From the IMG/VR virus record IMGVR_UViG_3300030125_000009: a DNA stretch of 14,358 nucleotides; one strand, written 5' to 3'. This DNA is from a virus. Lineage: Duplodnaviria; Heunggongvirae; Uroviricota; Caudoviricetes. The position numbers and the translations under genes were made by a program. Shown piece after piece: positions 1 through 14,358 of this stretch. How positions within the stretch are numbered: the first letter of the stretch is position 1; each line of letters opens with the position of its first letter. Under the pieces are notes generated by a model, which did no database searches, was not told where the DNA came from, and saw only the letters and a list, made by a program, of their open reading frames with translations.

Positions 1-646
<646 letters not shown>

Positions 647-688
647 TTAGGATATTGATATGAACATCTAAGCACCTCATTACTGTGC

Positions 689-1333
689 TTAAAAGATGTT
701 ATCCTTACCTGTTAATTTACCTTGAGGAACTTTAGTGAGCTCCATCCGATAAAATGCTTTTATCATATTTACAAATGGCTCATATGGTGAATATTCGTTG
801 TCTTGTTTAGTAACGGTGTCTGTCATTGTCCTGATGTAGTCTGCGCTTACCACGTTGTTGTATTCTGTTGCGAAGCAGCATAACAACGTCAGAACATGCT
901 CTGTCGTTATTTCGATCCAGTTGATGTTGAAAAACTCATCGCCTTTTTTATCGTGTTCGGAATCGAAGATGCTTTGGTGGAGGATGTATTTGCCGGATTC
1001 CTTGCGCGGTAACTTGATCGCTTTCTGGCGTTCCAGTTCCTTGTAAATCTGCATTGCTTCAATTAGTACCGGCCTGCCGTTCATGAAGGGATCGCGCAAC
1101 CTTACACGCTGGCCAACTCGACCGGTAATAAAGCTGTTTTCCTCTTCCACCAGCACGATAAAACCCTTTTCCTCTTTTTCTCGCAATTCGCGCAGCAGCT
1201 GGAGTTCCATATCGCGGCGGCGTTCAGGGTAGCTGGTCCGCTCAGCCATTATCAGCTCGTTGTTGATCCATGCAGCAGTCATTGACGCCGGTTTACCGAC
1301 GCTCATCGAAACAACGCATATTTTCTTATCCAT
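689..1333 (-). CDS. Hypothetical protein, 214 aa (position corresponds to P1 mat, not verified)
   Basis: Open frame with ATG at 1333-1331 preceded by GGGGG Shine-Dalgarno (tatagggggcgctATG). The track's longer 263-aa version starts at GTG 1480 with no ribosome-binding site. No motif I recognise. Confidence 0.55.
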   Translation of the reverse strand: MDKKICVVSMSVGKPASMTAAWINNELIMAERTSYPERRRDMELQLLRELREKEEKGFIVLVEEENSFITGRVGQRVRLRDPFMNGRPVLIEAMQIYKELERQKAIKLPRKESGKYILHQSIFDSEHDKKGDEFFNINWIEITTEHVLTLLCCFATEYNNVVSADYIRTMTDTVTKQDNEYSPYEPFVNMIKAFYRMELTKVPQGKLTGKDNIF

Positions 1334-1522
1334 AGCGCCCCCTATAAAAAAGAAAAGCCACCAGCGGCGGCTTAGCAATACAACTGAAGGTAGCGCCCGG
1401 TACTCAGACTGTGCCGTCCATGGAATATTTGAAAAGGGATCCATCCGTACCGGGCATGTGATGATTCTGACTGAAGTCACTTGTCAGTTGTCAATTATTT
1501 CAGATTAAAAATAATATATTTA

Positions 1523-2083
1523 TTAGTGCATGATGTTTGCCATCTCATAGGCGTCAGCCAGCAATTCCATCTCTGACTTGTTCAGCAAGGTGAATTCTTT
1601 CTTGCCTCCAACCACACCATCGGCATGAACGGGGACCAGCCAGGGGTATTTTTCTCTTACTTCAGCCGGTGCTGCATGCTAGTGGTGCCATCTACAAAGG
1701 GGCAATTGCTTTTTGTGACAACCCGGCGCGGTACGACCGGAGATATGGTGCAGAGACACCTCTTCAGATATTACTCCATGCATGTAGCAGGCAATGCAGG
1801 GGAGAGCGCCAAGAGCATTGGCGATGCTCCGTTCCTCCGCTGTCGGTGTTCGCCCCTTCAAGCCACGAGATTTTATCTTTACCGCACTTTTCCGCGTTTT
1901 GCTGGCTGGTGGGCGCTCTTTCTGTTTAGCGATACGACGGTCGATAGAATCCCGCATTTTCTGATATTGCGATTCTCGCCAGGCGGGGTCAGCCAACTTT
2001 TCCCGTTGCCGAGCGATCGCTCGTTCTCTGGCTGCCTTCTGCCACTCGCGGCGCTGTTCAAGTTTTTGTTCGATTGTTTTCAT
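1523..2083 (-). pseudogene. ref: ref (P1 recombination enhancement function, HNH-type nuclease) interrupted by in-frame TAG amber codon at 1681-1679; truncated product 134 aa, full frame 186 codons
   Basis: Translation from ATG 2083 gives MKTIEQKLEQRREWQKAARERAIARQ...CHKKQLPLCRWHH, then TAG, then the same frame continues HAAPAEVREKYPWLVPVHADGVVGGKKEFTLLNKSEMELLADAYEMANIMH to TAA at 1525-1523. The 186-codon total matches the P1 Ref length I recall. Confidence 0.75.
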
Positions 2084-2088
2084 ATGGC

Positions 2089-2114
2089 AAAAAAAAGGCG
2101 GCCTAATGGCCGCC
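2089..2114 (-). terminator. Intrinsic-terminator-like hairpin plus U8 in the ref 5' leader, ending 5 nt before the ref ATG
   Basis: Minus strand reads GGCGGCC-AUUA-GGCCGCC followed by UUUUUUUU then GCCAU-AUG; a 7-bp GC stem and a U-run are seen directly. Confidence 0.5.
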
Positions 2115-2174
2115 AATGATGTCAAGGAGTGAAGTAATGGCAACGTCTTCGTAGTTGACAAAAACTGCGGCTAA

Positions 2175-2198
2175 ATTATAGCAATCAATTAGAGCAAT
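2175..2198 (-). promoter_or_regulatory. C1 operator (Op2-like, 14/17 match to ATTGCTCTAATAAATTT) overlapping a perfect TATAAT -10 element upstream of ref
   Basis: Minus strand ATTGCTCTAATTGATTG at 2198-2182 followed by GCTATAATTTAG (TATAAT at 2180-2175); a second weaker overlapping operator-like copy ATTGCTATAATTTAGCC. Confidence 0.65.
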
Positions 2199-2304
2199 GG
2201 TAGATATTTTGTTTCTCGCGAATCACATTTTTTCACTTCAGTACCTGTGTGCTATACTCCTTCTTGATTGATTGGATGCGGAATACAAACCCGCTCTTTT
2301 GTGC

Positions 2305-2332
2305 AGCCTGGCTCCTTGCCAGGCTTTTTTTT
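2305..2332 (+). terminator. Rho-independent terminator on the plus strand (8-bp stem agcctggc/gccaggct, loop tcctt, T8 run)
   Basis: Hairpin and T-run seen directly; on the minus strand it is preceded by an A-run, so it is unidirectional for plus-strand transcripts. No convincing plus-strand gene lies upstream. Confidence 0.6.
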
Positions 2333-2642
2333 ATTTCATCATGGAAGCTGTTAACGCTTTGGACCTTGCTGAACTGATTGAAAGGGCATTGTTTACCTTA
2401 CCCAGGAGTTCGCCAAATTCCCCCATCACTCTAGTAAGCCCGCGCCGCGCTTCCTCCTCCGTTGCATTCATCACAAAATGTTCAGCACTCCGCATGCTTT
2501 TAACGGGGAACGCAACAGATATCGAGTCGATATCAGGCATCCTATCGCTCAACTTTACGGTGACAATGACAGATGGCGACAGAATATTAGTGCTTACAGA
2601 CAGCACTACATATTTTCCGTCGATGTTGAAATCCTTTCTCAT
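2331..2642 (-). CDS. Hypothetical protein, 103 aa, in the cre-ref intergenic position (position of P1 cra, not verified)
   Basis: ORF with ATG at 2642; a C1 operator match in the same orientation sits just upstream (2659-2675). An antisense plus-strand ORF (2272-2763) overlaps it, so coding strand is not certain; weak ribosome-binding site. Confidence 0.35.
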   Translation of the reverse strand: MRKDFNIDGKYVVLSVSTNILSPSVIVTVKLSDRMPDIDSISVAFPVKSMRSAEHFVMNATEEEARRGLTRVMGEFGELLGKVNNALSISSARSKALTASMMK

Positions 2643-2658
2643 ATGCCACCATAAATAT

Positions 2659-2675
2659 CAAAAAATTAGAGCAAT
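2659..2675 (-). promoter_or_regulatory. C1 operator-like site (13/17 match) upstream of the 103-aa ORF
   Basis: Minus strand ATTGCTCTAATTTTTTG; the first 11 positions match the consensus exactly. Confidence 0.5.
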
Positions 2676-2692
2676 CATTTACGTGTTAATGG

Positions 2693-3724
2693 CTAATTGC
2701 CATCTTCCAGCAGGCGCACCATTGCCCCTGTTTCACTATCCAGGTTACGGATATAGTTCATGACAATATTTACGTTGGTCCAGCCACCAGCTTGCATGAT
2801 CTCCGGTATTGAAACTCCGGCACGGGCCATATCTCGCGCGGCTCCGACACGGGCACTGTGTCCAGACCAGGCCAGGTACCTCTGTCCAGAGTCATCCTTA
2901 GCCCCGTAAATCAATCGGTGAGTTGCTTCAAAAATCCCTTCTAGGGCGCGAGTTGATAGCTGGCTGGTGGGTGATGGCGAGGCAACACCATTTTTTCTGA
3001 CCCGGCAAAACAGGTAGTTATTCGGATCATCAGCCACACCAGAGACAGAAATCCATCGTTCGACCAGTTTAGTTACCCCCAGGCTAAGTGCCTTCTCTAC
3101 ACCTGCGGTGCTAACCAGCGTTTTCGTTCTGCCAATATGGATTAACATTCTCCCACCGTCAGTACGTGAGATATCTTTAACCCTGATCCTGGCAATTTCG
3201 GCTATACGTAACAGGGTGTTATAAGCAATCCCCAGAAATGCCAGATTACGTATATCCTGGCAGCGATCGCTATTTTCCATGAGTGAACGAACCTGGTCGA
3301 AATCAGTGCGTTCGAACGCTAGTGCCTGTTTTGCACGTTCACCGGCATCAACGTTTTCTTTTCGGATCCGCCGCATAACCAGTGAAACAGCATTGCTATC
3401 ACTTGGTCGCTGCAGCCCGGACCGACGATGAAGCATGTTTAGCTGGCCCAAATGTTGCTGGATAGTTTTTACTGCCAGACCGCGCGCCTGAAGATATAGA
3501 AGATAATCGCGAACATCTTCAGGTTCTGCGGGAAACCATTTCCGGTTATTCAACTTGCACCATGCCGCCCACGACCGGCAAACGGACAGAAGCATTTTCC
3601 AGGTATGCTCAGAAAACGCCTGGCGATCCCTGAACATGTCCATCAGGTTCTTGCGAACCTCATCACTCGTTGCATCGACCGGCAATGCAGGCAAATTTTG
3701 GTGTACGGTCAGTAAATTGGACAT
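2693..3724 (-). CDS. cre: Cre site-specific tyrosine recombinase, 343 aa (variant)
   Basis: Translation MSNLLTVHQNLPALPVDATSDEVRKNLMDMFRDRQAFSEHTWKMLLSVCRSWAAWCKLNNRKWFPAEPEDVRDYLLYLQARGLAVKTIQQH... is Cre. It differs from the canonical Cre I remember at three positions (GVASPSPTSQ versus GVAAPSATSQ; C-terminal GN versus GD). Confidence 0.97.
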   Translation of the reverse strand: MSNLLTVHQNLPALPVDATSDEVRKNLMDMFRDRQAFSEHTWKMLLSVCRSWAAWCKLNNRKWFPAEPEDVRDYLLYLQARGLAVKTIQQHLGQLNMLHRRSGLQRPSDSNAVSLVMRRIRKENVDAGERAKQALAFERTDFDQVRSLMENSDRCQDIRNLAFLGIAYNTLLRIAEIARIRVKDISRTDGGRMLIHIGRTKTLVSTAGVEKALSLGVTKLVERWISVSGVADDPNNYLFCRVRKNGVASPSPTSQLSTRALEGIFEATHRLIYGAKDDSGQRYLAWSGHSARVGAARDMARAGVSIPEIMQAGGWTNVNIVMNYIRNLDSETGAMVRLLEDGN

Positions 3725-3731
3725 TTGACAC

Positions 3732-3953
3732 TCAGATAATGGTTTTAAGTAAAGTGTACAGGATCGGCTCTGCCTTTACCTGTTTATGGTTCTCGTCATA
3801 GAAACGCCAACGACCGCGACTGCGTTCTATCTTTTCTTCACCGCGCGATAATGACAGTTGACAACTATCACGATCAAACCCTTTTGCCCGCCAGTAACCA
3901 CGATTTTTCTCAAGCTCAAGATGAGTGGACACTTTAGCAGCTGAATATCCCAT
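3732..3953 (-). CDS. Hypothetical small basic protein, 73 aa, immediately upstream of cre (stop 7 nt before the cre ATG)
   Basis: ATG at 3953 preceded by AGAGGTGAAAA (good Shine-Dalgarno); product MGYSAAKVSTHLELEKNRGYWRAKGFDRDSCQLSLSRGEEKIERSRGRWRFYDENHKQVKAEPILYTLLKTII is rich in R/K. No homolog recognised from memory. Confidence 0.5.
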   Translation of the reverse strand: MGYSAAKVSTHLELEKNRGYWRAKGFDRDSCQLSLSRGEEKIERSRGRWRFYDENHKQVKAEPILYTLLKTII

Positions 3954-4142
3954 TTTTCACCTCTGATTGATTGGTGGTGCTAAGTGCGCTACGCGAAATC
4001 TGGAGCACTAACACTGCCAACATTTCGCAGATTTTACGTAGCGCAACCTTGATCAAATGATCAAGTGATCACTATTTGACCTGATAAGGTATTGAGCTGT
4101 ATGGATTTACAGGTAAATTGATCATGTTCAATAACCCTTAAG

Positions 4143-4176
4143 ATAACTTCGTATAATGTATGCTATACGAAGTTAT
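4143..4176 (-). other. loxP: loxP recombination site (34 bp, perfect: 13-bp inverted repeats ATAACTTCGTATA flanking spacer ATGTATGC)
   Basis: Exact string ataacttcgtataatgtatgctatacgaagttat; spacer orientation is consistent with cre on the minus strand. Confidence 0.97.
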
Positions 4177-4219
4177 CAGGTCCGAAGAGGAGTTTACGTC
4201 CAGCCGCGCACAAAAATCA

Positions 4220-4236
4220 AGAATTATTAGAGCAAT
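4220..4236 (-). promoter_or_regulatory. C1 operator (Op99-like, 15/17 match), minus-strand orientation, between loxP and coi
   Basis: Minus strand ATTGCTCTAATAATTCT; its orientation points toward loxP and cre. Confidence 0.6.
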
Positions 4237-4296
4237 AAATTTTGAGAGAAAAATCCCACTCCACCAGCTAAAAACTGGATTGTTTTTCATAGTTGT

Positions 4297-4323
4297 TTGA
4301 CAATTGCTCTAATAAATTATAGT
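4297..4323 (+). promoter_or_regulatory. Candidate coi-c1 promoter with embedded C1 operator (16/17 match): -35 TTGACA 4297-4302, operator ATTGCTCTAATAAATTA 4303-4319, -10 TATAGT 4318-4323
   Basis: Seen directly; the operator overlaps the promoter spacer, the classic arrangement for repressor autoregulation. Confidence 0.7.
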
Positions 4324-4557
4324 TTTGCCGCCGTTACGTAATACGACTTTGGATTCACTATTTAATGTGTCTTCAGCGTTGTAGAGCGGCTCAAAAGGAA
4401 ATGAGCAAACAGGGAAACCTTATACAACGGCATTACAGCTATGCATTGCTCATCTTACACACAGCGCAATGTTGTTAGATTACCCCAGCATGGATCATGG
4501 GTGAAACAGTAGGTCAGAGCTTCAGGCTCTGTGTTGTCAATACAGTGAGGCATAATT

Positions 4558-4767
4558 ATGGCTTTCATTCAACCAACCATCGACGACGTTAGACATTGCT
4601 CTAACGCTTTATCTGTAGACCCTGCCGAAACCGACGCTGCCCGCGCCATTGCTGAACACTACTCAAAGATATCCAATCAGGAGTACCGCATCACCCAAGA
4701 CGACCTGGATGACCTCACTGACACAATCGAATATCTCATGGCAACTAACCAGTTAGACTCACAATAA
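4558..4767 (+). CDS. coi: Coi, C1 inactivator, 69 aa
   Basis: Translation MAFIQPTIDDVRHCSNALSVDPAETDAARAIAEHYSKISNQEYRITQDDLDDLTDTIEYLMATNQLDSQ; size and position immediately upstream of c1 match P1 coi; Shine-Dalgarno GTGAGG upstream. Confidence 0.85.
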   Translation: MAFIQPTIDDVRHCSNALSVDPAETDAARAIAEHYSKISNQEYRITQDDLDDLTDTIEYLMATNQLDSQ

Positions 4768-4877
4768 ATGCACTAATAAATCTATTATTTTTGTTTGATC
4801 CCTCTATAATATAGGTCAGTAATGACCGGTTTTCTCAGCCGAGCGTTATTGACCATGTCAATTCTGGAGGAGGATCA

Positions 4878-5729
4878 ATGATAAATTATGTCTACGGCGA
4901 ACAACTGTACCAGGAGTTCGTCAGCTTCAGGGATCTCTTTCTAAAAAAAGCTGTTGCACGCGCCCAACACGTTGATACAGCCAGCGACGGTCGTCCTGTA
5001 CGCCCGGTTGTCGTTCTACCGTTCAAAGAAACTGACAGCATTCAGGCTGAAATTGATAAATGGACTTTAATGGCGCGGGAACTGGAACAGTACCCAGACC
5101 TCAATATCCCAAAGACTATTTTATATCCAGTGCCTAACATCCTTCGCGGTGTGCGCAAGGTTACAACTTATCAGACAGAAGCTGTGAACAGCGTCAACAT
5201 GACCGCTGGCCGCATTATTCATCTGATTGATAAGGACATTCGCATCCAAAAAAGCGCGGGGATCAATGAGCACAGTGCGAAATACATAGAGAACCTGGAA
5301 GCAACAAAAGAGCTAATGAGGCAGTACCCGGAGGATGAAAAATTCCGTATGCGCGTACACGGCTTTAGCGAAACAATGCTGCGCGTCCATTACATTTCCA
5401 GTAGCCCTAACTACAATGATGGTAAATCAGTTAGTTACCATGTGCCGCTGTGTGGTGTGTTTATCTGCGATGAAACTCTCCGTGATGGAATCATCATCAA
5501 CGGTGAATTCGAGAAAGCAAAATTTAGCCTTTATGACTCTATAGAACCGATCATCTGCGACCGCTGGCCGCAGGCAAAAATATATCGCCTGGCAGATATT
5601 GAAAATGTAAAAAAACAAATTGCCATCACTCGCGAAGAGAAAAAGGTCAAATCAGCCGCATCAGTTACGCGCAGCCGTAAAACCAAGAAGGGGCAGCCAG
5701 TAAACGACAACCCCGAAAGCGCGCAATAA
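4878..5729 (+). CDS. c1: C1 repressor of lysogeny, 283 aa
   Basis: Translation MINYVYGEQLYQEFVSFRDLFLKKAVARAQHVD... at 283 aa matches P1 C1 as I recall it; strong Shine-Dalgarno GGAGGAGG; many copies of its operator are present in the window. Confidence 0.93.
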   Translation: MINYVYGEQLYQEFVSFRDLFLKKAVARAQHVDTASDGRPVRPVVVLPFKETDSIQAEIDKWTLMARELEQYPDLNIPKTILYPVPNILRGVRKVTTYQTEAVNSVNMTAGRIIHLIDKDIRIQKSAGINEHSAKYIENLEATKELMRQYPEDEKFRMRVHGFSETMLRVHYISSSPNYNDGKSVSYHVPLCGVFICDETLRDGIIINGEFEKAKFSLYDSIEPIICDRWPQAKIYRLADIENVKKQIAITREEKKVKSAASVTRSRKTKKGQPVNDNPESAQ

Positions 5730-5734
5730 ATTAT

Positions 5735-5752
5735 GCCCGGCATCAACCGGGC
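5735..5752. terminator. GC-rich hairpin (gcccgg-catcaa-ccgggc) between convergent c1 and ant; possible bidirectional terminator
   Basis: A 6-bp GC stem seen directly, flanked by T/A-rich sequence on both sides; sits in the 32-bp gap between the two stop codons. Confidence 0.45.
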
Positions 5753-5761
5753 ATTCTTCCA

Positions 5762-6628
5762 TTATTCAGCCGCCACCGGTTTTAACAAGCCAGCATCGAG
5801 CAGTTTACGCGTCAACCACTGCTGGCCTTTACCCGTTAATTGAGGCGTCAACCGTATCTGGTAGCCATCTTCATCATCCAGCACCACTTCTTTCACCGTG
5901 AAATACCCCGCGTTGATGTACTGCTGGAACGGCACATTTTTACGTCCACCGGACGCTATCAGGATGCCGTTCTCCCGTAACCAGACAAACAGCGCGTTTT
6001 GCTTAAGTCCAACAACCTTTGCAAAATTCCCAATCAGGATCCCTTTAGCTACTGATACCCGGTCGGCAAAATCGACTTTAGGAGCGGCGGCCACCAGCTG
6101 CTGATTTAGCTGGTGGGCTTTCTGTTCCAGAAGCTGCTTTTGTTCAGCCAGTTCGGCAGCCAGGCGCAGAGCTTCTGGAAGCGTCTGGGGGATTGCAACC
6201 GGTTGCTGTTCTTTTTGCCGGAAGTAGCTGTCTTCCAGTTTTTCAAAGAATGCCCATGCCTGATCGGTTTCGAGCATTTTAGCGTGGCGGGCTGCGCCGC
6301 GTTCCGTCCAGAGGATGAGTGAGCGGGCTTTAGGAGAGATAGGATTTTGTGAGTTACTTAAAGTCACCCGCAAATTGTTCAAATCATCTCCAATAACTTT
6401 ATAGAAATGCTTGCCTTCACAAAAACGTTCAGCATTACGGGAAAAGTTCTTCTTGATGTTATCCGCATCTGTCCCATACCCCTTAGCAAGGATCTTAGTT
6501 GTCACTACACGCACTCCCTGCCACTCTAGAACGGGAATTTCATCCGGCTGACTTTGAACAACCACCAGTTCTGATTCCTGAACTAAAGGTGTATTAATTT
6601 TTTCAGATTTAACGTTAGTAGCTTTCAT
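5762..6628 (-). CDS. ant2: Ant2, 288 aa, in-frame internal initiation product of the ant ORF
   Basis: Internal ATG at 6628 (MKATNVKSEK...) has its own strong Shine-Dalgarno AAGGAGG 8 nt upstream, in the same frame as ant1; this mirrors the P1 ant1/ant2 arrangement. Confidence 0.6.
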   Translation of the reverse strand: MKATNVKSEKINTPLVQESELVVVQSQPDEIPVLEWQGVRVVTTKILAKGYGTDADNIKKNFSRNAERFCEGKHFYKVIGDDLNNLRVTLSNSQNPISPKARSLILWTERGAARHAKMLETDQAWAFFEKLEDSYFRQKEQQPVAIPQTLPEALRLAAELAEQKQLLEQKAHQLNQQLVAAAPKVDFADRVSVAKGILIGNFAKVVGLKQNALFVWLRENGILIASGGRKNVPFQQYINAGYFTVKEVVLDDEDGYQIRLTPQLTGKGQQWLTRKLLDAGLLKPVAAE

Positions 6629-6877
6629 TCTGTGTGCCTCCTTGCGTGTTTCGGCTGCGACGGTTGCGTAATTCAGATGCCCCTGTTCGAGCAGGTATTC
6701 ACGGATATCAGACAGCAGGATACGGTGAACAGCGTTCTTGTCCTTTCTCCGGTAAAGTTGTTTGGTGATCATGAAGTAGTTGGCAATAACGCCAGGTATA
6801 TCCCTGGTACTGATACAGGCAGAGTGCTGTTCAATTGCCTCGATCATCTCTTCACGGGTAACTAACGATGTTCTCAT
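5762..6877 (-). CDS. ant1: Antirepressor Ant1, 371 aa (ORF6N/KilA-N-like N-terminal region plus Ant C-terminal domain); a second in-frame start gives Ant2
   Basis: ATG at 6877 preceded by AGGAGGG; the icd stop overlaps it (ATGA). Antirepressor-family domain assignment is from memory of the family, not from a search. Confidence 0.8.
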   Translation of the reverse strand: MRTSLVTREEMIEAIEQHSACISTRDIPGVIANYFMITKQLYRRKDKNAVHRILLSDIREYLLEQGHLNYATVAAETRKEAHRMKATNVKSEKINTPLVQESELVVVQSQPDEIPVLEWQGVRVVTTKILAKGYGTDADNIKKNFSRNAERFCEGKHFYKVIGDDLNNLRVTLSNSQNPISPKARSLILWTERGAARHAKMLETDQAWAFFEKLEDSYFRQKEQQPVAIPQTLPEALRLAAELAEQKQLLEQKAHQLNQQLVAAAPKVDFADRVSVAKGILIGNFAKVVGLKQNALFVWLRENGILIASGGRKNVPFQQYINAGYFTVKEVVLDDEDGYQIRLTPQLTGKGQQWLTRKLLDAGLLKPVAAE

Positions 6878-7095
6878 AGTCCCTCCTGAGCAGAAGCGTT
6901 AACAGGGAGGCACCAGTAACTGAGAGAATTGCGTGAATCAGTGGAAAAACGGGCAGAGAAAATACATGGGGCGTCAGGAAGCTGAGAGCGGGCCTCATCT
7001 TCTGTCGGTGCAATAACGAAGTGATAGTGACGTTTTTGGCAGGAGTAAAAGCGCCAGATAAATTCAGGATGAGTTGGGGTAGGGATAGTAGCCAT
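6874..7095 (-). CDS. icd: Icd-like protein (interference with cell division), 73 aa, translationally coupled to ant1
   Basis: ATG at 7095 preceded by AAGGAGG; product MATIPTPTHPEFIWRFYSCQKRHYHFVIAPTEDEARSQLPDAPCIFSARFSTDSRNSLSYWCLPVNASAQEGL; TGA stop overlaps the ant1 ATG; 73 codons equals the P1 icd length as I recall. Confidence 0.7.
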   Translation of the reverse strand: MATIPTPTHPEFIWRFYSCQKRHYHFVIAPTEDEARSQLPDAPCIFSARFSTDSRNSLSYWCLPVNASAQEGL

Positions 7096-7151
7096 ATTGG
7101 CAGCCTCCTTAGACGTTGGTATGTAACCACCGCAGAAGAGACCAATCTTGC

Positions 7152-7231
7152 TGGCGGTGGACTGTACGGAGTTGGCCTTACTGGCGTCCAAGGTAACCAG
7201 CCTACCCGAAGGTAGCCCCATACAGCCCACC
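7152..7231 (-). ncRNA. c4: Candidate c4-like antisense repressor RNA (about 80 nt, tRNA-like terminal stem, 3' GCCA)
   Basis: On the minus strand, GGUGGGCUGUAU pairs with GUACAGUCCACC as a 12-bp terminal stem, followed by GCCA; internal 5-bp hairpin with UUCG loop; the segment CCUUGGACG is complementary (9 bp, one G-U) to CGUCUAAGG, which overlaps the icd ribosome-binding site. Boundaries are approximate. Confidence 0.45.
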
Positions 7232-7260
7232 ATTGTAGAGGTGTGCGTGTACGCCGATAC

Positions 7261-7283
7261 AAAAAAAAGACGCGAGCGGCGTC
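7261..7283 (-). terminator. Rho-independent terminator downstream of pacB (hairpin GACGC-CGCUC-GCGUC plus U8)
   Basis: Hairpin followed by an 8-U run on the minus strand, about 150 nt after the pacB stop. Confidence 0.6.
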
Positions 7284-7414
7284 TGTATCGCCTTAGACTT
7301 AAGCGGGAGGCCAATCCCGGCACCCGTTTTAATGAGGTGCCTGATAAGCATAAACCGAAAATGCCTCAAGGCGCAAGAGGTCAGGTTCAATGTAACATCG
7401 GCAGTTAAAAAACA

Positions 7415-7431
7415 CAATTTATTAGAGCAAA
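7415..7431 (-). promoter_or_regulatory. C1 operator (Op51-like, 15/17 match) directly after the pacB stop and upstream of the c4-icd-ant module
   Basis: Minus strand TTTGCTCTAATAAATTG. Confidence 0.65.
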
Positions 7432-7434
7432 TAT

Positions 7435-8919
7435 TCATTCATTAAGCCATGCCAGAGCTTCATCAACCTGCGCTTCGTCTTCGACGCTAAGCACTTCATC
7501 TTGGGGAACATAATCCGCCAGCATAGCGAAACAATATGTATCCCAATGGTCTGGTGAGTGCAGGTTGAGTTTTTTCTTCATATCCTCCTTACTCATCACC
7601 TTCCATTGACCTGCGGAGTTAATCCCTACAGGGATTTTCGACGCTTCCTCAATAGTTTCATTACCCTTATCCAGTCTCATACGACCAGATTTTACGGCCT
7701 CTGCGGCTTGAACGTTGGCATAAGCACGTTTATCAAAGTACAGGCTCTTATCTTCACGGCTATGCATCTTTTTACCCCAGCGTATACGCTGTACGGTAAT
7801 ACCATAATACTCGTACATCAGATCCGCCGTTGCTTTACCCAGGCCATCGCCGTCTATCGCTATGGTAATATTTGGGAATCGCTCAGGATTACATTCTGCG
7901 AAAATTTTGGCGGCAAGCTGCGTTTCTGTAACGTCTGTGTATTCCAGCATTCGATAGTTGATTACACGGCGTTTATTTCTCTGGCCGGACACCATCATGA
8001 TATTGATAACGGACTTATCCCTTCCCGTACCACCAGCAACGTCCACACATGCAAGCCAGCCCCATCCTTTGGCAATCTTGACTTTCCGCCGCGTTGCACG
8101 TTCAACCTCATCACGTCCAAGAAGGAAGCCATCCTGTGATTTAGGGAATAGGCCGCGTACCTTAATCATGTACATAGGGTTATCGCGCCCGCCGTACTCC
8201 GCCAGCTTCATTTTGATAAATGCTGGCGTTACCAGCGGTGATTCCTCACTGTTAAGCGTGATCGCCGTATAAACGCCATCAGGGTTACCAGGACGCTTGG
8301 CCAGTTTATGGTGAGTATCGTAGAAATAGCCGCTTGGGCGTGTAGGCTGTGACAGTAATAAGATGCGGTTATCCTGTCCGGTAAGAGCACCGGTGATGAT
8401 ACCGAAAGCTCTATCACTGACACCGGAGGCTTCATCGATAATATACAGAAGATGATCTGCGTGTTCACCGGCGAGAGCTTCTTCACTTCCCAGACGAAAG
8501 CCCTTCGGTACTACAGTCCATACACCTTTACCAGTAACCTCATAGAAAGCGGTTTCTGTCAGAACAAAATAATCAGCAAGCCACGGAAAACGGCTGGTGG
8601 CCGTAGCCCAGTTTATCTTGATGTACTTGAATATACCGGTCATTACCTGCTGAATTTTGTTCGCAACGATAATGGCGCGGGCACCGGGATACATGATTAT
8701 GAACAACATGATCATGATAGAAGTCATGTCTGATTTCCCGGTACCGTGACCAGACGAAACAGATGTCTTGCTACCCTGTTCCTGCACAGACTCAATAATC
8801 AGATCCTGCTGCCAGGTAGGTGTTTTGCCGAACAAAACATCAGCGGCAGCAATCCAGTCATAACGATATAGCGCCACCAGCTCGCGCCAACGTGGATCCG
8901 TTACGCAACTTCTGGCCAT
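7435..8919 (-). CDS. pacB: PacB, pacase (terminase) large subunit, 494 aa
   Basis: Translation [22 protein letters not shown]...; size and position (after pacA, start overlapping the pacA stop as TAATG) match P1 pacB. Confidence 0.9.
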
Positions 8920-10112
8920 TAATCATCATCCCCGTATAGCTTGCGGGTAACTTCTTCGTCTTCCTCCTCGTCTTCGTCCAGGTCTTGTTCCAGCCATGGG
9001 TCGTTTGATACACCTTCAGTATCAACATCTCCATAACCGCCTGTATCAACGATATCGGCGATTTCTTCCCTACGCTGCTCAATCCACAATGCGGCATCGG
9101 CGCGGCGGTTGGCGGCCCGTTCTCGCGCAACTTTGTCCAGATCTTCAAGAGAAGGGCCACCGACGGCTGTTTGCCTTTCCTCATCATCGGTATTGGTCTT
9201 AGGAGCACGCAGATCGGCTTTGATTTGCTCCAGCATCAGGGGCGGCACTTTTCCGCCATGCGCCTCGATGAATTCAGCTGCTTCCAGCACTGACCAGTTA
9301 TTTTCACGCTTTCGTTCGTATGCCAGCTTAACAATGCCAGCTTGCCCCATAGACAAAGCGTGCTTTTCCGCCTCCCGGCTTTCTTTTCGATAGTTATTCC
9401 GGATGCTGTAAATGGTGTTGATCAGGCTGCTTATCTGCGCGGAACAGCTGTTTAGCATGCTCGCGATACGGTATTCAGGCGGAGTACCTTCATCATCGTC
9501 TTTTTGCTGATCGCGCATTTCCTGCACCAGGCGAATACACGTATCCCTGGCGTTCTCCAGCATAAGGAGATGAGAAAGAGACTTTTCCAGAAGAGTGGTT
9601 TCCAGAACATCGGCCCCGGACCGACGCAACATAGCGCGCGCGGCCTTCCGCGCTTCAACGTTATCTATCAGGTAATCGCCAGCTTCGAATTCAAAGCGTT
9701 CACCATCATCATCCAGGGTGTCGCGTTCCAGGCGATCACGTAAGGTCCGGTGGGCGCGGGTGATCACGTCATGATCATCTGAACGATCATTTATGCGCTT
9801 ATTTTGGCGCTTCGCATTATCGACTGCGGCACTGACAACGGCATTAACTCTTTGTTTTTCATCCATTTCAGCCACAACGTGATCACCTGCACGTTGATCA
9901 TTAGCGTGATCAATGATCATGCTTTTTAGTGGTTTCCTGACAGGCTTATTTGGCTTACGGCTGTCCGCTGTTCCGGTGTCTTCTTTGAATGCACGGAGAT
10001 AACGACGTGCGGTGTTTGGGTTGAGATTAAACTCGGCGGCATATTGTGCGATGGTGTAACCACCATCTCGCGCCAGGCGAGCAAAATTCTTCTTGTGATC
10101 GTCCCAGGTCAC
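8919..10112 (-). CDS. pacA: PacA, pacase small subunit, 397 aa, with the pac site inside its coding sequence; GTG start
   Basis: Translation (V/M)[41 protein letters not shown]... with acidic C-terminal tail; GTG start preceded by AAGGAAG and an in-frame TAA just upstream. Confidence 0.9.
9734..9919. other. pac: pac packaging site: two clusters of TGATCA/GATC hexamers (Dam sites) within pacA
   Basis: TGATCA at 9761, 9772, 9880, 9895, 9907 and 9914, plus CGATCA at 9733 and 9785, flanking a spacer of about 90 bp; matches the known P1 pac architecture. Confidence 0.8.
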
Positions 10113-10198
10113 TTATGCTTCCTTTCGTATAAAACTCTTTTTGACGCGAGGGTAACGAAAGTCACATGTCAAAAGGCCCGGAACGGGCAAGCAATCAA

Positions 10199-10651
10199 TC
10201 AGATACGTGCGGATGTGGCATTACCGTAATGACGGTGCTGACGGACCACCTTATTGAAAAATTGACGCGCCATTACCCAAGGCTGGTGCTCCCGGCGTTC
10301 CTTTTCGTCCTGCGTCATATAGAGTTCGTTCTGGAGTTTTTCATCAAACCGGCGCGGAGCGCGACTGCGGCGAAAGAATTCAGGATTCAGAGAGTGGATC
10401 TGAAATCTACGTGGGCGTGTACTGTCATCAATCAAAACAGACGAATACTTAGACACAGCGATAGCCTTTAAGCGCAGATAAACATCGCGCTTATCGACAT
10501 CCAGATGCGGGTATTCCTTTTCAAGAATTGCTGCGAGTTCTTTCGCTGATAGAAGAGATTTAGTGCGGATCATGTAATCCGCAATCTCGTACGATGTTAT
10601 TCGTGAGTGATTTATTTCCATGAAGTGGCGTCCCTGCCAGTTAAGTAACAT
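10199..10651 (-). CDS. lpa: Lpa (late promoter activator, gp10)-like protein, 150 aa
   Basis: Position immediately upstream of pacA; a C1 operator lies in its promoter region; Shine-Dalgarno AGGTGACAGG before the ATG. Identity is by synteny and size, not sequence recall. Confidence 0.7.
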   Translation of the reverse strand: MLLNWQGRHFMEINHSRITSYEIADYMIRTKSLLSAKELAAILEKEYPHLDVDKRDVYLRLKAIAVSKYSSVLIDDSTRPRRFQIHSLNPEFFRRSRAPRRFDEKLQNELYMTQDEKERREHQPWVMARQFFNKVVRQHRHYGNATSARI

Positions 10652-10721
10652 CCTGTCACCTACTGATTAGCCCATGTCAACTAATCAACGTCGAATATAA
10701 TACCCTCGATTAAAGAAATAG

Positions 10722-10738
10722 CAATACATTAGAGCAAT
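10722..10738 (-). promoter_or_regulatory. C1 operator (14/17 match) upstream of lpa
   Basis: Minus strand ATTGCTCTAATGTATTG, immediately after the pdcB stop. Confidence 0.6.
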
Positions 10739-10739
10739 T

Positions 10740-11783
10740 TTATCTAACACTCGACGAATGACTTGTGATAGCGCCAACTCCAAGCGCGTAATCAAAGAAC
10801 AATCGTTGATGCATCGCCAGCCTACCGTGCGTCTTCTCCCAATTATCGCGGTCACGCTCAATATCACGCTGGCATGACTGGCACAGAGGAATAGCATAAA
10901 TGTCATGCGCGCATAATCGACTATGACGAACTATATAAGGCGTAATGTGAGCGCCAGCTCCCGCAGCTCCACAGCCACAGCATGGACGGGAAGCCACAAA
11001 GTCCATGTACTCGGGCAATTTTAGCGATTGAAGTTTTGGTATTTTGAAATGCGCCATACCTGGGTCGGAGTCAACATCCACAGGGCATACTTTTGCACGC
11101 ATCGGCGCGGCGCGTTCTTCCATCATCTGAACATATGCTGTAGCGCGATCGTCATACGGGCGAATATCCGCCTCTTTCAGAGGTCCGCTATCCTGCGGAA
11201 TAGCCTTCATCTTATTTATTGATATGCGGCAGACTTCTTCCGGCATCAGGTGCATCATGTTGCGCATGAAAGCCCACCAGCACAGCTCCTGAATACTTAA
11301 ATCATGGCTATTTGAAAGGCCCATTTCCTGACGGGCGACATCCAGTATCCAGTTAACGCGATTATTGTGCAGCGTTTCTTTCAGCTCATTAAAACCACGC
11401 ATCCGATAATGGTGATCGTGATGCCAGCACAACAACACCGCGCTATTGTCTCGTTCAGCGTGGACAATATGGTTGTCACACCAACTACGATCTGCGGCCT
11501 GGCATTGCCCCTCTTTCCTGCGCAACCACGCCACCAGCGCGTCAATTCCACCAATACGGCGAAACAGTTCATCGCTGTTAAAAAACGGCTGCAACGCCTC
11601 ATTTGTTGCCATGGTTTGCTCGGTAACAACGAGGCCGTCTTCCATGTGCTCGATTAACTCACGCGGCACCGGCTCCATAATAAATTTACGGCCAGCCTCC
11701 ACCAGCTTTCTGACCTCCTGATCCACTTTGAACGTGGCGAGGCCAAGCTCTTTCTGTACAAAGGGAGTAATTACGGCTTTCAC
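10740..11783 (-). CDS. pdcB: PdcB-like protein (post-doc gene), 347 aa, Cys/His-rich; GTG start
   Basis: Long open frame between pdcA and lpa; GTG start preceded by AAAGGTG; motifs CWHHDHH and CCGCG...PLCQSCQ. Name assigned by synteny with P1. Confidence 0.6.
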
Positions 11784-11810
11784 ATCACACCTTTAATCAC
11801 TGATTGGGCT

Positions 11811-11990
11811 TTATCTGCTGCCCGGCATTCTCTGTTTAAGCACAACCATTTCCTGACGGCATAACACAGCAATAGCAGTCCTGGCTCCAATTTGCTTACC
11901 AACCAGGTATTGCTTTACCTCGCGGCGACTCACGCCATCAAGAAGCATCTTTAACGCTTCACGGGACAATTTGTTGTATTTGCGTGCCAT
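11811..11990 (-). CDS. pdcA: PdcA-like small protein, 59 aa (ATG at 11990, 4 nt after the doc stop)
   Basis: MARKYNKLSREALKMLLDGVSRREVKQYLVGKQIGARTAIAVLCRQEMVVLKQRMPGSR; GGAG Shine-Dalgarno 9 nt upstream. The track's 66-aa version starts further upstream, inside doc. Confidence 0.5.
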   Translation of the reverse strand: MARKYNKLSREALKMLLDGVSRREVKQYLVGKQIGARTAIAVLCRQEMVVLKQRMPGSR

Positions 11991-11994
11991 TAAT

Positions 11995-12375
11995 CTACTC
12001 CGCAGAACCATACAATCTACGTAACGTGTCGGCGACAGAAGATACAGATATCTCGCCAGTCGCAGCGCCTACAGTAAGGTCTGCCAGTTCAGGTGAATCA
12101 AATACCTGCACCCCGTTACGGCGTAGAAATAGCAGCGCGCTGTTTAGCGCGGTACGCTTATTGGCATCATTGAATATATGCCCTCTCGCTGTAGCCACCA
12201 GGTAGGTGGCGGAGACTTCGAAAAGGTCGGTGATCTCTTCGTAGGCAACTCTGGCCTGAACTCTCCCGATAATGGCCTCTGCCCTACCCGGATCTGACAT
12301 TCCCGGCAGGCCGCCGTAGCGGCTTATATTCGCATCATGAAGCGCAATAAGTTCTTCCGGTGATATATGCCTCAT
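11995..12375 (-). CDS. doc: Doc toxin (Fic-fold kinase), 126 aa
   Basis: Translation [92 protein letters not shown]... is P1 Doc; start overlaps the phd stop (TAATG). Confidence 0.95.
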
Positions 12376-12596
12376 TATCGGTTAACCAGTTCCTTGTTGG
12401 TGGAGTCCAGGGTGTCAAACAGGGATGCAAATTCAGCATCCAGCGCCGCTTTTTTGTAGGCTTCGAAAGTAGCCTTGCTGACAATTACTGCTGGCTCACG
12501 ACCTCTGCGGGTGATTTCAACCTCTTCCCCGGCTTCAACATTGTTGAGCACTTCAGAAAGGTTGCCGCGCGCGGTACGGAAGTTAATGGATTGCAT
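12375..12596 (-). CDS. phd: Phd antitoxin, 73 aa
   Basis: Translation [73 protein letters not shown]; true start is ATG 12596 with GAGGTG Shine-Dalgarno (the track begins 2 codons upstream at GTG). Confidence 0.95.
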
Positions 12597-12605
12597 AAAC
12601 ACCTC

Positions 12606-12633
12606 GTGTACTCGTTATGTGTACACAATTATA
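12606..12633 (-). promoter_or_regulatory. phd-doc promoter/operator: palindromes GTGTACTC (12606-12613) and TGTGTACACA (12618-12627), with TATAAT -10 at 12633-12628
   Basis: Perfect 10-bp palindrome and an adjacent imperfect copy between a consensus -10 and the phd ATG; consistent with autoregulation by Phd/Doc. Confidence 0.6.
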
Positions 12634-12772
12634 AACTTCACAGGCATAAAGCACCAGCACTTTGCGGCTTAACAAACCTCTAGGCAGGTCATTCGTAGCC
12701 TAATGTCCGAACTGCTAAAGCATCCAAGTTGCTGTAGAATCACCGCCAATTACATAAGCCTGAAATAAGTGG

Positions 12773-14260
12773 ATGAAAATGACAAGTATTCAACAACGTG
12801 CAGAGCTTCATCGTCAAATCTGGCAAATTGCTAACGATGTCAGGGGTTCGGTCGATGGATGGGATTTTAAGCAATACGTTCTGGGCGCACTTTTCTACCG
12901 TTTTATCAGCGAAAATTTTTCCAGTTATATTGAAGCCGGTGATGACAGTATCTGTTATGCGAAACTGGATGACAGCGTAATTACTGATGACATTAAAGAC
13001 GATGCCATCAAAACTAAAGGCTACTTCATCTACCCCAGTCAGCTTTTCTGCAACGTAGCTGCGAAAGCAAATACCAATGACAGACTGAACGCAGATTTAA
13101 ACAGCATCTTCGTTGCTATCGAAAGTTCTGCTTACGGCTACCCTTCAGAAGCAGACATCAAAGGTTTGTTTGCTGATTTCGATACCACCAGTAACCGCCT
13201 GGGTAACACCGTTAAAGATAAAAATGCCCGCCTGGCTGCGGTTCTGAAAGGGGTTGAAGGGTTAAAACTTGGTGACTTCAACGAACATCAGATTGACCTG
13301 TTCGGTGATGCCTATGAGTTCCTGATTTCTAACTATGCGGCAAATGCCGGTAAGTCAGGCGGTGAGTTCTTTACACCGCAGCACGTCTCCAAGCTGATTG
13401 CACAACTGGCTATGCACGGGCAGACCAACGTTAACAAAATCTACGACCCGGCAGCGGGTTCCGGCTCACTGTTGTTGCAGGCTAAAAAGCAGTTTGATAA
13501 CCATATCATCGAAGAAGGCTTTTTTGGTCAGGAAATCAACCATACAACCTATAACCTGGCACGTATGAACATGTTTTTGCACAACATCAACTACGACAAG
13601 TTTGATATCAAGCTGGGTAATACACTGACTGAGCCACACTTCAGAGATGAAAAACCGTTTGATGCCATCGTTTCTAACCCGCCGTATTCGGTGAAATGGA
13701 TTGGCAGCGATGACCCGACGCTGATTAACGATGAACGTTTTGCCCCGGCTGGCGTCCTGGCCCCCAAATCCAAAGCTGACTTTGCGTTTGTACTACATGC
13801 GCTGAACTATCTTTCGGCCAAAGGTCGTGCTGCGATTGTCTGCTTCCCGGGTATTTTTTACCGTGGCGGCGCGGAGCAGAAAATCCGTCAGTATCTGGTC
13901 GATAATAACTATGTCGAAACCGTGATTTCACTGGCACCGAACCTGTTCTTTGGCACCACTATTGCTGTAAACATTCTGGTGCTGTCTAAACATAAAACGG
14001 ATACCAAAGTTCAGTTTATTGATGCCAGCGAACTGTTCAAAAAAGAAACCAACAACAATATCCTGACCGATGCCCATATCGAACAGATTATGCAGGTATT
14101 TGCCAGCAAGGAAGATGTTGCTCATCTGGCGAAATCTGTTGCGTTTGAGACTGTTGTCGCGAATGACTATAACCTGTCGGTGAGCAGCTATGTGGAAGCG
14201 AAAGATAACCGCGAAATTATCGATATCGGTGAGCTGAATGCAGAGCTGAAAACCAGGTGA
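12773..14260 (+). CDS. hsdM: Type I restriction-modification N6-adenine DNA methyltransferase subunit HsdM, 495 aa, 3' end truncated by IS1
   Basis: N-terminus [25 protein letters not shown]..., AdoMet-binding motif [10 protein letters not shown] and catalytic NPPY motif (VSNPPYS). The stop codon TGA at 14258-14260 lies inside the IS1 terminal inverted repeat. Confidence 0.88.
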
Positions 14261-14358
14261 TGCTGCCAACTTACTGATTTAGTGTATGATGGTGTTTTTG
14301 AGGTGCTCCAGTGGCTTCTGTTTCTATCAGCTGTCCCTCCTGTTCAGCTACTGACGGG
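14256..14358 (+). mobile_element. IS1, left end (IRL) and start of insA, partial (runs off the right window edge)
   Basis: ggtgatgctgccaacttactgatttagtgtatgatggtgtttttgaggtgctccagtggcttctgtttctatcagctgtccctcctgttcagctactgacggg matches the IS1 terminus and insA 5' region as I remember them. Confidence 0.9.
14311..14358 (+). CDS. insA: IS1 InsA, N-terminal fragment (GTG start)
   Basis: GTG GCT TCT GTT TCT ATC AGC TGT CCC TCC TGT TCA GCT ACT GAC GGG translates to (M)ASVSISCPSCSATDG, the InsA N-terminus. Confidence 0.8.
   Translation, partial: MASVSISCPSCSATDG

What the first reader, a model, noticed from the sequence alone, without database searches (positions are those of the whole stretch)
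689..1333. 214-aa protein of unknown function adjacent to the IS5 insertion
A well-initiated ORF (GGGGG Shine-Dalgarno) lies immediately downstream of ref in the same orientation, and IS5 is inserted about 40 bp after its stop. I recognise no motif in it. In P1 this position is mat, followed by the restriction-modification region, so the IS5 insertion marks a variable, defence-associated neighbourhood.
Basis: partly seen in the sequence, partly recalled or inferred. Interest (0 to 1): 0.35.

Follow-up and report, generated by a model that had tools for sequence, protein, structure and literature searches.

The report
Phage P1 mat (particle maturation) gene
The 214-residue "unknown" protein is the well-known but poorly understood Mat (particle maturation) protein of a P1-type phage-plasmid; it is an ordinary conserved gene, and structure prediction suggests that it looks like the DNA-cutting domain of a phage terminase.

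Summary
An intact 214-aa ORF lies on the minus strand (689-1333), with a GGGGG Shine-Dalgarno. An IS5 end lies 42 bp past its stop. The ORF is the P1 gene mat: 99.5% identical to Mat of P1 isolate OP279344 and 87% to reference P1 Mat, with the same ref-mat order and the same operator and promoters.

No Pfam, NCBIfam, PADLOC or PDB sequence match exists. Two AlphaFold models (pLDDT 74.5 and 80.2) both match large-terminase nuclease domains in Foldseek (RNase H-like fold, E about 1e-4, TM about 0.5). The canonical strand-1 aspartate is Ser9, so nuclease activity is doubtful.

In 7 of 7 distant relatives mat heads the baseplate-wedge operon. In one of them it directly follows a PacB-type terminase.

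My best reading is a non-virion late assembly factor derived from a terminase nuclease domain; the mechanism is inferred.

Side findings:
- a conserved terminator-like leader just upstream of mat;
- an over-extended 250-aa reference annotation;
- a mosaic junction in the mat 3' end;
- an amber codon in ref.

Interest is low to moderate.

The parts
689..1333 (-). mat coding sequence (214 aa). Residues 1-160 form the predicted RNase H-like (terminase-nuclease-like) domain; residues 161-214 form a variable, low-confidence tail.
   Evidence: ORF. Identity to P1 Mat. phrog_1837. AlphaFold models. Foldseek.
1338..1342 (-). Shine-Dalgarno GGGGG, 4 nt before the ATG.
   Evidence: Sequence. The G-run length varies by 1 nt among P1-clade elements.
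1346..1373 (-). Terminator-like hairpin (1355-1373, AAGCCGCCGCTGGTGGCTT) plus T-run (1346-1354), in the mat leader 12 nt upstream of the start codon.
   Evidence: Scan. An equivalent hairpin plus T-run lies 10-25 nt before the mat start in window/P1, L011, L012, L005, L006, L007 and L009, with different stem sequences.
1394..1456 (-). Conserved 5' leader domain. A 10-bp closing stem (GCCCGGTAC...GTACCGGGC) encloses two small hairpins and starts about where the annotated Pmat/LPmat transcript starts.
   Evidence: Alignments: nearly invariant in 34 distinct leaders, including clades whose Mat is 70% and 53% identical. There is one compensatory pair and several wobble changes, so covariation support is weak.
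1464..1494 (-). Pmat (sigma-70: -35 TTGACA at 1489-1494, -10 at 1464-1469) overlapping the late promoter LPmat (-22 element at 1474-1482).
   Evidence: Transferred from the P1 reference annotation. The sequence is identical to P1 at these elements.
1515..1532 (.). C1 repressor operator Omat.
   Evidence: P1 annotation; the sequence is identical in the window.
689..850 (-). Mosaic 3' part of mat. DNA identity to reference P1 falls from about 96% to about 42% near codon 160-165; megablast homology to reference P1 stops at window 824.
   Evidence: The tail region has pLDDT below 60.
1..646 (.). Right-hand part of an IS5 element, cut by the window start; terminal inverted repeat at 631-646.
   Evidence: (IS5 hits).
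647..650 (.). IS5 target site TTAG.
   Evidence: Uninterrupted relatives L002 and L004 read ...GAGAGTTAGGATATTG.... ISKpn26 sits at the homologous TTAG in pE189-1.
1523..2083 (-). ref (RecA-dependent nuclease) gene, upstream neighbour of mat, here interrupted by an amber codon (CAG->TAG, codon 135, window 1679-1681).

Best explanation
SHOWN. The ORF is the mat gene of a P1-type phage-plasmid. It encodes a 214-aa protein. It sits behind the same C1 operator, sigma-70 promoter and Lpa-dependent late promoter as in P1, so it should be expressed both early after derepression and late.

PREDICTED. Residues 1-160 fold as an RNase H-like domain whose closest structural relatives are the nuclease domains of large terminases. 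Residues 161-214 form a variable tail.

INFERRED. Mat is a non-virion assembly factor that descends from, or mimics, a terminase nuclease domain. It acts at the last step of particle formation, on the DNA/portal end of filled heads or on the terminase complex itself, so that particles become infectious. The strand-1 catalytic aspartate is replaced by Ser9 and the third carboxylate is Asn138 in P1. I therefore favour a DNA- or portal-binding 'control' role over canonical two-metal cleavage, while the invariant acidic pair E63/E64 leaves residual metal-dependent chemistry possible.

My confidence by layer: identity about 0.98; fold assignment about 0.75; this mechanism about 0.3.
For: Identity:
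- 99.5% to OP279344 Mat and 87% to reference P1 Mat.
- megablast synteny with ref and mat; phrog_1837 at E=5e-104; NCBI name 'maturation control protein'.
- Operator and promoter elements are identical to annotated P1.

Fold:
- Two independent AlphaFold runs gave pLDDT 74.5 and 80.2, with residues 1-160 at 84-95 in the second.
- In both PDB searches and in the BFVD viral-structure search, the top Foldseek hits are terminase nuclease domains: G20c, P74-26, P22, D6E, E217, SPP1, T4 gp17 and HCMV UL89, at E 6e-5 to 1e-2, probability about 1.0, TM 0.43-0.53 over 165-180 columns.

Conservation:
- The family has 155 clusters at 50% identity.
- In a 76-member alignment (A4), positions 63/64 at the end of strand 4 are essentially always acidic; G131, W139, Y135 and Y97 are conserved.

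Links to packaging:
- In locus L008 the mat homologue overlaps by 4 nt the stop of a PacB-type large terminase.
- P1 pacAB is likewise under a C1-controlled early promoter plus a late promoter.

Genetics from the literature:
- P1 annotation 'maturation control'.
- mat is listed as essential on the basis of Lehnherr et al. [quoted passage not shown]
- Mat is not mentioned in the main text or the one held supplementary file of the P1 virion proteome paper PMC9024508.
Against: - The similarity to terminase nuclease domains is at fold level only. There is no Pfam terminase hit for any of 76 family members, no PDB sequence hit and no hhalign signal against PacB. TM scores are near 0.5.
- The model coordinates could not be superposed, so residue equivalences rest on secondary-structure order and spacing.
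- The strand-1 aspartate is absent family-wide (S/T/C/A at position 9) and D138 is N in P1.
- PacB is already a full-length terminase with its own C-terminal domain, so no nuclease domain is missing.
- In 7 of 7 non-P1 loci mat is the first gene of the baseplate-wedge operon, which points at least as much to tail assembly.
- The classical phenotype does not say whether heads or tails are defective (Walker & Walker 1983, recalled from memory; paper not held).
Confidence: 0.5

Rival explanations
1. Mat is a baseplate or tail assembly factor (a non-structural chaperone or assembly catalyst, or a low-copy baseplate component). It would be needed for tails that look normal but cannot join heads or inject DNA.
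For: In all seven loci examined outside the P1/P7 clade (Mat identity 17-70%), mat lies immediately upstream of a gp25-like wedge gene (phrog_1269), followed by phrog_1722, phrog_1906, phrog_1767, phrog_1390, a hub gene and a PAAR gene. Mat's stop overlaps that wedge gene's start by 4 nt in five of these loci. P1 PmgA is the gp25-like wedge protein (PMC9024508).
Against: - The predicted fold is that of a nucleic-acid enzyme, and no baseplate protein appeared among the Foldseek hits.
- In P1 itself mat is about 30 kb from pmgA-bplA (gene order from my memory of the P1 map).
- In L008 mat is equally coupled to the large terminase.
- mat has an early C1-controlled promoter, which the structural operons do not (annotation).
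Confidence: 0.25
2. Mat is an active RuvC-/terminase-like structure-specific nuclease. It would trim or debranch replicated or recombining DNA (possibly the products of the neighbouring Ref nuclease), or cut the packaged end, as a functional analogue of the T4 gp4 head-completion nuclease or T4 gp49.
For: - RNase H-like fold, with poxvirus RuvC-like resolvases also among the hits.
- Near-invariant acidic pair at the end of strand 4, and D138 in 62% of the family.
- A Ref-like gene lies within 3.3 kb upstream of mat in P1, L005, L006, L007, L011 and L012, and is the immediately adjacent gene in P1, L005, L006 and L007.
Against: - The strand-1 catalytic Asp position is S/T/C/A throughout the family, and P1 Mat has N138.
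- No homology to T4 gp4 or gp2 (hhalign probability 1-4%).
- ref is dispensable and is a pseudogene in this very element, while mat is intact.
Confidence: 0.12
3. Mat is an accessory defence or anti-defence cargo gene of the variable region next to the IS5, or a transcriptional 'control' protein.
For: It borders a variable cargo region. Its C-terminal 50 residues are hypervariable. It carries the historical name 'maturation control'.
Against: - It is conserved as a single-copy core gene in P1-like phages down to 17% identity, in a fixed position.
- No PADLOC hit.
- No DNA-binding regulator domain.
- Essential by amber genetics according to the literature cited.
Confidence: 0.04

Closest known systems
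Bacteriophage P1 Mat (gene mat, P1_gp006, YP_006475.1; Mat of P1 isolate OP279344, UYD72407.1)
   Same: Same gene. 213 of 214 residues are identical to UYD72407.1 and 87% to the reference protein. The position downstream of ref is the same, as are Omat, Pmat and LPmat.
   Different: - The last ~50 residues belong to a different allele from reference P1 (about 45% identity; DNA about 42%).
- One unusual substitution, I140 (S in the other P1-clade alleles), lies next to the conserved [DN]W motif.
- The reference record annotates a 250-aa product starting 37 codons upstream, which I consider over-extended.
Nuclease (C-terminal, RNase H-like) domain of large terminases, e.g. G20c TerL (5M1F), P22 gp2 (4DKW), T4 gp17 (3CPE)
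   Same: Predicted fold and order of secondary-structure elements, including a beta-hairpin before the last helix. An acidic residue sits at the end of strand 4. The spacing between strand 1 and that acidic residue (54-55 residues) is as in terminases (terminase residue numbers recalled from memory).
   Different: - Mat is free-standing, with no ATPase domain.
- There is no sequence-profile similarity.
- The strand-1 Asp is replaced by Ser, and the third carboxylate is Asn in P1.
- P1 has its own complete terminase, PacB.
T4 gp4 (head completion/'head closure', reported to be a nuclease; Benler et al. 2020, from memory) and T4 gp2 (DNA end protector)
   Same: Small non-capsid proteins needed for the last step that makes filled heads join tails or be infectious. 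They are encoded next to baseplate genes (T4 order 3-2-4-53-5). This is an analogy of role only.
   Different: No detectable homology: hhalign probability 4% for gp4 and 1-2% for gp2 and its family profile. The T4 genes are transcribed divergently from the baseplate genes.
RuvC-like Holliday junction resolvases (e.g. poxvirus A22-type, 5E6F and 6P7A)
   Same: RNase H-like core; weaker Foldseek hits (E about 1e-2, probability 0.92-0.95).
   Different: Only about 115 columns align, and the catalytic strand-1 Asp is not conserved in Mat.

Membership tests
P1 Mat / 'maturation control protein' (phrog_1837) | Full-length sequence similarity to P1 Mat | tested here: met
   99.5% and 87% identity; phrog_1837 E=4.8e-104 over residues 1-213; database names.
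P1 Mat / 'maturation control protein' (phrog_1837) | Position downstream of ref on the same strand, behind Omat / Pmat / LPmat | tested here: met
   The operator, -35, -22 and -10 elements are identical to reference P1.
P1 Mat / 'maturation control protein' (phrog_1837) | Loss of function gives a particle-maturation defect | not testable with these tools
   Literature only: plus Walker & Walker 1983 from memory.
Large-terminase nuclease domain (RNase H-like) | Three-dimensional fold | tested here: met
   Predicted models only. Foldseek top hits are terminase nuclease domains in three searches.
Large-terminase nuclease domain (RNase H-like) | Sequence-profile membership (Pfam terminase C-terminal families, or similarity to PacB) | tested here: not met
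   No Pfam hit for 76 family members; hhalign versus PacB gave probability 0.6%; no PDB sequence hit.
Large-terminase nuclease domain (RNase H-like) | Catalytic carboxylate triad (strand 1 Asp, strand 4 Asp/Glu, C-terminal Asp) | tested here: not met
   Position 9 is S/T/C/A. Positions 63/64 are acidic in essentially 100% of members. Position 138 is D in 62% and N in P1. The mapping uses secondary-structure order, not superposition.
Large-terminase nuclease domain (RNase H-like) | Fusion to an N-terminal packaging ATPase | tested here: not met
   The proteins are free-standing, 200-230 aa, throughout the family.
T4 gp2 DNA end protector (PF26869) | Profile similarity | tested here: not met
   No PF26869 hit. 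Profile-profile probability 1.4%; only a short IDWSxVK-like motif is shared.
Known anti-phage defence systems (PADLOC) | Match to any defence-system protein model | tested here: not met
   No hit at E<=1.

The most novel reading that the evidence does not exclude
Mat is a free-standing, catalytically remodelled copy of the terminase nuclease domain that controls the hand-over from DNA packaging to head completion and tail joining in P1-like phages. Its expression, and in relatives that of the whole baseplate operon, would be gated by a conserved leader terminator, implying an unrecognised attenuation or antitermination step in P1-type late gene expression.
Probability: 0.25. Interest if true: 0.55.

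Novelty: already known. Interest (0 to 1): 0.25.

Why it matters
As submitted, the finding is an ordinary, already named gene of a very well-known phage, so it matters little. The by-products are of modest value to phage biologists. Mat is listed as an essential P1 morphogenesis gene, yet none of the few held papers that mention it gives it a molecular function. A testable lead now exists: a terminase-nuclease-like fold, an invariant E63/E64 pair, and linkage to both the terminase and the baseplate wedge operon. The corrected start codon and the conserved terminator-containing leader bear on P1 annotation and on how P1 regulates this gene.

Tried and rejected
- Pfam, NCBIfam and PADLOC scans of the protein gave nothing. 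Pfam on 76 family members gave nothing meaningful.
- A PDB sequence search with the family profile gave only chance hits; chromodomain hits at E 0.4-1 match a short xVDxxxDxxGxxxYxIxW hairpin motif.
- Idea that Mat supplies a nuclease domain missing from the P1 terminase: rejected. PacB matches the terminase large-subunit PHROG over residues 33-474, and its C-terminus weakly resembles the P22 and E217 terminase nuclease ends.
- hhalign of the Mat family against PacB gave no signal.
- Homology to the T4 gp2 DNA end protector or the gp4 head-completion protein: rejected. The IDWSQ[LV]K resemblance to gp2 is a short motif only.
- The 250/263-aa longer ORF: rejected. Family members align from their residue 1-5. 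The extension overlies a terminator hairpin. 1-nt indels in the G-run just before the ATG put the upstream ATG out of frame in many P1-clade elements.
- An Rfam scan of the leader found no family.
- The viral-contig scan returned only close P1-clade loci, so the covariation test of the leader remained weak.
- Łobocka 2004, Walker & Walker 1983 and Lehnherr 2001 are not held in the library.
- The exact source of the window (this mat allele with IS5 at this site) was not found in the plasmid collection (PLSDB) or in complete E. coli genomes.

Full report
OBSERVATION. The window is a P1-type phage-plasmid read in reverse orientation relative to the P1 reference map. It contains the following features.

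- a partial IS5 at 1-646;
- mat at 689-1333 (-) and ref at 1523-2083 (-);
- c8 at 2331-2642 (-), cre at 2693-3724 (-) and cra at 3732-3953 (-);
- c1 at 4878-5729 (+);
- pacB at 7435-8919 (-), pacA at 8919-10112 (-) and lpa at 10199-10651 (-);
- an hsdM gene at the far end.

It runs 1333->689 on the minus strand and encodes 214 aa. GGGGG lies at 1338-1342, 4 nt before the ATG, and the stop is TAA at 689-691. The IS5 inverted repeat ends at 646 and is followed by TTAG.

IDENTITY. Megablast against phage records puts the region on mat and ref of P1 and P1-like phages. The protein differs at 1 of 214 residues from Mat of P1 isolate OP279344. It is 87% identical to reference P1 Mat (YP_006475.1), with all divergence in the last ~50 residues. 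It matches phrog_1837 end to end (E=4.8e-104), and dozens of database clusters that NCBI names 'maturation control protein'. The annotated C1 operator Omat, the sigma-70 promoter Pmat and the late promoter LPmat of P1 are base-for-base identical in the window. That is what is found.

WHICH START. The reference P1 record annotates 250 aa from an ATG 37 codons upstream (window 1444). I support the 214-aa start for four reasons.

1. Distant family members align from their own residues 1-5 to residue 1-4 of the short form.
2. The extension overlies a terminator-like hairpin and T-run.
3. Among 34 distinct P1-clade leaders the G-run just before the ATG varies by 1 nt. In many elements this throws the upstream ATG out of frame.
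4. Gene-caller extensions in homologues are in different frames.

NCBI's current models also use 213-214 aa.

WHAT IS KNOWN. The P1 record calls the product 'maturation control'. A genome-wide CRISPRi study lists mat as essential according to the literature. It cites Lehnherr et al. [quoted passage not shown] Its own knock-down gave an efficiency of plating (EOP) of 0.28, and it counts mat among five known essential genes missed by the screen. From memory, since the paper is not held: Walker & Walker 1983 defined gene 1 as the single 'particle maturation' gene, with a defect 'either in the head or in the tail'. The P1 virion proteome paper does not mention Mat in its main text or in the one supplementary file held. 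Among the few held papers that mention mat, none gives it a molecular function.

FAMILY AND CONTEXT. A profile search of 1.84 billion representatives finds 155 clusters (E<=1e-3), nearly all free-standing proteins of 200-230 aa. No member hits a meaningful Pfam family, and the profile finds no solved structure by sequence.

I looked at seven loci outside the P1/P7 clade, with Mat identity of 17-70%.

- In every one, mat lies immediately upstream of a gp25-like baseplate wedge gene (phrog_1269), which is followed by other tail, baseplate and spike genes, with a PAAR gene in three of the loci. In five of the seven, mat's stop overlaps that gene's start by 4 nt.
- A Ref-like gene lies directly upstream or within 3.3 kb upstream in five of the seven.
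- L007 also has a C1-type repressor and a Cre-like integrase, so these are distant P1-like phages.
- In L008 the gene directly upstream, again overlapping by 4 nt, is a PacB-type large terminase carrying an intein (phrog_5902 and phrog_2).

In P1 itself mat has been separated from the baseplate genes and is followed by variable cargo.

STRUCTURE. Two AlphaFold2 runs used an 11-sequence and a 34-sequence alignment. They gave mean pLDDT 74.5 and 80.2. In the second run residues 1-160 scored 84-95 and all five models scored 77-80. Residues 161-214 are of low confidence.

Each time it puts large-terminase nuclease domains at the top: G20c, P74-26, P22, D6E, E217, SPP1, T4 gp17 and HCMV UL89, plus many annotated terminases. 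The scores are E 6e-5 to 1e-2, probability about 1.0 and TM 0.43-0.53 over 165-180 columns. Weaker hits go to other RNase H-like folds such as poxvirus RuvC-like resolvases and the MutS connector. The element order is b1 3-9, b2 16-23, b3 26-34, a1 39-55, b4 59-63, a2 89-102, a hairpin at 123-137, then a3 144-157. This is the RNase H/terminase-nuclease order.

In the family alignment, positions 63/64 at the end of strand 4 are essentially always acidic. G131 is invariant, and W139, Y135 and Y97 are conserved in more than 85% of members. Position 138 is D in 62% but N in P1. The strand-1 position where RuvC and terminases carry their first catalytic Asp is S/T/C/A (S9 in P1). PacB is itself a full-length terminase, so Mat does not replace a missing domain. 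No sequence-level link to PacB was detectable.

MECHANISM (inferred). I think it most likely that Mat is a non-virion late assembly factor built on a terminase-nuclease-like domain. It would act on the DNA/portal end of filled heads or on the terminase complex. It probably works through binding rather than canonical two-metal cleavage, because the triad is incomplete.

Circumstantial support:
- direct coupling to the large terminase in L008;
- pacAB, like mat, has both a C1-controlled early promoter and a late promoter;
- the precedent of T4 gp2 and gp4, which are needed for the final head step and are encoded beside baseplate genes. This is analogy only, since homology was tested and not found.

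The strongest rival is a baseplate or tail assembly role, which the 7-of-7 operon linkage supports. An active debranching or trimming nuclease is a third option. A defence or regulatory role is disfavoured. I put identity at about 0.98, the fold at about 0.75, and the favoured mechanism at about 0.3.

NEIGHBOURHOOD. Beyond mat, reference P1 has convergent EcoP1 res/mod. OP279344 and the CX04 plasmid have an EAL-domain gene and an HTH gene, neither of which hits PADLOC. pE189-1 has a GTP pyrophosphokinase gene. L012 carries a Tad2-like gene between ref and mat.

The boundary of the variable DNA lies inside mat. Identity to reference P1 drops from about 96% to about 42% near codon 160-165, exactly where the confident fold ends. 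The Mat tail therefore travels with the cargo alleles.

pE189-1 has a different IS5-family element (ISKpn26) at the homologous TTAG behind a different mat tail allele, which suggests an insertion hot spot. What lies beyond the IS5 in this element is outside the window. This exact arrangement was not found in the plasmid collection (PLSDB) or in complete E. coli genomes.

LEADER (side finding). Between the annotated transcription start and the ATG lies a ~124-nt leader. It has a strongly conserved 5' domain closed by a 10-bp stem (window 1394-1456), then a GC-rich hairpin plus T-run (1346-1373) ending 12 nt before the ATG. The 5' domain is nearly invariant even in clades whose Mat is only 53-70% identical. 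It shows one compensatory and several wobble changes, which is weak covariation. A terminator-like hairpin directly before the mat start is present in all seven lineages that have an intergenic region, with unrelated stem sequences. No Rfam family matches. Transcripts reaching mat, and in relatives the baseplate operon, must read through this signal. This suggests attenuation or read-through control, or a short leader RNA. It is untested.

VERDICT. The feature is the already known P1 mat gene, so the finding as posed is ordinary (interest 0.25). The most novel reading still open is a remodelled free-standing terminase nuclease domain with a gated leader. I give it about 0.25 probability and 0.55 interest if true.

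Noticed in passing
window 1679-1681 (ref, 1523-2083, minus strand): ref carries an in-frame amber codon (CAG->TAG at codon 135 of 186). This truncates the RecA-dependent nuclease within its Pfam PF16786 domain, so ref is probably a pseudogene in this element, while mat next to it is intact.
   Followed up: yes
window 1346-1456 (minus strand); also L011, L012, L005, L006, L007 and L009 just upstream of their mat homologues: Conserved mat leader: a 5' structured domain plus a terminator-like hairpin and T-run ending 10-25 nt before the start codon in every lineage that has an intergenic region. No Rfam match. Possible attenuator or short leader RNA.
   Followed up: partly
window 1334-1444 (minus strand); NC_005856 mat 2716-3468: The 250-aa Mat annotation of reference P1 is probably 37 codons too long. 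The extension overlies the hairpin, and 1-nt indels in the G-run before the true ATG break its frame in many P1-clade elements.
   Followed up: yes
window 689-850: There is a sharp mosaic junction inside the 3' end of mat (identity to reference P1 falls from 96% to about 42%). The C-terminal ~50 residues are hypervariable among otherwise near-identical Mat proteins and are predicted with low confidence. The tail alleles appear to travel with the adjacent cargo region.
   Followed up: partly
window 631-650; L003 (pE189-1) about 6620-6640: IS5 here and the related ISKpn26 in pE189-1 are inserted at the homologous TTAG just past mat, although the flanking mat-tail alleles differ. This suggests independent hits on an insertion hot spot.
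   Followed up: partly
window 5762-7438: Relative to reference P1, where c1 directly abuts pacB, about 1.7 kb is inserted between c1 and pacB. It encodes a KilAC/ORF6N antirepressor and small ORFs; the corresponding segment in pE189-1 is annotated as Icd-like and Ash-family genes.
   Followed up: no
window 12773-14260 (+), next to putative doc/phd (11995-12602, minus strand): A type I restriction-modification methylase gene (HsdM: N6_Mtase plus HsdM_N) lies at the right end of the window. It is a second defence-type cargo locus in this element. The doc/phd assignment rests on position and size only.
   Followed up: no
L008 5473-8004: In a distant P1-like contig the PacB-type large terminase carries an intein (Hint and LAGLIDADG homing-endonuclease domains), and its stop overlaps the start of the mat homologue.
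   Followed up: partly
window residue 140 of Mat (codon at 914-916): This allele has Ile at position 140, directly after the conserved [DN]-W motif, where the other P1-clade alleles have Ser.
   Followed up: no

What the first reader, a model, noticed from the sequence alone, without database searches (positions are those of the whole stretch)
1523..2083. ref carries an in-frame amber (TAG) codon that would truncate the nuclease at residue 134 of 186
The reading frame is intact on both sides of a single TAG at 1681-1679, and the frame totals 186 codons. The truncation falls directly after the CRWHH motif of the HNH-like region, so the product is likely inactive unless the host suppresses amber codons. 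This could be a natural pseudogenisation, a classical amber mutation, or a sequencing error.
Basis: seen in the sequence. Interest (0 to 1): 0.45.

Follow-up and report, generated by a model that had tools for sequence, protein, structure and literature searches.

The report
Natural amber-stop pseudogene of P1 ref
The stop codon inside the phage P1-type ref nuclease gene is real, but it is an ordinary natural knockout allele that already circulates in wild E. coli P1-derived plasmids and reached this element by recombination.

Summary
P1 and every intact relative examined have CAG (Gln) there, so the lesion is one C>T change. Gln135 is invariant in 45 diverse Ref proteins, and no family member examined ends at this point.

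It is not a sequencing error or a laboratory amber. The same TAG, on an identical 3' part of the gene, occurs in 17 E. coli RefSeq records (all nine carrier records examined are flagged pseudogenes by PGAP), 14 PLSDB plasmids, 2 IMG/VR contigs and 4 gut-metagenome contigs. An intact parent haplotype exists in a gull isolate.

The window's copy is a mosaic. Positions 647-1806 (mat plus the 3' part of ref with the TAG) match the carrier lineage, and 1807 onward matches a different P1-like background. Here TAG is the only lesion; most carriers also have a 4-nt deletion.

The 134-residue product lacks His153 and three C-terminal helices, so it should be nuclease-dead. No suppressor tRNA was found, and cre and doc use TAG as their true stops. 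Two complete carrier plasmids are degraded, virion-less P1 remnants, which fits relaxed selection.

Verdict: ordinary, already annotated elsewhere, low interest.

The parts
1523..2083 (-). ref pseudogene: the full 186-codon Ref frame plus TAA, interrupted by one amber codon
   Evidence: collinear with P1 ref (NC_005856 2077-2637) with no indels.
1679..1681 (-). In-frame TAG (amber) replacing the invariant CAG Gln135; one C>T change at gene nt 403
   Evidence: Gln135 is invariant in 45 diverse Ref proteins; every C..HH motif found among the 120 representatives is followed by Q.
1679..2083 (-). The part still translated: a 134-residue product with the basic N-terminal DNA-binding region (1-76) and the first 58 residues of the nuclease domain, ending at His134
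   Evidence: domain limits from PMC4330346; model elements H82-92, H97-100, E109-113, E126-130, H131-134.
1523..1678 (-). Codons 136-186 plus TAA, no longer translated. They encode helix 140-145, the His153 loop, and helices 161-167 and 171-181. The amino-acid sequence is still identical to P1.
   Evidence: 13 of the 31 family-invariant columns lie here.
1625..1627 (-). CAT codon for His153, the Zn-coordinating active-site histidine, downstream of the stop
   Evidence: Read from the sequence; role from PMC4713147 and PMC4330346.
2175..2203 (-). P2ref promoter (-10 TATAAT at 2180..2175, -35 at 2203..2198) overlapping the C1 operator Oref (2198..2182, ATTGCTCTAATTGATTG). Mapped from the P1 annotation; the operator and -10 are identical to P1.
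   Evidence: P1 features; gap-free alignment, offset 101.
2116..2143 (-). Predicted P1ref promoter mapped from P1, identical to P1
1515..1532 (+). C1 operator Omat overlapping the natural end of ref, conserved with P1. It belongs to mat control.
647..1806 (.). Recombinant tract shared with the TAG-carrier lineage (mat plus the last ~277 nt of ref, including the TAG). The breakpoint lies between 1757 and 1807.
   Evidence: 2 mismatches to the AW1.7 carrier in 647-1806 against 97 in 1807-4224. The reverse holds for NZ_CP099352: 36 mismatches in 824-1806 against 2 in 1807-3750. Fisher p = 1e-14 and 2e-15.
689..1444 (-). mat (maturation control, 251 aa), intact, inherited with the TAG tract

Best explanation
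This is a natural loss-of-function (nonsense) allele of the P1-type ref gene, which encodes a RecA-dependent HNH endonuclease.

Shown:
- One C>T change turned the invariant Gln135 codon CAG into TAG.
- The same change, on the same linked 3' markers (327G, 453C, 519A), is present in many wild P1-derived plasmids, so the window's allele is identical by descent with theirs.
- An intact parent haplotype with CAG still exists.
- The window's copy is a mosaic. A tract carrying mat and the 3' part of ref came from the carrier lineage, and the 5' part of ref and the genes beyond it come from another P1-like background.

Inferred:
- The promoters, the C1 operator and the start codon are unchanged, so the gene is probably still transcribed when C1 repression lifts.
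- Translation should stop after His134 and give a 134-residue protein. That protein keeps the basic N-terminal DNA-binding region but lacks His153 and three helices of the globular domain, so it cannot act as the RecA-dependent nuclease.
- ref is dispensable for P1 lysis and lysogeny and acts in the lytic cycle. At least two carrier plasmids are virion-less P1 remnants. The allele therefore most likely persists under relaxed selection and moves between P1-like elements by homologous recombination.
- In this window it is caught at an early stage, with the stop as the only lesion.
For: - TAG at codon 135 with an otherwise intact frame; CAG in P1 and in intact relatives.
- Gln135 is invariant and no family member ends there.
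- Exact TAG context in 2 IMG/VR contigs and 4 metagenome contigs, 17 E. coli RefSeq records and 14 PLSDB plasmids, from the USA, Canada, China, Japan, Switzerland, France, Czechia and New Zealand.
- PGAP labels the gene 'frameshifted; internal stop' in all nine carrier records examined.
- All carriers are identical to the window from gene nt ~302 to 561. Their 5' parts differ: a 4-nt deletion at nt 68-71 in most, an extra W35 opal stop in L007, and a P1-like 5' half in L010.
- Intact parent haplotype in NZ_CP040069.
- Mosaic map with Fisher p about 1e-14.
- Regulatory region identical to P1 at Oref and the -10 element.
- His153 and His134 coordinate the catalytic Zn; H153A removes almost all nuclease activity (PMC4713147). 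Deleting ref has no measurable effect on the lysogenic or lytic cycles (PMC4330346).
- The model (mean pLDDT 90.6) places the stop before helix 140-145, the His153 loop and helices 161-167 and 171-181.
- The complete carrier plasmids NZ_CP081764 and NZ_CP145673 lack virion genes and are full of IS elements and cargo.
- About 21% of PLSDB records that match ref cover less than 80% of it, and many broken Ref products are in the protein database, so ref loss is common.
Against: - The window's exact ref sequence (this 5' part plus TAG) was not found in any collection, so read support for this particular assembly cannot be checked.
- The downstream 51 codons carry no amino-acid change relative to P1, and the carriers show no variation in the 3' 243 nt. 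The allele is therefore young, and decay in this copy is not demonstrated.
- Whether the window's own element is a degraded remnant or a working phage-plasmid is unknown. Its pacA, pacB, lpa, c1 and cre are intact.
- Loss of activity is inferred from point mutants and domain deletions. No one has assayed Ref(1-134).
Confidence: 0.87

Rival explanations
1. Adaptive loss. Ref is costly to the host that carries the plasmid-prophage, because it increases killing by DNA-damaging agents such as ciprofloxacin. On this view null alleles such as TAG135 are positively selected and spread by recombination, rather than drifting neutrally.
For: - Deleting ref restores survival of P1 lysogens on ciprofloxacin to the non-lysogen level, and ref+ lysogens reach a lower stationary-phase density (PMC4713147).
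- Several independent lesions were seen: TAG135, W148 amber in NZ_CP099352, W35 opal in L007, the 4-nt deletion, and further frameshifts, deletions and junction fusions.
- The TAG tract has entered at least three 5' backgrounds.
- About one fifth of matching plasmids lack most of ref.
Against: - Most listed P1-like records still annotate a full-length Ref family protein, and the family is conserved across Enterobacterales.
- The two carriers examined in full are generally degraded elements in which many genes are broken. Neutral decay explains that equally well.
- No comparison with the loss rate of neighbouring dispensable genes was made.
Confidence: 0.2
2. Separation-of-function allele. The 134-residue product is stable and keeps a useful activity of the N-terminal domain (DNA binding, SOS induction, slowing of growth) without the nuclease.
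For: - The N-terminal 76 residues alone (Ref deltaC110) bind DNA and induce SOS more strongly than wild type, with little long-term toxicity (PMC4713147).
- In the window, residues 1-134 carry no other lesion, and the promoter and operator are intact.
Against: - Most carriers of the same TAG also have a frameshift at codon ~23 or a stop at codon 35, which destroy the N-terminal domain. The truncated product is therefore not maintained by selection in the lineage where the allele is common.
- Half a globular Zn domain is likely to misfold.
Confidence: 0.08
3. Leaky or suppressed gene. Full-length Ref is still made, either in an amber-suppressor host (supE inserts Gln, which would restore the wild-type protein exactly) or through low-level near-cognate readthrough.
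For: - CAG>TAG is the change that a Gln-inserting suppressor repairs perfectly (established genetics, my own knowledge).
- The downstream frame is intact and identical to P1 in protein sequence.
Against: - No tRNA gene in the window or in a complete carrier plasmid.
- cre (TAG C, the same 4-base context) and doc end in TAG in this window, so general amber suppression would extend them.
- The stop is not conserved. It occurs on one haplotype only, and Gln is invariant elsewhere.
- Carriers accumulate further lesions.
- Wild E. coli rarely carry amber suppressors (my own knowledge; not tested here).
Confidence: 0.04
4. Sequencing or assembly error, or a laboratory amber mutant of P1.
For: A single-base difference is the commonest kind of sequencing error, and classical P1 genetics used amber mutants. 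The window's exact sequence is not in any collection searched.
Against: - The identical TAG with identical linked markers occurs in more than 20 independent assemblies from different laboratories, countries and sample types.
- The window shares a 1.16-kb tract with those carriers.
- The window is only 94.8% identical to P1 in ref, and it carries an ant/icd insertion and a type I R-M gene that the P1 reference record lacks at these positions. It is not the laboratory phage.
Confidence: 0.02

Closest known systems
[quoted passage not shown]
   Same: Same locus (c8-ref-mat), same length frame, same promoters and C1 operator. There are 9 amino-acid differences from P1 outside codon 135, and residues 136-186 are identical.
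   Different: Codon 135 is TAG instead of CAG. The translated product stops at His134 and lacks His153 and the C-terminal three helices.
ref pseudogenes annotated by PGAP as 'frameshifted; internal stop' in E. coli P1-derived plasmids, e.g. NZ_CP073625 (AW1.7), NZ_CP081764 (CX21), NZ_CP061751, NZ_CP145673, NZ_AP018397
   Same: Same TAG135 on an identical 3' part of ref, and nearly identical mat downstream (2 mismatches in 1160 nt). They share descent with the window's allele.
   Different: Those copies also carry a 4-nt deletion at gene nt 68-71 and the 5' markers 147C, 207A, 243G, 257C and 277A. The window has the 5' part of the common intact haplotype and no second lesion.
Intact ref of plasmid NZ_CP040069 (E. 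coli A1_181, gull, Alaska)
   Same: Carries the markers linked to the TAG haplotype (147C, 207A, 243G, 257C, 277A, 327G, 453C, 519A), so it represents the intact parent.
   Different: It has CAG at codon 135, plus two private changes (150A, 359A).
ref of E. marmotae plasmid NZ_CP099352 (the closest whole-window relative)
   Same: Nearly identical to the window from 1807 to 3750 (2 mismatches). It is also a nonsense pseudogene of ref.
   Different: An independent lesion: W148 TGG>TAG at gene nt 443, with CAG at codon 135.

Membership tests
Ref family (PF16786, RecA-dependent HNH nuclease) | Significant sequence match to the family profile and to P1 Ref | tested here: met
   PF16786 168.6 bits (cutoff 26.9) with Gln restored; PDB 3PLW E 6e-119 over residues 1-186.
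Ref family (PF16786, RecA-dependent HNH nuclease) | Genomic position between c8 and mat under a C1-controlled promoter | tested here: met
   Collinear with the P1 annotation; Oref and the P2ref -10 element are identical.
Ref family (PF16786, RecA-dependent HNH nuclease) | Uninterrupted ORF encoding the whole globular domain, including the Zn-coordinating His134 and His153 | tested here: not met
   TAG at codon 135; the His153 codon (1627..1625) lies after the stop; 13 of 31 invariant columns are lost. It is therefore a pseudogene of the family, not a functional member.
Ref family (PF16786, RecA-dependent HNH nuclease) | RecA-dependent cleavage of DNA | not testable with these tools
   Biochemical assay needed. 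Loss is inferred from H153A and H134A/H153A data (PMC4713147).
Natural nonsense pseudogene | Premature stop where homologues have a conserved sense codon | tested here: met
   Gln135 is invariant in 45 aligned sequences and is the residue after the HH pair in every motif variant among the 120 representatives; CAG in all intact P1-like copies examined.
Natural nonsense pseudogene | Lesion reproducible in independent genomes (not an artefact) | tested here: met
   17 RefSeq records, 14 PLSDB plasmids, 2 IMG/VR contigs and 4 metagenome contigs.
Natural nonsense pseudogene | Further decay (secondary lesions) in the lineage | tested here: met
   A 4-nt deletion in most carriers and a W35 opal in L007. 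This holds for relatives only; the window itself has no second lesion.
Programmed readthrough or suppressor-dependent gene | Suppressor tRNA available in the element | tested here: not met
   No tRNA in the window or in the complete carrier plasmid NZ_CP081764. The host chromosome could not be examined.
Programmed readthrough or suppressor-dependent gene | Stop codon conserved among homologues | tested here: not met
   The stop is confined to one haplotype; all other family members have Gln. cre and doc use TAG as their real stops.
Laboratory P1 amber mutant | Laboratory P1 backbone | tested here: not met
   94.8% identity to P1 in ref, only 47% of the window covered by P1, and carriers are wild isolates.

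The most novel reading that the evidence does not exclude
Loss of ref is recurrent and adaptive in P1-derived plasmids, because Ref sensitises the carrier cell to DNA-damaging antibiotics. On this reading the TAG135 tract is a beneficial null allele passed between P1-like elements by homologous recombination, and the window shows it newly introduced into an otherwise intact ref background.
Probability: 0.15. Interest if true: 0.45.

Novelty: already known. Interest (0 to 1): 0.12.

Why it matters
It matters little as a discovery. Public RefSeq annotation already flags the same internal stop as a pseudogene in related plasmids, and ref is known to be dispensable for P1.

It has practical value for annotation: this gene should be marked as a pseudogene, not split into a 134-residue "Ref family protein".

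It also gives a small, clean example of a null allele moving between phage-plasmids by recombination, with the intact parent, the stop-only form and the further-decayed forms all on record.

If ref loss proved to be selected, it would link a phage gene known to enhance ciprofloxacin killing with the evolution of P1-derived plasmids in clinical and livestock E. coli. That is not shown here.

Tried and rejected
- **Source of the window.** The look-up of encoding contigs with the 134-residue product found nothing. An exact 43-mer scan of species-representative genomes found nothing. No record in phages, plasmids or E. coli genomes is 100% identical over ref; the best is 99.3%. The source remains unknown.\n- **Dcm hot spot for the C>T change.** Rejected. 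The wild-type context is CACCAGC, which is not CCWGG. The unrelated W148 amber of the E. marmotae plasmid does lie in CCTGG.\n- **Independent recurrence of TAG135 in the window.** Rejected, because the window also shares 327G, 453C, 519A and the mat allele with the carriers.\n- **Suppressor tRNA.** None in the window or in a complete carrier plasmid.\n- **Ref proteins that naturally end at residue 134.** None. The short family members are frameshifts, junction fusions, internal deletions or truncations elsewhere.\n- **Frameshifts in phage vB_EcoM-673R5 ref.** Four scattered single-base deletions. I read these as sequencing errors in that record; they are unrelated to this allele.\n- **Literature on P1-like phage-plasmids.** The paper checked (PMC9603915) does not discuss ref and does not list it among the 21 extremely conserved genes.

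Full report
**Observation**

The minus strand of window 2083..1523 reads as 134 sense codons, TAG at 1681..1679, 51 more sense codons and TAA. With Gln placed at the stop, the 186-residue protein matches Pfam PF16786 (RecA-dependent nuclease, 168.6 bits against a cutoff of 26.9). It also matches the P1 Ref crystal-structure sequence 3PLW end to end (E 6e-119).

The window as a whole is a P1-type block. On the minus strand it reads hsdM', phd/doc, pdcB, lpa, pacA, pacB, icd/ant, c1, coi, cra, cre, c8, ref, mat. P1 itself, the closest ref (NZ_CP195366, 99.3%), NZ_AP024522, NZ_CP099352 and NZ_CP040069 all have CAG at codon 135. The lesion is therefore a single C>T change at gene nt 403.

**Is it an artefact or a private mutation?**

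No. An exact 26-mer spanning the TAG is present in two IMG/VR contigs and four human-gut metagenome contigs. An exact 69-mer is present in 17 of 410 matching E. coli RefSeq records and in 14 of 384 matching PLSDB plasmids. The 3' 243 nt of the window's ref is 100% identical in 17 RefSeq records.

The carriers come from sheep, beef and cattle-plant isolates, humans, river water and an NCTC strain, across at least eight countries. In all nine carrier records examined, PGAP annotates the gene as a pseudogene, "frameshifted; internal stop". Some carriers are repeat sequencings or probably clonal (AW1.7 twice, LP-26-E1-261 twice, six CX/CT strains), so the number of independent lineages is nearer ten. 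That is still ample to exclude a sequencing error or a laboratory amber mutant.

**History of the allele**

A table of variable sites shows that all TAG carriers are identical to the window from about gene nt 302 to the end. They share 327G, 453C and 519A, which the common intact alleles lack.

Their 5' parts differ:
- Most carriers have 147C, 207A, 243G, 257C and 277A plus a 4-nt deletion at nt 68-71.
- L007 has the same markers without the deletion, but with a second stop (W35 TGA).
- L010 has a P1-like 5' half up to nt 343.
- The window has the 5' part of the common intact haplotype.

An intact gene carrying both the 5' and the 3' markers with CAG exists in a gull isolate (NZ_CP040069). This is effectively the parent haplotype.

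Extending the comparison into the flanks gives a clear mosaic:
- Window 647-1806 differs from the AW1.7 carrier at 2 sites, against 97 sites in 1807-4224.
- The E. marmotae plasmid shows the reverse: 36 sites in 824-1806 against 2 sites in 1807-3750.
- Both contrasts have Fisher p of about 1e-14.

The window therefore acquired mat and the 3' part of ref, with the TAG, from the carrier lineage by homologous recombination. The breakpoint lies between 1757 and 1807. Independent recurrence of the mutation is excluded by the linked markers. The lack of any variation among carriers in the 3' part, and the unchanged amino-acid sequence of codons 136-186, show that the allele is young.

**Consequence for the protein**

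Published work (PMC4330346 and PMC4713147) describes Ref as follows:
- It has a basic, unstructured N-terminal DNA-binding region (residues 1-76) and a globular HNH domain (77-186).
- The active site is formed by histidines that coordinate Zn.
- H153A removes almost all nuclease activity, and H134A/H153A is the standard nuclease-dead form.

In an alignment of 45 diverse full-length Ref proteins (49-96% identical to the first sequence), Gln135 is invariant. Of the 31 invariant columns, 13 lie after residue 134, including His153. None of the 120 best family representatives ends at ...WHH.

A confident model (mean pLDDT 90.6) places the stop just after strand 126-130 and the short 131-134 turn. 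The stop removes helix 140-145, the His153 loop, and helices 161-167 and 171-181.

Loss of nuclease activity is thus a strong inference, though it has not been measured for this truncation. The promoters, the C1 operator Oref and the start region are essentially identical to P1, so the truncated product is probably still expressed when C1 repression is lifted.

**Suppression**

There is no tRNA gene in the window or in a complete carrier plasmid. In this window cre (TAG C, the same context as the ref amber) and doc terminate with TAG. The stop is confined to one haplotype.

A Gln-inserting suppressor, or rare near-cognate readthrough, would restore the wild-type protein exactly. This is general knowledge and was not tested here. 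Nothing in the data suggests that the element relies on it.

**Why it persists**

Deleting ref has no measurable effect on P1 lysogeny or lytic growth (PMC4330346). The gene is expressed in the lytic cycle and makes lysogens more sensitive to ciprofloxacin (PMC4713147).

The two carrier plasmids examined in full (NZ_CP081764 and NZ_CP145673) are degraded P1 remnants. They keep repA/par, the immunity region, cre and phd/doc, but have no virion genes, many IS elements and unrelated cargo. NZ_CP145673 keeps the same IS-bounded block as the whole window.

Loss of ref is common in general:
- 141 of the 657 PLSDB records that match ref cover less than 80% of it.
- The protein database holds many broken Ref products.
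- The closest whole-window relative has an independent W148 amber.

Relaxed selection in plasmid-only remnants is the simplest reading. Selection against Ref toxicity is possible but untested. A useful role for the truncated product is unlikely, because most carriers also destroy the N-terminal domain.

**Comparison with what is known, and verdict**

The gene is a pseudogene of the Ref family. It meets the sequence and synteny criteria and fails the intact-ORF criterion. The same internal stop is already annotated in public records. The only particular feature here is that the stop is the sole lesion, in a recombinant copy.

This is an ordinary, explained feature of low interest. For annotation it should be called a ref pseudogene.

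Noticed in passing
window 1-646: End of an IS5-family element. It is 100% identical over 1-652 to an IS5 copy in plasmid NZ_CP081764. The terminal inverted repeat reads on the minus strand at 646..601, with TTAG at 647-650. The element lies 40 nt beyond the mat stop codon.
   Followed up: partly
window 14259-14358 (and hsdM 12773-14260): IS1 left end (GGTGATGCTGCCAACTTACTGAT...) interrupts the type I restriction-modification M subunit gene. The ORF is 495 aa here against 518 aa in NZ_AP024522. With the IS5 at the other end, the window looks like a short-read contig broken at IS repeats, and hsdM is probably a second damaged gene.
   Followed up: partly
L001 (NZ_CP099352.1, E. marmotae plasmid), ref gene nt 443: The closest whole-window relative has an independent amber in ref, W148 TGG>TAG. 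The change lies inside CCTGG, a Dcm methylation site created by the 441C variant (P1 has CCATGG). This fits the classic 5-methylcytosine deamination hot spot.
   Followed up: partly
window 2089-2114, minus strand: A terminator-like hairpin (GGCGGCC-ATTA-GGCCGCC followed by T8) sits between the ref promoters and the ATG at 2083, with no obvious Shine-Dalgarno sequence. It is identical in P1. It may limit ref expression.
   Followed up: no
L019 (NZ_LR134222.1, E. coli NCTC11129 chromosome, 4.75 Mb): A P1-derived block (cra-cre-c8-ref pseudogene-mat, then IS elements) lies directly next to cytR/ftsN in a record labelled chromosome. This is either a real integration of a P1 remnant or a misassembly.
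   Followed up: no
L023/L024 (NZ_CP081764.1) and L025/L026 (NZ_CP145673.1): Both complete TAG-carrier plasmids are P1 remnants without virion genes that carry large cargo: ttr, sil and msrAB in one, capsule and polysaccharide synthesis genes in the other. NZ_CP145673 also holds a second, partial Ref-family fragment at 65485-65748.
   Followed up: partly
window 5762-7323: A KilAC-domain antirepressor (371 aa) and an Icd-like gene lie between c1 and pacB, where the P1 reference record has no aligned sequence. This is part of why P1 covers only 47% of the window.
   Followed up: no
L004 (ON470615.2, phage vB_EcoM-673R5), ref: ref in this phage record has four scattered single-base deletions and is not annotated. 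These look like sequencing errors in that record rather than biology.
   Followed up: no

What the first reader, a model, noticed from the sequence alone, without database searches (positions are those of the whole stretch)
2084..2200. ref leader contains a terminator-like hairpin directly abutting the start codon, with no Shine-Dalgarno
A perfect TATAAT -10 overlapped by C1 operator matches (2175-2198) is followed about 85 nt later by GGCGGCC-AUUA-GGCCGCC plus U8, ending 5 nt before the ref ATG. This looks like an attenuator: transcripts from the C1-controlled promoter would mostly stop before ref. An upstream GCCGC could compete for the 5' arm as an antiterminator. It might alternatively be the terminator of the upstream cre/cra transcript.
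Basis: inference. Interest (0 to 1): 0.4.

Follow-up and report, generated by a model that had tools for sequence, protein, structure and literature searches.

The report
Known terminator in phage P1 ref leader
A strong transcription-stop hairpin sits between the repressor-controlled promoter and the start of the phage P1 ref nuclease gene; it is real and conserved, but it was already described as the ref "attenuator" in 1988, so it is confirmation, not discovery.

Summary
On the minus strand, a C1 operator (2198-2182) and a perfect TATAAT (2180-2175) are followed by a leader of about 85 nt. The leader ends in GGCGGCC-AUUA-GGCCGCC (2114-2097) plus U8 (2096-2089), 5 nt before the ref ATG (2083-2081). 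There is no Shine-Dalgarno sequence.

The window is a P1-like plasmid prophage, 96.8% identical to P1 across this region. The hairpin is not chance: no element of this quality occurred in 300 shuffles. In 95 leaders sampled without reference to the hairpin, every stem change keeps pairing. A Salmonella/Klebsiella sister lineage (Ref 65-68% identical) has the same layout with a different stem, including two compensatory pairs.

Best reading: this is the published ref attenuator (Windle, Laufer and Hays 1988). It is an intrinsic terminator that stops most leftward transcription before the toxic nuclease gene.

Qualifications:
- An annotated second promoter (P1ref) would start transcripts inside the hairpin.
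- The upstream gene is c8, not cra.
- Plasmids that lack ref still keep the promoter, leader and terminator.

Novelty: already known. Interest is low.

The parts
2198..2203 (-). -35 of the C1-controlled promoter P2ref (CTACCA, a weak match)
   Evidence: Mapped from the AF234172 annotation, P1 1957-1962. Window coordinate = 4160 - P1 coordinate.
2182..2198 (-). C1 repressor operator Oref (ATTGCTCTAATTGATTG)
   Evidence: Matches the operator consensus with 3 mismatches; 6 matches in the window against 0.06 expected. Annotated as Oref in P1 and P7.
2175..2180 (-). -10 TATAAT of P2ref
   Evidence: Invariant in 66 unique P1-type sequences.
2166..2168 (-). Expected transcription start of P2ref (G2168 or A2166). 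Inferred, not mapped.
   Evidence: Inference from the usual 7-nt distance between the -10 and the start.
2167..2171 (-). It is the 5' part of a 17-nt imperfect inverted repeat with 2125-2109.
   Evidence: I1. It is the nascent-RNA MFE only if the RNA starts at or upstream of 2171. Variable among relatives.
2145..2165 (-). Predicted 5' stem-loop of the leader (GUUUUUGU-CAACU-ACGAAGAC)
   Evidence: Not conserved in the L005-type leader.
2138..2144 (-). GUUGCCA. It pairs with UGGCGGC of the 5' arm (7 bp, 2 G.U) in the nascent RNA. It also contains the -35 (TTGCCA, 2143-2138) of the predicted promoter P1ref.
   Evidence: duplex -10.5 kcal/mol, 2.8% of shuffles as good; nascent MFE -14.9. Also.
2120..2129 (-). 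CUCCUUGACA, part of a CUCC(Y)UGA motif kept just 5' of the hairpin in three Ref lineages. Function unknown.
2116..2124 (-). Extended -10 (TGaCATCAT) of the predicted promoter P1ref. Its start would fall at about 2111-2107, inside the hairpin.
   Evidence: Promoter scan, 9 of 12 matches with TG. Annotated as 'predicted sigma 70 promoter P1ref' in AF234172.
2097..2114 (-). Terminator hairpin: 7 G-C pairs with an AUUA loop
2089..2096 (-). U8 tract of the terminator
   Evidence: T7-T10 in relatives with ref, T6 in relatives without ref.
2084..2088 (-). 5-nt spacer GCCAU with no Shine-Dalgarno
1523..2083 (-). ref gene. The ATG is at 2083-2081. Here the gene is interrupted by an in-frame amber codon at 1681-1679 (codon 135).
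   Evidence: Indels upstream of the ATG in relatives break the open upstream frame, so the ATG is the true start.

Best explanation
This is the ref leader attenuator of phage P1, an intrinsic (Rho-independent) terminator placed after the promoter and directly before the coding sequence.

Shown:
- The region has the anatomy of a strong terminator: 7 G-C pairs, a tetraloop and U8.
- It lies 61-86 nt downstream of a C1 operator and -10.
- It lies 5 nt upstream of an SD-less ATG.
- The stem is under selection for pairing.
- The same layout recurs in diverged lineages with different stem sequences.

Inferred:
- When C1 (with its corepressor Bof/Lxc) releases P2ref, most transcripts end at 2089 as an RNA of about 80 nt. 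Only a read-through fraction carries ref, which keeps the dose of a toxic RecA-dependent nuclease low.
- The same hairpin also stops read-through from cre and c8, which have no strong terminator of their own on this strand.
- Read-through may be helped a little by nascent pairings that hold the 5' arm. These are GUUGCCA:UGGCGGC, or GCCGC:GCGGC plus UGUCAA:UUGACA if the RNA starts further upstream. Both are 7-8.5 kcal/mol weaker than the terminator fold, so I expect leaky termination rather than a clean switch.
- Translation of read-through mRNA starts without an SD on an A/U-rich, largely open region.
For: - The window is P1-like. It is 96.8% identical to P1 1860-2200, where P2ref, Oref, P1ref and ref are annotated.
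- Hairpin stability: -16.2 kcal/mol, z = -4.25. None of this quality in 300 shuffles.
- Unbiased sample anchored on the first 21 nt of ref: 95 usable P1-type leaders. Of these, 89 have a perfect stem and 6 have stem changes that are all wobble-preserving. Loops vary (ATTA, ATCA, TAAA) and the tract is T7-T10.
- Column variability: arms 3 of 14 variable columns, loop 3 of 4, spacer 3 of 6.
- Sister lineage (L145-L152, Ref 65-68% identical): C1 operator plus TATAAT, a leader of about 55 nt, GACGGTC-TTCG/TACG-GACCGTC plus T5-8, then 10-13 nt to ATG or GTG.
- Across lineages, 98.8% of cells are paired and two pairs change on both sides.
- Pantoea-type leaders (L128, L223) have an operator, about 45 nt, then GCCGCC-TCCG-GGCGGC plus T7.
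- The only lineage with a broken stem (L003/L232) has also lost the -10.
- Literature: the title of Windle et al. 1988 states attenuator-antiterminator control of ref. ref mRNA rises 73-fold after C1 inactivation, so some transcripts do pass (PMC4713147).
Against: - No transcript ends or starts were available, so termination efficiency is inferred from anatomy only.
- The 1988 paper could not be read. Its deletion data are known to me only through the title.
- The predicted promoter P1ref would start inside the 5' arm and bypass the terminator altogether.
- Antiterminator pairings are not supported by covariation and are weak or absent in L005, L002, L145 and L128.
- There is no leader peptide, and no known factor would regulate read-through.
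- Plasmids without ref keep the module, so its role is not tied only to ref.
Confidence: 0.6

Rival explanations
1. The hairpin is mainly the terminator and insulator of the upstream cre-c8 module, including the short P2ref transcript. It marks a module boundary. ref itself would be expressed from the internal promoter P1ref, whose transcripts start inside the hairpin and cannot form it.
For: - No strong minus-strand terminator lies between cre and this hairpin. The hairpin after c8 has its U tract on the plus strand only.
- In 56 of 707 P1-like plasmids, ref is replaced by convergent antirepressor and icd genes. The junction lies exactly at the end of the T tract, and the hairpin is intact in 6 of 7 distinct versions.
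- P1ref scores 9 of 12 with an extended -10 and is annotated in AF234172.
Against: - The hairpin always lies downstream of the C1-controlled promoter, never between c8 and that promoter, in three lineages.
- P1ref is only predicted. Its -10 is not recognisable in the sister lineage.
- ref mRNA is induced 73-fold when C1 is inactivated, which points to the C1-controlled promoter (PMC4713147).
- A second class of plasmids without ref lacks the hairpin entirely (L004).
Confidence: 0.2
2. The hairpin plus U8 is chiefly a translation-initiation element for an mRNA without a Shine-Dalgarno. The U tract would serve as an S1-binding or standby site, with the hairpin holding it open. The model is the hairpin-U8 element in the E. 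coli rnd (RNase D) leader (Zhang and Deutscher 1992, recalled from memory, not checked here).
For: - No SD is present.
- The U tract ends 5 nt before the AUG, followed by A-rich codons that are 76% unpaired.
- Weak or absent SD together with a hairpin-U tract 10-13 nt upstream is also seen in the sister lineage.
Against: - In Pantoea-type leaders the hairpin lies 100 nt from the ATG.
- The hairpin is kept without any downstream ref gene.
- One sister variant has a normal GGAG after the U tract (L152).
- This role does not exclude termination.
Confidence: 0.1
3. The promoter, leader and terminator form a stand-alone, C1-repressed small RNA gene of about 80 nt that acts in trans. ref would simply be read through from it.
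For: - The complete unit persists in plasmids without ref.
- Its 3' end, a hairpin plus U6-U8, resembles an Hfq-binding module.
- A CU-rich single-stranded motif, CUCC(Y)UGA, is kept in three lineages.
- P1 already uses a leader-derived regulatory RNA, C4, which was found in this window.
Against: - No Rfam family matches; only sub-threshold, terminator-driven hits appear.
- No target was identified.
- One lineage without ref is decaying (L003/L232).
- Another class without ref truncates the leader (L004).
- Retention next to a convergent operon is explained just as well by the need for a terminator there.
Confidence: 0.08

Closest known systems
Phage P1 ref regulatory region (Windle, Laufer and Hays 1988, J Bacteriol 170:4881; P2ref/Oref/P1ref annotation of Lobocka et al. 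2004 in AF234172)
   Same: It is the same locus. Identity is 96.8% over P1 1860-2200. The operator, the -10, the hairpin, the U8 and the ATG are identical. [quoted passage not shown]
   Different: This copy carries an amber codon in ref (codon 135) and a T-to-G change in the reported H-NS site. The hairpin is not annotated in the P1, P7 or phiW39 GenBank records.
E. coli ampC attenuator / frd operon terminator (Jaurin et al. 1981; Grundstrom and Jaurin 1982; recalled from memory)
   Same: One intrinsic terminator lies downstream of the promoter of the next gene. It serves both as terminator of the upstream unit and as attenuator of the downstream gene, with no leader peptide.
   Different: The ampC attenuator was described as growth-rate dependent, and ampC has a normal ribosome-binding site. 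Here the promoter is repressor-controlled and the gene has no SD. There is no sequence relation.
E. coli rnd (RNase D) leader hairpin plus U8 (Zhang and Deutscher 1989, 1992; recalled from memory)
   Same: A GC-rich hairpin followed by eight U residues lies between the promoter and the initiation codon and looks like a terminator.
   Different: In rnd the element was reported to be needed for translation and not to terminate. Neither property has been tested for ref here.
Classical ribosome-mediated attenuators (trp, his, pyrBI)
   Same: A leader terminator is present, with alternative pairings that can hold its 5' arm.
   Different: There is no leader peptide ORF, and no frame is conserved through the leader. 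The alternative pairings are weaker than the terminator and are not supported by covariation.
P1 immI C4 antisense RNA (Rfam RF01695)
   Same: It is a regulatory RNA made from the 5' part of a C1-controlled transcript in the same phage. It is present in this window at 7150-7237.
   Different: C4 is processed from a longer transcript and has defined targets. The ref leader has no known target and no Rfam match.

Membership tests
Intrinsic (Rho-independent) terminator | GC-rich stem of 5-12 bp with a loop of 3-8 nt | tested here: met
   7 G-C pairs with a 4-nt loop; -16.2 kcal/mol, z = -4.25.
Intrinsic (Rho-independent) terminator | U-rich tract immediately 3' of the stem on the transcribed strand | tested here: met
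   U8 directly after the stem. T6-T10 in all relatives.
Intrinsic (Rho-independent) terminator | Stem pairing maintained in evolution | tested here: met
   98.8% of cells paired, two pairs changed on both sides, four wobble changes, and 0 of 500 shuffles reach the observed score. In the unbiased sample, all 6 stem variants out of 95 leaders keep pairing. Caveat: the hairpins of the two lineages may not be homologous base by base.
Intrinsic (Rho-independent) terminator | RNA 3' ends at the U tract in vivo or in vitro | not testable with these tools
   No transcript-end data for P1 were found in the held literature.
Regulated attenuator with antiterminator | Mutually exclusive alternative structure that sequesters the 5' arm | tested here: inconclusive
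   Two candidates form in the nascent RNA (-14.9 and -17.1 kcal/mol), but the terminator fold wins by 7-8.5 kcal/mol. Duplex better than shuffles in the window and L146 (2.8%), but not in L005, L002, L145 or L128. No covariation.
Regulated attenuator with antiterminator | A sensor (leader peptide, ligand, protein or tRNA) that chooses between the structures | tested here: not met
   No leader ORF with a start codon in the two other frames. The ref-frame extension is broken by indels in relatives. No riboswitch or leader family in Rfam. A protein factor cannot be excluded.
P1 ref regulatory region | Orthology to P1 c8-ref intergenic DNA, with Oref and P2ref | tested here: met
   96.8% identity, same gene order cra-cre-c8-ref-mat.
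C1-controlled promoter | 17-bp asymmetric C1 operator within the promoter | tested here: met
   2198-2182, 3 mismatches; 6 matches in the window against 0.06 expected.
Hfq-type small RNA gene | Own promoter and terminator, a discrete stable transcript, and a trans target | tested here: inconclusive
   Promoter and terminator are present, and the unit is kept without ref. No Rfam match, no target found, and no expression data.

The most novel reading that the evidence does not exclude
The C1-repressed promoter, the leader of about 80 nt and the terminator form an independent small RNA gene. Its conserved CU-rich motif CUCC(Y)UGA would act in trans after prophage induction, for example on Shine-Dalgarno regions. 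ref would be only a read-through passenger. This would explain why the unit survives intact in P1-like plasmids that have lost ref, and why the same operator, short RNA and terminator layout recurs in three diverged lineages.
Probability: 0.08. Interest if true: 0.55.

Novelty: already known. Interest (0 to 1): 0.18.

Why it matters
Ref is a RecA-dependent nuclease. It harms the host, lowers lysogenisation and sharpens killing by ciprofloxacin (PMC4713147), so how tightly its dose is limited matters for P1 biology and for phage-antibiotic synergy.

The attenuator has not been examined with modern transcript mapping, and it is missing from the genome annotations. Three points are new here, all modest:
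- The operator, short leader, strong terminator and SD-less start layout is conserved by structure in other P1-like lineages.
- About 8% of P1-like plasmids keep the layout without ref.
- An annotated internal promoter could bypass the terminator.

All three are directly testable, but none changes the picture of a known kind of control.

Tried and rejected
- **Leader peptide (trp-type attenuation): rejected.** The two non-ref frames have no ATG, GTG or TTG start. The open ref-frame extension back to TTG 2161 is broken by +1/-1 indels in relatives.
- **N-terminally extended Ref: rejected** for the same reason.
- **Known RNA family: none.** Rfam gathering thresholds gave only C4 and isrK elsewhere in the window. 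The permissive search gave only sub-threshold, terminator-driven sRNA hits.
- **The two divergent promoter-terminator units (2089-2180 minus strand, 2230-2333 plus strand) as an inverted duplication: no real similarity**.
- **Pairing between the putative plus-strand RNA and the ref leader: not better than shuffles,** p = 0.32.
- **Reading the primary papers:** Windle 1988, Lobocka 2004, Lu 1989, Laufer 1989, Gruenig 2011 and Schaefer and Hays 1990 are not held. GenBank M23246 and M27041 are not in the collections.
- **A P1vir RNA-seq paper** has nothing on ref.
- **My first collection scan (a 14-base pattern) was too unspecific** and returned mostly chance matches. I filtered it by BLAST.
- **More distant Ref homologues (45-55% identity)** sit inside operons or behind ordinary intergenic terminators and carry no leader terminator. 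The feature is therefore confined to P1-like plasmid prophages.

Full report
**What the window is.** The minus strand carries cra (3953-3732), cre (3724-2693), c8 (2642-2331), ref (from 2083) and mat, in the order found at the left end of phage P1. The 1400-2800 stretch is 97% identical to phages RCS47 and JL22 and 94.8% identical to P1. The c8-ref intergenic region is 96.8% identical to P1 1860-2200. No plasmid in PLSDB is identical to the whole window; the best match is 98%. The window is therefore a P1-like plasmid prophage. P1 coordinates convert as window = 4160 - P1.

**Check of the observation.**
- The C1 operator ATTGCTCTAATTGATTG lies at 2198-2182. It has 3 mismatches to the consensus. 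The window has 6 such matches against 0.06 expected.
- TATAAT lies at 2180-2175.
- The hairpin is GGCGGCC-ATTA-GGCCGCC at 2114-2097, followed by T8 at 2096-2089, GCCAT, and ATG at 2083-2081.
- The hairpin folds at -16.2 kcal/mol, z = -4.25, and takes 99% of the ensemble. It appears in every leader fold.
- Under strict criteria the whole 14.4 kb window has just two such elements. None occurred in 300 shuffles.
- There is no Shine-Dalgarno: the best anti-SD duplex in -13..-1 is +2.2 kcal/mol.

Three corrections apply. The good operator lies in the spacer and -35 rather than over the -10. The second "operator match" over the -10 is poor. The upstream gene is c8, not cra.

**Is the ATG the real start?** In this window the ref frame stays open upstream to TTG 2161. 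In relatives, single-base indels occur in the leader, and the T tract varies from T7 to T10 with GCCAT or GACCAT after it. No indels occur after the ATG. The extension is therefore not conserved, and ATG 2083 is the start, as annotated in P1.

**Conservation within the P1 type.** I sampled leaders without reference to the hairpin by anchoring on the first 21 nt of ref in IMG/VR.
- Of 98 sequences, two were unrelated chance matches (L154 and L169, a different protein) and one contained Ns, leaving 95.
- 89 have the perfect stem.
- Six have stem changes, and all six keep pairing through G.U: GGCCGCT in 4, GGCCGTT in 1 and GGCGGCT in 1.
- Loops are ATTA, ATCA or TAAA.
- Among 66 unique sequences, the arms vary in 3 of 14 columns (minor-allele fraction 0.002-0.011), the loop in 3 of 4, the spacer in 3 of 6, and the -10 in none.

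**Conservation in other lineages.** Ref homologues of 65-68% identity occur in Klebsiella and Salmonella P1-like plasmids (L145-L152).
- They have the same layout with different sequence. The upstream gene's stop codon is followed by ATTGCTCTAATA..TATAAT and a leader of about 55 nt. Then come GACGGTC-TTCG/TACG-G(A/G)CCGTC, T5-8, and 10-13 nt before ATG or GTG.
- Relative to P1, pair 2 is G-C to A-U and pair 6 is C-G to U-A.
- On a 12-sequence hairpin alignment, 98.8% of cells pair, two pairs change on both sides, and no shuffle reaches the observed score.
- The caveat is that the two hairpins may be analogous rather than strictly homologous. The flanking CUCC(Y)UGAC motif aligns slightly differently in the two lineages.
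- Pantoea-type elements (L128, L223; Ref 56-60% identical) have an operator-like site, about 45 nt, GCCGCC-TCCG-GGCGGC plus T7, and then about 100 nt before the ATG.
- Ref homologues of 45-55% identity in other contexts have no leader terminator.

**Relatives without ref.** 56 of about 707 P1-like plasmids that match this region have lost ref. In them the operator, TATAAT, leader, hairpin and T6 are followed directly by the stop codon of a convergent KilAC antirepressor-icd operon.
- Six distinct versions are intact, with loops GAAA, GCAA or ATTA.
- One lineage (L003/L232) has a 13-nt deletion between the direct repeats ATTGCT(C/A)TAATT that removes TATAAT. The same lineage has an A.C mismatch in the stem. 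This is a single case, but it fits a terminator needed mainly while the promoter fires.
- A second class without ref (L004) loses homology 25 nt before the hairpin.

**Alternative structures.**
- If the RNA starts at the usual 7 nt after the -10 (G2168) or at A2166, the nascent transcript up to the loop folds with GUUGCCA (2144-2138) paired to UGGCGGC of the 5' arm (-14.9 kcal/mol). The duplex is -10.5 kcal/mol, and 2.8% of shuffles are as good.
- In the complete leader the terminator fold is better by 7-8.5 kcal/mol.
- Comparable pairings exist in L146 and L147 (ACUGUCA:UGACGGU) but not in L005, L002, L145 or L128. No covariation supports any of them.
- There is no leader peptide.

I therefore expect leaky, largely constitutive termination. 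A regulated switch is possible but not shown.

**Complications.** The P1 GenBank record predicts a second promoter, P1ref. Its -35 is TTGCCA at 2143-2138 and its -10 is CATCAT at 2121-2116, preceded by TG. The scan here scores it 9 of 12. Its start would fall at about 2111-2107, leaving at most 3 stem pairs, so such transcripts would escape the terminator. Its -35 coincides with the GUUGCCA antiterminator strand, so conservation of that block is ambiguous. The -10 is not recognisable in the sister lineage.

On the minus strand no strong terminator lies between cre and the leader hairpin. The hairpin just after c8 has its U tract on the plus strand only. The leader hairpin is therefore probably also the end of cre and c8 transcripts.

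**Literature.**
[quoted passage not shown] The paper itself is not held.
- PMC3973344 states that ref transcription is under c1 control.
- PMC4713147 reports 73-fold induction of ref mRNA after C1 inactivation, H-NS binding to the 5' region, and "one of the ref promoters" being occluded by C1.
- The hairpin is not annotated in the P1, P7 or phiW39 records.
- The analogies to ampC/frd and to rnd come from my own memory and were not checked here.

**Verdict.** The feature is real, is strongly non-random and is selected for pairing. It is best read as the known ref attenuator, probably doubling as the terminator of the upstream unit.

Noticed in passing
window 2230-2333, + strand: This is a candidate small RNA gene divergent from Pref. 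A promoter-like TTTTCA-17-TGcTATACT (2230-2258) is followed by about 70 nt ending in AGCCTGGC-TCCTT-GCCAGGCT plus T8 (2305-2333). That terminator is the only other strict-criteria terminator in the window. It folds at -23.2 kcal/mol, z = -3.6. The region is almost invariant in P1-type relatives, is antisense to the c8 3' end, and is not annotated in P1. No significant pairing to the ref leader.
   Followed up: partly
window 1679-1681, - strand: ref carries an in-frame amber codon at codon 135 (CAG to TAG, Gln in the conserved HHQH motif). A non-suppressing host would make a 134-aa Ref lacking the C-terminal part of the HNH domain. The intact allele of the same variant is in L176. L185 has a frameshifted ref, so ref decays repeatedly in these plasmids.
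   Followed up: partly
window 2212-2218, - strand: The H-NS site reported in the P1 ref 5' region (CGATAAA, PMC4713147) reads CGAGAAA here.
   Followed up: no
L002 1590-1790; also L113, L064, L023, L230, L231, L003/L232: About 8% of P1-like plasmids (56 of 707) have ref replaced by a convergent KilAC antirepressor-icd operon. Its stop codon lies 2-3 nt after the leader T tract. One lineage lost the -10 through a 13-nt deletion between the direct repeats ATTGCT(C/A)TAATT and also has a stem mismatch.
   Followed up: yes
window 2120-2129; L145-L152; L128: A CUCC(Y)UGA motif sits immediately 5' of the terminator in three Ref lineages whose leaders are otherwise diverged. In the sister lineage it is complementary to the G-rich or SD-like bases just after the U tract (GGAG in L152). 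Its function is unknown.
   Followed up: partly
window 7150-7340, - strand: Rfam finds a C4 antisense RNA (75.9 bits) and an isrK-like RNA (60.8 bits) between a pacB-like ORF (7435-8919) and ORFs 6874-7323 and 5762-6877. These ORFs end next to c1 (4878-5729, + strand). So an immI-like module lies beside immC in this element.
   Followed up: no
window 2030-2096, - strand: In read-through mRNA, the end of the U tract, GCCAU and the AUG can pair with GUGGCAGAA at about codons 13-16. The AUG is only 49% unpaired in the ensemble, a possible extra brake on translation.
   Followed up: no

What the first reader, a model, noticed from the sequence alone, without database searches (positions are those of the whole stretch)
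2197..2332. Plus-strand terminator with no obvious gene: possible small RNA or micro-ORF antisense to the ref promoter region
A strong plus-strand terminator (8-bp stem plus T8, 2305-2332) has no convincing plus-strand gene upstream. A -10-like TATACT at 2252-2257 could start a transcript of about 65 nt. A 24-codon hydrophobic ORF (MVDILFLANHIFSLQYLCAILLLD, 2197-2271) also lies upstream, but it lacks a good Shine-Dalgarno. Either could be a small regulatory RNA or a small membrane peptide; both are speculative.
Basis: inference. Interest (0 to 1): 0.35.

Follow-up and report, generated by a model that had tools for sequence, protein, structure and literature searches.

The report
Conserved small RNA gene of P1
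Between the c8 and ref genes of this P1-type phage-plasmid lies an unannotated, strongly conserved gene for an RNA of about 67 nt, whose first ten bases are complementary to sites at the translation starts of several phage genes, including the operon that makes Cre recombinase.

Summary
The window is a P1-type phage-plasmid, and the plus strand carries an extended -10 promoter (TGTGcTATACT, 2248-2258) followed by a strong intrinsic terminator (hairpin 2305-2325, T-run to 2332) with no plus-strand gene. Such promoter-terminator pairs are expected 0.017 times per window. The micro-ORF is real but not conserved. The promoter-to-terminator block is the least variable stretch of the region in 77 distinct relatives. 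Diverged relatives (Cronobacter phage JK004, Salmonella plasmids) keep the -10 box, a 10-nt 5' end (GAUUGAUUGG), a first hairpin of unrelated sequence, and the terminator with compensatory and G·U changes that fit only this strand. The complement CCAATCAATC is 10-20 times over-represented in three whole genomes. It is almost always on the sense strand at translation starts, including the cra-cre leader in this window (3965-3974), and flanking target bases co-vary with the RNA. Best reading: an undescribed trans-acting small RNA of P1-family phages with a small phage regulon. All evidence is computational; no transcript data were available. The curated P1 record, Rfam and the searchable literature do not contain it.

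The parts
2230..2235 (+). -35-like hexamer TTTTCA (17-bp spacer to the -10); probably dispensable
   Evidence: It is variable among P1-type relatives (pi 0.077), replaced outright in L040 and L094 and not conserved in JK004-like lineages.
2248..2258 (+). Extended -10 promoter TGTGcTATACT (TG at 2250-2251, hexamer 2253-2258)
   Evidence: The block 2248-2259 is invariant in 77 distinct P1-type sequences. TGTGaTATACT is kept in JK004, L098 and the Salmonella lineage.
2266..2332 (+). Predicted small RNA of about 67 nt; start at G2266 is inferred, end is in the T-run. Equivalent to complement(1828..1894) of P1 AF234172
   Evidence: Seven nt separate the -10 from the seed in all lineages; the discriminator varies while the sequence from G2266 onward is invariant. 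Fold. The covariance model finds exactly one copy per element.
2266..2275 (+). Seed GAUUGAUUGG at the 5' end of the RNA
   Evidence: 2266-2274 is invariant in all 77 P1-type sequences; G2275 differs in one. All ten bases are identical in the three JK004-like RNA versions. It is the only part of the RNA with an excess of complementary sites in three genomes.
2274..2297 (+). Hairpin 1 (GGAuGCGG / CCGCUCU)
   Evidence: The position is kept but the sequence is replaced in JK004/L098 and in the Salmonella lineage. Compensatory pairs are counted.
2298..2304 (+). U-rich linker UUUGUGC (GUGC conserved across lineages)
2305..2332 (+). Intrinsic terminator: hairpin 2305-2325 plus U-tract 2326-2332; the U-tract overlaps the c8 stop codon (2331-2333) by 2 nt
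   Evidence: Across lineages it shows U-A to C-G compensatory and G-C to G·U changes, which would be A·C mismatches on the minus strand.
3965..3974 (-). Predicted target in this window: CCAAUCAAUC in the cra-cre leader, -21 to -12 from the cra AUG (3953), next to the SD GAGGUG (3958-3963)
   Evidence: It is a conserved island in a diverged leader and is retained in front of different first genes in JK004 and Salmonella plasmids.
2197..2271 (+). Micro-ORF MVDILFLANHIFSLQYLCAILLLD: present but rejected as a gene
   Evidence: The start codon is lost in 16 of 77 relatives, with frameshifting indels.
2331..2642 (-). c8 (103 aa), convergent neighbour; its last ~15 codons share the low diversity of the RNA block
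   Evidence: C8 is an ORFan of P1-type elements; the JK004 homologue is 51% identical.
2175..2203 (-). P2ref promoter with C1 operator Oref (2182-2198), back to back with the RNA promoter
   Evidence: Mapped from the P1 annotation. The candidate promoter itself matches the operator consensus at only 9 of 17 positions (read from the sequence).

Best explanation
The region is a stand-alone gene for a small non-coding RNA of about 67 nt that is conserved in P1-family phage-plasmids. RNA polymerase starts at an extended -10 promoter (no C1 operator overlaps it, so it is probably active in lysogens) and stops at the intrinsic terminator that abuts the c8 stop codon. The RNA begins with an unpaired 10-nt seed, GAUUGAUUGG, followed by a hairpin, a U-rich linker and the terminator hairpin with a U tail. 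The seed base-pairs with CCAAUCAAUC sites in phage mRNAs. Almost all of these sites lie just upstream of, or just inside, translation starts. In this window the target is the leader of the cra-cre-c8 operon, next to the cra Shine-Dalgarno. Elsewhere in P1-type genomes the targets are pmgS and a small hydrophobic ORF downstream of pap, and in relatives also ref and another small ORF. Pairing most likely blocks ribosome binding or destabilises the mRNA, which would damp these genes. Shown here: the sequence features, their conservation, structural covariation, site enrichment and RNA-target co-variation. Inferred: that the RNA is made, where it starts, and the direction of regulation.
For: (1) Promoter-plus-terminator units of this quality are expected 0.017 times per window. 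(2) Among 55 ref-type distinct sequences the core 2248-2332 has 7/85 segregating sites, against 55/164 in the left intergenic DNA, 26/50 in the c8-cre spacer and 57/103 at c8 third codon positions (p from 5e-6 to 2e-12; profile). (3) Diverged relatives (C8 51% identical) keep TGTGnTATACT, the 7-nt spacing, the identical seed, a first hairpin of unrelated sequence at the same place, and the terminator. (4) On the structure-aware alignment 95.8% of cells pair, 3 pairs show compensatory changes, and the covariation score is 0.156 against 0.092 +/- 0.011 in shuffles (0 of 500) and at most 0.065 with slid partners. G·U pairs fit only the plus strand. (5) Exact CCAATCAATC counts per genome, including the RNA gene's own copy: 5 in P1 (0.33 expected), 6 in JK004 (0.25), 4 in a Salmonella plasmid (0.28). 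The excess is confined to the seed window of the RNA. (6) 11 of 12 non-self sites are on the sense strand. Sites are orthologous across lineages in the cre-operon leader and at +21 to +30 of pmgS, with identical bases amid diverged flanks. (7) Flanking bases co-vary. JK004 RNA position 11 is C, and all 5 of its targets have G opposite. The Salmonella RNA has UUU, and its 3 targets have AAA, AAA and GAA. P1 targets show no such match. (8) One copy per element; present in 615 of 5,426 complete E. coli genomes.
Against: There is no transcript evidence of any kind: no Northern, TSS or 3'-end data could be consulted. Within P1-type sequences divergence is too low for covariation, so the structural support rests on three lineages and few independent events. 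An 11-nt match alone is not unusual in 128 kb (77 of 100 shuffles reach 11 nt or more). The cra leader is conserved throughout among P1-type elements, so site conservation there is uninformative. The P1-type RNA pairs over the 10-nt core alone at three of its four sites and over 11 nt at the fourth. One P1 site lies antisense to dbn with no obvious start codon, and the pmgS site at +21 to +30 is beyond the usual window for blocking initiation. The seed was chosen after seeing the conservation, so the enrichment test is partly post hoc. Hfq or ProQ dependence and the direction of regulation are untested.
Confidence: 0.6

Rival explanations
1. The RNA is real but acts only in cis. It is perfectly complementary to any cre-c8 transcript that reads through toward the next gene (ref in P1, gene_57 in JK004). 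Convergent transcription or RNase III cleavage of the duplex would then insulate the downstream gene from the constitutively transcribed cre-c8 operon. On this view the CCAATCAATC sites elsewhere are irrelevant.
For: The minus strand has no U-tract after the hairpin, so c8 transcripts should read through. The unit always sits at the 3' end of the cre-c8 module whatever lies beyond it. ref is a lytic gene that is harmful in lysogens (PMC4713147). P1 has a precedent in the P53as antisense RNA.
Against: It does not explain why only the first 10 nt are invariant across lineages while hairpin 1 is replaced. It also does not explain the 10-20-fold excess of seed complements at translation starts in three genomes or the co-variation of target flanks with the RNA. 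It can coexist with the trans model.
Confidence: 0.2
2. CCAATCAATC is a recognition element for a protein, either a DNA-binding regulator or an mRNA-binding translational factor. The copy between c8 and ref is just one more sense-strand copy, and the plus-strand promoter and terminator are incidental.
For: All copies, including the one inside the RNA gene, have the same orientation relative to local transcription. Most upstream-type sites continue with an A and an SD a few bases later, which suggests a shared translation-start cassette.
Against: It leaves unexplained the invariant extended -10, the terminator, the hairpin covariation and the plus-strand-only G·U pairs. A protein site would not be expected to co-vary with positions 11-13 of the opposite-strand RNA in a lineage-specific way. 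The motif is not palindromic and sits in transcribed leaders or coding sequence rather than at promoters.
Confidence: 0.08
3. It is simply a terminator, with a chance promoter. It stops plus-strand transcription from the variable region so that this does not run antisense into c8 and cre. In some relatives that variable region holds a plus-strand KilAC antirepressor gene.
For: In 17 of 94 P1-type relatives a plus-strand KilAC gene ends 162 nt upstream of the core, and this hairpin is the first plus-strand intrinsic terminator after it.
Against: 71 of 94 relatives (including this window and P1) and all JK004-like elements have no plus-strand gene upstream. The extended -10 and the seed are more conserved than the terminator's own loop. 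In L040 and L094 rearrangements cut just upstream of the -10 box and keep the unit.
Confidence: 0.06
4. The 24-codon hydrophobic ORF (2197-2271) encodes a small membrane peptide, and the terminator ends its mRNA.
For: The ORF exists and is hydrophobic.
Against: There is no Shine-Dalgarno. G2199 of the ATG is changed in 16 of 77 relatives, there are 4-nt deletions at 2200-2203, and the ORF body has pi of about 0.12-0.18 with no coding pattern. The ORF is absent from JK004-like lineages.
Confidence: 0.02
5. The hairpin belongs to the minus strand, as the terminator or a 3'-stabilising stem-loop of the c8 mRNA.
For: It lies directly after the c8 stop codon and folds equally well on the minus strand in P1-type sequences.
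Against: On the minus strand it is followed by GCACAAAAGAG, with no U-tract. One-sided stem changes give G·U on the plus strand but A·C on the minus strand: 7 versus 39 non-pairing cells. In JK004 the minus-strand fold is disrupted, and a 52-aa gene separates c8 from the hairpin.
Confidence: 0.04

Closest known systems
C4 antisense RNA of P1/P7 (immI; Rfam RF01695)
   Same: It is a small RNA of the same phage family that represses a phage gene through short (7-8 nt) complementary elements around a ribosome-binding site, and it contributes to keeping lytic functions silent.
   Different: C4 is cut out of the transcript that also carries its target and has no promoter-terminator unit of its own. 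There is no sequence or model similarity: Rfam finds a C4 RNA elsewhere in this window (7150-7237, minus strand) but nothing here. The predicted regulon is different and multi-gene.
P53as antisense RNA of P1 (promoter PaskilA)
   Same: It is a short transcript from a promoter convergent with a P1 operon, annotated in the curated P1 record. This shows that P1 uses such units.
   Different: P53as overlaps the 5' end of its target (kilA) and acts in cis. The RNA here overlaps only a stop codon and has dispersed short complementary sites.
Enterobacterial trans-acting sRNAs with a 5'-terminal seed and a Rho-independent terminator (e.g. RybB, OmrA/B), and prophage-encoded sRNAs such as DicF and IsrK (from general knowledge)
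   Same: The architecture matches: an unpaired seed at the very 5' end, an internal hairpin, a U-rich stretch before the terminator hairpin and a long U tail. Targets lie at or near ribosome-binding sites, and several targets share one seed.
   Different: There is no homology to any Rfam family. Hfq or ProQ binding is untested. The predicted targets are phage genes rather than host genes, and host targets could not be searched.
SorX (Rfam RF02784)
   Same: A weak sub-threshold match at 2257-2331 on the plus strand (22.6 bits, E = 0.11).
   Different: The score is far below the gathering score of 46.6. SorX is an alphaproteobacterial RNA, and the match reflects only generic hairpin-plus-terminator shape.

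Membership tests
Intrinsic (Rho-independent) terminator, plus strand | G+C-rich stem, short loop, immediately followed by a U-tract | tested here: met
   8-bp stem with 6 G-C pairs, 5-nt loop and T7-8. Stem pairing is maintained across lineages.
Intrinsic terminator, minus strand (c8 terminator) | U-tract after the hairpin on that strand | tested here: not met
   The hairpin is followed by GCACAAAAGAG. It was not reported by the scan on the minus strand.
Sigma-70 extended -10 promoter | TGn immediately upstream of a TATAAT-like hexamer, with the start site about 7 nt downstream | tested here: met
   TGTGcTATACT at 2248-2258; invariant in P1-type sequences and kept in JK004-like lineages. This is sequence evidence only; activity was not tested.
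P1 late (Lpa-dependent) promoter | -22 box resembling AAGTGACTT upstream of the -10 | tested here: not met
   LPmat has AAGTGACTT; the candidate has AGTACCTGT at the same position.
C1-repressed promoter | 17-bp operator ATTGCTCTAATAAATTT overlapping the promoter | tested here: not met
   The operator search (up to 3 mismatches) finds Oref at 2182-2198 but nothing over 2230-2265. The best alignment by eye is 9 of 17.
Any Rfam 15 family (including C4, c4-a1b1, isrK) | Score at or above the family gathering threshold | tested here: not met
   The only hit is a sub-threshold SorX match at 22.6 bits against 46.6.
Structured non-coding RNA | Base pairs maintained by compensatory substitutions in relatives | tested here: met
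   3 pairs have double changes and covariation exceeds both controls. Hairpin 1 has three unrelated sequences at one position. Caveat: only three lineages.
Trans-acting base-pairing sRNA | Conserved unpaired seed with complementary sites in target mRNAs, ideally co-varying | tested here: met
   The seed is essentially invariant (one G2275 variant among 77 P1-type sequences; identical in all JK004-like versions). Sites are enriched 10-20-fold and lie on the sense strand at translation starts. Flank co-variation is shown. Regulation itself was not tested.
Hfq-dependent sRNA | Binding to Hfq and dependence of stability or function on it | not testable with these tools
   Only the suggestive features are present: UUUU before the terminator hairpin and a tail of at least 6 U.
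Cis-encoded antisense RNA | Transcribed opposite a gene with extended overlap | tested here: inconclusive
   The overlap with annotated features is only 2 nt of the c8 stop codon. Overlap with read-through cre-c8 transcripts is plausible but unproven.
Small protein gene (micro-ORF 2197-2271) | Start codon and reading frame conserved in relatives | tested here: not met
   The ATG is lost in 16 of 77 relatives and there are frameshifting indels.

The most novel reading that the evidence does not exclude
P1, one of the best-studied phages, and its many phage-plasmid relatives encode a previously unrecognised, probably constitutive trans-acting small RNA. Through one 10-nt seed it controls a phage-internal regulon: the cra-cre-c8 operon (and so the Cre/lox system), the morphogenesis gene pmgS, small membrane-peptide ORFs and, in some lineages, ref. 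The RNA and its targets co-evolve. A more speculative extension is that the classical clear-plaque locus 'c8', only tentatively assigned to the neighbouring ORF, reflects this RNA.
Probability: 0.5. Interest if true: 0.75.

Novelty: new member of a known kind. Interest (0 to 1): 0.65.

Why it matters
P1 is a classic model phage, the source of Cre/lox and the standard transducing phage. P1-type phage-plasmids are carried by about 11% of complete E. coli genomes and often bear resistance genes. Only one regulatory RNA (C4) is listed for P1/P7 in a 2025 review of phage small RNAs (PMC12197685), and the curated genome record has nothing at this site. A second, conserved small RNA with a defined seed and a short list of predicted targets would add a post-transcriptional layer to P1 lysogeny and lytic control. 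It would also suggest that Cre expression in its native context is RNA-regulated. The prediction is directly testable with a Northern blot and a few reporter fusions. It also shows that a conserved seed plus a whole-genome census of its complement can reveal a phage sRNA regulon without expression data.

Tried and rejected
1. Micro-ORF: rejected because it is not conserved.
2. Late (Lpa) promoter: there is no -22 box.
3. C1 control of the candidate promoter: there is no operator.
4. Inverted duplication of the ref-leader unit (P2ref to attenuator): pairwise alignment and repeat search show no real homology beyond the T-run.
5. Pairing between the RNA and the ref leader: no complementary stretch was found.
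6. Covariation within P1-type sequences only: none, because divergence is too low.
7. Distant relatives through C8: C8 is an ORFan, with all hits at least 78% identical. The genome-contig scan gave only 3 loci.
8. Phage D6 (Dre 41% identical to Cre): it has no cra or c8, no seed and no convergent unit, so the RNA is absent there.
9. Rfam: no family match.
10. Literature: six full-text searches, including the hairpin sequence itself, and five papers consulted found no description of this transcript. Lobocka et al. 2004 and Windle et al. 1988 are not held, so I cannot exclude that the hairpin was tabulated there.
11. Three scripts hit the time limit (a terminator census and two duplex scans; among them) and were replaced by faster versions.
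12. A second over-represented complement in P1 (ACAAAAGAGC, matching the linker region): its sites are inside coding regions without a pattern, two are U/U' duplicates, and there is no counterpart in the other lineages. I treat it as probably chance.

Full report
CONTEXT. The window is a P1-type phage-plasmid read in the opposite orientation to the P1 map. On the minus strand lie mat, ref, c8 (2331-2642), cre (2693-3724) and cra (3732-3953), 94-98% identical to P1, P7, SJ46 and RCS47. The finding sits in the c8-ref intergenic region. The curated P1 record (AF234172) annotates P1ref, P2ref and the C1 operator Oref there. It has nothing on the window's plus strand, although it annotates sigma-70 promoters very thoroughly, including an antisense promoter with a mapped antisense RNA start (PaskilA/P53as). 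It annotates no terminators at all in its first 50 kb, so the lack of a terminator feature here is uninformative.

OBSERVATION. The plus-strand terminator is real and strong: an 8-bp stem with 6 G-C pairs (2305-2325) followed by a T-run to 2332.
- With strict criteria the whole window has only three such terminators on both strands, against 0.07 expected. It has only two extended -10 boxes, and both are in this intergenic region, back to back: P2ref (TGCTATAAT, minus strand) and the candidate (TGTGcTATACT, 2248-2258, plus strand).
- Each box is followed within about 90 nt by a GC-rich hairpin and T8. Such units are expected 0.017 times per window.
- The micro-ORF translates as stated.
- The T-run overlaps the c8 stop codon by 2 nt.
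- On the minus strand the hairpin is not followed by a U-tract, so it is not a conventional terminator for c8.

CONSERVATION WITHIN P1-TYPE ELEMENTS. I collected 92 relatives (77 distinct sequences): P1, P7, PLSDB plasmids, and 80 IMG/VR contigs anchored only on the C8 protein.
- Nucleotide diversity drops sharply from 2248 to about 2380. The block 2248-2259 is invariant. The RNA body has pi = 0.02 and the hairpin 0.009. By comparison, the ref promoter region has 0.12-0.15, the c8-cre spacer 0.16 and c8 third codon positions 0.17.
- Restricting to 55 ref-type sequences, the core has 7/85 segregating sites against 55/164, 26/50 and 57/103 (Fisher p from 5e-6 to 2e-12).
- The micro-ORF lies in the variable part. 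Its ATG is lost in 16 of 77 sequences and it suffers 4-nt deletions.
- The core occurs only in P1-type elements, always at the c8 3' end: 697 plasmids, 18 phage records and 615 of 5,426 complete E. coli genomes.
- The neighbour on the other side varies: ref in 71 of 94 loci, a plus-strand KilAC antirepressor gene in 17, neither in 6. Two rearranged plasmids break just upstream of the -10 box and keep the unit.
- Within P1-type sequences there is no covariation, because divergence is too low. The three one-sided stem changes nevertheless give G·U on the plus strand and A·C on the minus strand.

DIVERGED RELATIVES. C8 has no distant homologues. A Cre search, however, found Cronobacter phage JK004 (Cre 79% and C8 51% identical). 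From it I reached five Salmonella plasmids and three IMG/VR contigs.
- All carry a homologous unit on the strand opposite cre/c8, abutting the stop codon of the upstream gene.
- The unit consists of TGTGaTATACT, 7 nt, the identical GATTGATTGG, a first hairpin at the same place with a different sequence in each lineage, GUGC, a terminator hairpin and a U-rich tail.
- Relative to this window, the terminator stem has a U-A to C-G double change and a G-C to G·U change.
- A covariance model built from these sequences finds exactly one copy per element and none in phage D6, which also lacks cra and c8.
- On the model-based alignment 95.8% of cells pair and three pairs show compensatory change. The covariation score is 0.156, against 0.092 +/- 0.011 in shuffles (0 of 500) and at most 0.065 with slid partners. 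Only three lineages contribute, so this supports the structure rather than proving it.
- JK004 has no ref next to the unit, so the RNA belongs with the cre-c8 module and not with ref.
- In every lineage 7 nt separate the -10 from the seed. That spacer varies while everything from G2266 on is fixed. I therefore infer that transcription starts at G2266 and that the RNA begins with the seed.

TARGETS. A seed-complement search of this window and P1 found an 11-nt match just upstream of cra (window 3974-3964), next to the SD GAGGUG. By length alone this is not significant, and the P1-type leader is too conserved to be informative. Three further results change that.
1. In JK004 and the Salmonella lineage the leader has diverged and a different first gene follows it (a 356-aa or a 68-aa ORF). 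CCAATCAATC is nevertheless retained as an island 11-26 nt before the first start codon.
2. Whole-genome censuses give 5 exact sites in P1 (0.33 expected), 6 in JK004 (0.25) and 4 in pCFSAN058588 (0.28), each count including the RNA gene's own copy. Sliding along each RNA shows that the excess is confined to the seed. Eleven of 12 non-self sites are on the sense strand. They fall into recurring classes:
   - the cre-operon leader, in all three lineages;
   - +21 to +30 of pmgS, in all three, with identical C-CAA-TCA-ATC codons amid different flanking codons;
   - upstream of a small hydrophobic ORF after pap, in P1 and JK004;
   - upstream of an 'MKDF' ORF, in JK004 and Salmonella;
   - directly before the ref homologue's ATG, in JK004 and L098.
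3. The bases 5' of the core co-vary with RNA positions 11-13. The JK004 RNA has C at position 11, and all five of its targets have G opposite. The Salmonella RNA has UUU, and its three targets have AAA, AAA and GAA. P1 targets match neither. The JK004 RNA gains 2.4 extra contiguous pairs on its own targets and none on those of the other two lineages.
A protein-binding motif would not be expected to track the opposite-strand RNA in this way.

MECHANISM. The best-supported reading is a stand-alone small RNA gene whose product uses a 5'-terminal seed to pair at or near translation starts of a handful of phage mRNAs. It most likely represses them.
- No C1 operator overlaps the promoter, so the RNA is probably made in lysogens. 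There it would damp leaky expression of lytic or late functions and set the level of Cra and Cre from the long P3cre transcript.
- The RNA is also perfectly complementary to any cre-c8 read-through transcript, so a cis insulating role may coexist with the trans role.
- Expression, the exact 5' end, chaperone dependence and the sign of regulation are inferences.

COMPARISON AND NOVELTY. The architecture is that of classical enterobacterial 5'-seed sRNAs. In concept it resembles P1's own C4 RNA (short complementary elements at a ribosome-binding site) and P53as (a convergent small transcript).
- It matches no Rfam family.
- It is absent from the curated P1 record.
- It is not mentioned in a 2025 review that lists only C4 for P1/P7, in the P1vir/hfq transcriptome preprint, or anywhere in the searchable full-text library, including a search for the hairpin sequence.
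- The two key older papers are not held, so prior tabulation of the hairpin cannot be excluded.
I classify it as a new member of a known kind.

UNEXPLAINED.
- The low-diversity block extends about 47 nt into the c8 3' end (third positions 4/15 versus 53/88 segregating, p = 0.02). In JK004-like elements c8 is not adjacent to the RNA.
- One P1 site lies antisense to dbn.
- A second motif (ACAAAAGAGC) is over-represented in P1 only.

Noticed in passing
window 1679-1681 (minus strand), within ref 1520-2083: ref carries an in-frame TAG at codon 135 (P1 has WHHQHAAP, here WHH*HAAP). This truncates the HNH nuclease domain, so ref is probably a pseudogene or an amber allele in this element.
   Followed up: partly
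window 5762-7340 (minus strand): Between pacB and c1 there is an extra immunity-I-like module: an isrK-like RNA (7263-7340), a C4 antisense RNA (7150-7237; Rfam 75.9 bits) and a 371-aa KilAC-type antirepressor ORF (5762-6877). P1 itself has no such genes at this position. The C-terminal 232 aa of the protein are 87% identical to the KilAC gene that replaces ref in 17 of 94 relatives.
   Followed up: partly
window 2085-2180 (minus strand): The known ref leader is a mirror-image unit: the P2ref extended -10 (TGCTATAAT) followed by the attenuator hairpin plus T8 at 2114-2089, just before the ref ATG. An alternative antiterminator pairing joins 2109-2125 with 2155-2171. ref has no obvious Shine-Dalgarno. 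There is a weak Rfam suhB/mmgR hit.
   Followed up: partly
window 2334-2380 (c8 3' end): The last ~15 codons of c8 share the very low diversity of the RNA block (third positions 4/15 versus 53/88 segregating). No explanation was found.
   Followed up: partly
window 2212-2218: The H-NS site CGATAAA reported in the P1 ref regulatory region (PMC4713147) reads CGAGAAA here. The C at 2215 is found in only 6 of 77 relatives.
   Followed up: no
window 2659-2675 (minus strand), upstream of c8: P1 has a perfect extended -10 (TGCTATAAT) 25 nt before the c8 start. This window has TGCTCTAAT, which makes the stretch read ATTGCTCTAATTTTTTG, closer to a C1 operator half-site (4 mismatches to the consensus). 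The curated record places Pc8 elsewhere.
   Followed up: no
L007 (E. albertii pESA138_1); L040 and L094: An IS200C element is inserted immediately after the T-run, removing c8 but keeping the RNA unit. Two other elements have rearrangement breakpoints at window-equivalent 2242/2243, just upstream of the extended -10.
   Followed up: partly
window 1348-1373 (minus strand), inside mat: The third strong terminator-like hairpin of the window (AAGCCGCC...GGTGGCTT plus a T-rich tail) lies about 70 nt inside the mat coding sequence.
   Followed up: no
L108 41602-42132 (NZ_CP077703.1 84602-85132): The Salmonella P1-like plasmid that carries the RNA homologue also encodes a ProQ/FinO-family protein, a possible plasmid-borne RNA chaperone.
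   Followed up: no
P1: L104 40655-40741 (OP279344 80655-80741): There is an unannotated 28-aa hydrophobic ORF (MNTAFKIIMAAIYFWLFSITFGGIVAHG) with a strong AGGAG SD between pap and pmgT, preceded by a seed-complement site. JK004 has a counterpart.
   Followed up: partly
P1 genome (L095/L104), six places: ACAAAAGAGC, complementary to the RNA's hairpin-1 3' arm and linker, occurs 5 extra times in P1. All copies are inside coding regions and two are in the duplicated U/U' genes. It is not enriched in JK004 or the Salmonella plasmid and is probably chance.
   Followed up: partly

What the first reader, a model, noticed from the sequence alone, without database searches (positions are those of the whole stretch)
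2175..10738. Dispersed C1 operator network, including a 14-bp ATGCACTAATAAAT repeat at the 3' ends of ref and coi
Six sites match the 17-bp C1 operator at 13-16 of 17 positions (2182-2198, 2659-2675, 4220-4236, 4303-4319, 7415-7431, 10722-10738), each oriented with the transcription unit it precedes (ref, cra-like ORF, toward cre, coi-c1, immI-like module, lpa). Two weaker copies share ATGCACTAATAAAT and overlap the stop codons of ref (1519-1532, minus strand) and coi (4768-4781). These may be low-affinity operators or looping partners.
Basis: partly seen in the sequence, partly recalled or inferred. Interest (0 to 1): 0.35.

Follow-up and report, generated by a model that had tools for sequence, protein, structure and literature searches.

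The report
Known P1 repressor operators, P1-like plasmid
The repeated 17-base sites are real binding sites for the phage P1 master repressor C1 in a P1-like plasmid prophage, but nearly all are exact copies of operators already mapped in phage P1, so the finding is correct and ordinary.

Summary
The window is a P1-like phage-plasmid, collinear with P1 across mat-ref-c8-cre-cra-loxP-coi-c1 and then pacB-pacA-lpa-pdcB-doc-phd.

All eight sites exist. One coordinate is off by a base: the ref-side 14-mer lies at 1518-1531. A weight matrix trained only on 12 P1 operators from outside this region ranks the eight as the top eight hits. That is 8 sites at 14 bits or more against 0.21 expected, reached in 0 of 1000 shuffles.

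Six of the eight are base-for-base identical to operators annotated in P1:
- Oref/Op2a
- Oc1e/Op99e
- Oc1d/Op99d
- Olpa/Op94
- Omat/Op2b, the first "weaker" copy
- Oc1a/Op99a, half of the bivalent c1 autoregulatory operator, the second "weaker" copy

The site at 7415-7431 is the positional homolog of Op51. It heads a second immI module (isrK/a1b1 leader, C4 RNA, icd, ant) inserted between c1 and pacB. The insert is common in P1-like plasmids.

Only the site at 2659-2675, upstream of c8 (not a "cra-like ORF"), has no annotated counterpart in P1 or P7. It remains a candidate.

Verdict: already known biology, correctly recognised. Interest is low.

The parts
1516..1532 (-). Omat (former Op2/Op2b): CATGCACTAATAAATAT. 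It overlaps ref's stop codon, points toward mat, and lies 21 bp upstream of the Pmat -35 (TTGACA, 1489-1494).
   Evidence: Identical to the P1 site at 2628-2644. P7 annotates the same sequence as Op(mat). Independent PWM score 20.1 bits. Identical in 16 of 17 relatives.
1505..1521 (+). Possible weak 'b' half-site of Omat (TTAAAAATAATATATTT), in the same inverted 6-bp-overlap geometry as Oc1b.
   Evidence: The 24/25 identity between the Omat and Oc1ab regions extends through this arm. The P1 record calls Omat monovalent, so this part is inference only.
2182..2198 (-). Oref (former Op1/Op2a): ATTGCTCTAATTGATTG. It sits between the -35 and -10 of P2ref.
   Evidence: Identical to P1 1962-1978, and the promoter hexamers are conserved. 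PWM 17.3 bits. PMC4713147 states that a C1 site occludes a ref promoter and that ref is induced when C1 is inactivated.
2659..2675 (-). Candidate operator ATTGCTCTAATTTTTTG, 16 bp upstream of the c8 start codon. It is not annotated in P1 or P7.
   Evidence: PWM 15.7 bits, which is in the grey zone. The core ATTGCTCTAAT is present in 31 of 37 IMG/VR relatives. P1 and P7 have ATTGCTATAAT instead.
4220..4236 (-). Oc1e (Op99e): ATTGCTCTAATAATTCT. It abuts the P4cre -35 and points toward cra and cre.
   Evidence: Identical to P1 94724-94740. PWM 24.5 bits.
4303..4319 (+). Oc1d (Op99d): ATTGCTCTAATAAATTA. It fills the spacer of P1coi, the promoter of imcA/B-coi-c1.
   Evidence: Identical to P1 94641-94657. 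The TTGACA -35 at 4297-4302 is conserved. PWM 24.7 bits.
4595..4611 (+). Oc1c (Op99c): ATTGCTCTAACGCTTTA, inside coi.
   Evidence: Identical to P1 94349-94365. Invariant in 23 of 23 relatives. PWM only 10.1 bits.
4767..4783 (+). Oc1a (Op99a): AATGCACTAATAAATCT. It is one half of the bivalent operator Oc1ab, which overlaps the -35 of Pc1 and mediates c1 autoregulation.
   Evidence: Identical to P1 94177-94193. The Pc1 hexamers TCTATT and TATAAT are conserved. PWM 22.4 bits. Invariant in 23 of 23 relatives.
4778..4794 (-). Oc1b: ACAAAAATAATAGATTT, the weak second half of the bivalent Oc1ab.
   Evidence: Positional equivalent of P1 94166-94182, with 1 base different.
4878..5729 (+). c1, the repressor that reads these sites.
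   Evidence: 283 aa, 98.9% identical to P1 C1.100.
4558..4767 (+). coi, the C1 inactivator.
   Evidence: 97% identical to P1 Coi.
7415..7431 (-). Op51-type operator TTTGCTCTAATAAATTG. It overlaps the -35 (TTGTGT, 7412-7417) of a P51a-like promoter at the head of the second immI module.
   Evidence: Aligns with P1 Oc4/Op51 at the same offset. PWM 20.5 bits. Promoter hexamers located. Conserved in relatives that carry the insert.
7263..7340 (-). isrK / c4-a1b1-type leader RNA carrying the a1 (7308-7314) and b1 (7291-7298) target boxes, with a terminator at 7261-7284.
   Evidence: Rfam isrK, 60.8 bits. Complementarity shown. Terminator.
7150..7237 (-). C4 antisense RNA of the second immI module.
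   Evidence: Rfam RF01695, 75.9 bits, E = 1e-13.
6874..7095 (-). icd homolog. Its Shine-Dalgarno sequence (7104-7110) is covered by the b2 target of C4.
   Evidence: 80% identical to P1 Icd. The b' loop pairs with 7107-7115 at -14.5 kcal/mol.
5762..6877 (-). ant homolog (an ORF6N domain plus a KilAC domain).
   Evidence: 54% identical to P1 Ant1 over its full length. Pfam ANT at 6e-31 and ORF6N at 9e-19.
10722..10738 (-). Olpa (Op94): ATTGCTCTAATGTATTG. It overlaps the -35 of Plpa, the promoter of the late-promoter activator gene.
   Evidence: Identical to P1 89904-89920 with an identical context. PWM 14.5 bits.

Best explanation
The window is the immC region and its neighbours from a P1-like plasmid prophage. 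The 17-bp asymmetric sites are the operators of its C1 repressor.

How it works: C1 is made from c1 at 4878-5729. It binds each site and blocks a sigma-70 promoter that the site overlaps or adjoins. This keeps the following units silent in the lysogen:
- ref, through Oref inside P2ref
- mat, through Omat
- the coi-c1 operon, through Oc1d inside P1coi
- c1's own promoter, through the bivalent Oc1ab over the Pc1 -35, which gives autoregulation
- a cre promoter, through Oc1e
- the antirepressor operon, through the Op51-type site
- lpa, the activator of all late promoters, through Olpa

The two copies of ATGCACTAATAAAT are Omat and Oc1a. They sit on the stop codons of ref and coi because genes are tightly packed and each is the operator of the next gene downstream.

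What is shown here: sequence identity and positional identity with annotated P1 operators and promoters, statistical excess, and conservation in relatives.

What is inferred from P1 knowledge: that C1 binds these sites and represses in this particular plasmid.

The c8-upstream site is only a candidate.
For: - Identity of the window: a 96% gapless alignment of window 824-4159 to P1 3336-1, and 96% for window 4160-5728.
- Annotation match: the P1 record lists Oref, Omat, Olpa and Oc1a-e at the corresponding positions. The window has identical 17-mers and conserved -35/-10 hexamers.
- Independent test: a PWM built from 12 P1 operators outside this region ranks exactly these eight sites first. There are 8 sites at 14 bits or more against 0.21 expected, reached in 0 of 1000 shuffles.
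- Conservation: the sites, especially the core at positions 1-11, are conserved in 8 to 37 IMG/VR P1-like contigs.
- Repressor: C1 is 98.9% identical to P1 C1.
- Literature: the consensus ATTGCTCTAATAAATTT and 22 dispersed operators are stated in PMC8546580. C1 control of ref is described in PMC4713147.
- Op51-type site: it aligns with P1 Oc4 and is followed by C4 RNA, icd and ant homologs.
Against: - No binding or expression data exist for this particular plasmid.
- Omat lies 21 bp upstream of the Pmat -35 rather than over it, so how it represses mat is not evident from sequence.
- Oc1c scores only 10.1 bits, within chance range. It is accepted only because P1 annotates it.
- The c8 site scores 15.7 bits. 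In whole P1, four unannotated hits reach 14 bits or more.
- Flanks of the c8 site are as conserved as the site itself, so there is no selection signal.
Confidence: 0.93

Rival explanations
1. The matches are background hits of an AT-rich 17-mer in AT-rich intergenic DNA and have no function.
For: Scores in the 10-12 bit range are compatible with chance: 1.7 hits expected at 10 bits or more. The simple promoter scan of the region found no more promoter-like sites than shuffles did, 9 against 9.1.
Against: - Eight sites reach 14 bits or more against 0.21 expected, and five reach 20 bits or more against 0.002. Shuffles within 200-bp blocks that keep local composition give the same expected numbers.
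- The PWM was trained on operators from elsewhere in P1, so the test is not circular.
- Six of the eight are identical to annotated P1 operators.
Confidence: 0.01
2. The two inverted copies of the 24/25-bp repeat (1507-1531 and 4768-4792) are recombination or inversion sites, or ends of a mobile cassette carrying ref-c8-cre-lox-coi. On this reading they are not operators.
For: They are inverted relative to each other and bracket a 3.2-kb segment that contains a site-specific recombinase gene. The identity goes beyond the 17-bp operator.
Against: - The relative orientation of mat, cre and c1 is the same in every IMG/VR relative that carries them. No inverted or excised form was seen.
- Both copies are annotated C1 operators in P1.
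- The extra identity (ATTATTTT) is shared with a third P1 operator of the same subclass, Oppp/Op83, located elsewhere in the genome.
- A T-tract plus TAA after the operator is common among P1 operators.
Confidence: 0.02
3. Omat and Oc1a are low-affinity sites whose main role is to pair with each other, or with strong operators, by C1-mediated DNA looping over about 3.2 kb.
For: - C1-mediated looping among the Op99 operators was reported for c1 autoregulation (Heinzel et al. 1994 J Biol Chem, recalled from memory; not retrievable here).
- Omat is not placed over the Pmat hexamers.
- The two sites share an unusually long identity.
Against: - By the independent PWM they are not weak: 22.4 and 20.1 bits, ranks 3 and 5.
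- Each has a simpler local role already assigned in P1, at Pc1 and at mat.
- Nothing in the sequence tests looping.
Confidence: 0.08
4. The c8-upstream site (2659-2675) is not an operator. It is a promoter -10 element or a neutral relic.
For: - P1 and P7 carry ATTGCTATAAT here, a perfect extended -10 (TGnTATAAT), and neither record annotates an operator.
- The score of 15.7 bits is in the grey zone.
- The right half, TTTTTTG, is a poor match.
- Flanks are as conserved as the site.
Against: - The 11-bp core ATTGCTCTAAT is perfect and present in 31 of 37 relatives.
- The commonest variant is 15/17 identical to the established Oref.
- It scores above the annotated Olpa and Oc1c.
- It has the right orientation and lies 16 bp from the c8 start.
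- In P1 the P53 -10 is TCTAAT inside Op53, so a site that is both operator and -10 has a precedent.
Confidence: 0.55

Closest known systems
C1 operator regulon of bacteriophage P1, as annotated in GenBank AF234172 (Oref, Omat, Oc1a-e, Olpa; older names Op2a, Op2b, Op99a-e, Op94)
   Same: - Same 17-bp asymmetric consensus.
- Identical sequences at eight of the ten sites; a ninth, Oc1b, differs from P1 by one base.
- Same positions relative to the same genes and the same promoter hexamers.
- Same orientation rule.
- Repressor 98.9% identical.

   Different: - The host element is a P1-like plasmid, about 96% identical to P1, not P1 itself.
- It has an extra Op51-type operator next to c1.
- It has an operator-like core upstream of c8 where P1 and P7 have ATTGCTATAAT.

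Bivalent C1 operators of P1 (Obanab/Op72ab and Oc1ab/Op99ab)
   Same: Oc1ab is present with the same inverted, 6-bp-overlapping geometry. The Omat region matches it at 24 of 25 bases, including the 'b' arm.
   Different: Omat is annotated as monovalent in P1. Its putative b arm has only 10 of 17 matches to the consensus, like Oc1b.
P1/P7 immI operon (Op51, P51a/P51b, c4 antisense RNA, icd, ant1/2)
   Same: - A C1 operator over the -35 of the first promoter.
- A second promoter downstream.
- An a1/b1 leader, then C4 RNA, then a2/b2 boxes covering the icd ribosome-binding site.
- Icd 80% and Ant 54% identical to P1.

   Different: - It lies between c1 and pacB, not between sim and kilA.
- The C4 recognition loops differ (CCUUGGACG and AGGCCAA against P1's UCACUAAC and CUGUCAA), so the antisense specificity is predicted to be distinct.
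- The middle of Ant is replaced by an ORF6N domain.
- Relatives carry it in addition to the canonical immI.
isrK-orf45-anrP locus of Salmonella prophage Gifsy-1 (PMC4825925)
   Same: An isrK-family leader RNA with its own terminator, followed by a small ORF and an antirepressor gene. The Rfam isrK match scores 60.8 bits.
   Different: Here the module is headed by a P1 C1 operator and contains a C4 RNA and a P1-type icd. No antQ-type target is in view.

Membership tests
P1 C1-repressor operators | Match to the asymmetric 17-bp consensus ATTGCTCTAATAAATTT, above chance | tested here: met
   Six sites with 3 mismatches or fewer against 0.06 expected. Eight sites at 14 bits or more with an independent PWM against 0.21 expected, reached in 0 of 1000 shuffles. 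Oc1c (10.1 bits) and Oc1b do not pass on score alone.
P1 C1-repressor operators | Cognate C1 repressor encoded by the same element | tested here: met
   c1 at 4878-5729 is 283 aa with 3 substitutions relative to P1 C1.100.
P1 C1-repressor operators | Positional orthology to experimentally defined P1 operators | tested here: met
   Eight of ten sites are identical, and a ninth (Oc1b) differs by one base, at the corresponding P1 coordinates. The 7415 site aligns with Op51. The c8 site has no annotated counterpart.
P1 C1-repressor operators | Overlaps or adjoins a sigma-70 promoter and points in the direction of the controlled gene | tested here: met
   P1-annotated hexamers are conserved around Oref, Oc1e, Oc1d, Oc1ab and Olpa. 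A P51a-like promoter sits at the 7415 site. Omat lies 21 bp upstream of the Pmat -35. No convincing promoter was found for the c8 site.
P1 C1-repressor operators | Physical binding by C1 and repression in vivo | not testable with these tools
   This needs EMSA or footprinting, ChIP, or reporter assays.
Bivalent C1 operator (Op72ab/Op99ab type), applied to Omat | Two 17-mers in inverted orientation overlapping by 6 bp, both recognisable as operators | tested here: inconclusive
   The geometry is present, and the region matches Oc1ab at 24 of 25 bases. The b arm matches the consensus at only 10 of 17, and P1 annotates Omat as monovalent.
P1/P7 immI operon | C4 antisense RNA with loops complementary to a1/b1 and a2/b2 boxes, b2 covering the icd ribosome-binding site | tested here: met
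   Rfam C4, 75.9 bits. The b' loop pairs with 7107-7115 next to the Shine-Dalgarno sequence at -14.5 kcal/mol (p = 0.008 against shuffles). The a1, b1 and a2 boxes were located.
P1/P7 immI operon | icd and ant genes downstream, translationally linked | tested here: met
   Icd is 80% and Ant 54% identical to P1. The icd stop overlaps the ant start (6874-6877), as in P1.
P1/P7 immI operon | Canonical genomic position between sim and kilA-repL | tested here: not met
   The module lies between c1 and pacB. Relatives keep a separate canonical immI. It is therefore a paralogous second copy, not the immI locus itself.

The most novel reading that the evidence does not exclude
Two sites extend the C1 regulon beyond what P1 and P7 document.

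(1) In most P1-like plasmids the cre-c8 intergenic site carries an intact operator core, TGCTCTAAT. It may act as an Op53-type combined operator and -10 element that puts the lysogeny-establishment gene c8 under direct C1 control. In the reference phages P1 and P7, a single C-to-A change turns it into a consensus extended -10 (TGCTATAAT) that would escape C1.

(2) About half of P1-like elements carry a second C1-gated immI module right next to c1. Its C4 antisense RNA has a different specificity from the canonical one. This would give two independently lockable antirepressor circuits and an extra layer of heteroimmunity.
Probability: 0.3. Interest if true: 0.35.

Novelty: already known. Interest (0 to 1): 0.12.

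Why it matters
It matters little for new biology, because the dispersed C1 operator network is textbook P1 regulation.

The practical value is in annotation. P1-like phage-plasmids are common carriers of resistance genes, and automatic pipelines do not mark their operators or the C4 and isrK RNAs.

Two things would add to the picture if confirmed:
- Many of these plasmids carry a second C1-gated antirepressor module next to c1.
- Many carry an operator-like core upstream of c8 that the reference phages lack.

Both could help explain differences in immunity and inducibility among these elements.

Tried and rejected
- The P1 genome paper (PMC523184) is not held. Operator names and roles were therefore taken from the GenBank records of P1 and P7.
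- Full-text searches for Op99a, Op2b, Op72 and Op51 returned only unrelated papers. The original footprinting and looping papers could not be read, so they are cited from memory only.
- The generic sigma-70 and terminator scan of 1300-7500 gave 9 promoter-like hits against 9.1 expected. It did not pick up the P1-annotated promoters, so it was not used as evidence.
- Whole-molecule RNA duplex folding of C4 against its leaders was uninformative because everything unfolds. It was replaced by loop-only pairing with shuffled controls.
- Selection on the c8 site could not be shown: its flanks are 97% conserved, like the site itself.
- The inversion or cassette idea for the inverted 25-mers was rejected because gene orientation is constant in relatives.
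- The paper on 77 P1-like phage-plasmids (PMC9603915) does not mention the insert, immunity or operators.


Full report
**What the window is.** Megablast against phage records gives P1-like phage-plasmids as best hits: vB_EcoM-673R5 at 97% over 93% of the window, then RCS47, SJ46, P1 and P7.

Relative to P1 (AF234172) the window is inverted and collinear. Window 824-4159 aligns without gaps to P1 3336-1 at 96%. Window 4160-5728 aligns to the end of the P1 record at 96%. Window 7437-12672 aligns to pacB through phd at 93%.

The gene order in window coordinates is:
- IS5 end, 1-648
- mat, 692-1444 (-)
- ref, 1523-2083 (-)
- c8, 2331-2642 (-)
- cre, 2693-3724 (-)
- cra, 3732-3953 (-)
- loxP, 4140-4173
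- coi, 4558-4767 (+)
- c1, 4878-5729 (+)
- a 1.7-kb insert absent from P1 and P7, 5729-7436
- pacB, pacA and lpa, all (-)
- pdcB, pdcA, doc and phd
- a type I hsdM gene

C1 differs from P1 C1.100 at 3 of 283 residues, so carrying over the P1 operator consensus is justified.

**Observation check.** The six primary sites are exactly where stated, with 13 to 16 of 17 matches to ATTGCTCTAATAAATTT. That consensus, and the statement that C1 binds 22 operators dispersed over P1, are given in PMC8546580.

The 14-mer ATGCACTAATAAAT occurs twice, at 4768-4781(+) and 1518-1531(-), against 0.01 expected. As 17-mers these two sites match the consensus at 14/17 and 13/17, so by count they are no weaker than Oref, Olpa or the c8 site. 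All six primary sites point in the direction of the gene that follows.

**Is it more than chance?** At 3 mismatches or fewer there are 6 matches against 0.06 expected.

To avoid circularity I built a weight matrix from the 12 C1 operators that P1 annotates outside the region homologous to this window: Op21, 51, 53, 55, 68, 72a, 72b, 82, 83, 86a, 86b and 88. I then scanned the window with it.

There are eight sites at 14 bits or more against 0.21 expected, and five at 20 bits or more against 0.002. None of 1000 dinucleotide-preserving shuffles reaches the observed counts. Shuffling within 200-bp blocks, which keeps local AT-richness, gives the same expectations.

One caution applies. In the whole P1 genome, four unannotated positions also reach 14-16 bits, so that range is a grey zone.

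**What the sites are.** The P1 GenBank record annotates C1 operators at exactly the corresponding places. The window's 17-mers are identical to them:

| Window site | P1 operator | Role |
|---|---|---|
| 2182-2198 | Oref (former Op1/Op2a) | lies between the -35 and -10 of P2ref |
| 1516-1532 | Omat (former Op2/Op2b) | "controls expression of mat" |
| 4220-4236 | Oc1e (Op99e) | abuts the -35 of P4cre |
| 4303-4319 | Oc1d (Op99d) | fills the spacer of P1coi |
| 4767-4783 | Oc1a (Op99a) | half of bivalent Oc1ab, over the -35 of Pc1 |
| 10722-10738 | Olpa (Op94) | overlaps the -35 of Plpa |

All the P1-annotated promoter hexamers are conserved in the window except one base in the P2ref -35 and one in the P2coi -35.

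Oc1c/Op99c lies inside coi at 4595-4611, has 5 mismatches and is invariant in 23 of 23 relatives. Oc1b, the weak half of Oc1ab, lies at 4778-4794.

Across 37 IMG/VR P1-like contigs the sites are conserved, with variation concentrated in positions 12-16. PMC4713147 independently states that a C1 site occludes a ref promoter and that ref is induced with other C1-controlled genes.

**The two "weaker" copies.** They are Omat and Oc1a. Each sits on the stop codon of the upstream gene because it is the operator of the next gene downstream (mat and c1) in a tightly packed genome.

With the independent matrix they score 20.1 and 22.4 bits, ranks 5 and 3. This is because A at position 6 (GCAC instead of GCTC) is a normal variant, also seen in Op72b, Op82 and Op83.

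The identity between the two is longer than reported: ATGCACTAATAAAT[A/C]TATTATTTTT, 24 of 25 bases. The extension covers the arm that forms the weak b half-site of the bivalent Oc1ab. Omat therefore has the same layout, although P1 calls it monovalent.

A third P1 operator, Oppp/Op83 (CATGCACTAATTAATTT followed by ATTATTTT), belongs to the same subclass. More generally, many P1 operators are followed by a T-tract plus TAA. The P1 record uses this as the -10 of promoters whose -35 is the operator's own TTGCTC, for example PpmgR and P2pmgT.

So the extended identity reflects a shared operator-promoter design rather than a recent duplication or a recombination site. In line with that, the relative orientation of mat, cre and c1 is constant in every relative examined.

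**The site at 7415-7431.** It lies at the pacB-proximal end of the 1.7-kb insert, which is a complete immI-type module on the minus strand. In order along that strand:
- the operator TTTGCTCTAATAAATTG, overlapping a P51a-like -35 (TTGTGT, 17-nt spacer, TACATT)
- a P51b-like promoter (TTGAGG, 17-nt spacer, TATCAG)
- an isrK / c4-a1b1-type leader with its own terminator (Rfam 60.8 bits)
- a C4 antisense RNA (Rfam 75.9 bits)
- an icd homolog, 80% identical to P1 Icd
- an ant homolog, 54% identical to P1 Ant1, with ORF6N and KilAC domains

The operator aligns with P1 Oc4/Op51 at the same offset.

The C4 loops differ from P1's. They are complementary to boxes in their own leader, and to a box next to the icd Shine-Dalgarno sequence: the b' loop pairs with 7107-7115 at -14.5 kcal/mol, p = 0.008 against shuffles. 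Cross-pairing with the P1 targets is weak, at -6.3 and -7.1 kcal/mol.

Relatives such as 673R5, RCS47, 813R1, JL22 and phi456 carry this module in addition to the canonical immI between sim and kilA. P1 and P7 lack it. At least 268 PLSDB plasmids have it, as do 9 of 18 IMG/VR contigs that span c1 to pacB.

Venturini et al. 2019 (PMC6906374) already noted [quoted passage not shown]. I found no description of its operator, its RNAs or its distinct antisense specificity.

**The site at 2659-2675.** This is the only site without an annotated counterpart. It lies 16 bp upstream of c8, which is 93% identical to P1 C8. The gene is not cra-like; cra is at 3732-3953.

The window has ATTGCTCTAATTTTTTG, scoring 15.7 bits. 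The commonest form in relatives, ATTGCTCTAATTCTTTG, is 15/17 identical to the established Oref. The 11-bp core is intact in 31 of 37 relatives.

P1 and P7 instead have ATTGCTATAATTATTTG. Neither record annotates an operator there, and that sequence contains a perfect extended -10, TGnTATAAT. In P1 the -10 of P53 is annotated as the TCTAAT inside Op53, so a combined operator and -10 element has a precedent.

The flanks are as conserved as the site, so conservation gives no evidence of selection. I rate this site about 45% likely to be a functional operator.

**Mechanism.** Shown here:
- the sites, their identity with P1 operators, and their positions relative to conserved promoters
- the presence of c1 and coi, and of a second ant module

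Inferred from established P1 biology (records; PMC8546580):
- C1 binds each asymmetric site and blocks RNA polymerase at the overlapping promoter.
- Lxc strengthens binding.
- Coi and Ant inactivate C1.
- Release of Olpa lets Lpa activate the late promoters.
- Oc1ab gives c1 autoregulation.

C1-mediated looping among the Op99 operators is recalled from the older literature and could not be checked here. A loop between Omat and Oc1a is neither supported nor excluded.

**Novelty and verdict.** The dispersed operator network, including both ATGCACTAATAAAT copies, is already documented for P1. The finding is real, correctly interpreted in outline, and ordinary. The modest residual interest lies in the unannotated c8-upstream site and in the second C1-gated immI module with a distinct C4 specificity.

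Noticed in passing
window 1679-1681 (ref, minus strand): ref carries a nonsense codon: TAG, giving Q135* relative to P1 Ref. This truncates the protein before His153, which is one of the two residues changed in the Ref H134/153A construct of PMC4713147. All 20 IMG/VR relatives covering this codon have CAG. It is either a pseudogene or a sequencing error.
   Followed up: yes
window 5729-7436: A second immI module (operator, two promoters, isrK/a1b1 leader, C4 RNA, icd, ant) is inserted between the convergent c1 and pacB genes. Its C4 loops and targets differ from P1's, which predicts an orthogonal antisense specificity. Relatives also keep the canonical immI. It is present in at least 268 PLSDB plasmids and in half of the IMG/VR contigs that span the junction.
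   Followed up: yes
window 2659-2675; P1 1485-1501; P7 1485-1501: A single base distinguishes an operator-like core (TGCTCTAAT, in the window and most relatives) from a perfect extended -10 (TGCTATAAT, in P1 and P7) upstream of c8. This could be a toggle between a C1-repressible and a constitutive c8 promoter.
   Followed up: partly
P1 AF234172 2628-2645 (L001): The P1 record annotates Omat as an 18-bp feature on the minus strand, but the consensus match (CATGCACTAATAAATAT) is on the plus strand at 2628-2644. The P7 record annotates Op(mat) on the plus strand. This looks like an annotation slip.
   Followed up: yes
P1 operators genome-wide (L001, L002, L006, L007): Many C1 operators are followed at +21 to +27 by a T-tract ending in TAA. 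Three operators (Omat, Oppp/Op83, Oc1a) form a subclass, [C/A]ATGCACTAAT...ATTATTTT.
   Followed up: partly
window 4095-4114: The LexA box overlapping P2coi is conserved, with 1 base different from P1. SOS input to coi is therefore probably retained.
   Followed up: partly
window 1-648 and 649-823: An IS5 end abuts the region just past the 3' end of mat. P1 homology of mat stops at 824, so the last ~44 codons of mat differ from P1.
   Followed up: no
window 12673-14358: P1 homology ends after phd. A type I restriction-modification methylase gene (hsdM, 12773-14260) replaces humD, which flanks phd in P1.
   Followed up: no
IMG/VR loci L018, L020, L035, L038, L042: In these contigs the best ant-like match lies elsewhere or in the opposite orientation relative to cre. 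This suggests that immI-like modules occupy more than one insertion hot spot in P1-like plasmids. Compare pSvP1 RD-1 in PMC6906374.
   Followed up: no
window 4587-4606 and 5733-5754: Oc1c sits in the 3' arm of a 7-bp-stem hairpin inside coi. A 9-bp-stem hairpin between the c1 stop and the ant stop looks like a bidirectional terminator at the insert boundary.
   Followed up: no

What the first reader, a model, noticed from the sequence alone, without database searches (positions are those of the whole stretch)
3732..4142. Uncharacterised 73-aa basic protein encoded between loxP and cre, possibly co-transcribed with cre
The ORF has a strong Shine-Dalgarno and ends 7 nt before the cre ATG. The intergenic region up to loxP holds a cluster of GATC sites (4055-4130), and a C1 operator match (4220-4236) is oriented toward it. 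The protein is highly basic, suggesting nucleic-acid binding. I do not recall an annotated gene at this position in P1.
Basis: partly seen in the sequence, partly recalled or inferred. Interest (0 to 1): 0.45.

Follow-up and report, generated by a model that had tools for sequence, protein, structure and literature searches.

The report
Known P1 gene cra, upstream of cre
The 73-codon reading frame between loxP and cre is the long-annotated phage P1 gene cra: a real, conserved protein-coding gene whose control region is already mapped but whose function is still unknown, so the finding is not new.

Summary
A 73-aa ORF lies at 3732-3953 (-), with a GAGGTG Shine-Dalgarno, and its stop is 7 nt before the cre ATG. 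The claim that nothing is annotated here is wrong. This is ORF1 of the 1986 P1 cre sequence (X03453), named cra in the P1 genome record and Upf0.2 in P7. The GATC sites, the C1 operator (Oc1e/Op99e) and the promoters P1cre to P4cre are all annotated in AF234172.

New evidence here shows that the frame is a real gene. It is intact in four diverged P1-like lineages (59-69% aa identity), with saturated synonymous sites and dN/dS of 0.07-0.34. It is intact in 78 of 81 P1-like contigs chosen without regard to cra.

Cra belongs to a wider family of 65-81-aa basic phage proteins (PHROG 804). Some members sit in SSU5-like plasmid-prophages and lytic Ackermannviridae with no recombinase called in the 3.5 kb on either side. 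A specific Cre accessory role is therefore doubtful.

The predicted fold (two helices, four strands, one helix; pLDDT 87) matches no characterised structure. The likeliest reading is a dispensable small nucleic-acid-binding accessory protein, first cistron of a cra-cre unit. Novelty: already known. Interest: low.

The parts
3732..3953 (-). cra coding sequence (73 aa), the ORF of the finding
   Evidence: PHROG 804, E = 9e-35. dN/dS 0.07-0.34.
3958..3963 (-). Shine-Dalgarno GAGGTG of cra, 4 nt before the ATG
   Evidence: Sequence read. A ribosome-binding site is annotated at the same place in X03453.
3725..3731 (-). 7-nt spacer between the cra stop and the cre ATG. Its length is the same in all lineages but its sequence is not. 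No canonical SD for cre. Likely site of translational coupling (inferred).
2693..3724 (-). cre (343 aa tyrosine recombinase)
3736..3760 (-). Promoter P1cre (pR3) inside the 3' end of cra. Its -35 TGTACA lies in the stretch CTGTACACT (3753-3761), which is invariant in all lineages, third codon positions included.
   Evidence: Mapped from the P1 annotation 400-424. Invariance.
3848..3877 (-). Promoter P2cre (pR2) inside cra: TTGATC-N18-CATTAT, with a GATC in the -35. Not conserved in the diverged relatives.
   Evidence: Mapped from the P1 annotation 283-312. Sequences.
4031..4056 (-). Promoter P3cre (pR1) upstream of cra: -35 TTGATC at 4051-4056 containing a Dam site, -10 TAAAAT at 4031-4036
   Evidence: Mapped from the P1 annotation 104-129. 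Sequence.
3985..4045 (.). 18-nt inverted repeat in the cra leader (arms 3985-4002 and 4028-4045). The promoter-proximal arm contains the pR1 -10. Conserved in five lineages. Role unknown.
   Evidence: (I2).
4051..4070 (.). Three GATC (Dam) sites at 4051, 4059 and 4067, overlapping or adjoining the pR1 -35
   Evidence: Annotated as Dam sites in P1 and P7.
4120..4123 (.). Fourth GATC (Dam site 1 of the P1 annotation), invariant in all lineages
4095..4114 (.). LexA box (core CTGTATGGATTTACAG at 4097-4112), overlapped by promoter P2coi (4092-4119, + strand), which fires away from cra
   Evidence: P1/P7 annotation. Largely conserved in alignment A2: the CTG and TCCATACAG parts are invariant.
4143..4176 (.). 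loxP (34 bp)
   Evidence: (I3).
4191..4220 (-). Promoter P4cre (TTGATT-N18-TAAACT), reading through loxP towards cra and cre
   Evidence: Mapped from the P1 annotation 94740-94769. Sequence.
4220..4236 (-). C1 operator Oc1e (Op99e)
   Evidence: Mapped from the P1 annotation 94724-94740, 'may control expression of cra and cre'. It forms an inverted pair with Oc1d at 4303-4319 (I1).

Best explanation
The ORF is the known phage P1 gene cra (ORF1 of the 1986 cre sequence).

Shown here: cra is a real protein-coding gene under purifying selection. It is the first cistron of a cra-cre unit.

Taken from the P1 annotation: the unit is served by P3cre/pR1 (Dam sites in its -35) and by the C1-controlled P4cre on the far side of loxP. 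Two further cre promoters (pR2, pR3) lie inside cra.

Inferred: cre has no good ribosome-binding site, and it starts a fixed 7 nt after the cra stop in every lineage. Part of Cre synthesis is therefore probably coupled to translation of cra.

Inferred, about one chance in three: the protein itself is a small basic domain (two helices, four strands, one helix) of a family found widely in enterobacterial phages, and most likely binds nucleic acid as a dispensable accessory factor rather than as a dedicated Cre cofactor.

The 0.85 confidence refers to identity, reality as a gene and operon layout. The biochemical role is only a best guess.
For: Identity:
- 96-98% DNA identity to P1, P7 and other P1-like records, where this ORF is annotated cra, Cra, ORF1 or Upf0.2.
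- PHROG 804, E = 9e-35.

Coding:
- Four diverged lineages (Klebsiella, Salmonella, Cronobacter, other Enterobacteriaceae; 59-69% aa identity) keep the frame, with only a 2-codon length difference at the N-terminus.
- Synonymous sites are saturated while dN is 0.24-0.35. dN/dS is 0.07-0.34 where it can be computed.
- Third codon positions vary almost everywhere.
- 78 of 81 IMG/VR contigs picked by the cre start alone carry an intact 73-aa cra.

Operon:
- Annotated promoters, Dam sites and Oc1e map exactly onto the window.
- cra and cre are both among the genes under-induced at 20 min in an hfq mutant during P1vir infection, so cra transcripts were detected.
- The 7-nt spacer has the same length in all lineages, with no conserved SD.
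- In the relatives, cra itself overlaps the upstream gene by ATGA.

Dispensable:
- CRISPRi knock-down gave an efficiency of plating of 0.66 and was scored non-essential, in agreement with earlier literature (PMC10695390).
- Natural start-loss and frameshift alleles exist.

Not specific to Cre:
- Homologues in SSU5-like plasmid-prophages, in ~89-kb elements beside umuDC-like genes, and in lytic Ackermannviridae (ST-W77) have no recombinase called in the 3.5 kb fetched on either side.

Nucleic-acid binding (weak evidence):
- pI is 9.0-10.7 across the family.
- Conserved residues include R37 and W49 (invariant) and the near-invariant motif G-Y-W-R-A-K-G-F.
- The AlphaFold model is confident: pLDDT 87, pTM 0.73.
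Against: - No experiment or homology assigns a biochemical activity.
- Pfam, NCBIfam and PADLOC give nothing.
- Foldseek against the PDB finds nothing significant.
- BFVD matches are all uncharacterised phage proteins.
- A net charge of +5 is only moderately basic.
- Translational coupling is inferred from spacing only. The pR3 promoter inside cra can make cre mRNA that lacks the cra start.
- The steady linkage of cra to cre in every P1-like lineage would also fit a Cre-related role.
Confidence: 0.85

Rival explanations
1. Cra is a true Cre-associated factor. It would be either a regulator of the cra-cre promoters (for example acting at the conserved inverted repeat over the pR1 -10) or an accessory protein that biases Cre-lox recombination towards resolution in the natural P1 context.
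For: - cra lies directly upstream of cre, at a fixed 7-nt distance, in every P1-like lineage examined.
- A conserved 18-nt inverted repeat covers the pR1 -10 in all of them.
- The protein is basic.
- How P1 favours multimer resolution is unsettled: host PepA and ArgR have been excluded as regulators (PMC2409434).
Against: - Family members in SSU5-like elements, ~89-kb elements and Ackermannviridae have no recombinase called in the 3.5 kb fetched on either side.
- The inverted-repeat motif is not found, as an inverted pair or next to the homologue, in those loci.
- No helix-turn-helix or Xis-like fold.
- Cre alone recombines loxP in vitro and in foreign hosts (established knowledge).
- cra is lost in some natural P1-like plasmids.
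Confidence: 0.15
2. Cra is a host-directed accessory protein (host take-over or counter-defence) that merely happens to sit in the cre operon of P1-like phages.
For: - It is small and non-essential.
- It is spread among unrelated enterobacterial phages, lytic ones included, in variable neighbourhoods of small unknown genes.
- In the relatives the same operon also holds a mobile 356-aa gene shared with Vibrio, Bordetella and Sinorhizobium phages.
Against: - No match to known defence or anti-defence models.
- No experimental hint.
- The position next to cre and loxP is stable over saturated synonymous divergence.
Confidence: 0.2
3. The protein is irrelevant. The ORF persists only because the DNA carries the cre promoters pR2 and pR3 and spaces cre from loxP.
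For: - Two annotated cre promoters lie inside the ORF.
- CTGTACACT at the pR3 -35 is invariant even at third codon positions.
- cra is non-essential.
Against: - dN/dS is 0.07-0.34 with saturated dS.
- The frame is kept in all lineages.
- pR2 is not conserved in the relatives, although the protein is.
- Homologues at 30-40% identity occur in unrelated phages with no cre.
Confidence: 0.03

Closest known systems
P1 Cra (AAQ13977, AF234172 207-428), which is ORF1 of X03453 and Upf0.2 of P7
   Same: Same gene: same place between loxP and cre, same strand, same 73-aa length, 2-3 amino-acid differences, and the same upstream Dam sites, LexA box, promoters and Oc1e operator.
   Different: Only allelic differences. 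In the cra-loxP region the window is closest to phiW39 and SJ46 (97.7% identity) among the phage records; it has four GATC sites, like P7, where P1 has three.
Cra homologues of D6-like, Klebsiella and Cronobacter P1-like plasmid-prophages (P0023-P0031)
   Same: 59-69% identical. Directly upstream of a cre homologue at 7 nt, downstream of an identical or near-identical loxP, the same LexA box, the same GATC sites and the same leader inverted repeat.
   Different: There cra is the third or second gene. A 68-aa gene (PHROG 19934; absent in one lineage) and a 356-aa gene (PHROG 7674) lie between the leader and cra, and the cra ATG overlaps the upstream stop (ATGA). In P1 and in the window the leader is joined directly to cra, which has its own SD and two extra N-terminal codons.
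SSU5-type 'putative Cre-associated protein' and Ackermannviridae homologues (PHROG 804 in the wide sense)
   Same: Same family by profile search (E 1e-26 to 1e-12), same length class, the same conserved motif (E-[IL]-E-K-x-x-G-Y-W-R-A-K-G-F, then R, D, I, W, and a C-terminal L-L-x-L-L-K), and basic.
   Different: No recombinase is called in the 3.5 kb fetched on either side. Neighbours are a Rep3 replication gene, umuDC-like genes, or a DenV-like endonuclease. The name 'Cre-associated' is carried over by homology only.
Recombination directionality factors and accessory proteins of tyrosine recombinases (lambda Xis, P2 Cox)
   Same: A small basic protein encoded next to a tyrosine recombinase gene.
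   Different: No sequence or fold similarity. The family is not tied to recombinases. Cre needs no accessory protein (established knowledge).

Membership tests
P1 cra (ORF1 / PHROG 804) | Sequence homology to P1 Cra over the full length | tested here: met
   2-3 amino-acid differences from P1 and P7 Cra. PHROG 804 E = 9e-35 over residues 3-73. 96-98% DNA identity to records annotated cra.
P1 cra (ORF1 / PHROG 804) | Position between loxP and cre, same strand as cre, stop 7 nt before the cre ATG | tested here: met
   Window coordinate = 4160 minus P1 coordinate. P1 207-428 maps to 3953-3732 and P1 436-1467 maps to 3724-2693.
P1 cra (ORF1 / PHROG 804) | The P1 regulatory set upstream: Dam sites, P3cre/pR1, LexA box, loxP, P4cre, Oc1e | tested here: met
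   All annotated P1 features fall on matching sequence in the window.
Recombination directionality factor / tyrosine-recombinase accessory protein | Xis/Cox-type DNA-binding fold (winged helix or HTH) | tested here: not met
Recombination directionality factor / tyrosine-recombinase accessory protein | Family members consistently encoded beside a recombinase | tested here: not met
   True only in P1-like elements. No recombinase in the 3.5 kb flanks of the SSU5-like, ~89-kb and Ackermannviridae homologues.
Recombination directionality factor / tyrosine-recombinase accessory protein | The protein alters the direction or efficiency of recombination | not testable with these tools
   This needs genetics or biochemistry. 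Established knowledge is that Cre alone suffices at loxP.
Ribosomal protein bL36 (zinc ribbon) | Significant sequence similarity | tested here: inconclusive
   The A5 profile against PDB sequences matched mitochondrial bL36 at E = 0.04 over 38 residues.
Ribosomal protein bL36 (zinc ribbon) | Conserved Cys/His zinc ligands | tested here: not met
   No Cys or His column is conserved in the 47-sequence alignment. The window protein has a single Cys.
Creatininase (the name NCBI gives many members) | Creatinine amidohydrolase domain, about 260 aa | tested here: not met
   The protein is 73 aa. No such Pfam or NCBIfam hit for it or for 46 relatives. The name is a misnomer.
T4 MotA C-terminal 'double-wing' DNA-binding domain | Fold match | tested here: inconclusive

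The most novel reading that the evidence does not exclude
Cra may be the missing phage-encoded modulator of the natural Cre-lox system. In this reading it is a small nucleic-acid-binding protein of a new fold. It would either set the Cre level through the translationally coupled cra-cre unit and the conserved inverted repeat over pR1, or bias recombination towards multimer resolution. It would have been recruited from a wider family of phage accessory proteins.
Probability: 0.12. Interest if true: 0.5.

Novelty: already known. Interest (0 to 1): 0.15.

Why it matters
Cre-loxP is among the most widely used tools in genetics, yet the gene immediately upstream of cre in its native phage has no known function nearly 40 years after it was sequenced. 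The present work settles three points:
- cra is a real, selected gene.
- It belongs to a family that is not tied to recombinases.
- cre is probably translationally coupled to it.

None of this changes how Cre is used, and the gene and its control elements are already on record. The remaining question, what Cra does, is a small open problem in P1 biology.

Tried and rejected
- Pfam, NCBIfam and PADLOC scans of Cra and 46 relatives gave no family.
- PDB sequence profile search gave only a weak bL36 match (E 0.04). I rejected it because the zinc ligands are not conserved.
- P0054, a 1499-aa hit with five matched stretches, is an ankyrin-repeat protein and therefore spurious.
- Tested whether the 356-aa gene upstream of cra in the relatives is related to P1 PdcB: it is not.
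- Rfam on the leader and lox region gave no hit.
- The generic promoter and terminator scan found none of the published weak promoters, so it is uninformative here.
- Looked for the leader inverted-repeat motif near the non-P1 Cra homologues: the paired repeat is absent there, so there is no support for Cra binding it.
- The search for related loci with the distant alignments failed for lack of a conserved stretch.
- The Lobocka 2004 P1 genome paper is not in the held library. The Sternberg 1986 cre paper was not looked up; it appeared only as a reference-list title. What they say is therefore taken from the GenBank annotations and from my own knowledge.

Full report
**What the window is.** The region is a P1-like phage (Punavirus). 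On the minus strand, cre runs 2693-3724 and a 73-aa ORF runs 3732-3953. loxP is at 4143-4176. On the plus strand beyond it lie coi (4558-4767) and c1 (4878-5729).

Megablast of 3600-4300 finds 24 phage records. The best 21 are 96-98% identical, and there the ORF is annotated cra, Cra, 'putative Cre-associated (regulatory) protein', Upf0.2 (P7), or 'pot. ORF1 (aa 1-73)' in the 1986 entry X03453. The window maps onto P1 (AF234172) by the rule window = 4160 minus P1 coordinate. Thus P1 cra 207-428 corresponds to 3953-3732, and P1 cre 436-1467 corresponds to 3724-2693.

**Checking the observation.**
- The ORF is there.
- The SD GAGGTG sits 4 nt before the ATG, and a 7-nt gap separates the cra stop from the cre ATG.
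- A C1-operator match lies at 4220-4236.

The GATC cluster is not striking by count. About 5% of simulated sequences have three sites in 20 bp somewhere. But two of the sites are invariant across five diverged lineages.

All of these elements are already annotated in P1:
- Dam sites 1-3 'within the regulatory region of cre'.
- Promoter P3cre (pR1), whose -35 TTGATC holds a Dam site.
- P2cre (pR2) and P1cre (pR3), both inside cra.
- A LexA box overlapped by the outward promoter P2coi.
- On the other side of loxP, promoter P4cre and operator Oc1e (Op99e), 'may control expression of cra and cre'.

P7 has a fourth Dam site, as the window does.

**Is it a real gene?** A protein search found full-length relatives at 59-69% identity in Salmonella, Klebsiella, Cronobacter and other Enterobacteriaceae. 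In all of them the gene lies 7 nt upstream of a cre homologue on ~90-kb P1-like contigs that also carry c1 and coi.

The frame is kept, with only a 2-codon difference at the N-terminus. Between the P1 group and these lineages the synonymous sites are saturated while dN is 0.24-0.35. Where it can be computed, dN/dS is 0.07-0.34, against 0.02-0.09 for cre. Third codon positions vary almost everywhere.

To avoid selecting on cra itself, I fetched IMG/VR contigs by an exact 25-mer at the cre start. Of 81 contigs with enough upstream sequence, 78 have an intact 73-aa cra. The other three carry ATG to CTG, a -1 frameshift and a +1 frameshift. Truncated alleles also show up as database clusters, for example P0043 on 115 contigs.

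The gene is therefore under purifying selection but can be lost. This agrees with a CRISPRi screen of P1, where cra knock-down gave an efficiency of plating of 0.66 and was scored non-essential, as in the older literature (PMC10695390). In a P1vir transcriptome study, cra and cre are listed together among the genes under-induced at 20 min in an hfq mutant, so cra transcripts are detected during lytic growth.

**Operon anatomy.** The stretch from loxP to the first gene is conserved in all five lineages. It holds the LexA box, the GATC sites, an 18-nt inverted repeat and CCAATCAATCAG.

In P1, P7 and the window this leader runs straight into the cra SD. In the relatives it runs into a 68-aa gene (absent in one lineage), then a 356-aa gene whose stop overlaps the cra ATG (ATGA), then cra, then cre. 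Both extra genes are PHROGs of unknown function. The 356-aa gene has homologues in Vibrio, Bordetella, Sinorhizobium and Microcystis phages.

The cra-cre spacer is always 7 nt but differs in sequence and lacks a canonical SD. I take this as a sign of translational coupling; that is an inference. The pR3 -35 (TGTACA) lies in CTGTACACT, the only place where three successive third positions are invariant. pR2 is not conserved in the relatives.

**Beyond P1.** A profile search of 1.8 billion representatives, followed by a second word-indexed search, found 65-81-aa relatives at 30-40% identity.

Their genomic contexts differ from P1:
- In SSU5-like ~110-kb plasmid-prophages, the gene is the last of a run of small unknown genes and faces a Rep3 replication gene.
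- In ~89-kb elements, it lies next to umuDC-like genes.
- In lytic Ackermannviridae such as ST-W77, it lies between an acyl-carrier-like gene and a DenV-like endonuclease.

None has a recombinase called in the 3.5 kb fetched on either side. Annotators of SSU5 and of phage Cyrano had already carried over the name 'Cre-associated protein' by homology. The family is basic throughout, with pI 9.0-10.7. It shares the near-invariant motif E-[IL]-E-K-x-x-G-Y-W-R-A-K-G-F, invariant R37 and W49, near-invariant D39 and I42, and a C-terminal L-L-x-L-L-K helix.

**Structure.** With the 47-sequence alignment, AlphaFold2 gives a confident model: pLDDT 87, pTM 0.73. It has helices at 5-16 and 18-23, four strands between 34 and 62, and a helix at 65-71. 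An 11-sequence alignment had given only pLDDT 69.

The fold searches gave:
- Foldseek against the PDB found nothing (best E 0.9).
- BFVD returned only uncharacterised small proteins of Klebsiella, Hafnia, Erwinia and Serratia phages, with TM 0.6-0.77.

A weak profile match to mitochondrial bL36 (E 0.04) is not backed by conserved zinc ligands. No known function can be transferred.

**Interpretation.** The identity (cra), its reality as a gene, and its place as the first cistron of a unit under Dam, C1 and several promoters are secure.

For the mechanism I commit to the following, in falling order of confidence:
- Cra is made from the pR1 and P4cre transcripts, and part of cre translation depends on ribosomes finishing cra.
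- Cra is a dispensable accessory protein.
- It acts by binding nucleic acid.

A dedicated Cre cofactor or autoregulator remains possible at about 0.15, because the linkage to cre is stable and a conserved inverted repeat covers the pR1 -10. Against this, the family occurs without an adjacent recombinase, and the paired repeat is absent near those homologues.

A host-directed role is about as likely, at 0.2. A purely DNA-level role for the ORF is excluded by the substitution pattern.

**Verdict.** The gene and all the flanking signals are already known and annotated. What remains open is only the function of Cra. Interest is low.

Noticed in passing
Protein clusters P0002, P0005, P0006, P0011 and others: NCBI/nr name this 73-aa phage protein family 'creatininase'. 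No creatininase domain is detectable in it or in 46 relatives. This is a misnomer that has spread through hundreds of E. coli and Salmonella records.
   Followed up: partly
window 3985-4002 and 4028-4045: An 18-nt inverted repeat lies in the cra leader, and one arm holds the pR1 -10. Both arms are conserved in five lineages with one compensatory change. As RNA it folds at -32.4 kcal/mol, z = -3.1. There is no Rfam match. It could be an operator, or a structure formed only in read-through transcripts from P4cre.
   Followed up: partly
L006 1698-3004 (also L005-L014): Diverged P1-like plasmid-prophages carry a 68-aa gene (PHROG 19934) and a 356-aa gene (PHROG 7674) between the conserved lox-proximal leader and cra. 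P1, P7 and the window lack both. The 356-aa gene also occurs in Vibrio, Bordetella, Sinorhizobium and Microcystis phages.
   Followed up: partly
window 4097-4112: A perfect LexA box, CTGTATGGATTTACAG, lies between loxP and the Dam sites. Its CTG and TCCATACAG parts are invariant in all five lineages. It is annotated in P1 and P7, and in P1 it is overlapped by promoter P2coi, which fires through loxP towards coi.
   Followed up: partly
window 3753-3761: CTGTACACT near the 3' end of cra is invariant in all lineages, including three consecutive third codon positions. It coincides with the -35 of promoter pR3 (P1cre).
   Followed up: partly
L123, L131, L170 (IMG/VR P1-like contigs): Natural loss-of-function alleles of cra: start codon ATG to CTG, a 1-nt deletion, and a 1-nt insertion in an A run. 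The truncated product of the deletion type is seen on 115 contigs (P0043).
   Followed up: yes
window 5762-7323: Between c1 and pacB the window carries about 1.6 kb that P1 lacks. It encodes an antirepressor-like 371-aa ORF and a second ORF, as in phage RCS47 (ant) and JL22 (roi).
   Followed up: partly
window 9734-9918: A dense GATC cluster (9 sites) lies inside the 5' part of pacA (8919-10112, minus strand). This is the expected position of the Dam-regulated P1 pac site. The assignment to pac rests on my own knowledge.
   Followed up: no
window 4078-4087 and 4173-4182: A 10-nt perfect inverted repeat, GACCTGATAA / TTATCAGGTC, brackets loxP (I4). P1 has a mismatch in it and the relatives do not keep it, so it is probably chance.
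   Followed up: partly

What the first reader, a model, noticed from the sequence alone, without database searches (positions are those of the whole stretch)
5762..7431. A complete immI-like module (operator, c4-like RNA, icd, ant1/ant2) sits between c1 and the pac operon
Seen in sequence: a C1-operator match (7415-7431), a candidate structured RNA, a 73-codon ORF whose TGA overlaps the ATG of a 371-codon antirepressor ORF, and a second in-frame start with its own Shine-Dalgarno. This is the architecture described for the P1/P7 immI region (c4-icd-ant1/ant2). As I recall the P1 map, immI lies far from immC (near sim/kilA/repL), and no sim, kilA or repL flank it here. If that recollection holds, this element is a mosaic in which the antirepressor circuit has been placed next to the primary repressor gene.
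Basis: partly seen in the sequence, partly recalled or inferred. Interest (0 to 1): 0.6.

Follow-up and report, generated by a model that had tools for sequence, protein, structure and literature searches.

The report
Second antisense-RNA antirepressor module in P1-like plasmid
This P1-like phage-plasmid carries, between its DNA-packaging genes and its main repressor gene, a complete extra copy of the "immI" switch (operator, antisense RNA, cell-division inhibitor, antirepressor); it is real and looks functional, but it is common in E. coli plasmids and its gene-level presence has already been noted.

Summary
Rfam finds a C4 antisense RNA (75.9 bits) preceded by an isrK-type leader (60.8 bits). 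That leader is the homologue of P1's a1/b1 leader. A 73-aa Icd (80% identical to P1 Icd) overlaps by ATGA a 371-aa Ant with a KilAC domain. The Ant2 internal start is conserved, and a C1 operator overlaps the first promoter.

P1, P7 and SJ46 have only 24 nt between pacB and c1, so the block really is absent there. It is not a relocated immI, though. Complete relatives (RCS47, JL22, 673R5, pD72-mcr1) keep the canonical sim-side immI as well. The module is therefore a second, paralogous circuit.

Its C4 recognition sites (a', b') match its own a1/b1 and a2/b2. They differ from P1, P7 and pD72 canonical targets at 6-7 positions; heteroimmune P1 and P7 differ at 3. Across 56 copies I found five specificity classes, each fully complementary.

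The layout occurs in 238 PLSDB plasmids and 249 of 5,426 complete E. coli genomes. Venturini et al. 2019 mention the ant insertion. Verdict: supported, and a new member of a known kind. Interest is modest.

The parts
7415..7431 (-). C1 operator (homologue of P1 Oc4/Op51); overlaps the -35 of the upstream promoter by 3 nt, as in P1
   Evidence: 15/17 match to the consensus; 6 operator-like hits in the window vs 0.06 expected; aligns with P1 Oc4
7389..7417 (-). Inferred upstream promoter (TTGTGT-N17-TACATT), positional equivalent of P1 P2c4/P51a
   Evidence: Alignment to the annotated P1 promoter; read from the sequence. Not flagged by the consensus scan, so this is an inference
7347..7376 (-). 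Inferred second promoter (TTGCGC-N18-TATGCT), placing the transcription start at about 7340, the 5' end of the isrK model
   Evidence: The same -35 and position occur in D6, with TTGACT/TATATT in Stx phage P13374; homology to Stx phages begins at 7339. Inference
7263..7340 (-). isrK-type leader RNA, homologous to the P1 a1/b1 leader; carries a1 (7314-7308, TTGGCCT), b1 (7298-7291, GTCTAAGG) and an intrinsic terminator (stem 7284-7268 plus a T-run)
   Evidence: Rfam RF01394 60.8 bits; the P1 leader hits c4-a1b1 and, below threshold, isrK; terminator scan; a1/b1 are complementary to a'/b'
7150..7237 (-). C4 antisense RNA; b' = CCUUGGAC (7193-7186, hairpin loop), a' = AGGCCAA (7178-7172, single-stranded)
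   Evidence: Rfam RF01695 75.9 bits; 12 of 24 stem pairs show compensatory changes across 7 homologues
7104..7145 (-). C4 target region in the mRNA: a2 TTGGTCT (7145-7139), b2 GTCTAAGG (7114-7107), overlapping the icd Shine-Dalgarno AAGGAGG (7110-7104)
   Evidence: Complementarity 6 WC + 1 GU of 7 (a2) and 7 WC + 1 GU of 8 (b2); positional homology to the annotated P1 a2/b2
6874..7095 (-). icd, 73 aa, Icd-like cell-division inhibitor; its stop overlaps the ant start (ATGA)
   Evidence: 80% identical to P1 Icd; NCBIfam NF033153; 73 aa with the ATGA overlap in 39 of 39 related copies
5762..6877 (-). ant1, 371 aa antirepressor: P1-Ant1-like N-terminus, ORF6N middle, KilAC C-terminus
   Evidence: Pfam, PHROG 63, BLASTP vs P1 Ant1
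5762..6628 (-). ant2, nested in-frame product (288 aa) starting at codon 84 with its own AAGGAGG
   Evidence: Same codon as the annotated P1 ant2 start; Shine-Dalgarno plus ATG conserved in 36 of 39 copies
5733..5754 (.). GC-rich hairpin between the convergent ant and c1 stops (terminator-like)
   Evidence: Terminator scan; junction comparison with P1 and SJ46

Best explanation
This is a functional second, paralogous immI-type immunity module of a P1-like phage-plasmid, inserted in the 24-nt gap between the convergent pacB and c1 genes.

Proposed mechanism, by homology to P1/P7 immI:

1. Transcription starts at two promoters just downstream of pacB. The upstream one is overlapped by a C1 operator.
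2. The isrK-type leader carries a1 and b1 and ends in an intrinsic terminator. Read-through transcripts contain C4.
3. C4 is processed out of the transcript. Its a' and b' pair with a2 and b2 across the icd ribosome-binding site.
4. This blocks icd translation. Through the ATGA coupling and polarity, it also blocks ant1/ant2 expression.
5. If cognate C4 is absent or titrated, Icd and Ant are made, and Ant antagonises the repressor. The short leader RNA is a candidate decoy because its a1 pairs perfectly with a', whereas a2 has a G·U.

The C4 recognition code of this module is orthogonal to that of the canonical immI found on related elements, so the two circuits should operate independently.

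Shown here: the anatomy, the homology, the RNA fold, three-way complementarity, intactness across many copies, and coexistence with the canonical immI in relatives.

Inferred: the promoters, C4 processing, translational repression, the decoy role, and C1 as the target of Ant.
For: - **RNAs.** Rfam hits for C4 and isrK. The P1 leader hits c4-a1b1 and, below threshold, isrK, so the two leader families are homologous.
- **C4 fold.** 12 of 24 stem pairs show compensatory changes.
- **Site complementarity.** In 56 parsed copies, a1/a'/a2 and b1/b'/b2 are complementary, and the copies fall into five specificity classes.
- **Orthogonality.** Cross-matrix: the window C4 has 0 mismatches to its own target and 6-7 to the P1, P7 and pD72 canonical targets. 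Heteroimmune P1 and P7 differ at 3.
- **Proteins.** Icd is 80% and Ant 54% identical to the P1 proteins, with the Ant2 start conserved. In the 39 copies with enough downstream sequence, icd is intact in all 39 and ant is 340-372 aa in 35.
- **Operator.** It aligns with P1 Oc4 and overlaps the -35 in the same way.
- **Coexistence.** pD72-mcr1 carries two C4 genes, one per module. RCS47, JL22 and 673R5 also have the canonical immI.
- **Precedent for the leader.** IsrK, a terminated leader RNA, activates translation of a downstream antirepressor in trans (PMC4825925).
Against: - No expression or binding data exist for this module.
- Both inferred promoters are weak by consensus, and the scan did not flag them.
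- The window's class has G·U wobbles at a2:a' and at b:b', so repression might be leaky.
- The middle third of Ant is replaced by an ORF6N domain that P1 Ant1 lacks. This segment varies between copies, so the target could differ from C1.
- The window covers only 14 kb, so the presence of a canonical immI on this particular element is inferred from relatives.
Confidence: 0.8

Rival explanations
1. Relocated immI: this element has lost the canonical sim-side immI, and the pacB-c1 block is its only antirepressor circuit. This is the reading implied by the first reader.
For: The window shows only one module. Some P1-like plasmids have lost or disrupted the canonical immI and gained icd-ant homologues elsewhere, for example pSvP1 in PMC6906374.
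Against: All four complete relatives examined carry both modules: pD72-mcr1 and RCS47, JL22 and 673R5. The module is only about 75% identical to P1 immI at the DNA level and has a different leader type, so it is a diverged paralogue and not a transposed copy.
Confidence: 0.1
2. Lambdoid-type antirepressor used for prophage cross-talk. Ant (ORF6N + KilAC, Roi/Ant-like) would act mainly on repressors of other resident prophages, or bind DNA, and not on C1. The module would be a lambdoid cassette that has only acquired a C1 operator.
For: The leader and C4 are about 81% identical to Stx-phage loci, and the middle of ant is about 71% identical to Stx-phage roi/ant. The ORF6N domain is absent from P1 Ant1. 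The middle segment is a swappable cassette. Gifsy antirepressors act in trans on other prophages (PMC3121763, listed).
Against: The Ant1-specific N-terminus (about 65% identical) and the KilAC C-terminus (about 95% identical) are P1-type, and the Ant1/Ant2 nesting is kept. Some copies at the same site carry a P1-type middle. Control by a C1 operator ties the module to the C1 regulon.
Confidence: 0.15
3. Decaying passenger: a non-functional remnant of a recombination event that is merely hitch-hiking.
For: Four of 39 copies have a truncated ant. One locus shows a partial tandem duplication.
Against: icd is intact in 39 of 39 copies and ant in 35 of 39. There are 33 distinct Ant sequences that keep the reading frame. 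Every one of the five specificity classes is fully complementary at all three copies of each site. The module is present in 249 complete E. coli genomes.
Confidence: 0.03

Closest known systems
P1/P7 immI operon (Oc4/Op51, a1-b1 leader, c4, icd, ant1/ant2)
   Same: Same order and spacing of every part. The operator overlaps the -35 of the first promoter. The C4 fold is the same. a2/b2 lie across the icd Shine-Dalgarno. icd has 73 aa and overlaps ant by ATGA. Ant2 starts at codon 84. The C-terminus is KilAC.
   Different: The location is pacB-c1 instead of sim/kilA-repL. The leader scores as isrK, not c4-a1b1, and has a stronger intrinsic terminator. The a/b recognition sequences are unrelated to those of P1 or P7. 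The Ant middle is an ORF6N domain. It coexists with the canonical immI in relatives.
The same pacB-ant-c1 insertion in RCS47 (FO818745/NC_042128), pTZ20_1P, JL22, vB_EcoM-673R5 and pD72-mcr1
   Same: Identical site and architecture, with 86-98% DNA identity. [quoted passage not shown]
   Different: RCS47 and JL22 carry other C4 specificity classes. The published notes do not describe the operator, leader, C4 RNA or specificity.
IsrK-orf45-anrP locus of Salmonella Gifsy-1, and the isrK/C4 loci of Stx phages (e.g. P13374)
   Same: A terminated isrK leader is followed by a C4-like RNA and an antirepressor gene coupled by ATGA. The window leader is about 81% identical to Stx-phage loci.
   Different: Those loci have no P1-type icd, no Ant1/Ant2 nesting and no C1 operator. 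IsrK was shown to act as a trans activator; that role is only inferred here.
Phage D6 isrK-type c4-icd-ant module (MF356679, 74.0-75.2 kb)
   Same: isrK leader, C4, icd and an antirepressor. Its a/b code (TTGAGAC / GCAAAAGG) is identical to class II of the P1-like pacB-c1 modules. D6-like elements also carry two c4-icd regions (PMC6799933).
   Different: Different genomic neighbourhood (ref / pmgF-sim). No C1-consensus operator was seen upstream. The specificity class differs from that of the window.

Membership tests
P1/P7-type immI operon | C1 operator overlapping the operon promoter | tested here: met
   7431-7415 matches the consensus at 15/17, aligns to P1 Oc4 and overlaps the -35 by 3 nt
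P1/P7-type immI operon | C4 antisense RNA encoded in the leader of the transcript it controls | tested here: met
   RF01695 75.9 bits; compensatory stem changes
P1/P7-type immI operon | a'/b' of C4 complementary to a2/b2 covering the icd ribosome-binding site, and to upstream a1/b1 | tested here: met
   0 mismatches (with G·U wobbles) in the window; complementary in all 56 copies and five classes
P1/P7-type immI operon | icd, about 73 aa, translationally coupled to ant | tested here: met
   80% identical to P1 Icd, ATGA overlap, NF033153 hit
P1/P7-type immI operon | Nested ant1/ant2 antirepressor | tested here: met
   54% identical to Ant1, KilAC domain, internal Shine-Dalgarno plus ATG at codon 84
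P1/P7-type immI operon | Map position between sim and kilA-repL | tested here: not met
   Flanked by pacB and c1
P1/P7-type immI operon | Ant1/Ant2 bind and inactivate C1; C4 is processed by RNase P; repression of icd translation causes polarity on ant | not testable with these tools
   These need biochemistry or genetics
Rfam isrK (RF01394) | Score above gathering; three hairpins ending in a terminator; upstream of an antirepressor gene | tested here: met
   60.8 bits vs 50; terminator
Rfam isrK (RF01394) | Hfq binding and trans-activation of downstream translation | not testable with these tools
   Known only for Gifsy-1 IsrK (PMC4825925)

The most novel reading that the evidence does not exclude
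The pacB-c1 module is a hypervariable second immunity lock. Its two C4 recognition sites reassort combinatorially: three a-alleles and three b-alleles give five observed classes. At least one class is shared with the unrelated D6 phage-plasmid family. Together with a swappable middle cassette in Ant, this would form a population-level heteroimmunity code. That code would decide which P1-like and D6-like phage-plasmids can superinfect, co-reside with or induce one another. This matters because these elements carry mcr-1 and ESBL genes.
Probability: 0.35. Interest if true: 0.55.

Novelty: new member of a known kind. Interest (0 to 1): 0.33.

Why it matters
P1's tripartite immunity system is a textbook case, but it rests on two phages, P1 and P7, and one immI locus. 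About a quarter of sequenced P1-like plasmids carry a second C4/Icd/Ant circuit that is predicted to be orthogonal and comes in several specificity classes. So immunity and heteroimmunity in natural P1-like phage-plasmids are more layered than the model suggests. These elements spread mcr-1 and ESBL genes. Which of them can exclude, tolerate or induce each other is of practical interest, and the predicted C4 classes can be tested directly. The practical lesson for annotation is that the isrK hit and the 'ash family' pseudo-ORF in these plasmids mark an immI-type leader.

Tried and rejected
- **RNAduplex energies.** I computed them for full-length C4 against the target leaders. They were uninformative: every combination gave -28 to -44 kcal/mol, because intramolecular structure is ignored and the conserved stems cross-pair. 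I replaced this with a site-level mismatch matrix.
- **Consensus promoter scan.** It flagged neither inferred promoter. The promoter calls therefore rest on alignment to annotated P1 promoters and on conservation in D6 and Stx-phage loci.
- **Transposition.** I looked for target-site duplications or repeats at the insertion junctions and found none. The last roughly 20 nt of the insert loosely resemble the 24-nt P1 spacer, so I could not decide between insertion and deletion.
- **Link to a c1 allele.** The insert does not correlate with a particular c1 allele. SJ46 and phiW39 share 98%-identical flanks without it.
- **Literature.** The JL22 paper (PMC9603915) and the P7-like mcr-1 plasmid paper (PMC5786510) say nothing about this module.
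- **Searches not run.** I did not use the large protein-database searches or structure prediction, because the DNA-level and family-level evidence already answered the question.
Full report
**Context.** Read on its - strand, the window is collinear with the end and start of the P1 map. The order is phd/doc, pdcA/pdcB, lpa, pacA (10112-8919), pacB (8919-7435), then a 1.7-kb block. After the block come the convergent c1 (4878-5729, +; NCBIfam phage_rep_C1 at 612 bits), coi, cra and cre. The window is a P1-like phage-plasmid. The closest records are E. coli, E. albertii and E. marmotae plasmids at 98-99.7% identity.

**Observation check.**
- The operator TTTGCTCTAATAAATTG (7431-7415) matches the C1 consensus at 15 of 17 positions. 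The window holds six matches with up to 3 mismatches, against 0.06 expected. The other five lie where P1 has known operators.
- Rfam places a C4 antisense RNA at 7237-7150 (75.9 bits; gathering score 45).
- icd (7095-6874, 73 aa) is 80% identical to P1 Icd and hits NF033153. Its TGA overlaps the ant ATG as ATGA.
- ant (6877-5762, 371 aa) has a KilAC/ANT domain and an ORF6N domain. It matches PHROG 63 'anti-repressor Ant' at 1e-133.
- The second in-frame start (ATG 6628-6626, codon 84, preceded by AAGGAGG) is at the same codon as the annotated P1 ant2 start.

**Is the position unusual?** Relative to the reference phages, yes. P1 has 24 nt between the pacB and c1 stops. Its immI lies at 48.1-49.7 kb, between sim and kilA-repL. 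P7, SJ46 and phiW39 also lack the block; their matches split into two pieces covering 70% of the query. The junctions are clean: the pacB stop is followed directly by the operator. The block ends in a GC-rich hairpin (5754-5733) that abuts the c1 stop. I found no target duplication, so I cannot say whether the block was inserted or P1 lost it.

**Not a relocation.** pD72-mcr1 (NZ_CP035313) has the same block between pacB and c1. It also has a canonical c4-icd-ant-kilA-repL region. Rfam finds two C4 genes in it. One is preceded by a c4-a1b1 leader and the other by an isrK leader. RCS47, JL22 and vB_EcoM-673R5, which all have the pacB-c1 block, also have the canonical immI. The module is therefore a second, paralogous immI. 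For the element that holds this window, this is inferred from relatives.

**The isrK hit.** The P1 leader region that carries the annotated a1/b1 sites hits Rfam c4-a1b1 (51 bits). It also hits isrK below threshold (35 bits). The two Rfam families thus describe homologous leaders. Here the leader carries a1 (TTGGCCT, 7314-7308) and b1 (GTCTAAGG, 7298-7291). It ends in a terminator, with the stem at 7284-7268 followed by eight T.

The IsrK paper (PMC4825925) shows that a terminated IsrK RNA activates translation of the read-through isrK-orf45-anrP transcript in trans. It also notes a processed RNA downstream and compares IsrK to P4 SeqA. That is a precedent for the leader acting as more than a spacer.

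**Mosaic origin.** Homology to Stx phages (about 81%) starts exactly at the isrK 5' end (7339) and covers the leader and C4. icd and both ends of ant are P1-like (75-87% DNA identity). The ant middle resembles Stx-phage roi/ant (about 71%). At the protein level, residues 1-84 of Ant are about 65% identical to P1 Ant1 and the C-terminal 150 residues about 95%. The middle is replaced by an ORF6N domain.

**Evidence of function.**
- The C4 fold is supported by compensatory changes at 12 of 24 pairs across seven homologues.
- The recognition sites covary. An exact-match scan of IMG/VR with the operator-promoter sequence gave 52 loci.
- Together with the phage and plasmid copies, 56 modules could be parsed. 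In 50 of 56 the module follows the pacB stop directly. In 35 of 39 the c1 end lies about 1.7 kb downstream.
- The modules fall into five classes:

| Class | a site | b site | Copies |
|---|---|---|---|
| I (the window) | TTGGCCT / TTGGTCT | GTCTAAGG | 27 |
| II | TTGAGAC | GCAAAAGG | 12 |
| III | TTGGAAC | GCAAAAGG | 7 |
| IV | TTGAGAC | GTCAAAGG | 6 |
| V | TTGGAAC | GTCAAAGG | 4 |

- In every class, a' and b' of C4 are complementary to both the upstream and the downstream copies. Classes II-V reuse two a-alleles and two b-alleles in all four combinations, which looks like reassortment.
- In class I, a1 pairs perfectly with a', but a2 has a G·U. b1 and b2 each have one G·U.
- b2 overlaps the icd Shine-Dalgarno sequence (7110-7104).
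- Among the 39 copies with enough downstream sequence, icd is 73 aa with the ATGA overlap in all 39. ant is 340-372 aa in 35. The Ant2 Shine-Dalgarno plus ATG is kept in 36. There are 33 distinct Ant sequences.

**Orthogonality.** In a site-level matrix, the window C4 has no mismatches to its own target. It has 6-7 to the P1, P7 and pD72 canonical targets and at least 4 to the other four classes. P1 and P7 are experimentally heteroimmune through c4 (established knowledge: Citron and Schuster 1990), and they differ at only 3 positions. The two modules on one element should therefore not cross-regulate. This is a prediction from sequence.

**Promoters (inferred).** TTGTGT-N17-TACATT (7417-7389) aligns with the P1 promoter P2c4, and the operator overlaps it in the same way. 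TTGCGC-N18-TATGCT (7376-7347) would start transcription at about 7340, the 5' end of the isrK model. D6 has the same -35 in the same place, and Stx phage P13374 has TTGACT/TATATT. Neither promoter passed the consensus scan.

**Mechanism.** I propose the mechanism known for P1/P7 immI.
1. C4 is made from the leader of its own operon.
2. C4 pairs with a2/b2 and occludes the icd ribosome-binding site.
3. Without icd translation, ant1/ant2 are not expressed.
4. Loss or absence of cognate C4 releases Icd and Ant, and Ant antagonises the repressor.

C1 control of the upstream promoter ties the module to the C1 regulon. The terminated leader is a candidate C4 decoy. C1 as the target of Ant is plausible from the conserved N- and C-termini. 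It is not established, because the middle segment is a swappable cassette. That cassette has at least four ORF6N alleles, plus a P1-type middle in some copies.

**Prior knowledge and prevalence.** The full pacB-module-c1 stretch occurs in 238 of 854 matching PLSDB plasmids. It also occurs in 249 of 5,426 complete E. coli genomes and in phages RCS47, JL22 and 673R5.
- RCS47's record annotates the gene as ant.
- Venturini et al. [quoted passage not shown] RCS47' (PMC6906374).
- A second c4-icd region has been remarked on in D6-like prophages (PMC6799933).
- In the library available I found no description of this block as a complete operator/leader/C4/icd/ant1-ant2 circuit, of its specificity classes, or of its orthogonality to the canonical immI. 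That search is not exhaustive.

**Verdict.** It is a new member of a known kind (immI-type C4/Icd/Ant modules). It is common and partly noted in the literature. The specificity-class structure is the only part a specialist might find fresh.

Noticed in passing
window 1679-2080 (- strand): The ref gene (RecA-dependent nuclease) has a premature stop: LCRWHH*HAAPAEV, where pD72-mcr1 Ref has Q. This gives 133 aa instead of 186, and the Pfam RecA_dep_nuc match covers only profile positions 1-55 of 103.
   Followed up: partly
window 12773-14260 (+ strand): A type I restriction-modification methylase (HsdM; N6_Mtase 404 bits) abuts phd/doc. RCS47 has hot/humD at this position. pD72-mcr1 has the full hsdR-hsdS-hsdM set here.
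   Followed up: partly
L030 (IMGVR_UViG_2698536372_000019), rc coordinates about 7700-10540: Partial tandem duplication of the pacB end, operator, leader, icd and part of ant. The two operator copies are 1566 nt apart. This could be a real duplication or an assembly artefact.
   Followed up: partly
Ant residues about 85-225 (window about 6625-6200) and the homologous region in loci L015, L020, L029, L038, L056: The middle of Ant behaves as a swappable cassette between conserved N- and C-termini. There are at least four divergent ORF6N alleles. In L038 and L056 the middle is P1-Ant1-like.
   Followed up: partly
L009 (phage D6, MF356679) 3044-3330: D6's isrK-type c4-icd module uses exactly the same a/b recognition code (TTGAGAC / GCAAAAGG) as class II of the P1-like pacB-c1 modules (e.g. 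JL22). This suggests possible C4 cross-talk between two different phage-plasmid families.
   Followed up: partly
L065 (E. coli CH427 plasmid) 1583-1900; equivalent to window about 7438-7120: RefSeq/PGAP annotates a pseudogene 'ash family protein' across the operator, leader and c4 region. This is most likely a spurious ORF call over non-coding RNA genes.
   Followed up: no
L008 (Stx phage P13374) 3523-3606: An Rfam sRNA-Xcc1 hit (79.6 bits) lies just downstream of the isrK/C4-regulated Rha-type regulator gene, overlapping the annotated antB2.
   Followed up: no

What the first reader, a model, noticed from the sequence alone, without database searches (positions are those of the whole stretch)
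7096..7260. Candidate c4-like antisense RNA with tRNA-like terminal stem and complementarity to the icd ribosome-binding site
On the minus strand an 80-nt segment (7231-7152) begins GGUGGGCUGUAU and ends GUACAGUCCACC-GCCA. The ends form a 12-bp helix followed by an unpaired GCCA, resembling an acceptor stem with a CCA end; P1 c4 RNA is reported to be about 77 nt and matured by RNase P. Internally, CCUUGGACG can pair over 9 bp with CGUCUAAGG in the icd leader, which overlaps the AAGGAGG Shine-Dalgarno, as expected for antisense translational repression. An intrinsic terminator (7283-7261) lies between the upstream operator and this RNA, so its promoter and processing are unclear.
Basis: partly seen in the sequence, partly recalled or inferred. 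Interest (0 to 1): 0.55.

Follow-up and report, generated by a model that had tools for sequence, protein, structure and literature searches.

The report
P1-type C4 antisense RNA gene
The flagged segment is an unannotated copy of the C4 antisense RNA that P1-like phages use to keep their antirepressor silent; it has its own target specificity and an IsrK-like leader, so it is a new member of a well-known regulator family and not a new kind of element.

Summary
The window comes from an E. coli P1-like phage-plasmid (pacA, pacB, c1, cre, phd/doc). On the minus strand, 7237-7150 matches Rfam C4 antisense RNA (RF01695) at 75.9 bits, against a gathering score of 45. Across 16 distinct homologues the three-helix fold pairs in 100% of cells, and 12 pairs show compensatory changes.

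C4 has two recognition segments:
- b' (CCUUGGACG, 7193-7185)
- a' (AGGCCAA, 7178-7172)

Each has a complementary site in two places:
- The icd leader carries a2 (7145-7139) and b2 (7115-7107); b2 covers the Shine-Dalgarno sequence.
- The upstream leader carries a1 (7314-7308) and b1 (7298-7291).

In all 14 specificity alleles collected, the four target sites change together with a' and b'.

In Gifsy-1 the same IsrK-C4 tandem gives a short IsrK RNA, read-through transcripts and a processed RNA of about 80 nt.

The module (C1 operator, IsrK-like leader, C4, icd, ant) lies between pacB and c1. It is a second antirepressor module, orthogonal to the canonical immI in related plasmids. Expression, RNase P processing and repression are inferred, not shown.

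The parts
7415..7431 (-). C1 repressor operator-like site (TTTGCTCTAATAAATTG), just after the pacB stop codon
   Evidence: 2 mismatches to the P1 C1 operator consensus. The window holds 6 sites with 3 or fewer mismatches against 0.06 expected. It aligns with the annotated P1 operator Oc4/Op51.
7389..7417 (-). Inferred C1-controlled promoter (TTGTGT-17-TACATT), the counterpart of P1 P2c4/P51a
   Evidence: Aligns with the annotated P1 P2c4 hexamers. The -35 overlaps the operator. It did not pass the consensus scan, so it is inferred only.
7347..7352 (-). Inferred -10 (TATGCT) of the proximal promoter, the counterpart of P1 P1c4/P51b; predicted start near 7340
   Evidence: Aligned to the P1 -10 TATAGT by the c4-a1b1 model (20.5 bits) and by MAFFT. 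The -10 column is kept in window, RCS47, pE189-1, Stx phage, P1 and Gifsy-1. The -35 is weak (TTGCGC, 18-nt spacer), and the scan did not report it.
7263..7340 (-). IsrK-like leader RNA: hairpin 1, hairpin 2 and an intrinsic terminator
   Evidence: Rfam isrK RF01394, 60.8 bits against a gathering score of 50. The three hairpins were recovered de novo, with 4 compensatory pairs across 5 sequences. Its 5' part also matches c4-a1b1 weakly.
7308..7314 (-). a1 site (UUGGCCU) in the loop of leader hairpin 2; perfect complement of a'
   Evidence: inverted repeat I2. It covaries with a' in all 14 alleles.
7291..7298 (-). b1 site (GUCUAAGG); complement of b' with one G.U pair
   Evidence: (direct repeat D2 with b2).
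7261..7284 (-). Intrinsic terminator of the leader RNA (6-bp stem, 5-nt loop, U-run)
   Evidence: It corresponds to the terminator hairpin of the isrK model.
7150..7237 (-). C4 antisense RNA gene (Rfam match); predicted mature RNA 7231 to about 7152, 79-80 nt
   Evidence: RF01695, 75.9 bits against a gathering score of 45, E = 1e-13. Fold. 100% of cells paired and 12 compensatory pairs across 16 distinct homologues. Mature ends are inferred from the annotated P1 c4 ends.
7185..7193 (-). b' recognition segment (CCUUGGACG) in the 12-nt loop of hairpin 2
7172..7178 (-). a' recognition segment (AGGCCAA) in the single-stranded junction
7139..7145 (-). a2 target (UUGGUCU) in the icd leader
   Evidence: It sits at the same offset (+5 from the Rfam match) in all isrK-type alleles.
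7107..7115 (-). b2 target (CGUCUAAGG), overlapping the icd Shine-Dalgarno sequence AAGGAGG (7110-7104)
6874..7095 (-). icd (73 aa), the first ORF of the operon
   Evidence: 74% identical to P1 Icd. NCBIfam phage_ICD_like, 49.8 bits.
5762..6877 (-). ant (371 aa antirepressor), start overlapping the icd stop (ATGA)
   Evidence: Pfam ANT/KilAC plus ORF6N. 54% identical to P1 Ant1, with the N- and C-terminal parts conserved. The overlap was read.
4878..5729 (+). c1 repressor gene (context), convergent with ant
   Evidence: NCBIfam phage_rep_C1 equivalog, 612 bits.
7435..8919 (-). pacB (context), immediately upstream of the module
   Evidence: Its 3' end is 100% identical to P1/P7 pacB. Annotation.

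Best explanation
This is a C4-family antisense RNA gene inside a P1-type antirepressor operon: operator/promoters, IsrK-like leader, C4, icd, ant. The operon is inserted between pacB and c1 of a P1-like phage-plasmid.

Proposed mechanism. Every functional step is inferred by homology; the sequence features are shown.
1. Transcription starts near 7340 from a proximal promoter. An upstream promoter that overlaps a C1 operator adds to it.
2. Most transcripts stop at the leader terminator (7284-7261). This yields an IsrK-like RNA of about 78 nt that carries the decoy sites a1 and b1.
3. Read-through transcripts contain C4. RNase P cuts it out before G7231, recognising a long acceptor-like stem followed by GCCA. 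The product is about 80 nt.
4. C4 then acts in cis and in trans. Its junction a' pairs with a2, and its loop b' pairs with b2 over the icd Shine-Dalgarno sequence, which blocks icd translation.
5. Because ant overlaps icd (ATGA) and depends on icd translation, antirepressor synthesis is shut off. In P1 this works through translational coupling and Rho-dependent polarity. C1 therefore stays active and lysogeny and immunity are kept.

The a'/b' sequence defines an immunity specificity different from P1 and from the canonical immI alleles found in related plasmids.
For: Family and fold:
- Rfam C4, 75.9 bits against a gathering score of 45.
- Stable fold.
- 100% of 423 cells paired, 12 pairs with changes on both sides, and slid controls at 31-52% paired.

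Targets:
- 88 C4 copies were found next to icd in 91 loci. They give 14 distinct a'/b' combinations.
- In every combination the best complements of a' and b' lie at the same offsets upstream and downstream.
- Mean cognate duplex energy is -28 kcal/mol against -17 kcal/mol for non-cognate pairs.
- The four-site complementarity in the window was matched by 0 of 20,000 shuffles.
- The bipartite target pattern occurs only at the two predicted sites.

Context:
- The layout is the same as the annotated P1 immI region: Oc4, P2c4, P1c4, a1, b1, c4, a2, b2, icd, ant1.
- Icd and Ant homology; C1 operator.

Experimental support from a homologue:
- The Gifsy-1 IsrK locus carries the same IsrK-C4 tandem.
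- Northern blots there show short IsrK, read-through transcripts and a processed species of about 80 nt, STnc1160 (PMC4825925).
- RNase P processing of P1/P7 C4 at a GGU motif is summarised in PMC5320573.
Against: - There are no expression, processing or repression data for this element.
- A canonical intrinsic terminator lies 24 nt upstream of C4, so C4 depends on read-through of unknown efficiency.
- Both putative promoters have weak -35 hexamers and were not reported by the consensus scan.
- The b'/b1, b'/b2 and a'/a2 duplexes each contain an internal G.U pair. The cognate energy (-24.7 kcal/mol) is among the weakest of the alleles.
- No variant with perfect pairing was found in IMG/VR.
- An ORF starting at AUG 7233 runs through C4 in frame with icd, and its translation matches Pfam Phage_ASH.
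Confidence: 0.9

Rival explanations
1. The segment is protein-coding. It would encode an 'Ash family' small protein, or an N-terminal extension of Icd starting at AUG 7233, and the RNA structure would be incidental.
For: - The frame is open from 7323 to the icd stop, which gives a 119-aa fusion from AUG 7233.
- Its translation matches Pfam PF10554 Phage_ASH at 26.6 bits against a cut-off of 26.
- PGAP labels the region 'ash family protein' in related plasmids.
- In Gifsy-1 the equivalent orf45 was reported as translated when IsrK is overproduced (PMC4825925).
Against: - The ORF from the conserved AUG is not conserved. It is 14 aa in P1 (with a stop inside b'), 31-45 aa in other alleles, and fused to icd only in some.
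- The C4 scaffolds differ by two separate 1-nt gaps, which shifts the frame.
- Substitutions are compensatory at the RNA level.
- No Shine-Dalgarno sequence precedes AUG 7233 (CACACCUCUACA), whereas icd has AAGGAGG.
- NCBIfam finds nothing for the 46-aa peptide.
Confidence: 0.04
2. The RNA is a C4 homologue that works mainly as in phage P4 CI RNA. It would pair with the upstream and downstream sites to control transcription termination, at the leader terminator or by Rho, and not by blocking the icd ribosome-binding site.
For: - Target sites flank the RNA on both sides, as seqA and seqC flank CI in P4 (PMC4825925 discussion).
- A strong terminator lies between a1b1 and C4.
- In the predicted fold of the 256-nt leader, a1/b1 pair in cis with b'/a' next to the terminator.
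Against: - b2 overlaps the Shine-Dalgarno sequence in every allele, which points to control of translation.
- The downstream genes are icd-ant as in P1, where translational repression with secondary polarity is the established mechanism (P1 annotation).
- In Gifsy-1, constitutive STnc1160 did not behave as a termination factor.
Confidence: 0.05
3. It is a tRNA-like relic or a chance stable hairpin with no regulatory role.
For: It has an acceptor-like stem with a GCCA tail and no annotation in public records.
Against: - ARAGORN finds no tRNA in the window.
- The Rfam C4 match has E = 1e-13.
- Targets covary in three places across 14 alleles.
- 28 loci are identical and the module is widespread: 258 of 5,426 complete E. 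coli genomes hold at least 80% of the 801-nt region.
Confidence: 0.01

Closest known systems
c4 antisense RNA of phages P1 and P7 (immI operon; Rfam RF01695)
   Same: - Same fold: a long closing stem, a UUCG-type hairpin and a hairpin carrying b' in its loop, with a' in the junction.
- Same layout: a1, b1, C4, a2, b2 (over the Shine-Dalgarno sequence), icd, ant.
- A C1 operator upstream.
- A GGU 5' end and a CC(A) 3' tail.
- Icd 74% identical and Ant 54% identical.
   Different: - Different scaffold sequence: 88 vs 86 nt, and only 45 bits against a model built from isrK-type copies.
- Different a'/b' specificity: AGGCCAA/CCUUGGACG against CUGUCAA/CACUAACG in P1.
- Internal G.U pairs in three of the four duplexes.
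- The leader is IsrK-type with a canonical terminator, where P1 has the c4-a1b1 form.
- It lies between pacB and c1, not between sim and kilA-repL.
- Ant carries an ORF6N middle domain.
IsrK sRNA / isrK-orf45-anrP locus of Salmonella prophage Gifsy-1 (Rfam RF01394; PMC4825925)
   Same: - Same tandem: an IsrK-type leader with terminator, followed about 25 nt later by a C4-family RNA and then an antirepressor gene.
- a1 lies in the loop of hairpin 2.
- A cis a1b1:b'a' pairing is predicted. It corresponds to the mutationally supported helix b-I there.
   Different: - Gifsy-1 has no icd. The leader ORF there is orf45, which overlaps C4.
- The repressor system is lambdoid, not C1.
- a'/b' alleles differ.
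- The published model treats the C4 region as an ORF plus a processed fragment (STnc1160). In what I read it does not relate it to P1 c4 (0 mentions of phage P1, RNase P or Rfam).
isrK + C4 modules of Stx-converting lambdoid phages (for example LC710660, annotated 'isrK Hfq binding RNA' and 'C4 antisense RNA')
   Same: About 78-79% nucleotide identity over the 250-nt IsrK-C4 region, and the same C4 stem sequence GGUGGGCUGUAUGGGG.
   Different: The downstream gene is not icd-ant. The a'/b' allele differs (GUCCUAA/CCUUGAUUG). The phage backbone is lambdoid.
CI RNA immunity of satellite phage P4 (seqA - CI - seqC)
   Same: A processed small RNA flanked by complementary upstream and downstream target sites. 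The Gifsy-1 authors cite it as the structural analogue.
   Different: P4 CI acts by causing premature transcription termination of replication genes, not by occluding an antirepressor-operon ribosome-binding site. It was not compared by sequence here.

Membership tests
C4 antisense RNA (Rfam RF01695; P1/P7 c4) | Covariance-model score at or above the curated gathering threshold | tested here: met
   75.9 bits against 45, full-length match 1-87/87. P1's own c4 scores 68.8.
C4 antisense RNA (Rfam RF01695; P1/P7 c4) | Three-helix fold supported by compensatory changes | tested here: met
   27 pairs, 100% of 423 cells paired, 12 pairs changed on both sides, slid controls 31-52%. The alignment was fitted to the model, which favours it, but the independent MFE gives the same fold.
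C4 antisense RNA (Rfam RF01695; P1/P7 c4) | Unpaired a' and b' segments complementary to a2/b2 in the downstream leader, with b2 over the ribosome-binding site of the first ORF | tested here: met
   a' 7178-7172 with a2 7145-7139. b' 7193-7185 with b2 7115-7107, overlapping the Shine-Dalgarno sequence 7110-7104.
C4 antisense RNA (Rfam RF01695; P1/P7 c4) | Duplicate target pair a1/b1 upstream of the RNA | tested here: met
   a1 7314-7308 and b1 7298-7291. The Rfam c4-a1b1 model itself reaches only 20.5 bits against 46.7; the isrK model fits this leader instead.
C4 antisense RNA (Rfam RF01695; P1/P7 c4) | Lies in an operon with icd and ant, with the icd stop overlapping the ant start | tested here: met
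C4 antisense RNA (Rfam RF01695; P1/P7 c4) | Matured from a longer transcript by RNase P to about 77 nt | not testable with these tools
   Sequence is compatible: a GGU 5' end, a 16-bp stem and a GCCA tail. The reported processing is summarised in PMC5320573.
C4 antisense RNA (Rfam RF01695; P1/P7 c4) | Represses antirepressor synthesis in trans and sets immunity specificity | not testable with these tools
   Indirect only: targets covary with a'/b' in 14 alleles, and cognate duplex energies are stronger than non-cognate.
IsrK Hfq-binding RNA (Rfam RF01394) | Covariance-model score at or above the gathering threshold, and three hairpins ending in an intrinsic terminator | tested here: met
   60.8 bits against 50. 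Terminator. De novo consensus fold with 4 compensatory pairs.
IsrK Hfq-binding RNA (Rfam RF01394) | The short form binds Hfq and activates translation of the read-through mRNA in trans | not testable with these tools
   Known only for Gifsy-1 (PMC4825925).
Ash protein family (Pfam PF10554) | A conserved protein-coding ORF | tested here: not met
   The HMM match is marginal (26.6 against 26 bits). The ORF length varies from 14 to 119 aa, and it is truncated in P1.
tRNA / tRNA-like gene | Cloverleaf detectable by ARAGORN or the Rfam tRNA model | tested here: not met
   No tRNA or tmRNA in the window. There is no Rfam tRNA hit.

The most novel reading that the evidence does not exclude
The terminated IsrK-like leader may be more than a by-product. 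It could be a trans-acting decoy (anti-antisense RNA) whose a1/b1 sites titrate C4. The module would then be a self-contained three-RNA switch of decoy, antisense and mRNA that controls a second antirepressor next to c1. This switch would be orthogonal to the canonical immI module of the same phage-plasmid. Free reassortment of a' and b' alleles would then produce many heteroimmunity types. It would also mean that Gifsy-1 IsrK/orf45/STnc1160, P1 a1b1/c4 and the Stx-phage modules are one and the same system.
Probability: 0.35. Interest if true: 0.55.

Novelty: new member of a known kind. Interest (0 to 1): 0.3.

Why it matters
C4 is a classic antisense repressor, and its a'/b' sequence decides which P1-like phages are immune to each other.

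This copy is not annotated as an RNA in the P1-like plasmid and phage records examined here. The PGAP-annotated plasmids label the region a pseudogene or small 'ash family protein'. It marks a second antirepressor module that many E. coli phage-plasmids carry beside c1.

Annotating it correctly matters for three reasons:
- It removes a spurious protein call.
- It explains the 'ant insertion between pacB and c1' that earlier plasmid surveys noted without mentioning an RNA.
- It gives a simple sequence read-out, the a'/b' allele, for predicting cross-immunity among P1-like plasmids. Several of these carry resistance genes.

It also ties the Salmonella IsrK literature to the P1 c4 literature.

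Tried and rejected
- **24B_1 precursor.** I asked whether the 80-nt precursor of the Stx-phage 'microRNA-size' RNA 24B_1 is this C4 homologue. It is not: 24B_1 maps between lom and vb_24B_43, a different locus.
- **Separate promoter for C4.** Only about 24 nt separate the U-run from C4. TACAAT (7238-7233) has a poor -35 and would start transcription inside the stem. The flank is not conserved as a promoter in other alleles.
- **Terminator in P1.** The consensus scan found no terminator between b1 and c4 in P1. By eye and by folding there is a hairpin followed by a U-rich tract. The strong terminator is therefore specific to the isrK-type leader.
- **Perfectly complementary variants.** I searched IMG/VR for variants of this allele without the G.U pairs, either b' CCUUAGAC or b2 GUCCAAGG. 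None was found.
- **Primary papers.** Hartmann 1995 and Citron & Schuster 1992 are not held. Statements about RNase P rest on a secondary summary and on the P1 GenBank annotation.
- **P1-type and isrK-type alignment.** The MAFFT alignment of the two C4 types was out of structural register. I used a covariance-model alignment instead.
- **tRNA.** The ARAGORN scan was negative.

Full report
**What the window is**

The 801 bases around the finding match E. coli P1-like phage-plasmids.
- They are 98.4% identical to phage vB_EcoM-673R5 and 87% identical to RCS47.
- The first 64 bases (the pacB 3' end) are 100% identical to P1 and P7.
- In complete E. coli genomes, 786 of 5,426 have a match, 258 hold at least 80% of the region, and 857 of 1,000 places are on plasmids.

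Annotated relatives give this gene order: hsd, phd/doc, pdcB, lpa, pacA, pacB, [small ORFs, icd-like, ant], c1, coi, cre. In the window:
- pacB is 8919-7435 (-).
- icd is 7095-6874 (-).
- ant is 6877-5762 (-).
- c1 is 4878-5729 (+), matching the NCBIfam C1 equivalog at 612 bits.

The finding lies in the 340-nt gap between pacB and icd.

**Checking the observation**

- The 80-nt segment 7231-7152 has the stated ends.
- The ends pair, and the helix extends to 16-17 bp.
- The unpaired tail is GCCA (7155-7152).
- CCUUGGACG (7193-7185) pairs with CGUCUAAGG (7115-7107) over 9 bp, one of them G.U.
- That target overlaps AAGGAGG (7110-7104), 8 nt before the icd AUG.
- The terminator (stem 7284-7268 plus U-run) is found by the scan.
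- The RNA folds at -41.6 kcal/mol with z = -3.2.

**What it is**

Rfam places 7237-7150 (-) in the C4 antisense RNA family at 75.9 bits, against a gathering score of 45. That is higher than P1's own c4 (68.8 bits).

The annotated P1 immI region reads Oc4, P2c4, P1c4, a1, b1, c4, a2, b2, icd, ant1. The window has the same parts in the same order:
- a C1 operator-like site, 7431-7415. It has 2 mismatches. Six such sites occur in the window against 0.06 expected.
- a1 UUGGCCU, 7314-7308, in the loop of leader hairpin 2
- b1 GUCUAAGG, 7298-7291
- C4, with b' in the 12-nt loop of its second hairpin and a' (AGGCCAA, 7178-7172) in the junction
- a2 UUGGUCU, 7145-7139
- b2, 7115-7107

An independent repeat search finds the b1/b2 direct repeat and the a'/a1 inverted repeat. 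The bipartite target pattern occurs only at these two places in 14 kb. Shuffling gives p = 0.011, 0.067, 0.034 and 0.044 for the four matches, and 0 of 20,000 shuffles match all four.

**Comparative evidence**

I used the Icd protein to collect loci. I then searched them with a covariance model built from four isrK-type C4 sequences.
- 88 C4 copies were found next to icd. They comprise 16 distinct sequences and 14 distinct a'/b' combinations.
- Variation is concentrated in the b' loop and the a' junction. The stems change by compensation: 100% of cells are paired and 12 pairs changed on both sides, against 31-52% paired in slid controls.
- In all 14 combinations the best ungapped complements of a' and b' lie at the same offsets both upstream and downstream. 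The RNA and its four target sites therefore change together.
- Cognate duplex energies average -28 kcal/mol against -17 kcal/mol for non-cognate pairs.
- The alleles reassort. The P1-type scaffold combines two a' forms with at least five b' forms. The RCS47-type scaffold combines two with two.
- The window's allele (28 identical loci) is unusual in having an internal G.U pair in b'/b1, b'/b2 and a'/a2. No perfectly paired variant exists in IMG/VR.

**The terminator problem**

The leader is an IsrK-type RNA. Its three hairpins are recovered de novo with four compensatory pairs. Its 5' part matches the c4-a1b1 model weakly, and that alignment places the window's TATGCT (7352-7347) on P1's P1c4 -10.

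I confirmed that the experimentally studied Gifsy-1 locus has the same tandem:
- isrK at 34316-34240
- C4 at 34214-34131, 69 bits
- c4-a1b1 overlapping isrK

The Gifsy-1 paper reports the following (PMC4825925):
- a short terminated IsrK RNA
- read-through transcripts
- a processed species of about 80 nt, STnc1160, that depends on the isrK promoter
- a mutationally supported helix between IsrK G28/G31 and C162/C159; by my indexing of the Gifsy-1 IsrK sequence, G28 and G31 lie in a1, so this helix corresponds to the a1:a' pairing

[quoted passage not shown] C4 expression by read-through of this terminator therefore has precedent. For the window itself it remains inferred.

The 256-nt leader is predicted to pair a1/b1 with b'/a' in cis, as in the Gifsy-1 'structure A'.

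**Mechanism**

The sequence features shown here are the fold, the four covarying target sites, b2 lying over the Shine-Dalgarno sequence, the ATGA overlap of icd and ant, and the C1 operator. The following steps are inferred from P1/P7 and Gifsy-1:
- RNase P cleaves before G7231.
- The mature RNA is about 80 nt.
- C4 represses icd translation in trans, with loss of ant expression as a consequence.
- The short leader RNA may act as a decoy.

The putative promoters are weak and were not reported by the consensus scan.

**A second module**

Plasmid pE189-1 is a close relative of the window (96.5% over 98% of it). It carries two modules:
- the canonical immI module (c4-a1b1 plus C4 plus icd-ant-kilA-repL)
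- the pacB-c1 module (isrK plus C4 plus icd-ant)

Their a'/b' alleles differ. One IMG/VR contig carries three modules. Duplex energies between the window's C4 and P1-scaffold leaders are about -14 kcal/mol, against -24.7 for its own leader, so the modules look orthogonal.

An earlier survey noted 'two short hypothetical orfs and ant' inserted between pacB and c1 in pTZ20_1P and RCS47. The passages I retrieved from it describe no RNA in that insert (PMC6906374).

**Rival readings**

- Protein-coding. The frame from AUG 7233 is open into icd, and its translation matches Pfam Phage_ASH marginally. However, the ORF is 14 aa in P1 and varies from 31 to 119 aa elsewhere. The scaffolds differ by single-base gaps. 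No Shine-Dalgarno sequence precedes the AUG.
- tRNA. ARAGORN finds nothing.
- P4-type termination control. This cannot be excluded as a secondary effect. It is disfavoured as the main mechanism because b2 covers the ribosome-binding site in every allele.

**Verdict**

This is a genuine member of the C4 antisense RNA family. It has a new specificity allele and an IsrK-type leader, and it sits in a second antirepressor module of a P1-like phage-plasmid. The kind is well known. What this analysis adds is the annotation, the four-site target architecture, the explanation of the terminator, and the link to Gifsy-1 IsrK/STnc1160. Interest is modest.

Noticed in passing
window 7096-7323 (-); L001 7063-7380; L006 31041-31160: PGAP annotates the C4 RNA region as an 'ash family protein' (a pseudogene, or 39 aa). 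The translation of the window's C4 region matches Pfam PF10554 Phage_ASH at 26.6 bits against a cut-off of 26. The ORF is not conserved (14 aa in P1), so this protein family appears to be at least partly built on translations of C4-type RNA genes.
   Followed up: partly
L094 (Gifsy-1) 34131-34329 (-): In Gifsy-1, Rfam C4 (69 bits) lies directly downstream of isrK. The ORF from the conserved AUG at the C4 5' end is exactly 45 aa. The published 'orf45' and the ~80-nt STnc1160 species therefore coincide with a C4-family RNA. In the IsrK paper I found no mention of phage P1, RNase P or Rfam.
   Followed up: partly
L005 28668-28874 and L006 31077-31287 (plasmid pE189-1); L020, L086 and L092 on one IMG/VR contig: Single P1-like elements carry two or even three C4-icd modules with different a'/b' alleles. 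a' and b' variants reassort combinatorially on a constant scaffold, giving 14 combinations in 88 copies.
   Followed up: partly
window 7160-7154 with 7133-7127 (-); equivalents in RCS47, P1 and Gifsy-1: The 3' strand of the C4 closing stem can pair instead with a leader segment just after a2 (CCACCGC with GCGGUGG), which places a2 in a hairpin loop. The pairing changes in step in RCS47 (GCUACCGC/GCGGUAGC) and Gifsy-1 (UCACCACC/GGUGGUGA). This suggests a conserved alternative conformation of the unprocessed transcript.
   Followed up: partly
window 7298-7284 with 7261-7247 (-): A 15-nt, 80% complementary inverted repeat brackets the leader terminator and would sequester b1 in read-through transcripts. 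Its significance is unknown.
   Followed up: no
window 2182-2198, 4220-4236, 4303-4319, 4767-4783, 7415-7431, 10722-10738: Six C1 operator-like sites (3 or fewer mismatches) occur against 0.06 expected by chance. Three cluster upstream of c1/coi, and one lies upstream of the ORF at 10199-10651 (-), which corresponds by position to lpa in related plasmids. This is the usual dispersed C1 regulon of P1.
   Followed up: partly
window 5762-6877 (-): The antirepressor is mosaic relative to P1 Ant1. The N-terminal ~105 aa and the C-terminal ~140 aa are conserved, but the middle is replaced by an ORF6N domain (Pfam PF10543).
   Followed up: partly
L009, L010 (contigs JAFAFU010000035 and JAFAFU010000019): Two short contigs of a metagenome-assembled genome labelled 'Bacillota bacterium' carry E. 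coli P1-like icd/C4 modules (81-96% Icd identity). This is probably mis-binning or contamination.
   Followed up: no

What the first reader, a model, noticed from the sequence alone, without database searches (positions are those of the whole stretch)
12603..14358. Orphan Type I methyltransferase gene next to phd-doc, truncated at its 3' end by IS1
A full-looking hsdM (AdoMet and NPPY motifs) is transcribed divergently from phd-doc, but its last codons and stop are supplied by the IS1 inverted repeat (TGA at 14258-14260). No hsdS or hsdR is visible in the window. As I recall, humD/hdf occupies this position in P1, so this looks like a variable defence slot that later suffered an IS1 insertion. 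IS1 may have deleted or displaced hsdS and hsdR.
Basis: partly seen in the sequence, partly recalled or inferred. Interest (0 to 1): 0.5.

Follow-up and report, generated by a model that had tools for sequence, protein, structure and literature searches.

The report
IS1-truncated EcoR124-type hsdM in P1-like plasmid
This is the methylase gene of a well-known plasmid/phage-borne Type IC restriction system, sitting where such systems are already known to sit in P1-like phage-plasmids, and an IS1 insertion sequence has cut off its last 26 codons; it is an ordinary, almost certainly dead, gene remnant.

Summary
ORF 12773-14260 (+) encodes 495 aa. Residues 1-494 differ at 3 positions from EcoR124II HsdM (520 aa, PDB 7bst). 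IS1's left inverted repeat starts at 14256, so IS1 supplies two bases of codon 495 and the TGA at 14258-14260.

Twenty-six native C-terminal residues are lost. Almost all of the 120 best homologues are 516-521 aa, and no listed homologue ends at this residue. The lost residues lie in the conserved C-terminal helix. In Type I enzymes this helix packs against the HsdS coiled coil, and removing it abolishes M2S assembly. The product should therefore neither methylate nor support restriction.

The window is a P1-like phage-plasmid segment (mat, ref, cre, coi, c1, pacB, pacA, lpa, pdcB, pdcA, doc, phd). Intact relatives carry phd-doc | hsdM-hsdS-hsdR | pap-pmgS, where P1 has pmgT...humD. P1's own annotation and Tyndall et al. 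1997 already record that Type IC hsd loci are flanked by this P1 DNA.

IS1-truncated alleles of this gene are common, with at least four other junctions seen.

The window starts inside an IS5-family element and ends inside IS1, which is typical of a short-read contig. Whether hsdS and hsdR survive beyond IS1 cannot be told.

Low interest; already known.

The parts
11995..12375 (-). doc (toxin of the P1 addiction module), 126 aa
   Evidence: ORF list. Collinear with annotated doc in phi456, 673R5, IncY plasmids and P1.
12375..12596 (-). phd (antitoxin), 73 aa from the ATG at 12596
   Evidence: Sequence. Annotated phd in relatives.
12597..12672 (.). P1-homologous intergenic DNA. It corresponds to the P1 stretch that carries the annotated Pphd. 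P1 backbone homology ends at 12672, which matches the last bases of humD in P1.
   Evidence: BLAST to P1 and P7 stops at query position 70 (76 in some records), i.e. window 12672. Window 7437-12672 aligns to P1 locus 13205-7971. P1 annotation places Pphd at 87986-88014 and the end of humD at 87973.
12673..12772 (+). hsd-cassette-specific leader upstream of hsdM, presumed to hold the hsdM-hsdS promoter. No consensus sigma-70 match was found.
   Evidence: Not homologous to P1 but contiguous with hsd-bearing relatives. The promoter scan found nothing.
12773..14255 (+). Native part of Type IC hsdM: codons 1-494 plus the first base of codon 495. Includes the HsdM_N domain, N6_Mtase domain, AdoMet motif and NPPY motif, and only about 10 residues of the C-terminal helix.
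   Evidence: Three differences over 494 aligned residues against EcoR124II HsdM, 7bst_D. Pfam. Alignment with full-length homologues. Helix 483-517 in the model of the 518-aa homologue.
14256..14358 (+). Left end of IS1: IRL about 14256-14278, and insA start (GTG) at 14309 by my reading of the sequence. It runs off the window. It supplies GG of codon 495 (AGG, Arg) and the stop TGA at 14258-14260.
   Evidence: 99-100% identity to IS1 of P1 and of IncF plasmids over 103 nt. Junction sequence.

Best explanation
The region is the hsdM gene of an EcoR124/EcoDXXI-type (Type IC) restriction-modification cassette. The cassette sits in the known variable slot of a P1-like phage-plasmid, between phd-doc and pap, where P1 has pmgT...humD.

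An IS1 element has inserted after the first base of codon 495, or has produced a deletion or rearrangement that ends there. The result is a 495-aa protein that keeps the N-terminal and catalytic domains. It lacks 26 residues of the conserved C-terminal helix.

In Type I enzymes that helix, together with the HsdS coiled coil, forms the four-helix bundle that holds the M2S core together. M2S is needed for both methylation and HsdR-dependent restriction. The allele is therefore most likely null (r- m-). It is tolerated because a Type I nuclease cannot act without M2S.

Shown here: the identity of the gene, the junction, the size of the loss, and the context. Inferred: loss of assembly and activity, and recency of the event, since there are no other lesions. 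Unknown: whether hsdS and hsdR still lie beyond IS1.
For: - Three differences over residues 1-494 against EcoR124II HsdM, which is 520 aa.
- Pfam finds HsdM_N and N6_Mtase.
- IS1 IRL starts at 14256.
- Intact relatives continue ...ELKT-TVSKIDQLRKDIDAIVA(E/K)IEG... to 518/520 aa.
- Almost all of the 120 best homologues are 516-521 aa.
- The lost tail contains invariant V494, I497, L500, I504, I507 and I511, a heptad-like stripe. It lies in the predicted helix 483-517, the best-scored part of an otherwise poor model.
- Literature: the HsdM C-terminal region contacts the HsdS coiled coil, and removing about 43 C-terminal residues of EcoKI HsdM stops assembly (PMC2647291). The M tails and S coiled coil form a four-helix bundle, and deleting the tails abolishes the PacII M1M2S complex (PMC9613975). 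Both M and S are required for methylation (abstracts).
- Context: phd-doc | hsdM-hsdS-hsdR | pap-pmgS in phi456, 673R5 and two IncY plasmids. 218 plasmid records cover at least 80% of the whole window.
- The P1 annotation notes homology of P1 84263-84482 and 87969-88647 to the flanks of the EcoDXXI and R124/3 hsd loci.
- The three amino-acid differences from EcoR124II HsdM all occur in full-length homologues.
Against: - No experiment on this allele exists. About 10 residues of the C-terminal helix remain, so residual HsdS binding is not excluded.
- The structure model is of low overall confidence (pLDDT 38.7).
- The EcoR124I cryo-EM paper itself could not be read. The role of the tail is transferred from EcoKI and PacII.
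- No consensus promoter was found upstream of hsdM, so expression is assumed, not shown.
- Nothing beyond IS1 can be seen.
Confidence: 0.85

Rival explanations
1. Simple IS1 insertion. Beyond the 768-bp IS1 lie a 9-bp target duplication (TGAAAACCA), the last 26 codons of hsdM, and intact hsdS and hsdR. The gene would then be interrupted, not orphaned, and precise IS1 loss or recombination could restore the system. This rivals only the 'orphan/deleted' part of the reading, not the gene's identity.
For: - A one-step insertion is the simplest event, and hsdM has no other lesion.
- A real example exists: E. coli S56 chromosome has hsdM 5' part - IS1 - hsdM 3' part - hsdS - hsdR.
Against: - In the complete plasmids where IS1's IRL abuts the 3' end of this hsdM (L003-L005), hsdS and hsdR are gone. 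There is no target duplication, and the IS1 right flank is identical in all three, which indicates nested IS1 adjacent deletions.
- No record with the reciprocal junction at this position was found.
Confidence: 0.45
2. IS1-mediated adjacent deletion or IS1-IS1 recombination removed or displaced hsdS and hsdR, leaving a true orphan hsdM stump.
For: - Recurrent in relatives: at least four other IS1 junctions occur in the last ~75 bp of hsdM, and many more lie in hsdS.
- Three IncF plasmids share one IS1 right flank.
- pEC8-3 has IS1-hsdS-hsdR-IS1 without hsdM.
- P1-type genomes often carry a resident IS1.
Against: No sequence beyond 14358 is available. Both contigs with this allele stop inside IS1.
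Confidence: 0.5
3. The truncated protein is a working solitary adenine methyltransferase, or works with an HsdS supplied in trans by a resident Type IC system.
For: The catalytic domain and both motifs are intact. Type IC systems also occur on E. coli chromosomes.
Against: - Type I HsdM needs HsdS for DNA recognition (abstracts).
- The HsdS-binding tail is mostly deleted, and comparable deletions abolish assembly.
Confidence: 0.04
4. The junction is an assembly artefact: a mis-join of an intact hsdM to a repeat at a contig end.
For: The window begins in an IS5-family element and ends in IS1, as short-read contigs do.
Against: - A second contig (Logan, SRR5665058) is 100% identical over 8230 nt, including the same junction.
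- The join falls exactly at the first base of the IS1 terminal repeat, as real transposition does.
- Analogous junctions exist in finished plasmids.
Confidence: 0.02

Closest known systems
EcoR124I/II HsdM (Type IC R-M of IncF plasmid R124; PDB 7bst, 7bto-7btr)
   Same: Three amino-acid differences over residues 1-494, with the same domains and motifs.
   Different: Lacks residues 495-520, and no hsdS or hsdR is visible. It sits in a P1-like phage-plasmid rather than in R124.
Type IC hsd loci flanked by P1 DNA (EcoDXXI, EcoR124/3; Tyndall et al. 1997, Mol Microbiol 23:729; notes in the P1 RefSeq record)
   Same: The left boundary of the cassette is identical. P1 homology ends at the end of humD and start of Pphd (P1 87969/87970 = window 12672).
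   Different: Here the cassette lies in a bona fide P1-like backbone and is cut by IS1. The right flank (pap side) is not in the window.
Intact hsdM-hsdS-hsdR cassette of P1-like phages and IncY phage-plasmids (phi456, vB_EcoM-673R5, pRHB30-C19_3, E. marmotae plasmid)
   Same: Same slot, same orientation, and 96.6-98.4% DNA identity in hsdM.
   Different: Those carry a 518/520-aa HsdM followed by HsdS and a 1038-aa HsdR.
IS1-truncated hsdM stumps next to pdcA-doc-phd in IncFIA/FIB/FII plasmids (for example pHK02-1 of an ST131 strain) and protein cluster P0004 (476 aa, 1019 member sequences)
   Same: Same gene, with IS1 in the same orientation (IRL) at the 3' end.
   Different: The junction positions differ: +4, -8 and -19 nt, and about -75 nt for P0004. 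Those sit on IncF backbones, where loss of hsdS and hsdR is demonstrated.
P1 humD / variable region 8 (pmgT-humD) of P1-like phage-plasmids (PMC9603915)
   Same: Same genomic slot next to phd-doc.
   Different: The content is a restriction cassette instead of pmgT...hot-lxr-humD.

Membership tests
Type I R-M modification subunit (HsdM) | HsdM_N domain plus N6_Mtase catalytic domain with AdoMet motif I and NPPY motif IV | tested here: met
   Pfam PF12161 8e-17 and PF02384 5e-121. DPAAGSGS and NPPY are present in the translation.
Type I R-M modification subunit (HsdM) | Complete C-terminal helical tail that binds the HsdS coiled coil | tested here: not met
   Twenty-six residues are missing compared with the 518/520-aa homologues. 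About 25 of the 35 residues of predicted helix 483-517 are lost.
Type I R-M modification subunit (HsdM) | Adjacent hsdS (and hsdR) forming one system | tested here: inconclusive
   None within the window. The window ends 103 nt into IS1. The two known contigs with this allele both stop there.
Type IC family (EcoR124, EcoDXXI, EcoprrI) | Close sequence relationship to EcoR124 subunits | tested here: met
   Three differences over 494 aa against EcoR124II HsdM. By contrast, the match to EcoKI HsdM (Type IA) has E = 4e-17.
Type IC family (EcoR124, EcoDXXI, EcoprrI) | Subunit complementation within the family, and a bipartite recognition site | not testable with these tools
   Needs genetics or a methylome.
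IS1 | Terminal inverted repeat GGTGATGCTGCC... followed by the insA start | tested here: met
   103 nt at 99-100% identity to IS1 of P1 and of IncF plasmids. The insA start at 14309 is my reading of the sequence.
IS1 | Complete 768-bp element with 8-9 bp target duplication | not testable with these tools
   The window ends inside the element.
P1-like phage-plasmid (Punavirus) | Collinear P1 backbone genes around the locus | tested here: met
   mat, ref, cre, coi, c1, pacB, pacA, lpa, pdcB, pdcA, doc and phd are present. Identity is 93-98% to P1, P7, phi456, 673R5 and IncY plasmids.
Solitary (orphan) DNA methyltransferase such as Dam or CcrM | Sequence-specific methylation without a separate specificity subunit | not testable with these tools
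   By family knowledge, Type I HsdM needs HsdS (abstracts).

The most novel reading that the evidence does not exclude
The repeated truncation of this hsdM within its last ~75 bp may not be neutral decay. This would include the window's allele, three IncF junctions and the very common 476-aa allele. A tail-less HsdM might keep its HsdR-contacting surfaces while being unable to join HsdS. It could then titrate HsdR of resident Type IC enzymes and act as a restriction-alleviating decoy that helps the phage-plasmid or IncF plasmid establish itself. Alternatively, the 3' end of hsdM may be a genuine IS1 target or deletion-endpoint hotspot.
Probability: 0.04. Interest if true: 0.45.

Novelty: already known. 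Interest (0 to 1): 0.1.

Why it matters
It matters little beyond annotation. Automatic pipelines name such stumps 'type I restriction-modification system subunit M'. That label would wrongly suggest an active defence or methylation function.

The locus is a clean example of two known facts. P1-like phage-plasmids use the phd-doc/pap slot to carry Type IC restriction cassettes, and IS1 repeatedly erodes those cassettes. For the host, it predicts an r- m- phenotype for this system.

Tried and rejected
- Exact-junction scans, 41-nt and degenerate 35-nt, found nothing in genome contigs, viral contigs or metagenome contigs.
- BLAST of the junction against plasmids and complete E. coli genomes found no identical junction.
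- Looking up the 495-aa product found nothing. The 493-aa product (start at 12779) found only two short contigs, and the one shown (L009) also stops inside IS1. The DNA beyond the right edge is therefore unreachable.
- Two searches used synthetic reciprocal junctions (IS1 right end + TGAAAACCA + hsdM tail). They found no counterpart at this position. Several apparent hits (H206-H210) were non-collinear joins of the same IS1 and were discarded.
- The sigma-70 and terminator scan of 12500-12900 found nothing.
- The AlphaFold model of a full-length homologue was poor overall (pLDDT 38.7, shallow alignment). I used it only for the C-terminal helix and ran no fold search on it.
- Obarska et al. 2006 (M.EcoR124I model) is not held in the library. 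I did not search for the EcoR124I cryo-EM paper by id; one search did not list it.
- Rejected the idea that the antisense ORF 13928-14269 is a gene. It is only a mechanical ORF overlapping hsdM and IS1, with no supporting evidence.

Full report
**1. Observation**

The + strand ORF 12773-14260 encodes 495 aa. Pfam finds HsdM_N (residues 12-159, E = 8e-17) and N6_Mtase (residues 173-481, E = 5e-121). The AdoMet motif DPAAGSGS and the catalytic NPPY (nt 13676-13687) are present.

A search of PDB sequences shows that residues 1-494 differ at only 3 positions from the EcoR124II M protein (7bst_D, 520 aa). This is therefore a Type IC HsdM, not just 'a Type I methyltransferase'.

The IS1 left terminal repeat GGTGATGCTGCCAACTTACTG starts at 14256. 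The 103 nt to the window end are 99-100% identical to IS1 of P1 and of IncF plasmids. The reading frame runs ...AAA ACC A|GG TGA. IS1 contributes two bases of codon 495 (Arg) and the stop at 14258-14260.

phd (12375-12596) and doc (11995-12375) lie on the minus strand, divergent from hsdM. No hsdS or hsdR is present in the window.

**2. How much is missing**

Intact relatives continue after ...ELKT with TVSKIDQLRKDIDAIVA(E/K)IEG(C/D)E(V/A)Q(K/S), reaching 518 aa from the second ATG or 520 aa from the first. Almost all of the 120 best database homologues are 516-521 aa. No listed homologue ends at this residue.

The truncation is real and removes 26 residues.

The three substitutions relative to EcoR124II HsdM (N219, K411, G485) all occur in full-length homologues. 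There is no other damage, which suggests a recent event.

**3. What the lost piece does**

Across 28 homologues of 87-98% identity, the lost tail contains invariant V494, I497, L500, I504, I507 and I511. This is a 3-3-4-3-4 hydrophobic stripe.

An AlphaFold model of a full-length homologue is poor overall (pLDDT 38.7). It places one long helix at residues 483-517, which is its best-scored part (pLDDT 70-89). The truncation keeps about 10 of those 35 residues.

The literature supports a role in assembly:
[quoted passage not shown] Proteolytic removal of about 43 C-terminal residues leaves a folded HsdM that can no longer bind M1S1 (PMC2647291).
- In PacII, the C-terminal tails of the M subunits and the S coiled coil form a four-helix bundle. 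Deleting the tails abolishes the complex (PMC9613975).
- Methylation needs both M and S, and restriction needs HsdR bound to the M-S complex (abstracts).

By inference, the 495-aa product cannot assemble, so the system is r- m-. Such a lesion is tolerated because the nuclease is inert without M2S.

**4. Context**

The window is a P1-like phage-plasmid segment:

| Feature | Coordinates | Strand | Note |
|---|---|---|---|
| mat | 698-1333 | - | |
| ref | 1526-2083 | - | in-frame stop |
| cre | 2693-3724 | - | |
| coi | 4558-4767 | + | |
| c1 | 4878-5729 | + | |
| antirepressor | 5762-6877 | - | |
| Ash-family ORF | 6874-7323 | - | |
| pacB | 7435-8919 | - | |
| pacA | 8919-10112 | - | |
| lpa | 10199-10651 | - | |
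| pdcB | 10740-11783 | - | |
| pdcA | 11811-12011 | - | |
| doc, phd | 11995-12596 | - | |

These assignments rest.

In phage phi456, phage vB_EcoM-673R5 and two IncY plasmids, the order is phd-doc | hsdM - hsdS - hsdR (1038 aa) | pap - pmgS. P1 itself has pap - pmgT ... hot - lxr - humD - phd.

P1 homology in the window stops at 12672. This corresponds to P1 87970, four bases inside the end of humD.

The P1 RefSeq record already notes that P1 87969-88647 is 98% identical to DNA upstream of the EcoDXXI hsd locus. It also notes that P1 84263-84482 matches DNA downstream of the EcoDXXI and R124/3 hsd loci. This is the finding of Tyndall et al. [quoted passage not shown]

The pmgT-humD block is one of eight published variable regions of P1-like phage-plasmids (PMC9603915). 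218 plasmid records cover at least 80% of the whole window, which includes hsdM. The 'variable defence slot' idea is correct, but it is already known.

**5. IS1 erosion is recurrent**

IncFIA/FIB/FII plasmids carry a P1-derived pdcA-doc-phd-hsdM fragment. In three of them, IS1 abuts hsdM at +4, -8 and -19 nt relative to the window's junction. The IS1 right flank is identical in all three (TGTGTTACTAACCG...) and there is no target duplication. That is the signature of nested IS1 adjacent deletions.

Protein cluster P0004 (476 aa, 1019 member sequences) ends ...NLSVSW-VMLPTY*. The last residues are IS1's repeat read in another frame.

Many further records have IS1 at varied distances inside hsdS. 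Other outcomes also exist:
- The E. coli S56 chromosome has a simple IS1 insertion that splits hsdM, with hsdS and hsdR intact.
- Plasmid pEC8-3 has IS1-hsdS-hsdR-IS1 without hsdM.

**6. What cannot be decided**

The window starts inside an IS5-family element (1-646) and ends inside IS1. The only other contig found with exactly this product is a Logan assembly of SRR5665058. It is 100% identical over 8230 nt and stops 22 nt after the stop codon, also inside IS1.

Exact-junction scans of three collections and BLAST of two more found no longer record. Whether this is a simple insertion or a deletion/rearrangement is therefore open, and I rate the two about equally. 'Orphan' is unproven.

**7. 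Verdict**

The object is an IS1-inactivated copy of a thoroughly characterised gene in a published genomic arrangement.

Novelty: already known; only the precise junction is new to the databases searched. Interest: low.

The only reading with some novelty is that tail-less HsdM stumps are selected, for example as HsdR decoys, or that the hsdM 3' end is an IS1 hotspot. Nothing here supports either beyond the recurrence of junctions, and the searches were biased toward near-full-length hsdM.

Noticed in passing
window 1-646: The window begins inside an IS5-family element, about 92% identical to ISKpn26/IS5 copies in related plasmids. Its terminal repeat ends at 646 and its transposase lies on the minus strand. 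With IS1 at the other end, the window looks like a short-read contig broken at repeats on both sides.
   Followed up: partly
window 1526-2083 (-), stop at 1679-1681: The P1 ref gene (RecA-dependent nuclease) has an in-frame stop at codon 135 of 186 (...CRWHH*HAAP...; Gln in pRHB30-C19_3). It is probably a pseudogene.
   Followed up: partly
window 5730-7436: P1 homology is absent between c1 and pacB. Instead there is a 371-aa antirepressor (ORF6N + KilAC/ANT, 5762-6877, -) and an Ash-family ORF (6874-7323, -). Both are shared with vB_EcoM-673R5 and IncY plasmids. This is a second variable slot.
   Followed up: partly
L003, L004, L005 (IncF plasmids NZ_CP063775.1, NZ_CP124388.1, NZ_CP072859.1): IncFIA/FIB(/FII) plasmids (pHK02-1 is from an ST131 strain) carry a P1-derived pdcA-doc-phd-hsdM fragment. 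IS1 truncates hsdM at three different positions, but the IS1 right flank is the same (next to an S-4TM effector gene) and there is no target duplication. This indicates nested IS1 adjacent deletions.
   Followed up: yes
protein cluster P0004 (476 aa, 1019 member sequences): This very common HsdM allele ends in VMLPTY*, which is the IS1 terminal repeat translated in frame 2. It is another IS1 truncation, about 75 bp upstream of the window's junction. Databases name it as a normal subunit M.
   Followed up: partly
L010 (pEC8-3, NZ_CP060955.1) and L011 (E. coli S56 chromosome): These show the reciprocal outcomes of IS1 activity at Type IC loci. pEC8-3 has IS1B-hsdS-hsdR-IS1A lacking hsdM. The S56 chromosome, near tRNA-Leu, has a simple IS1 insertion that splits hsdM, with hsdS and hsdR intact.
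   Followed up: partly
window 698-1333 (-): mat is only about 85% identical at protein level to Mat of pRHB30-C19_3. DNA homology to most relatives begins only at window 824, so the 3' part of mat and the DNA up to the IS5 end (647-823) are divergent or unique.
   Followed up: no
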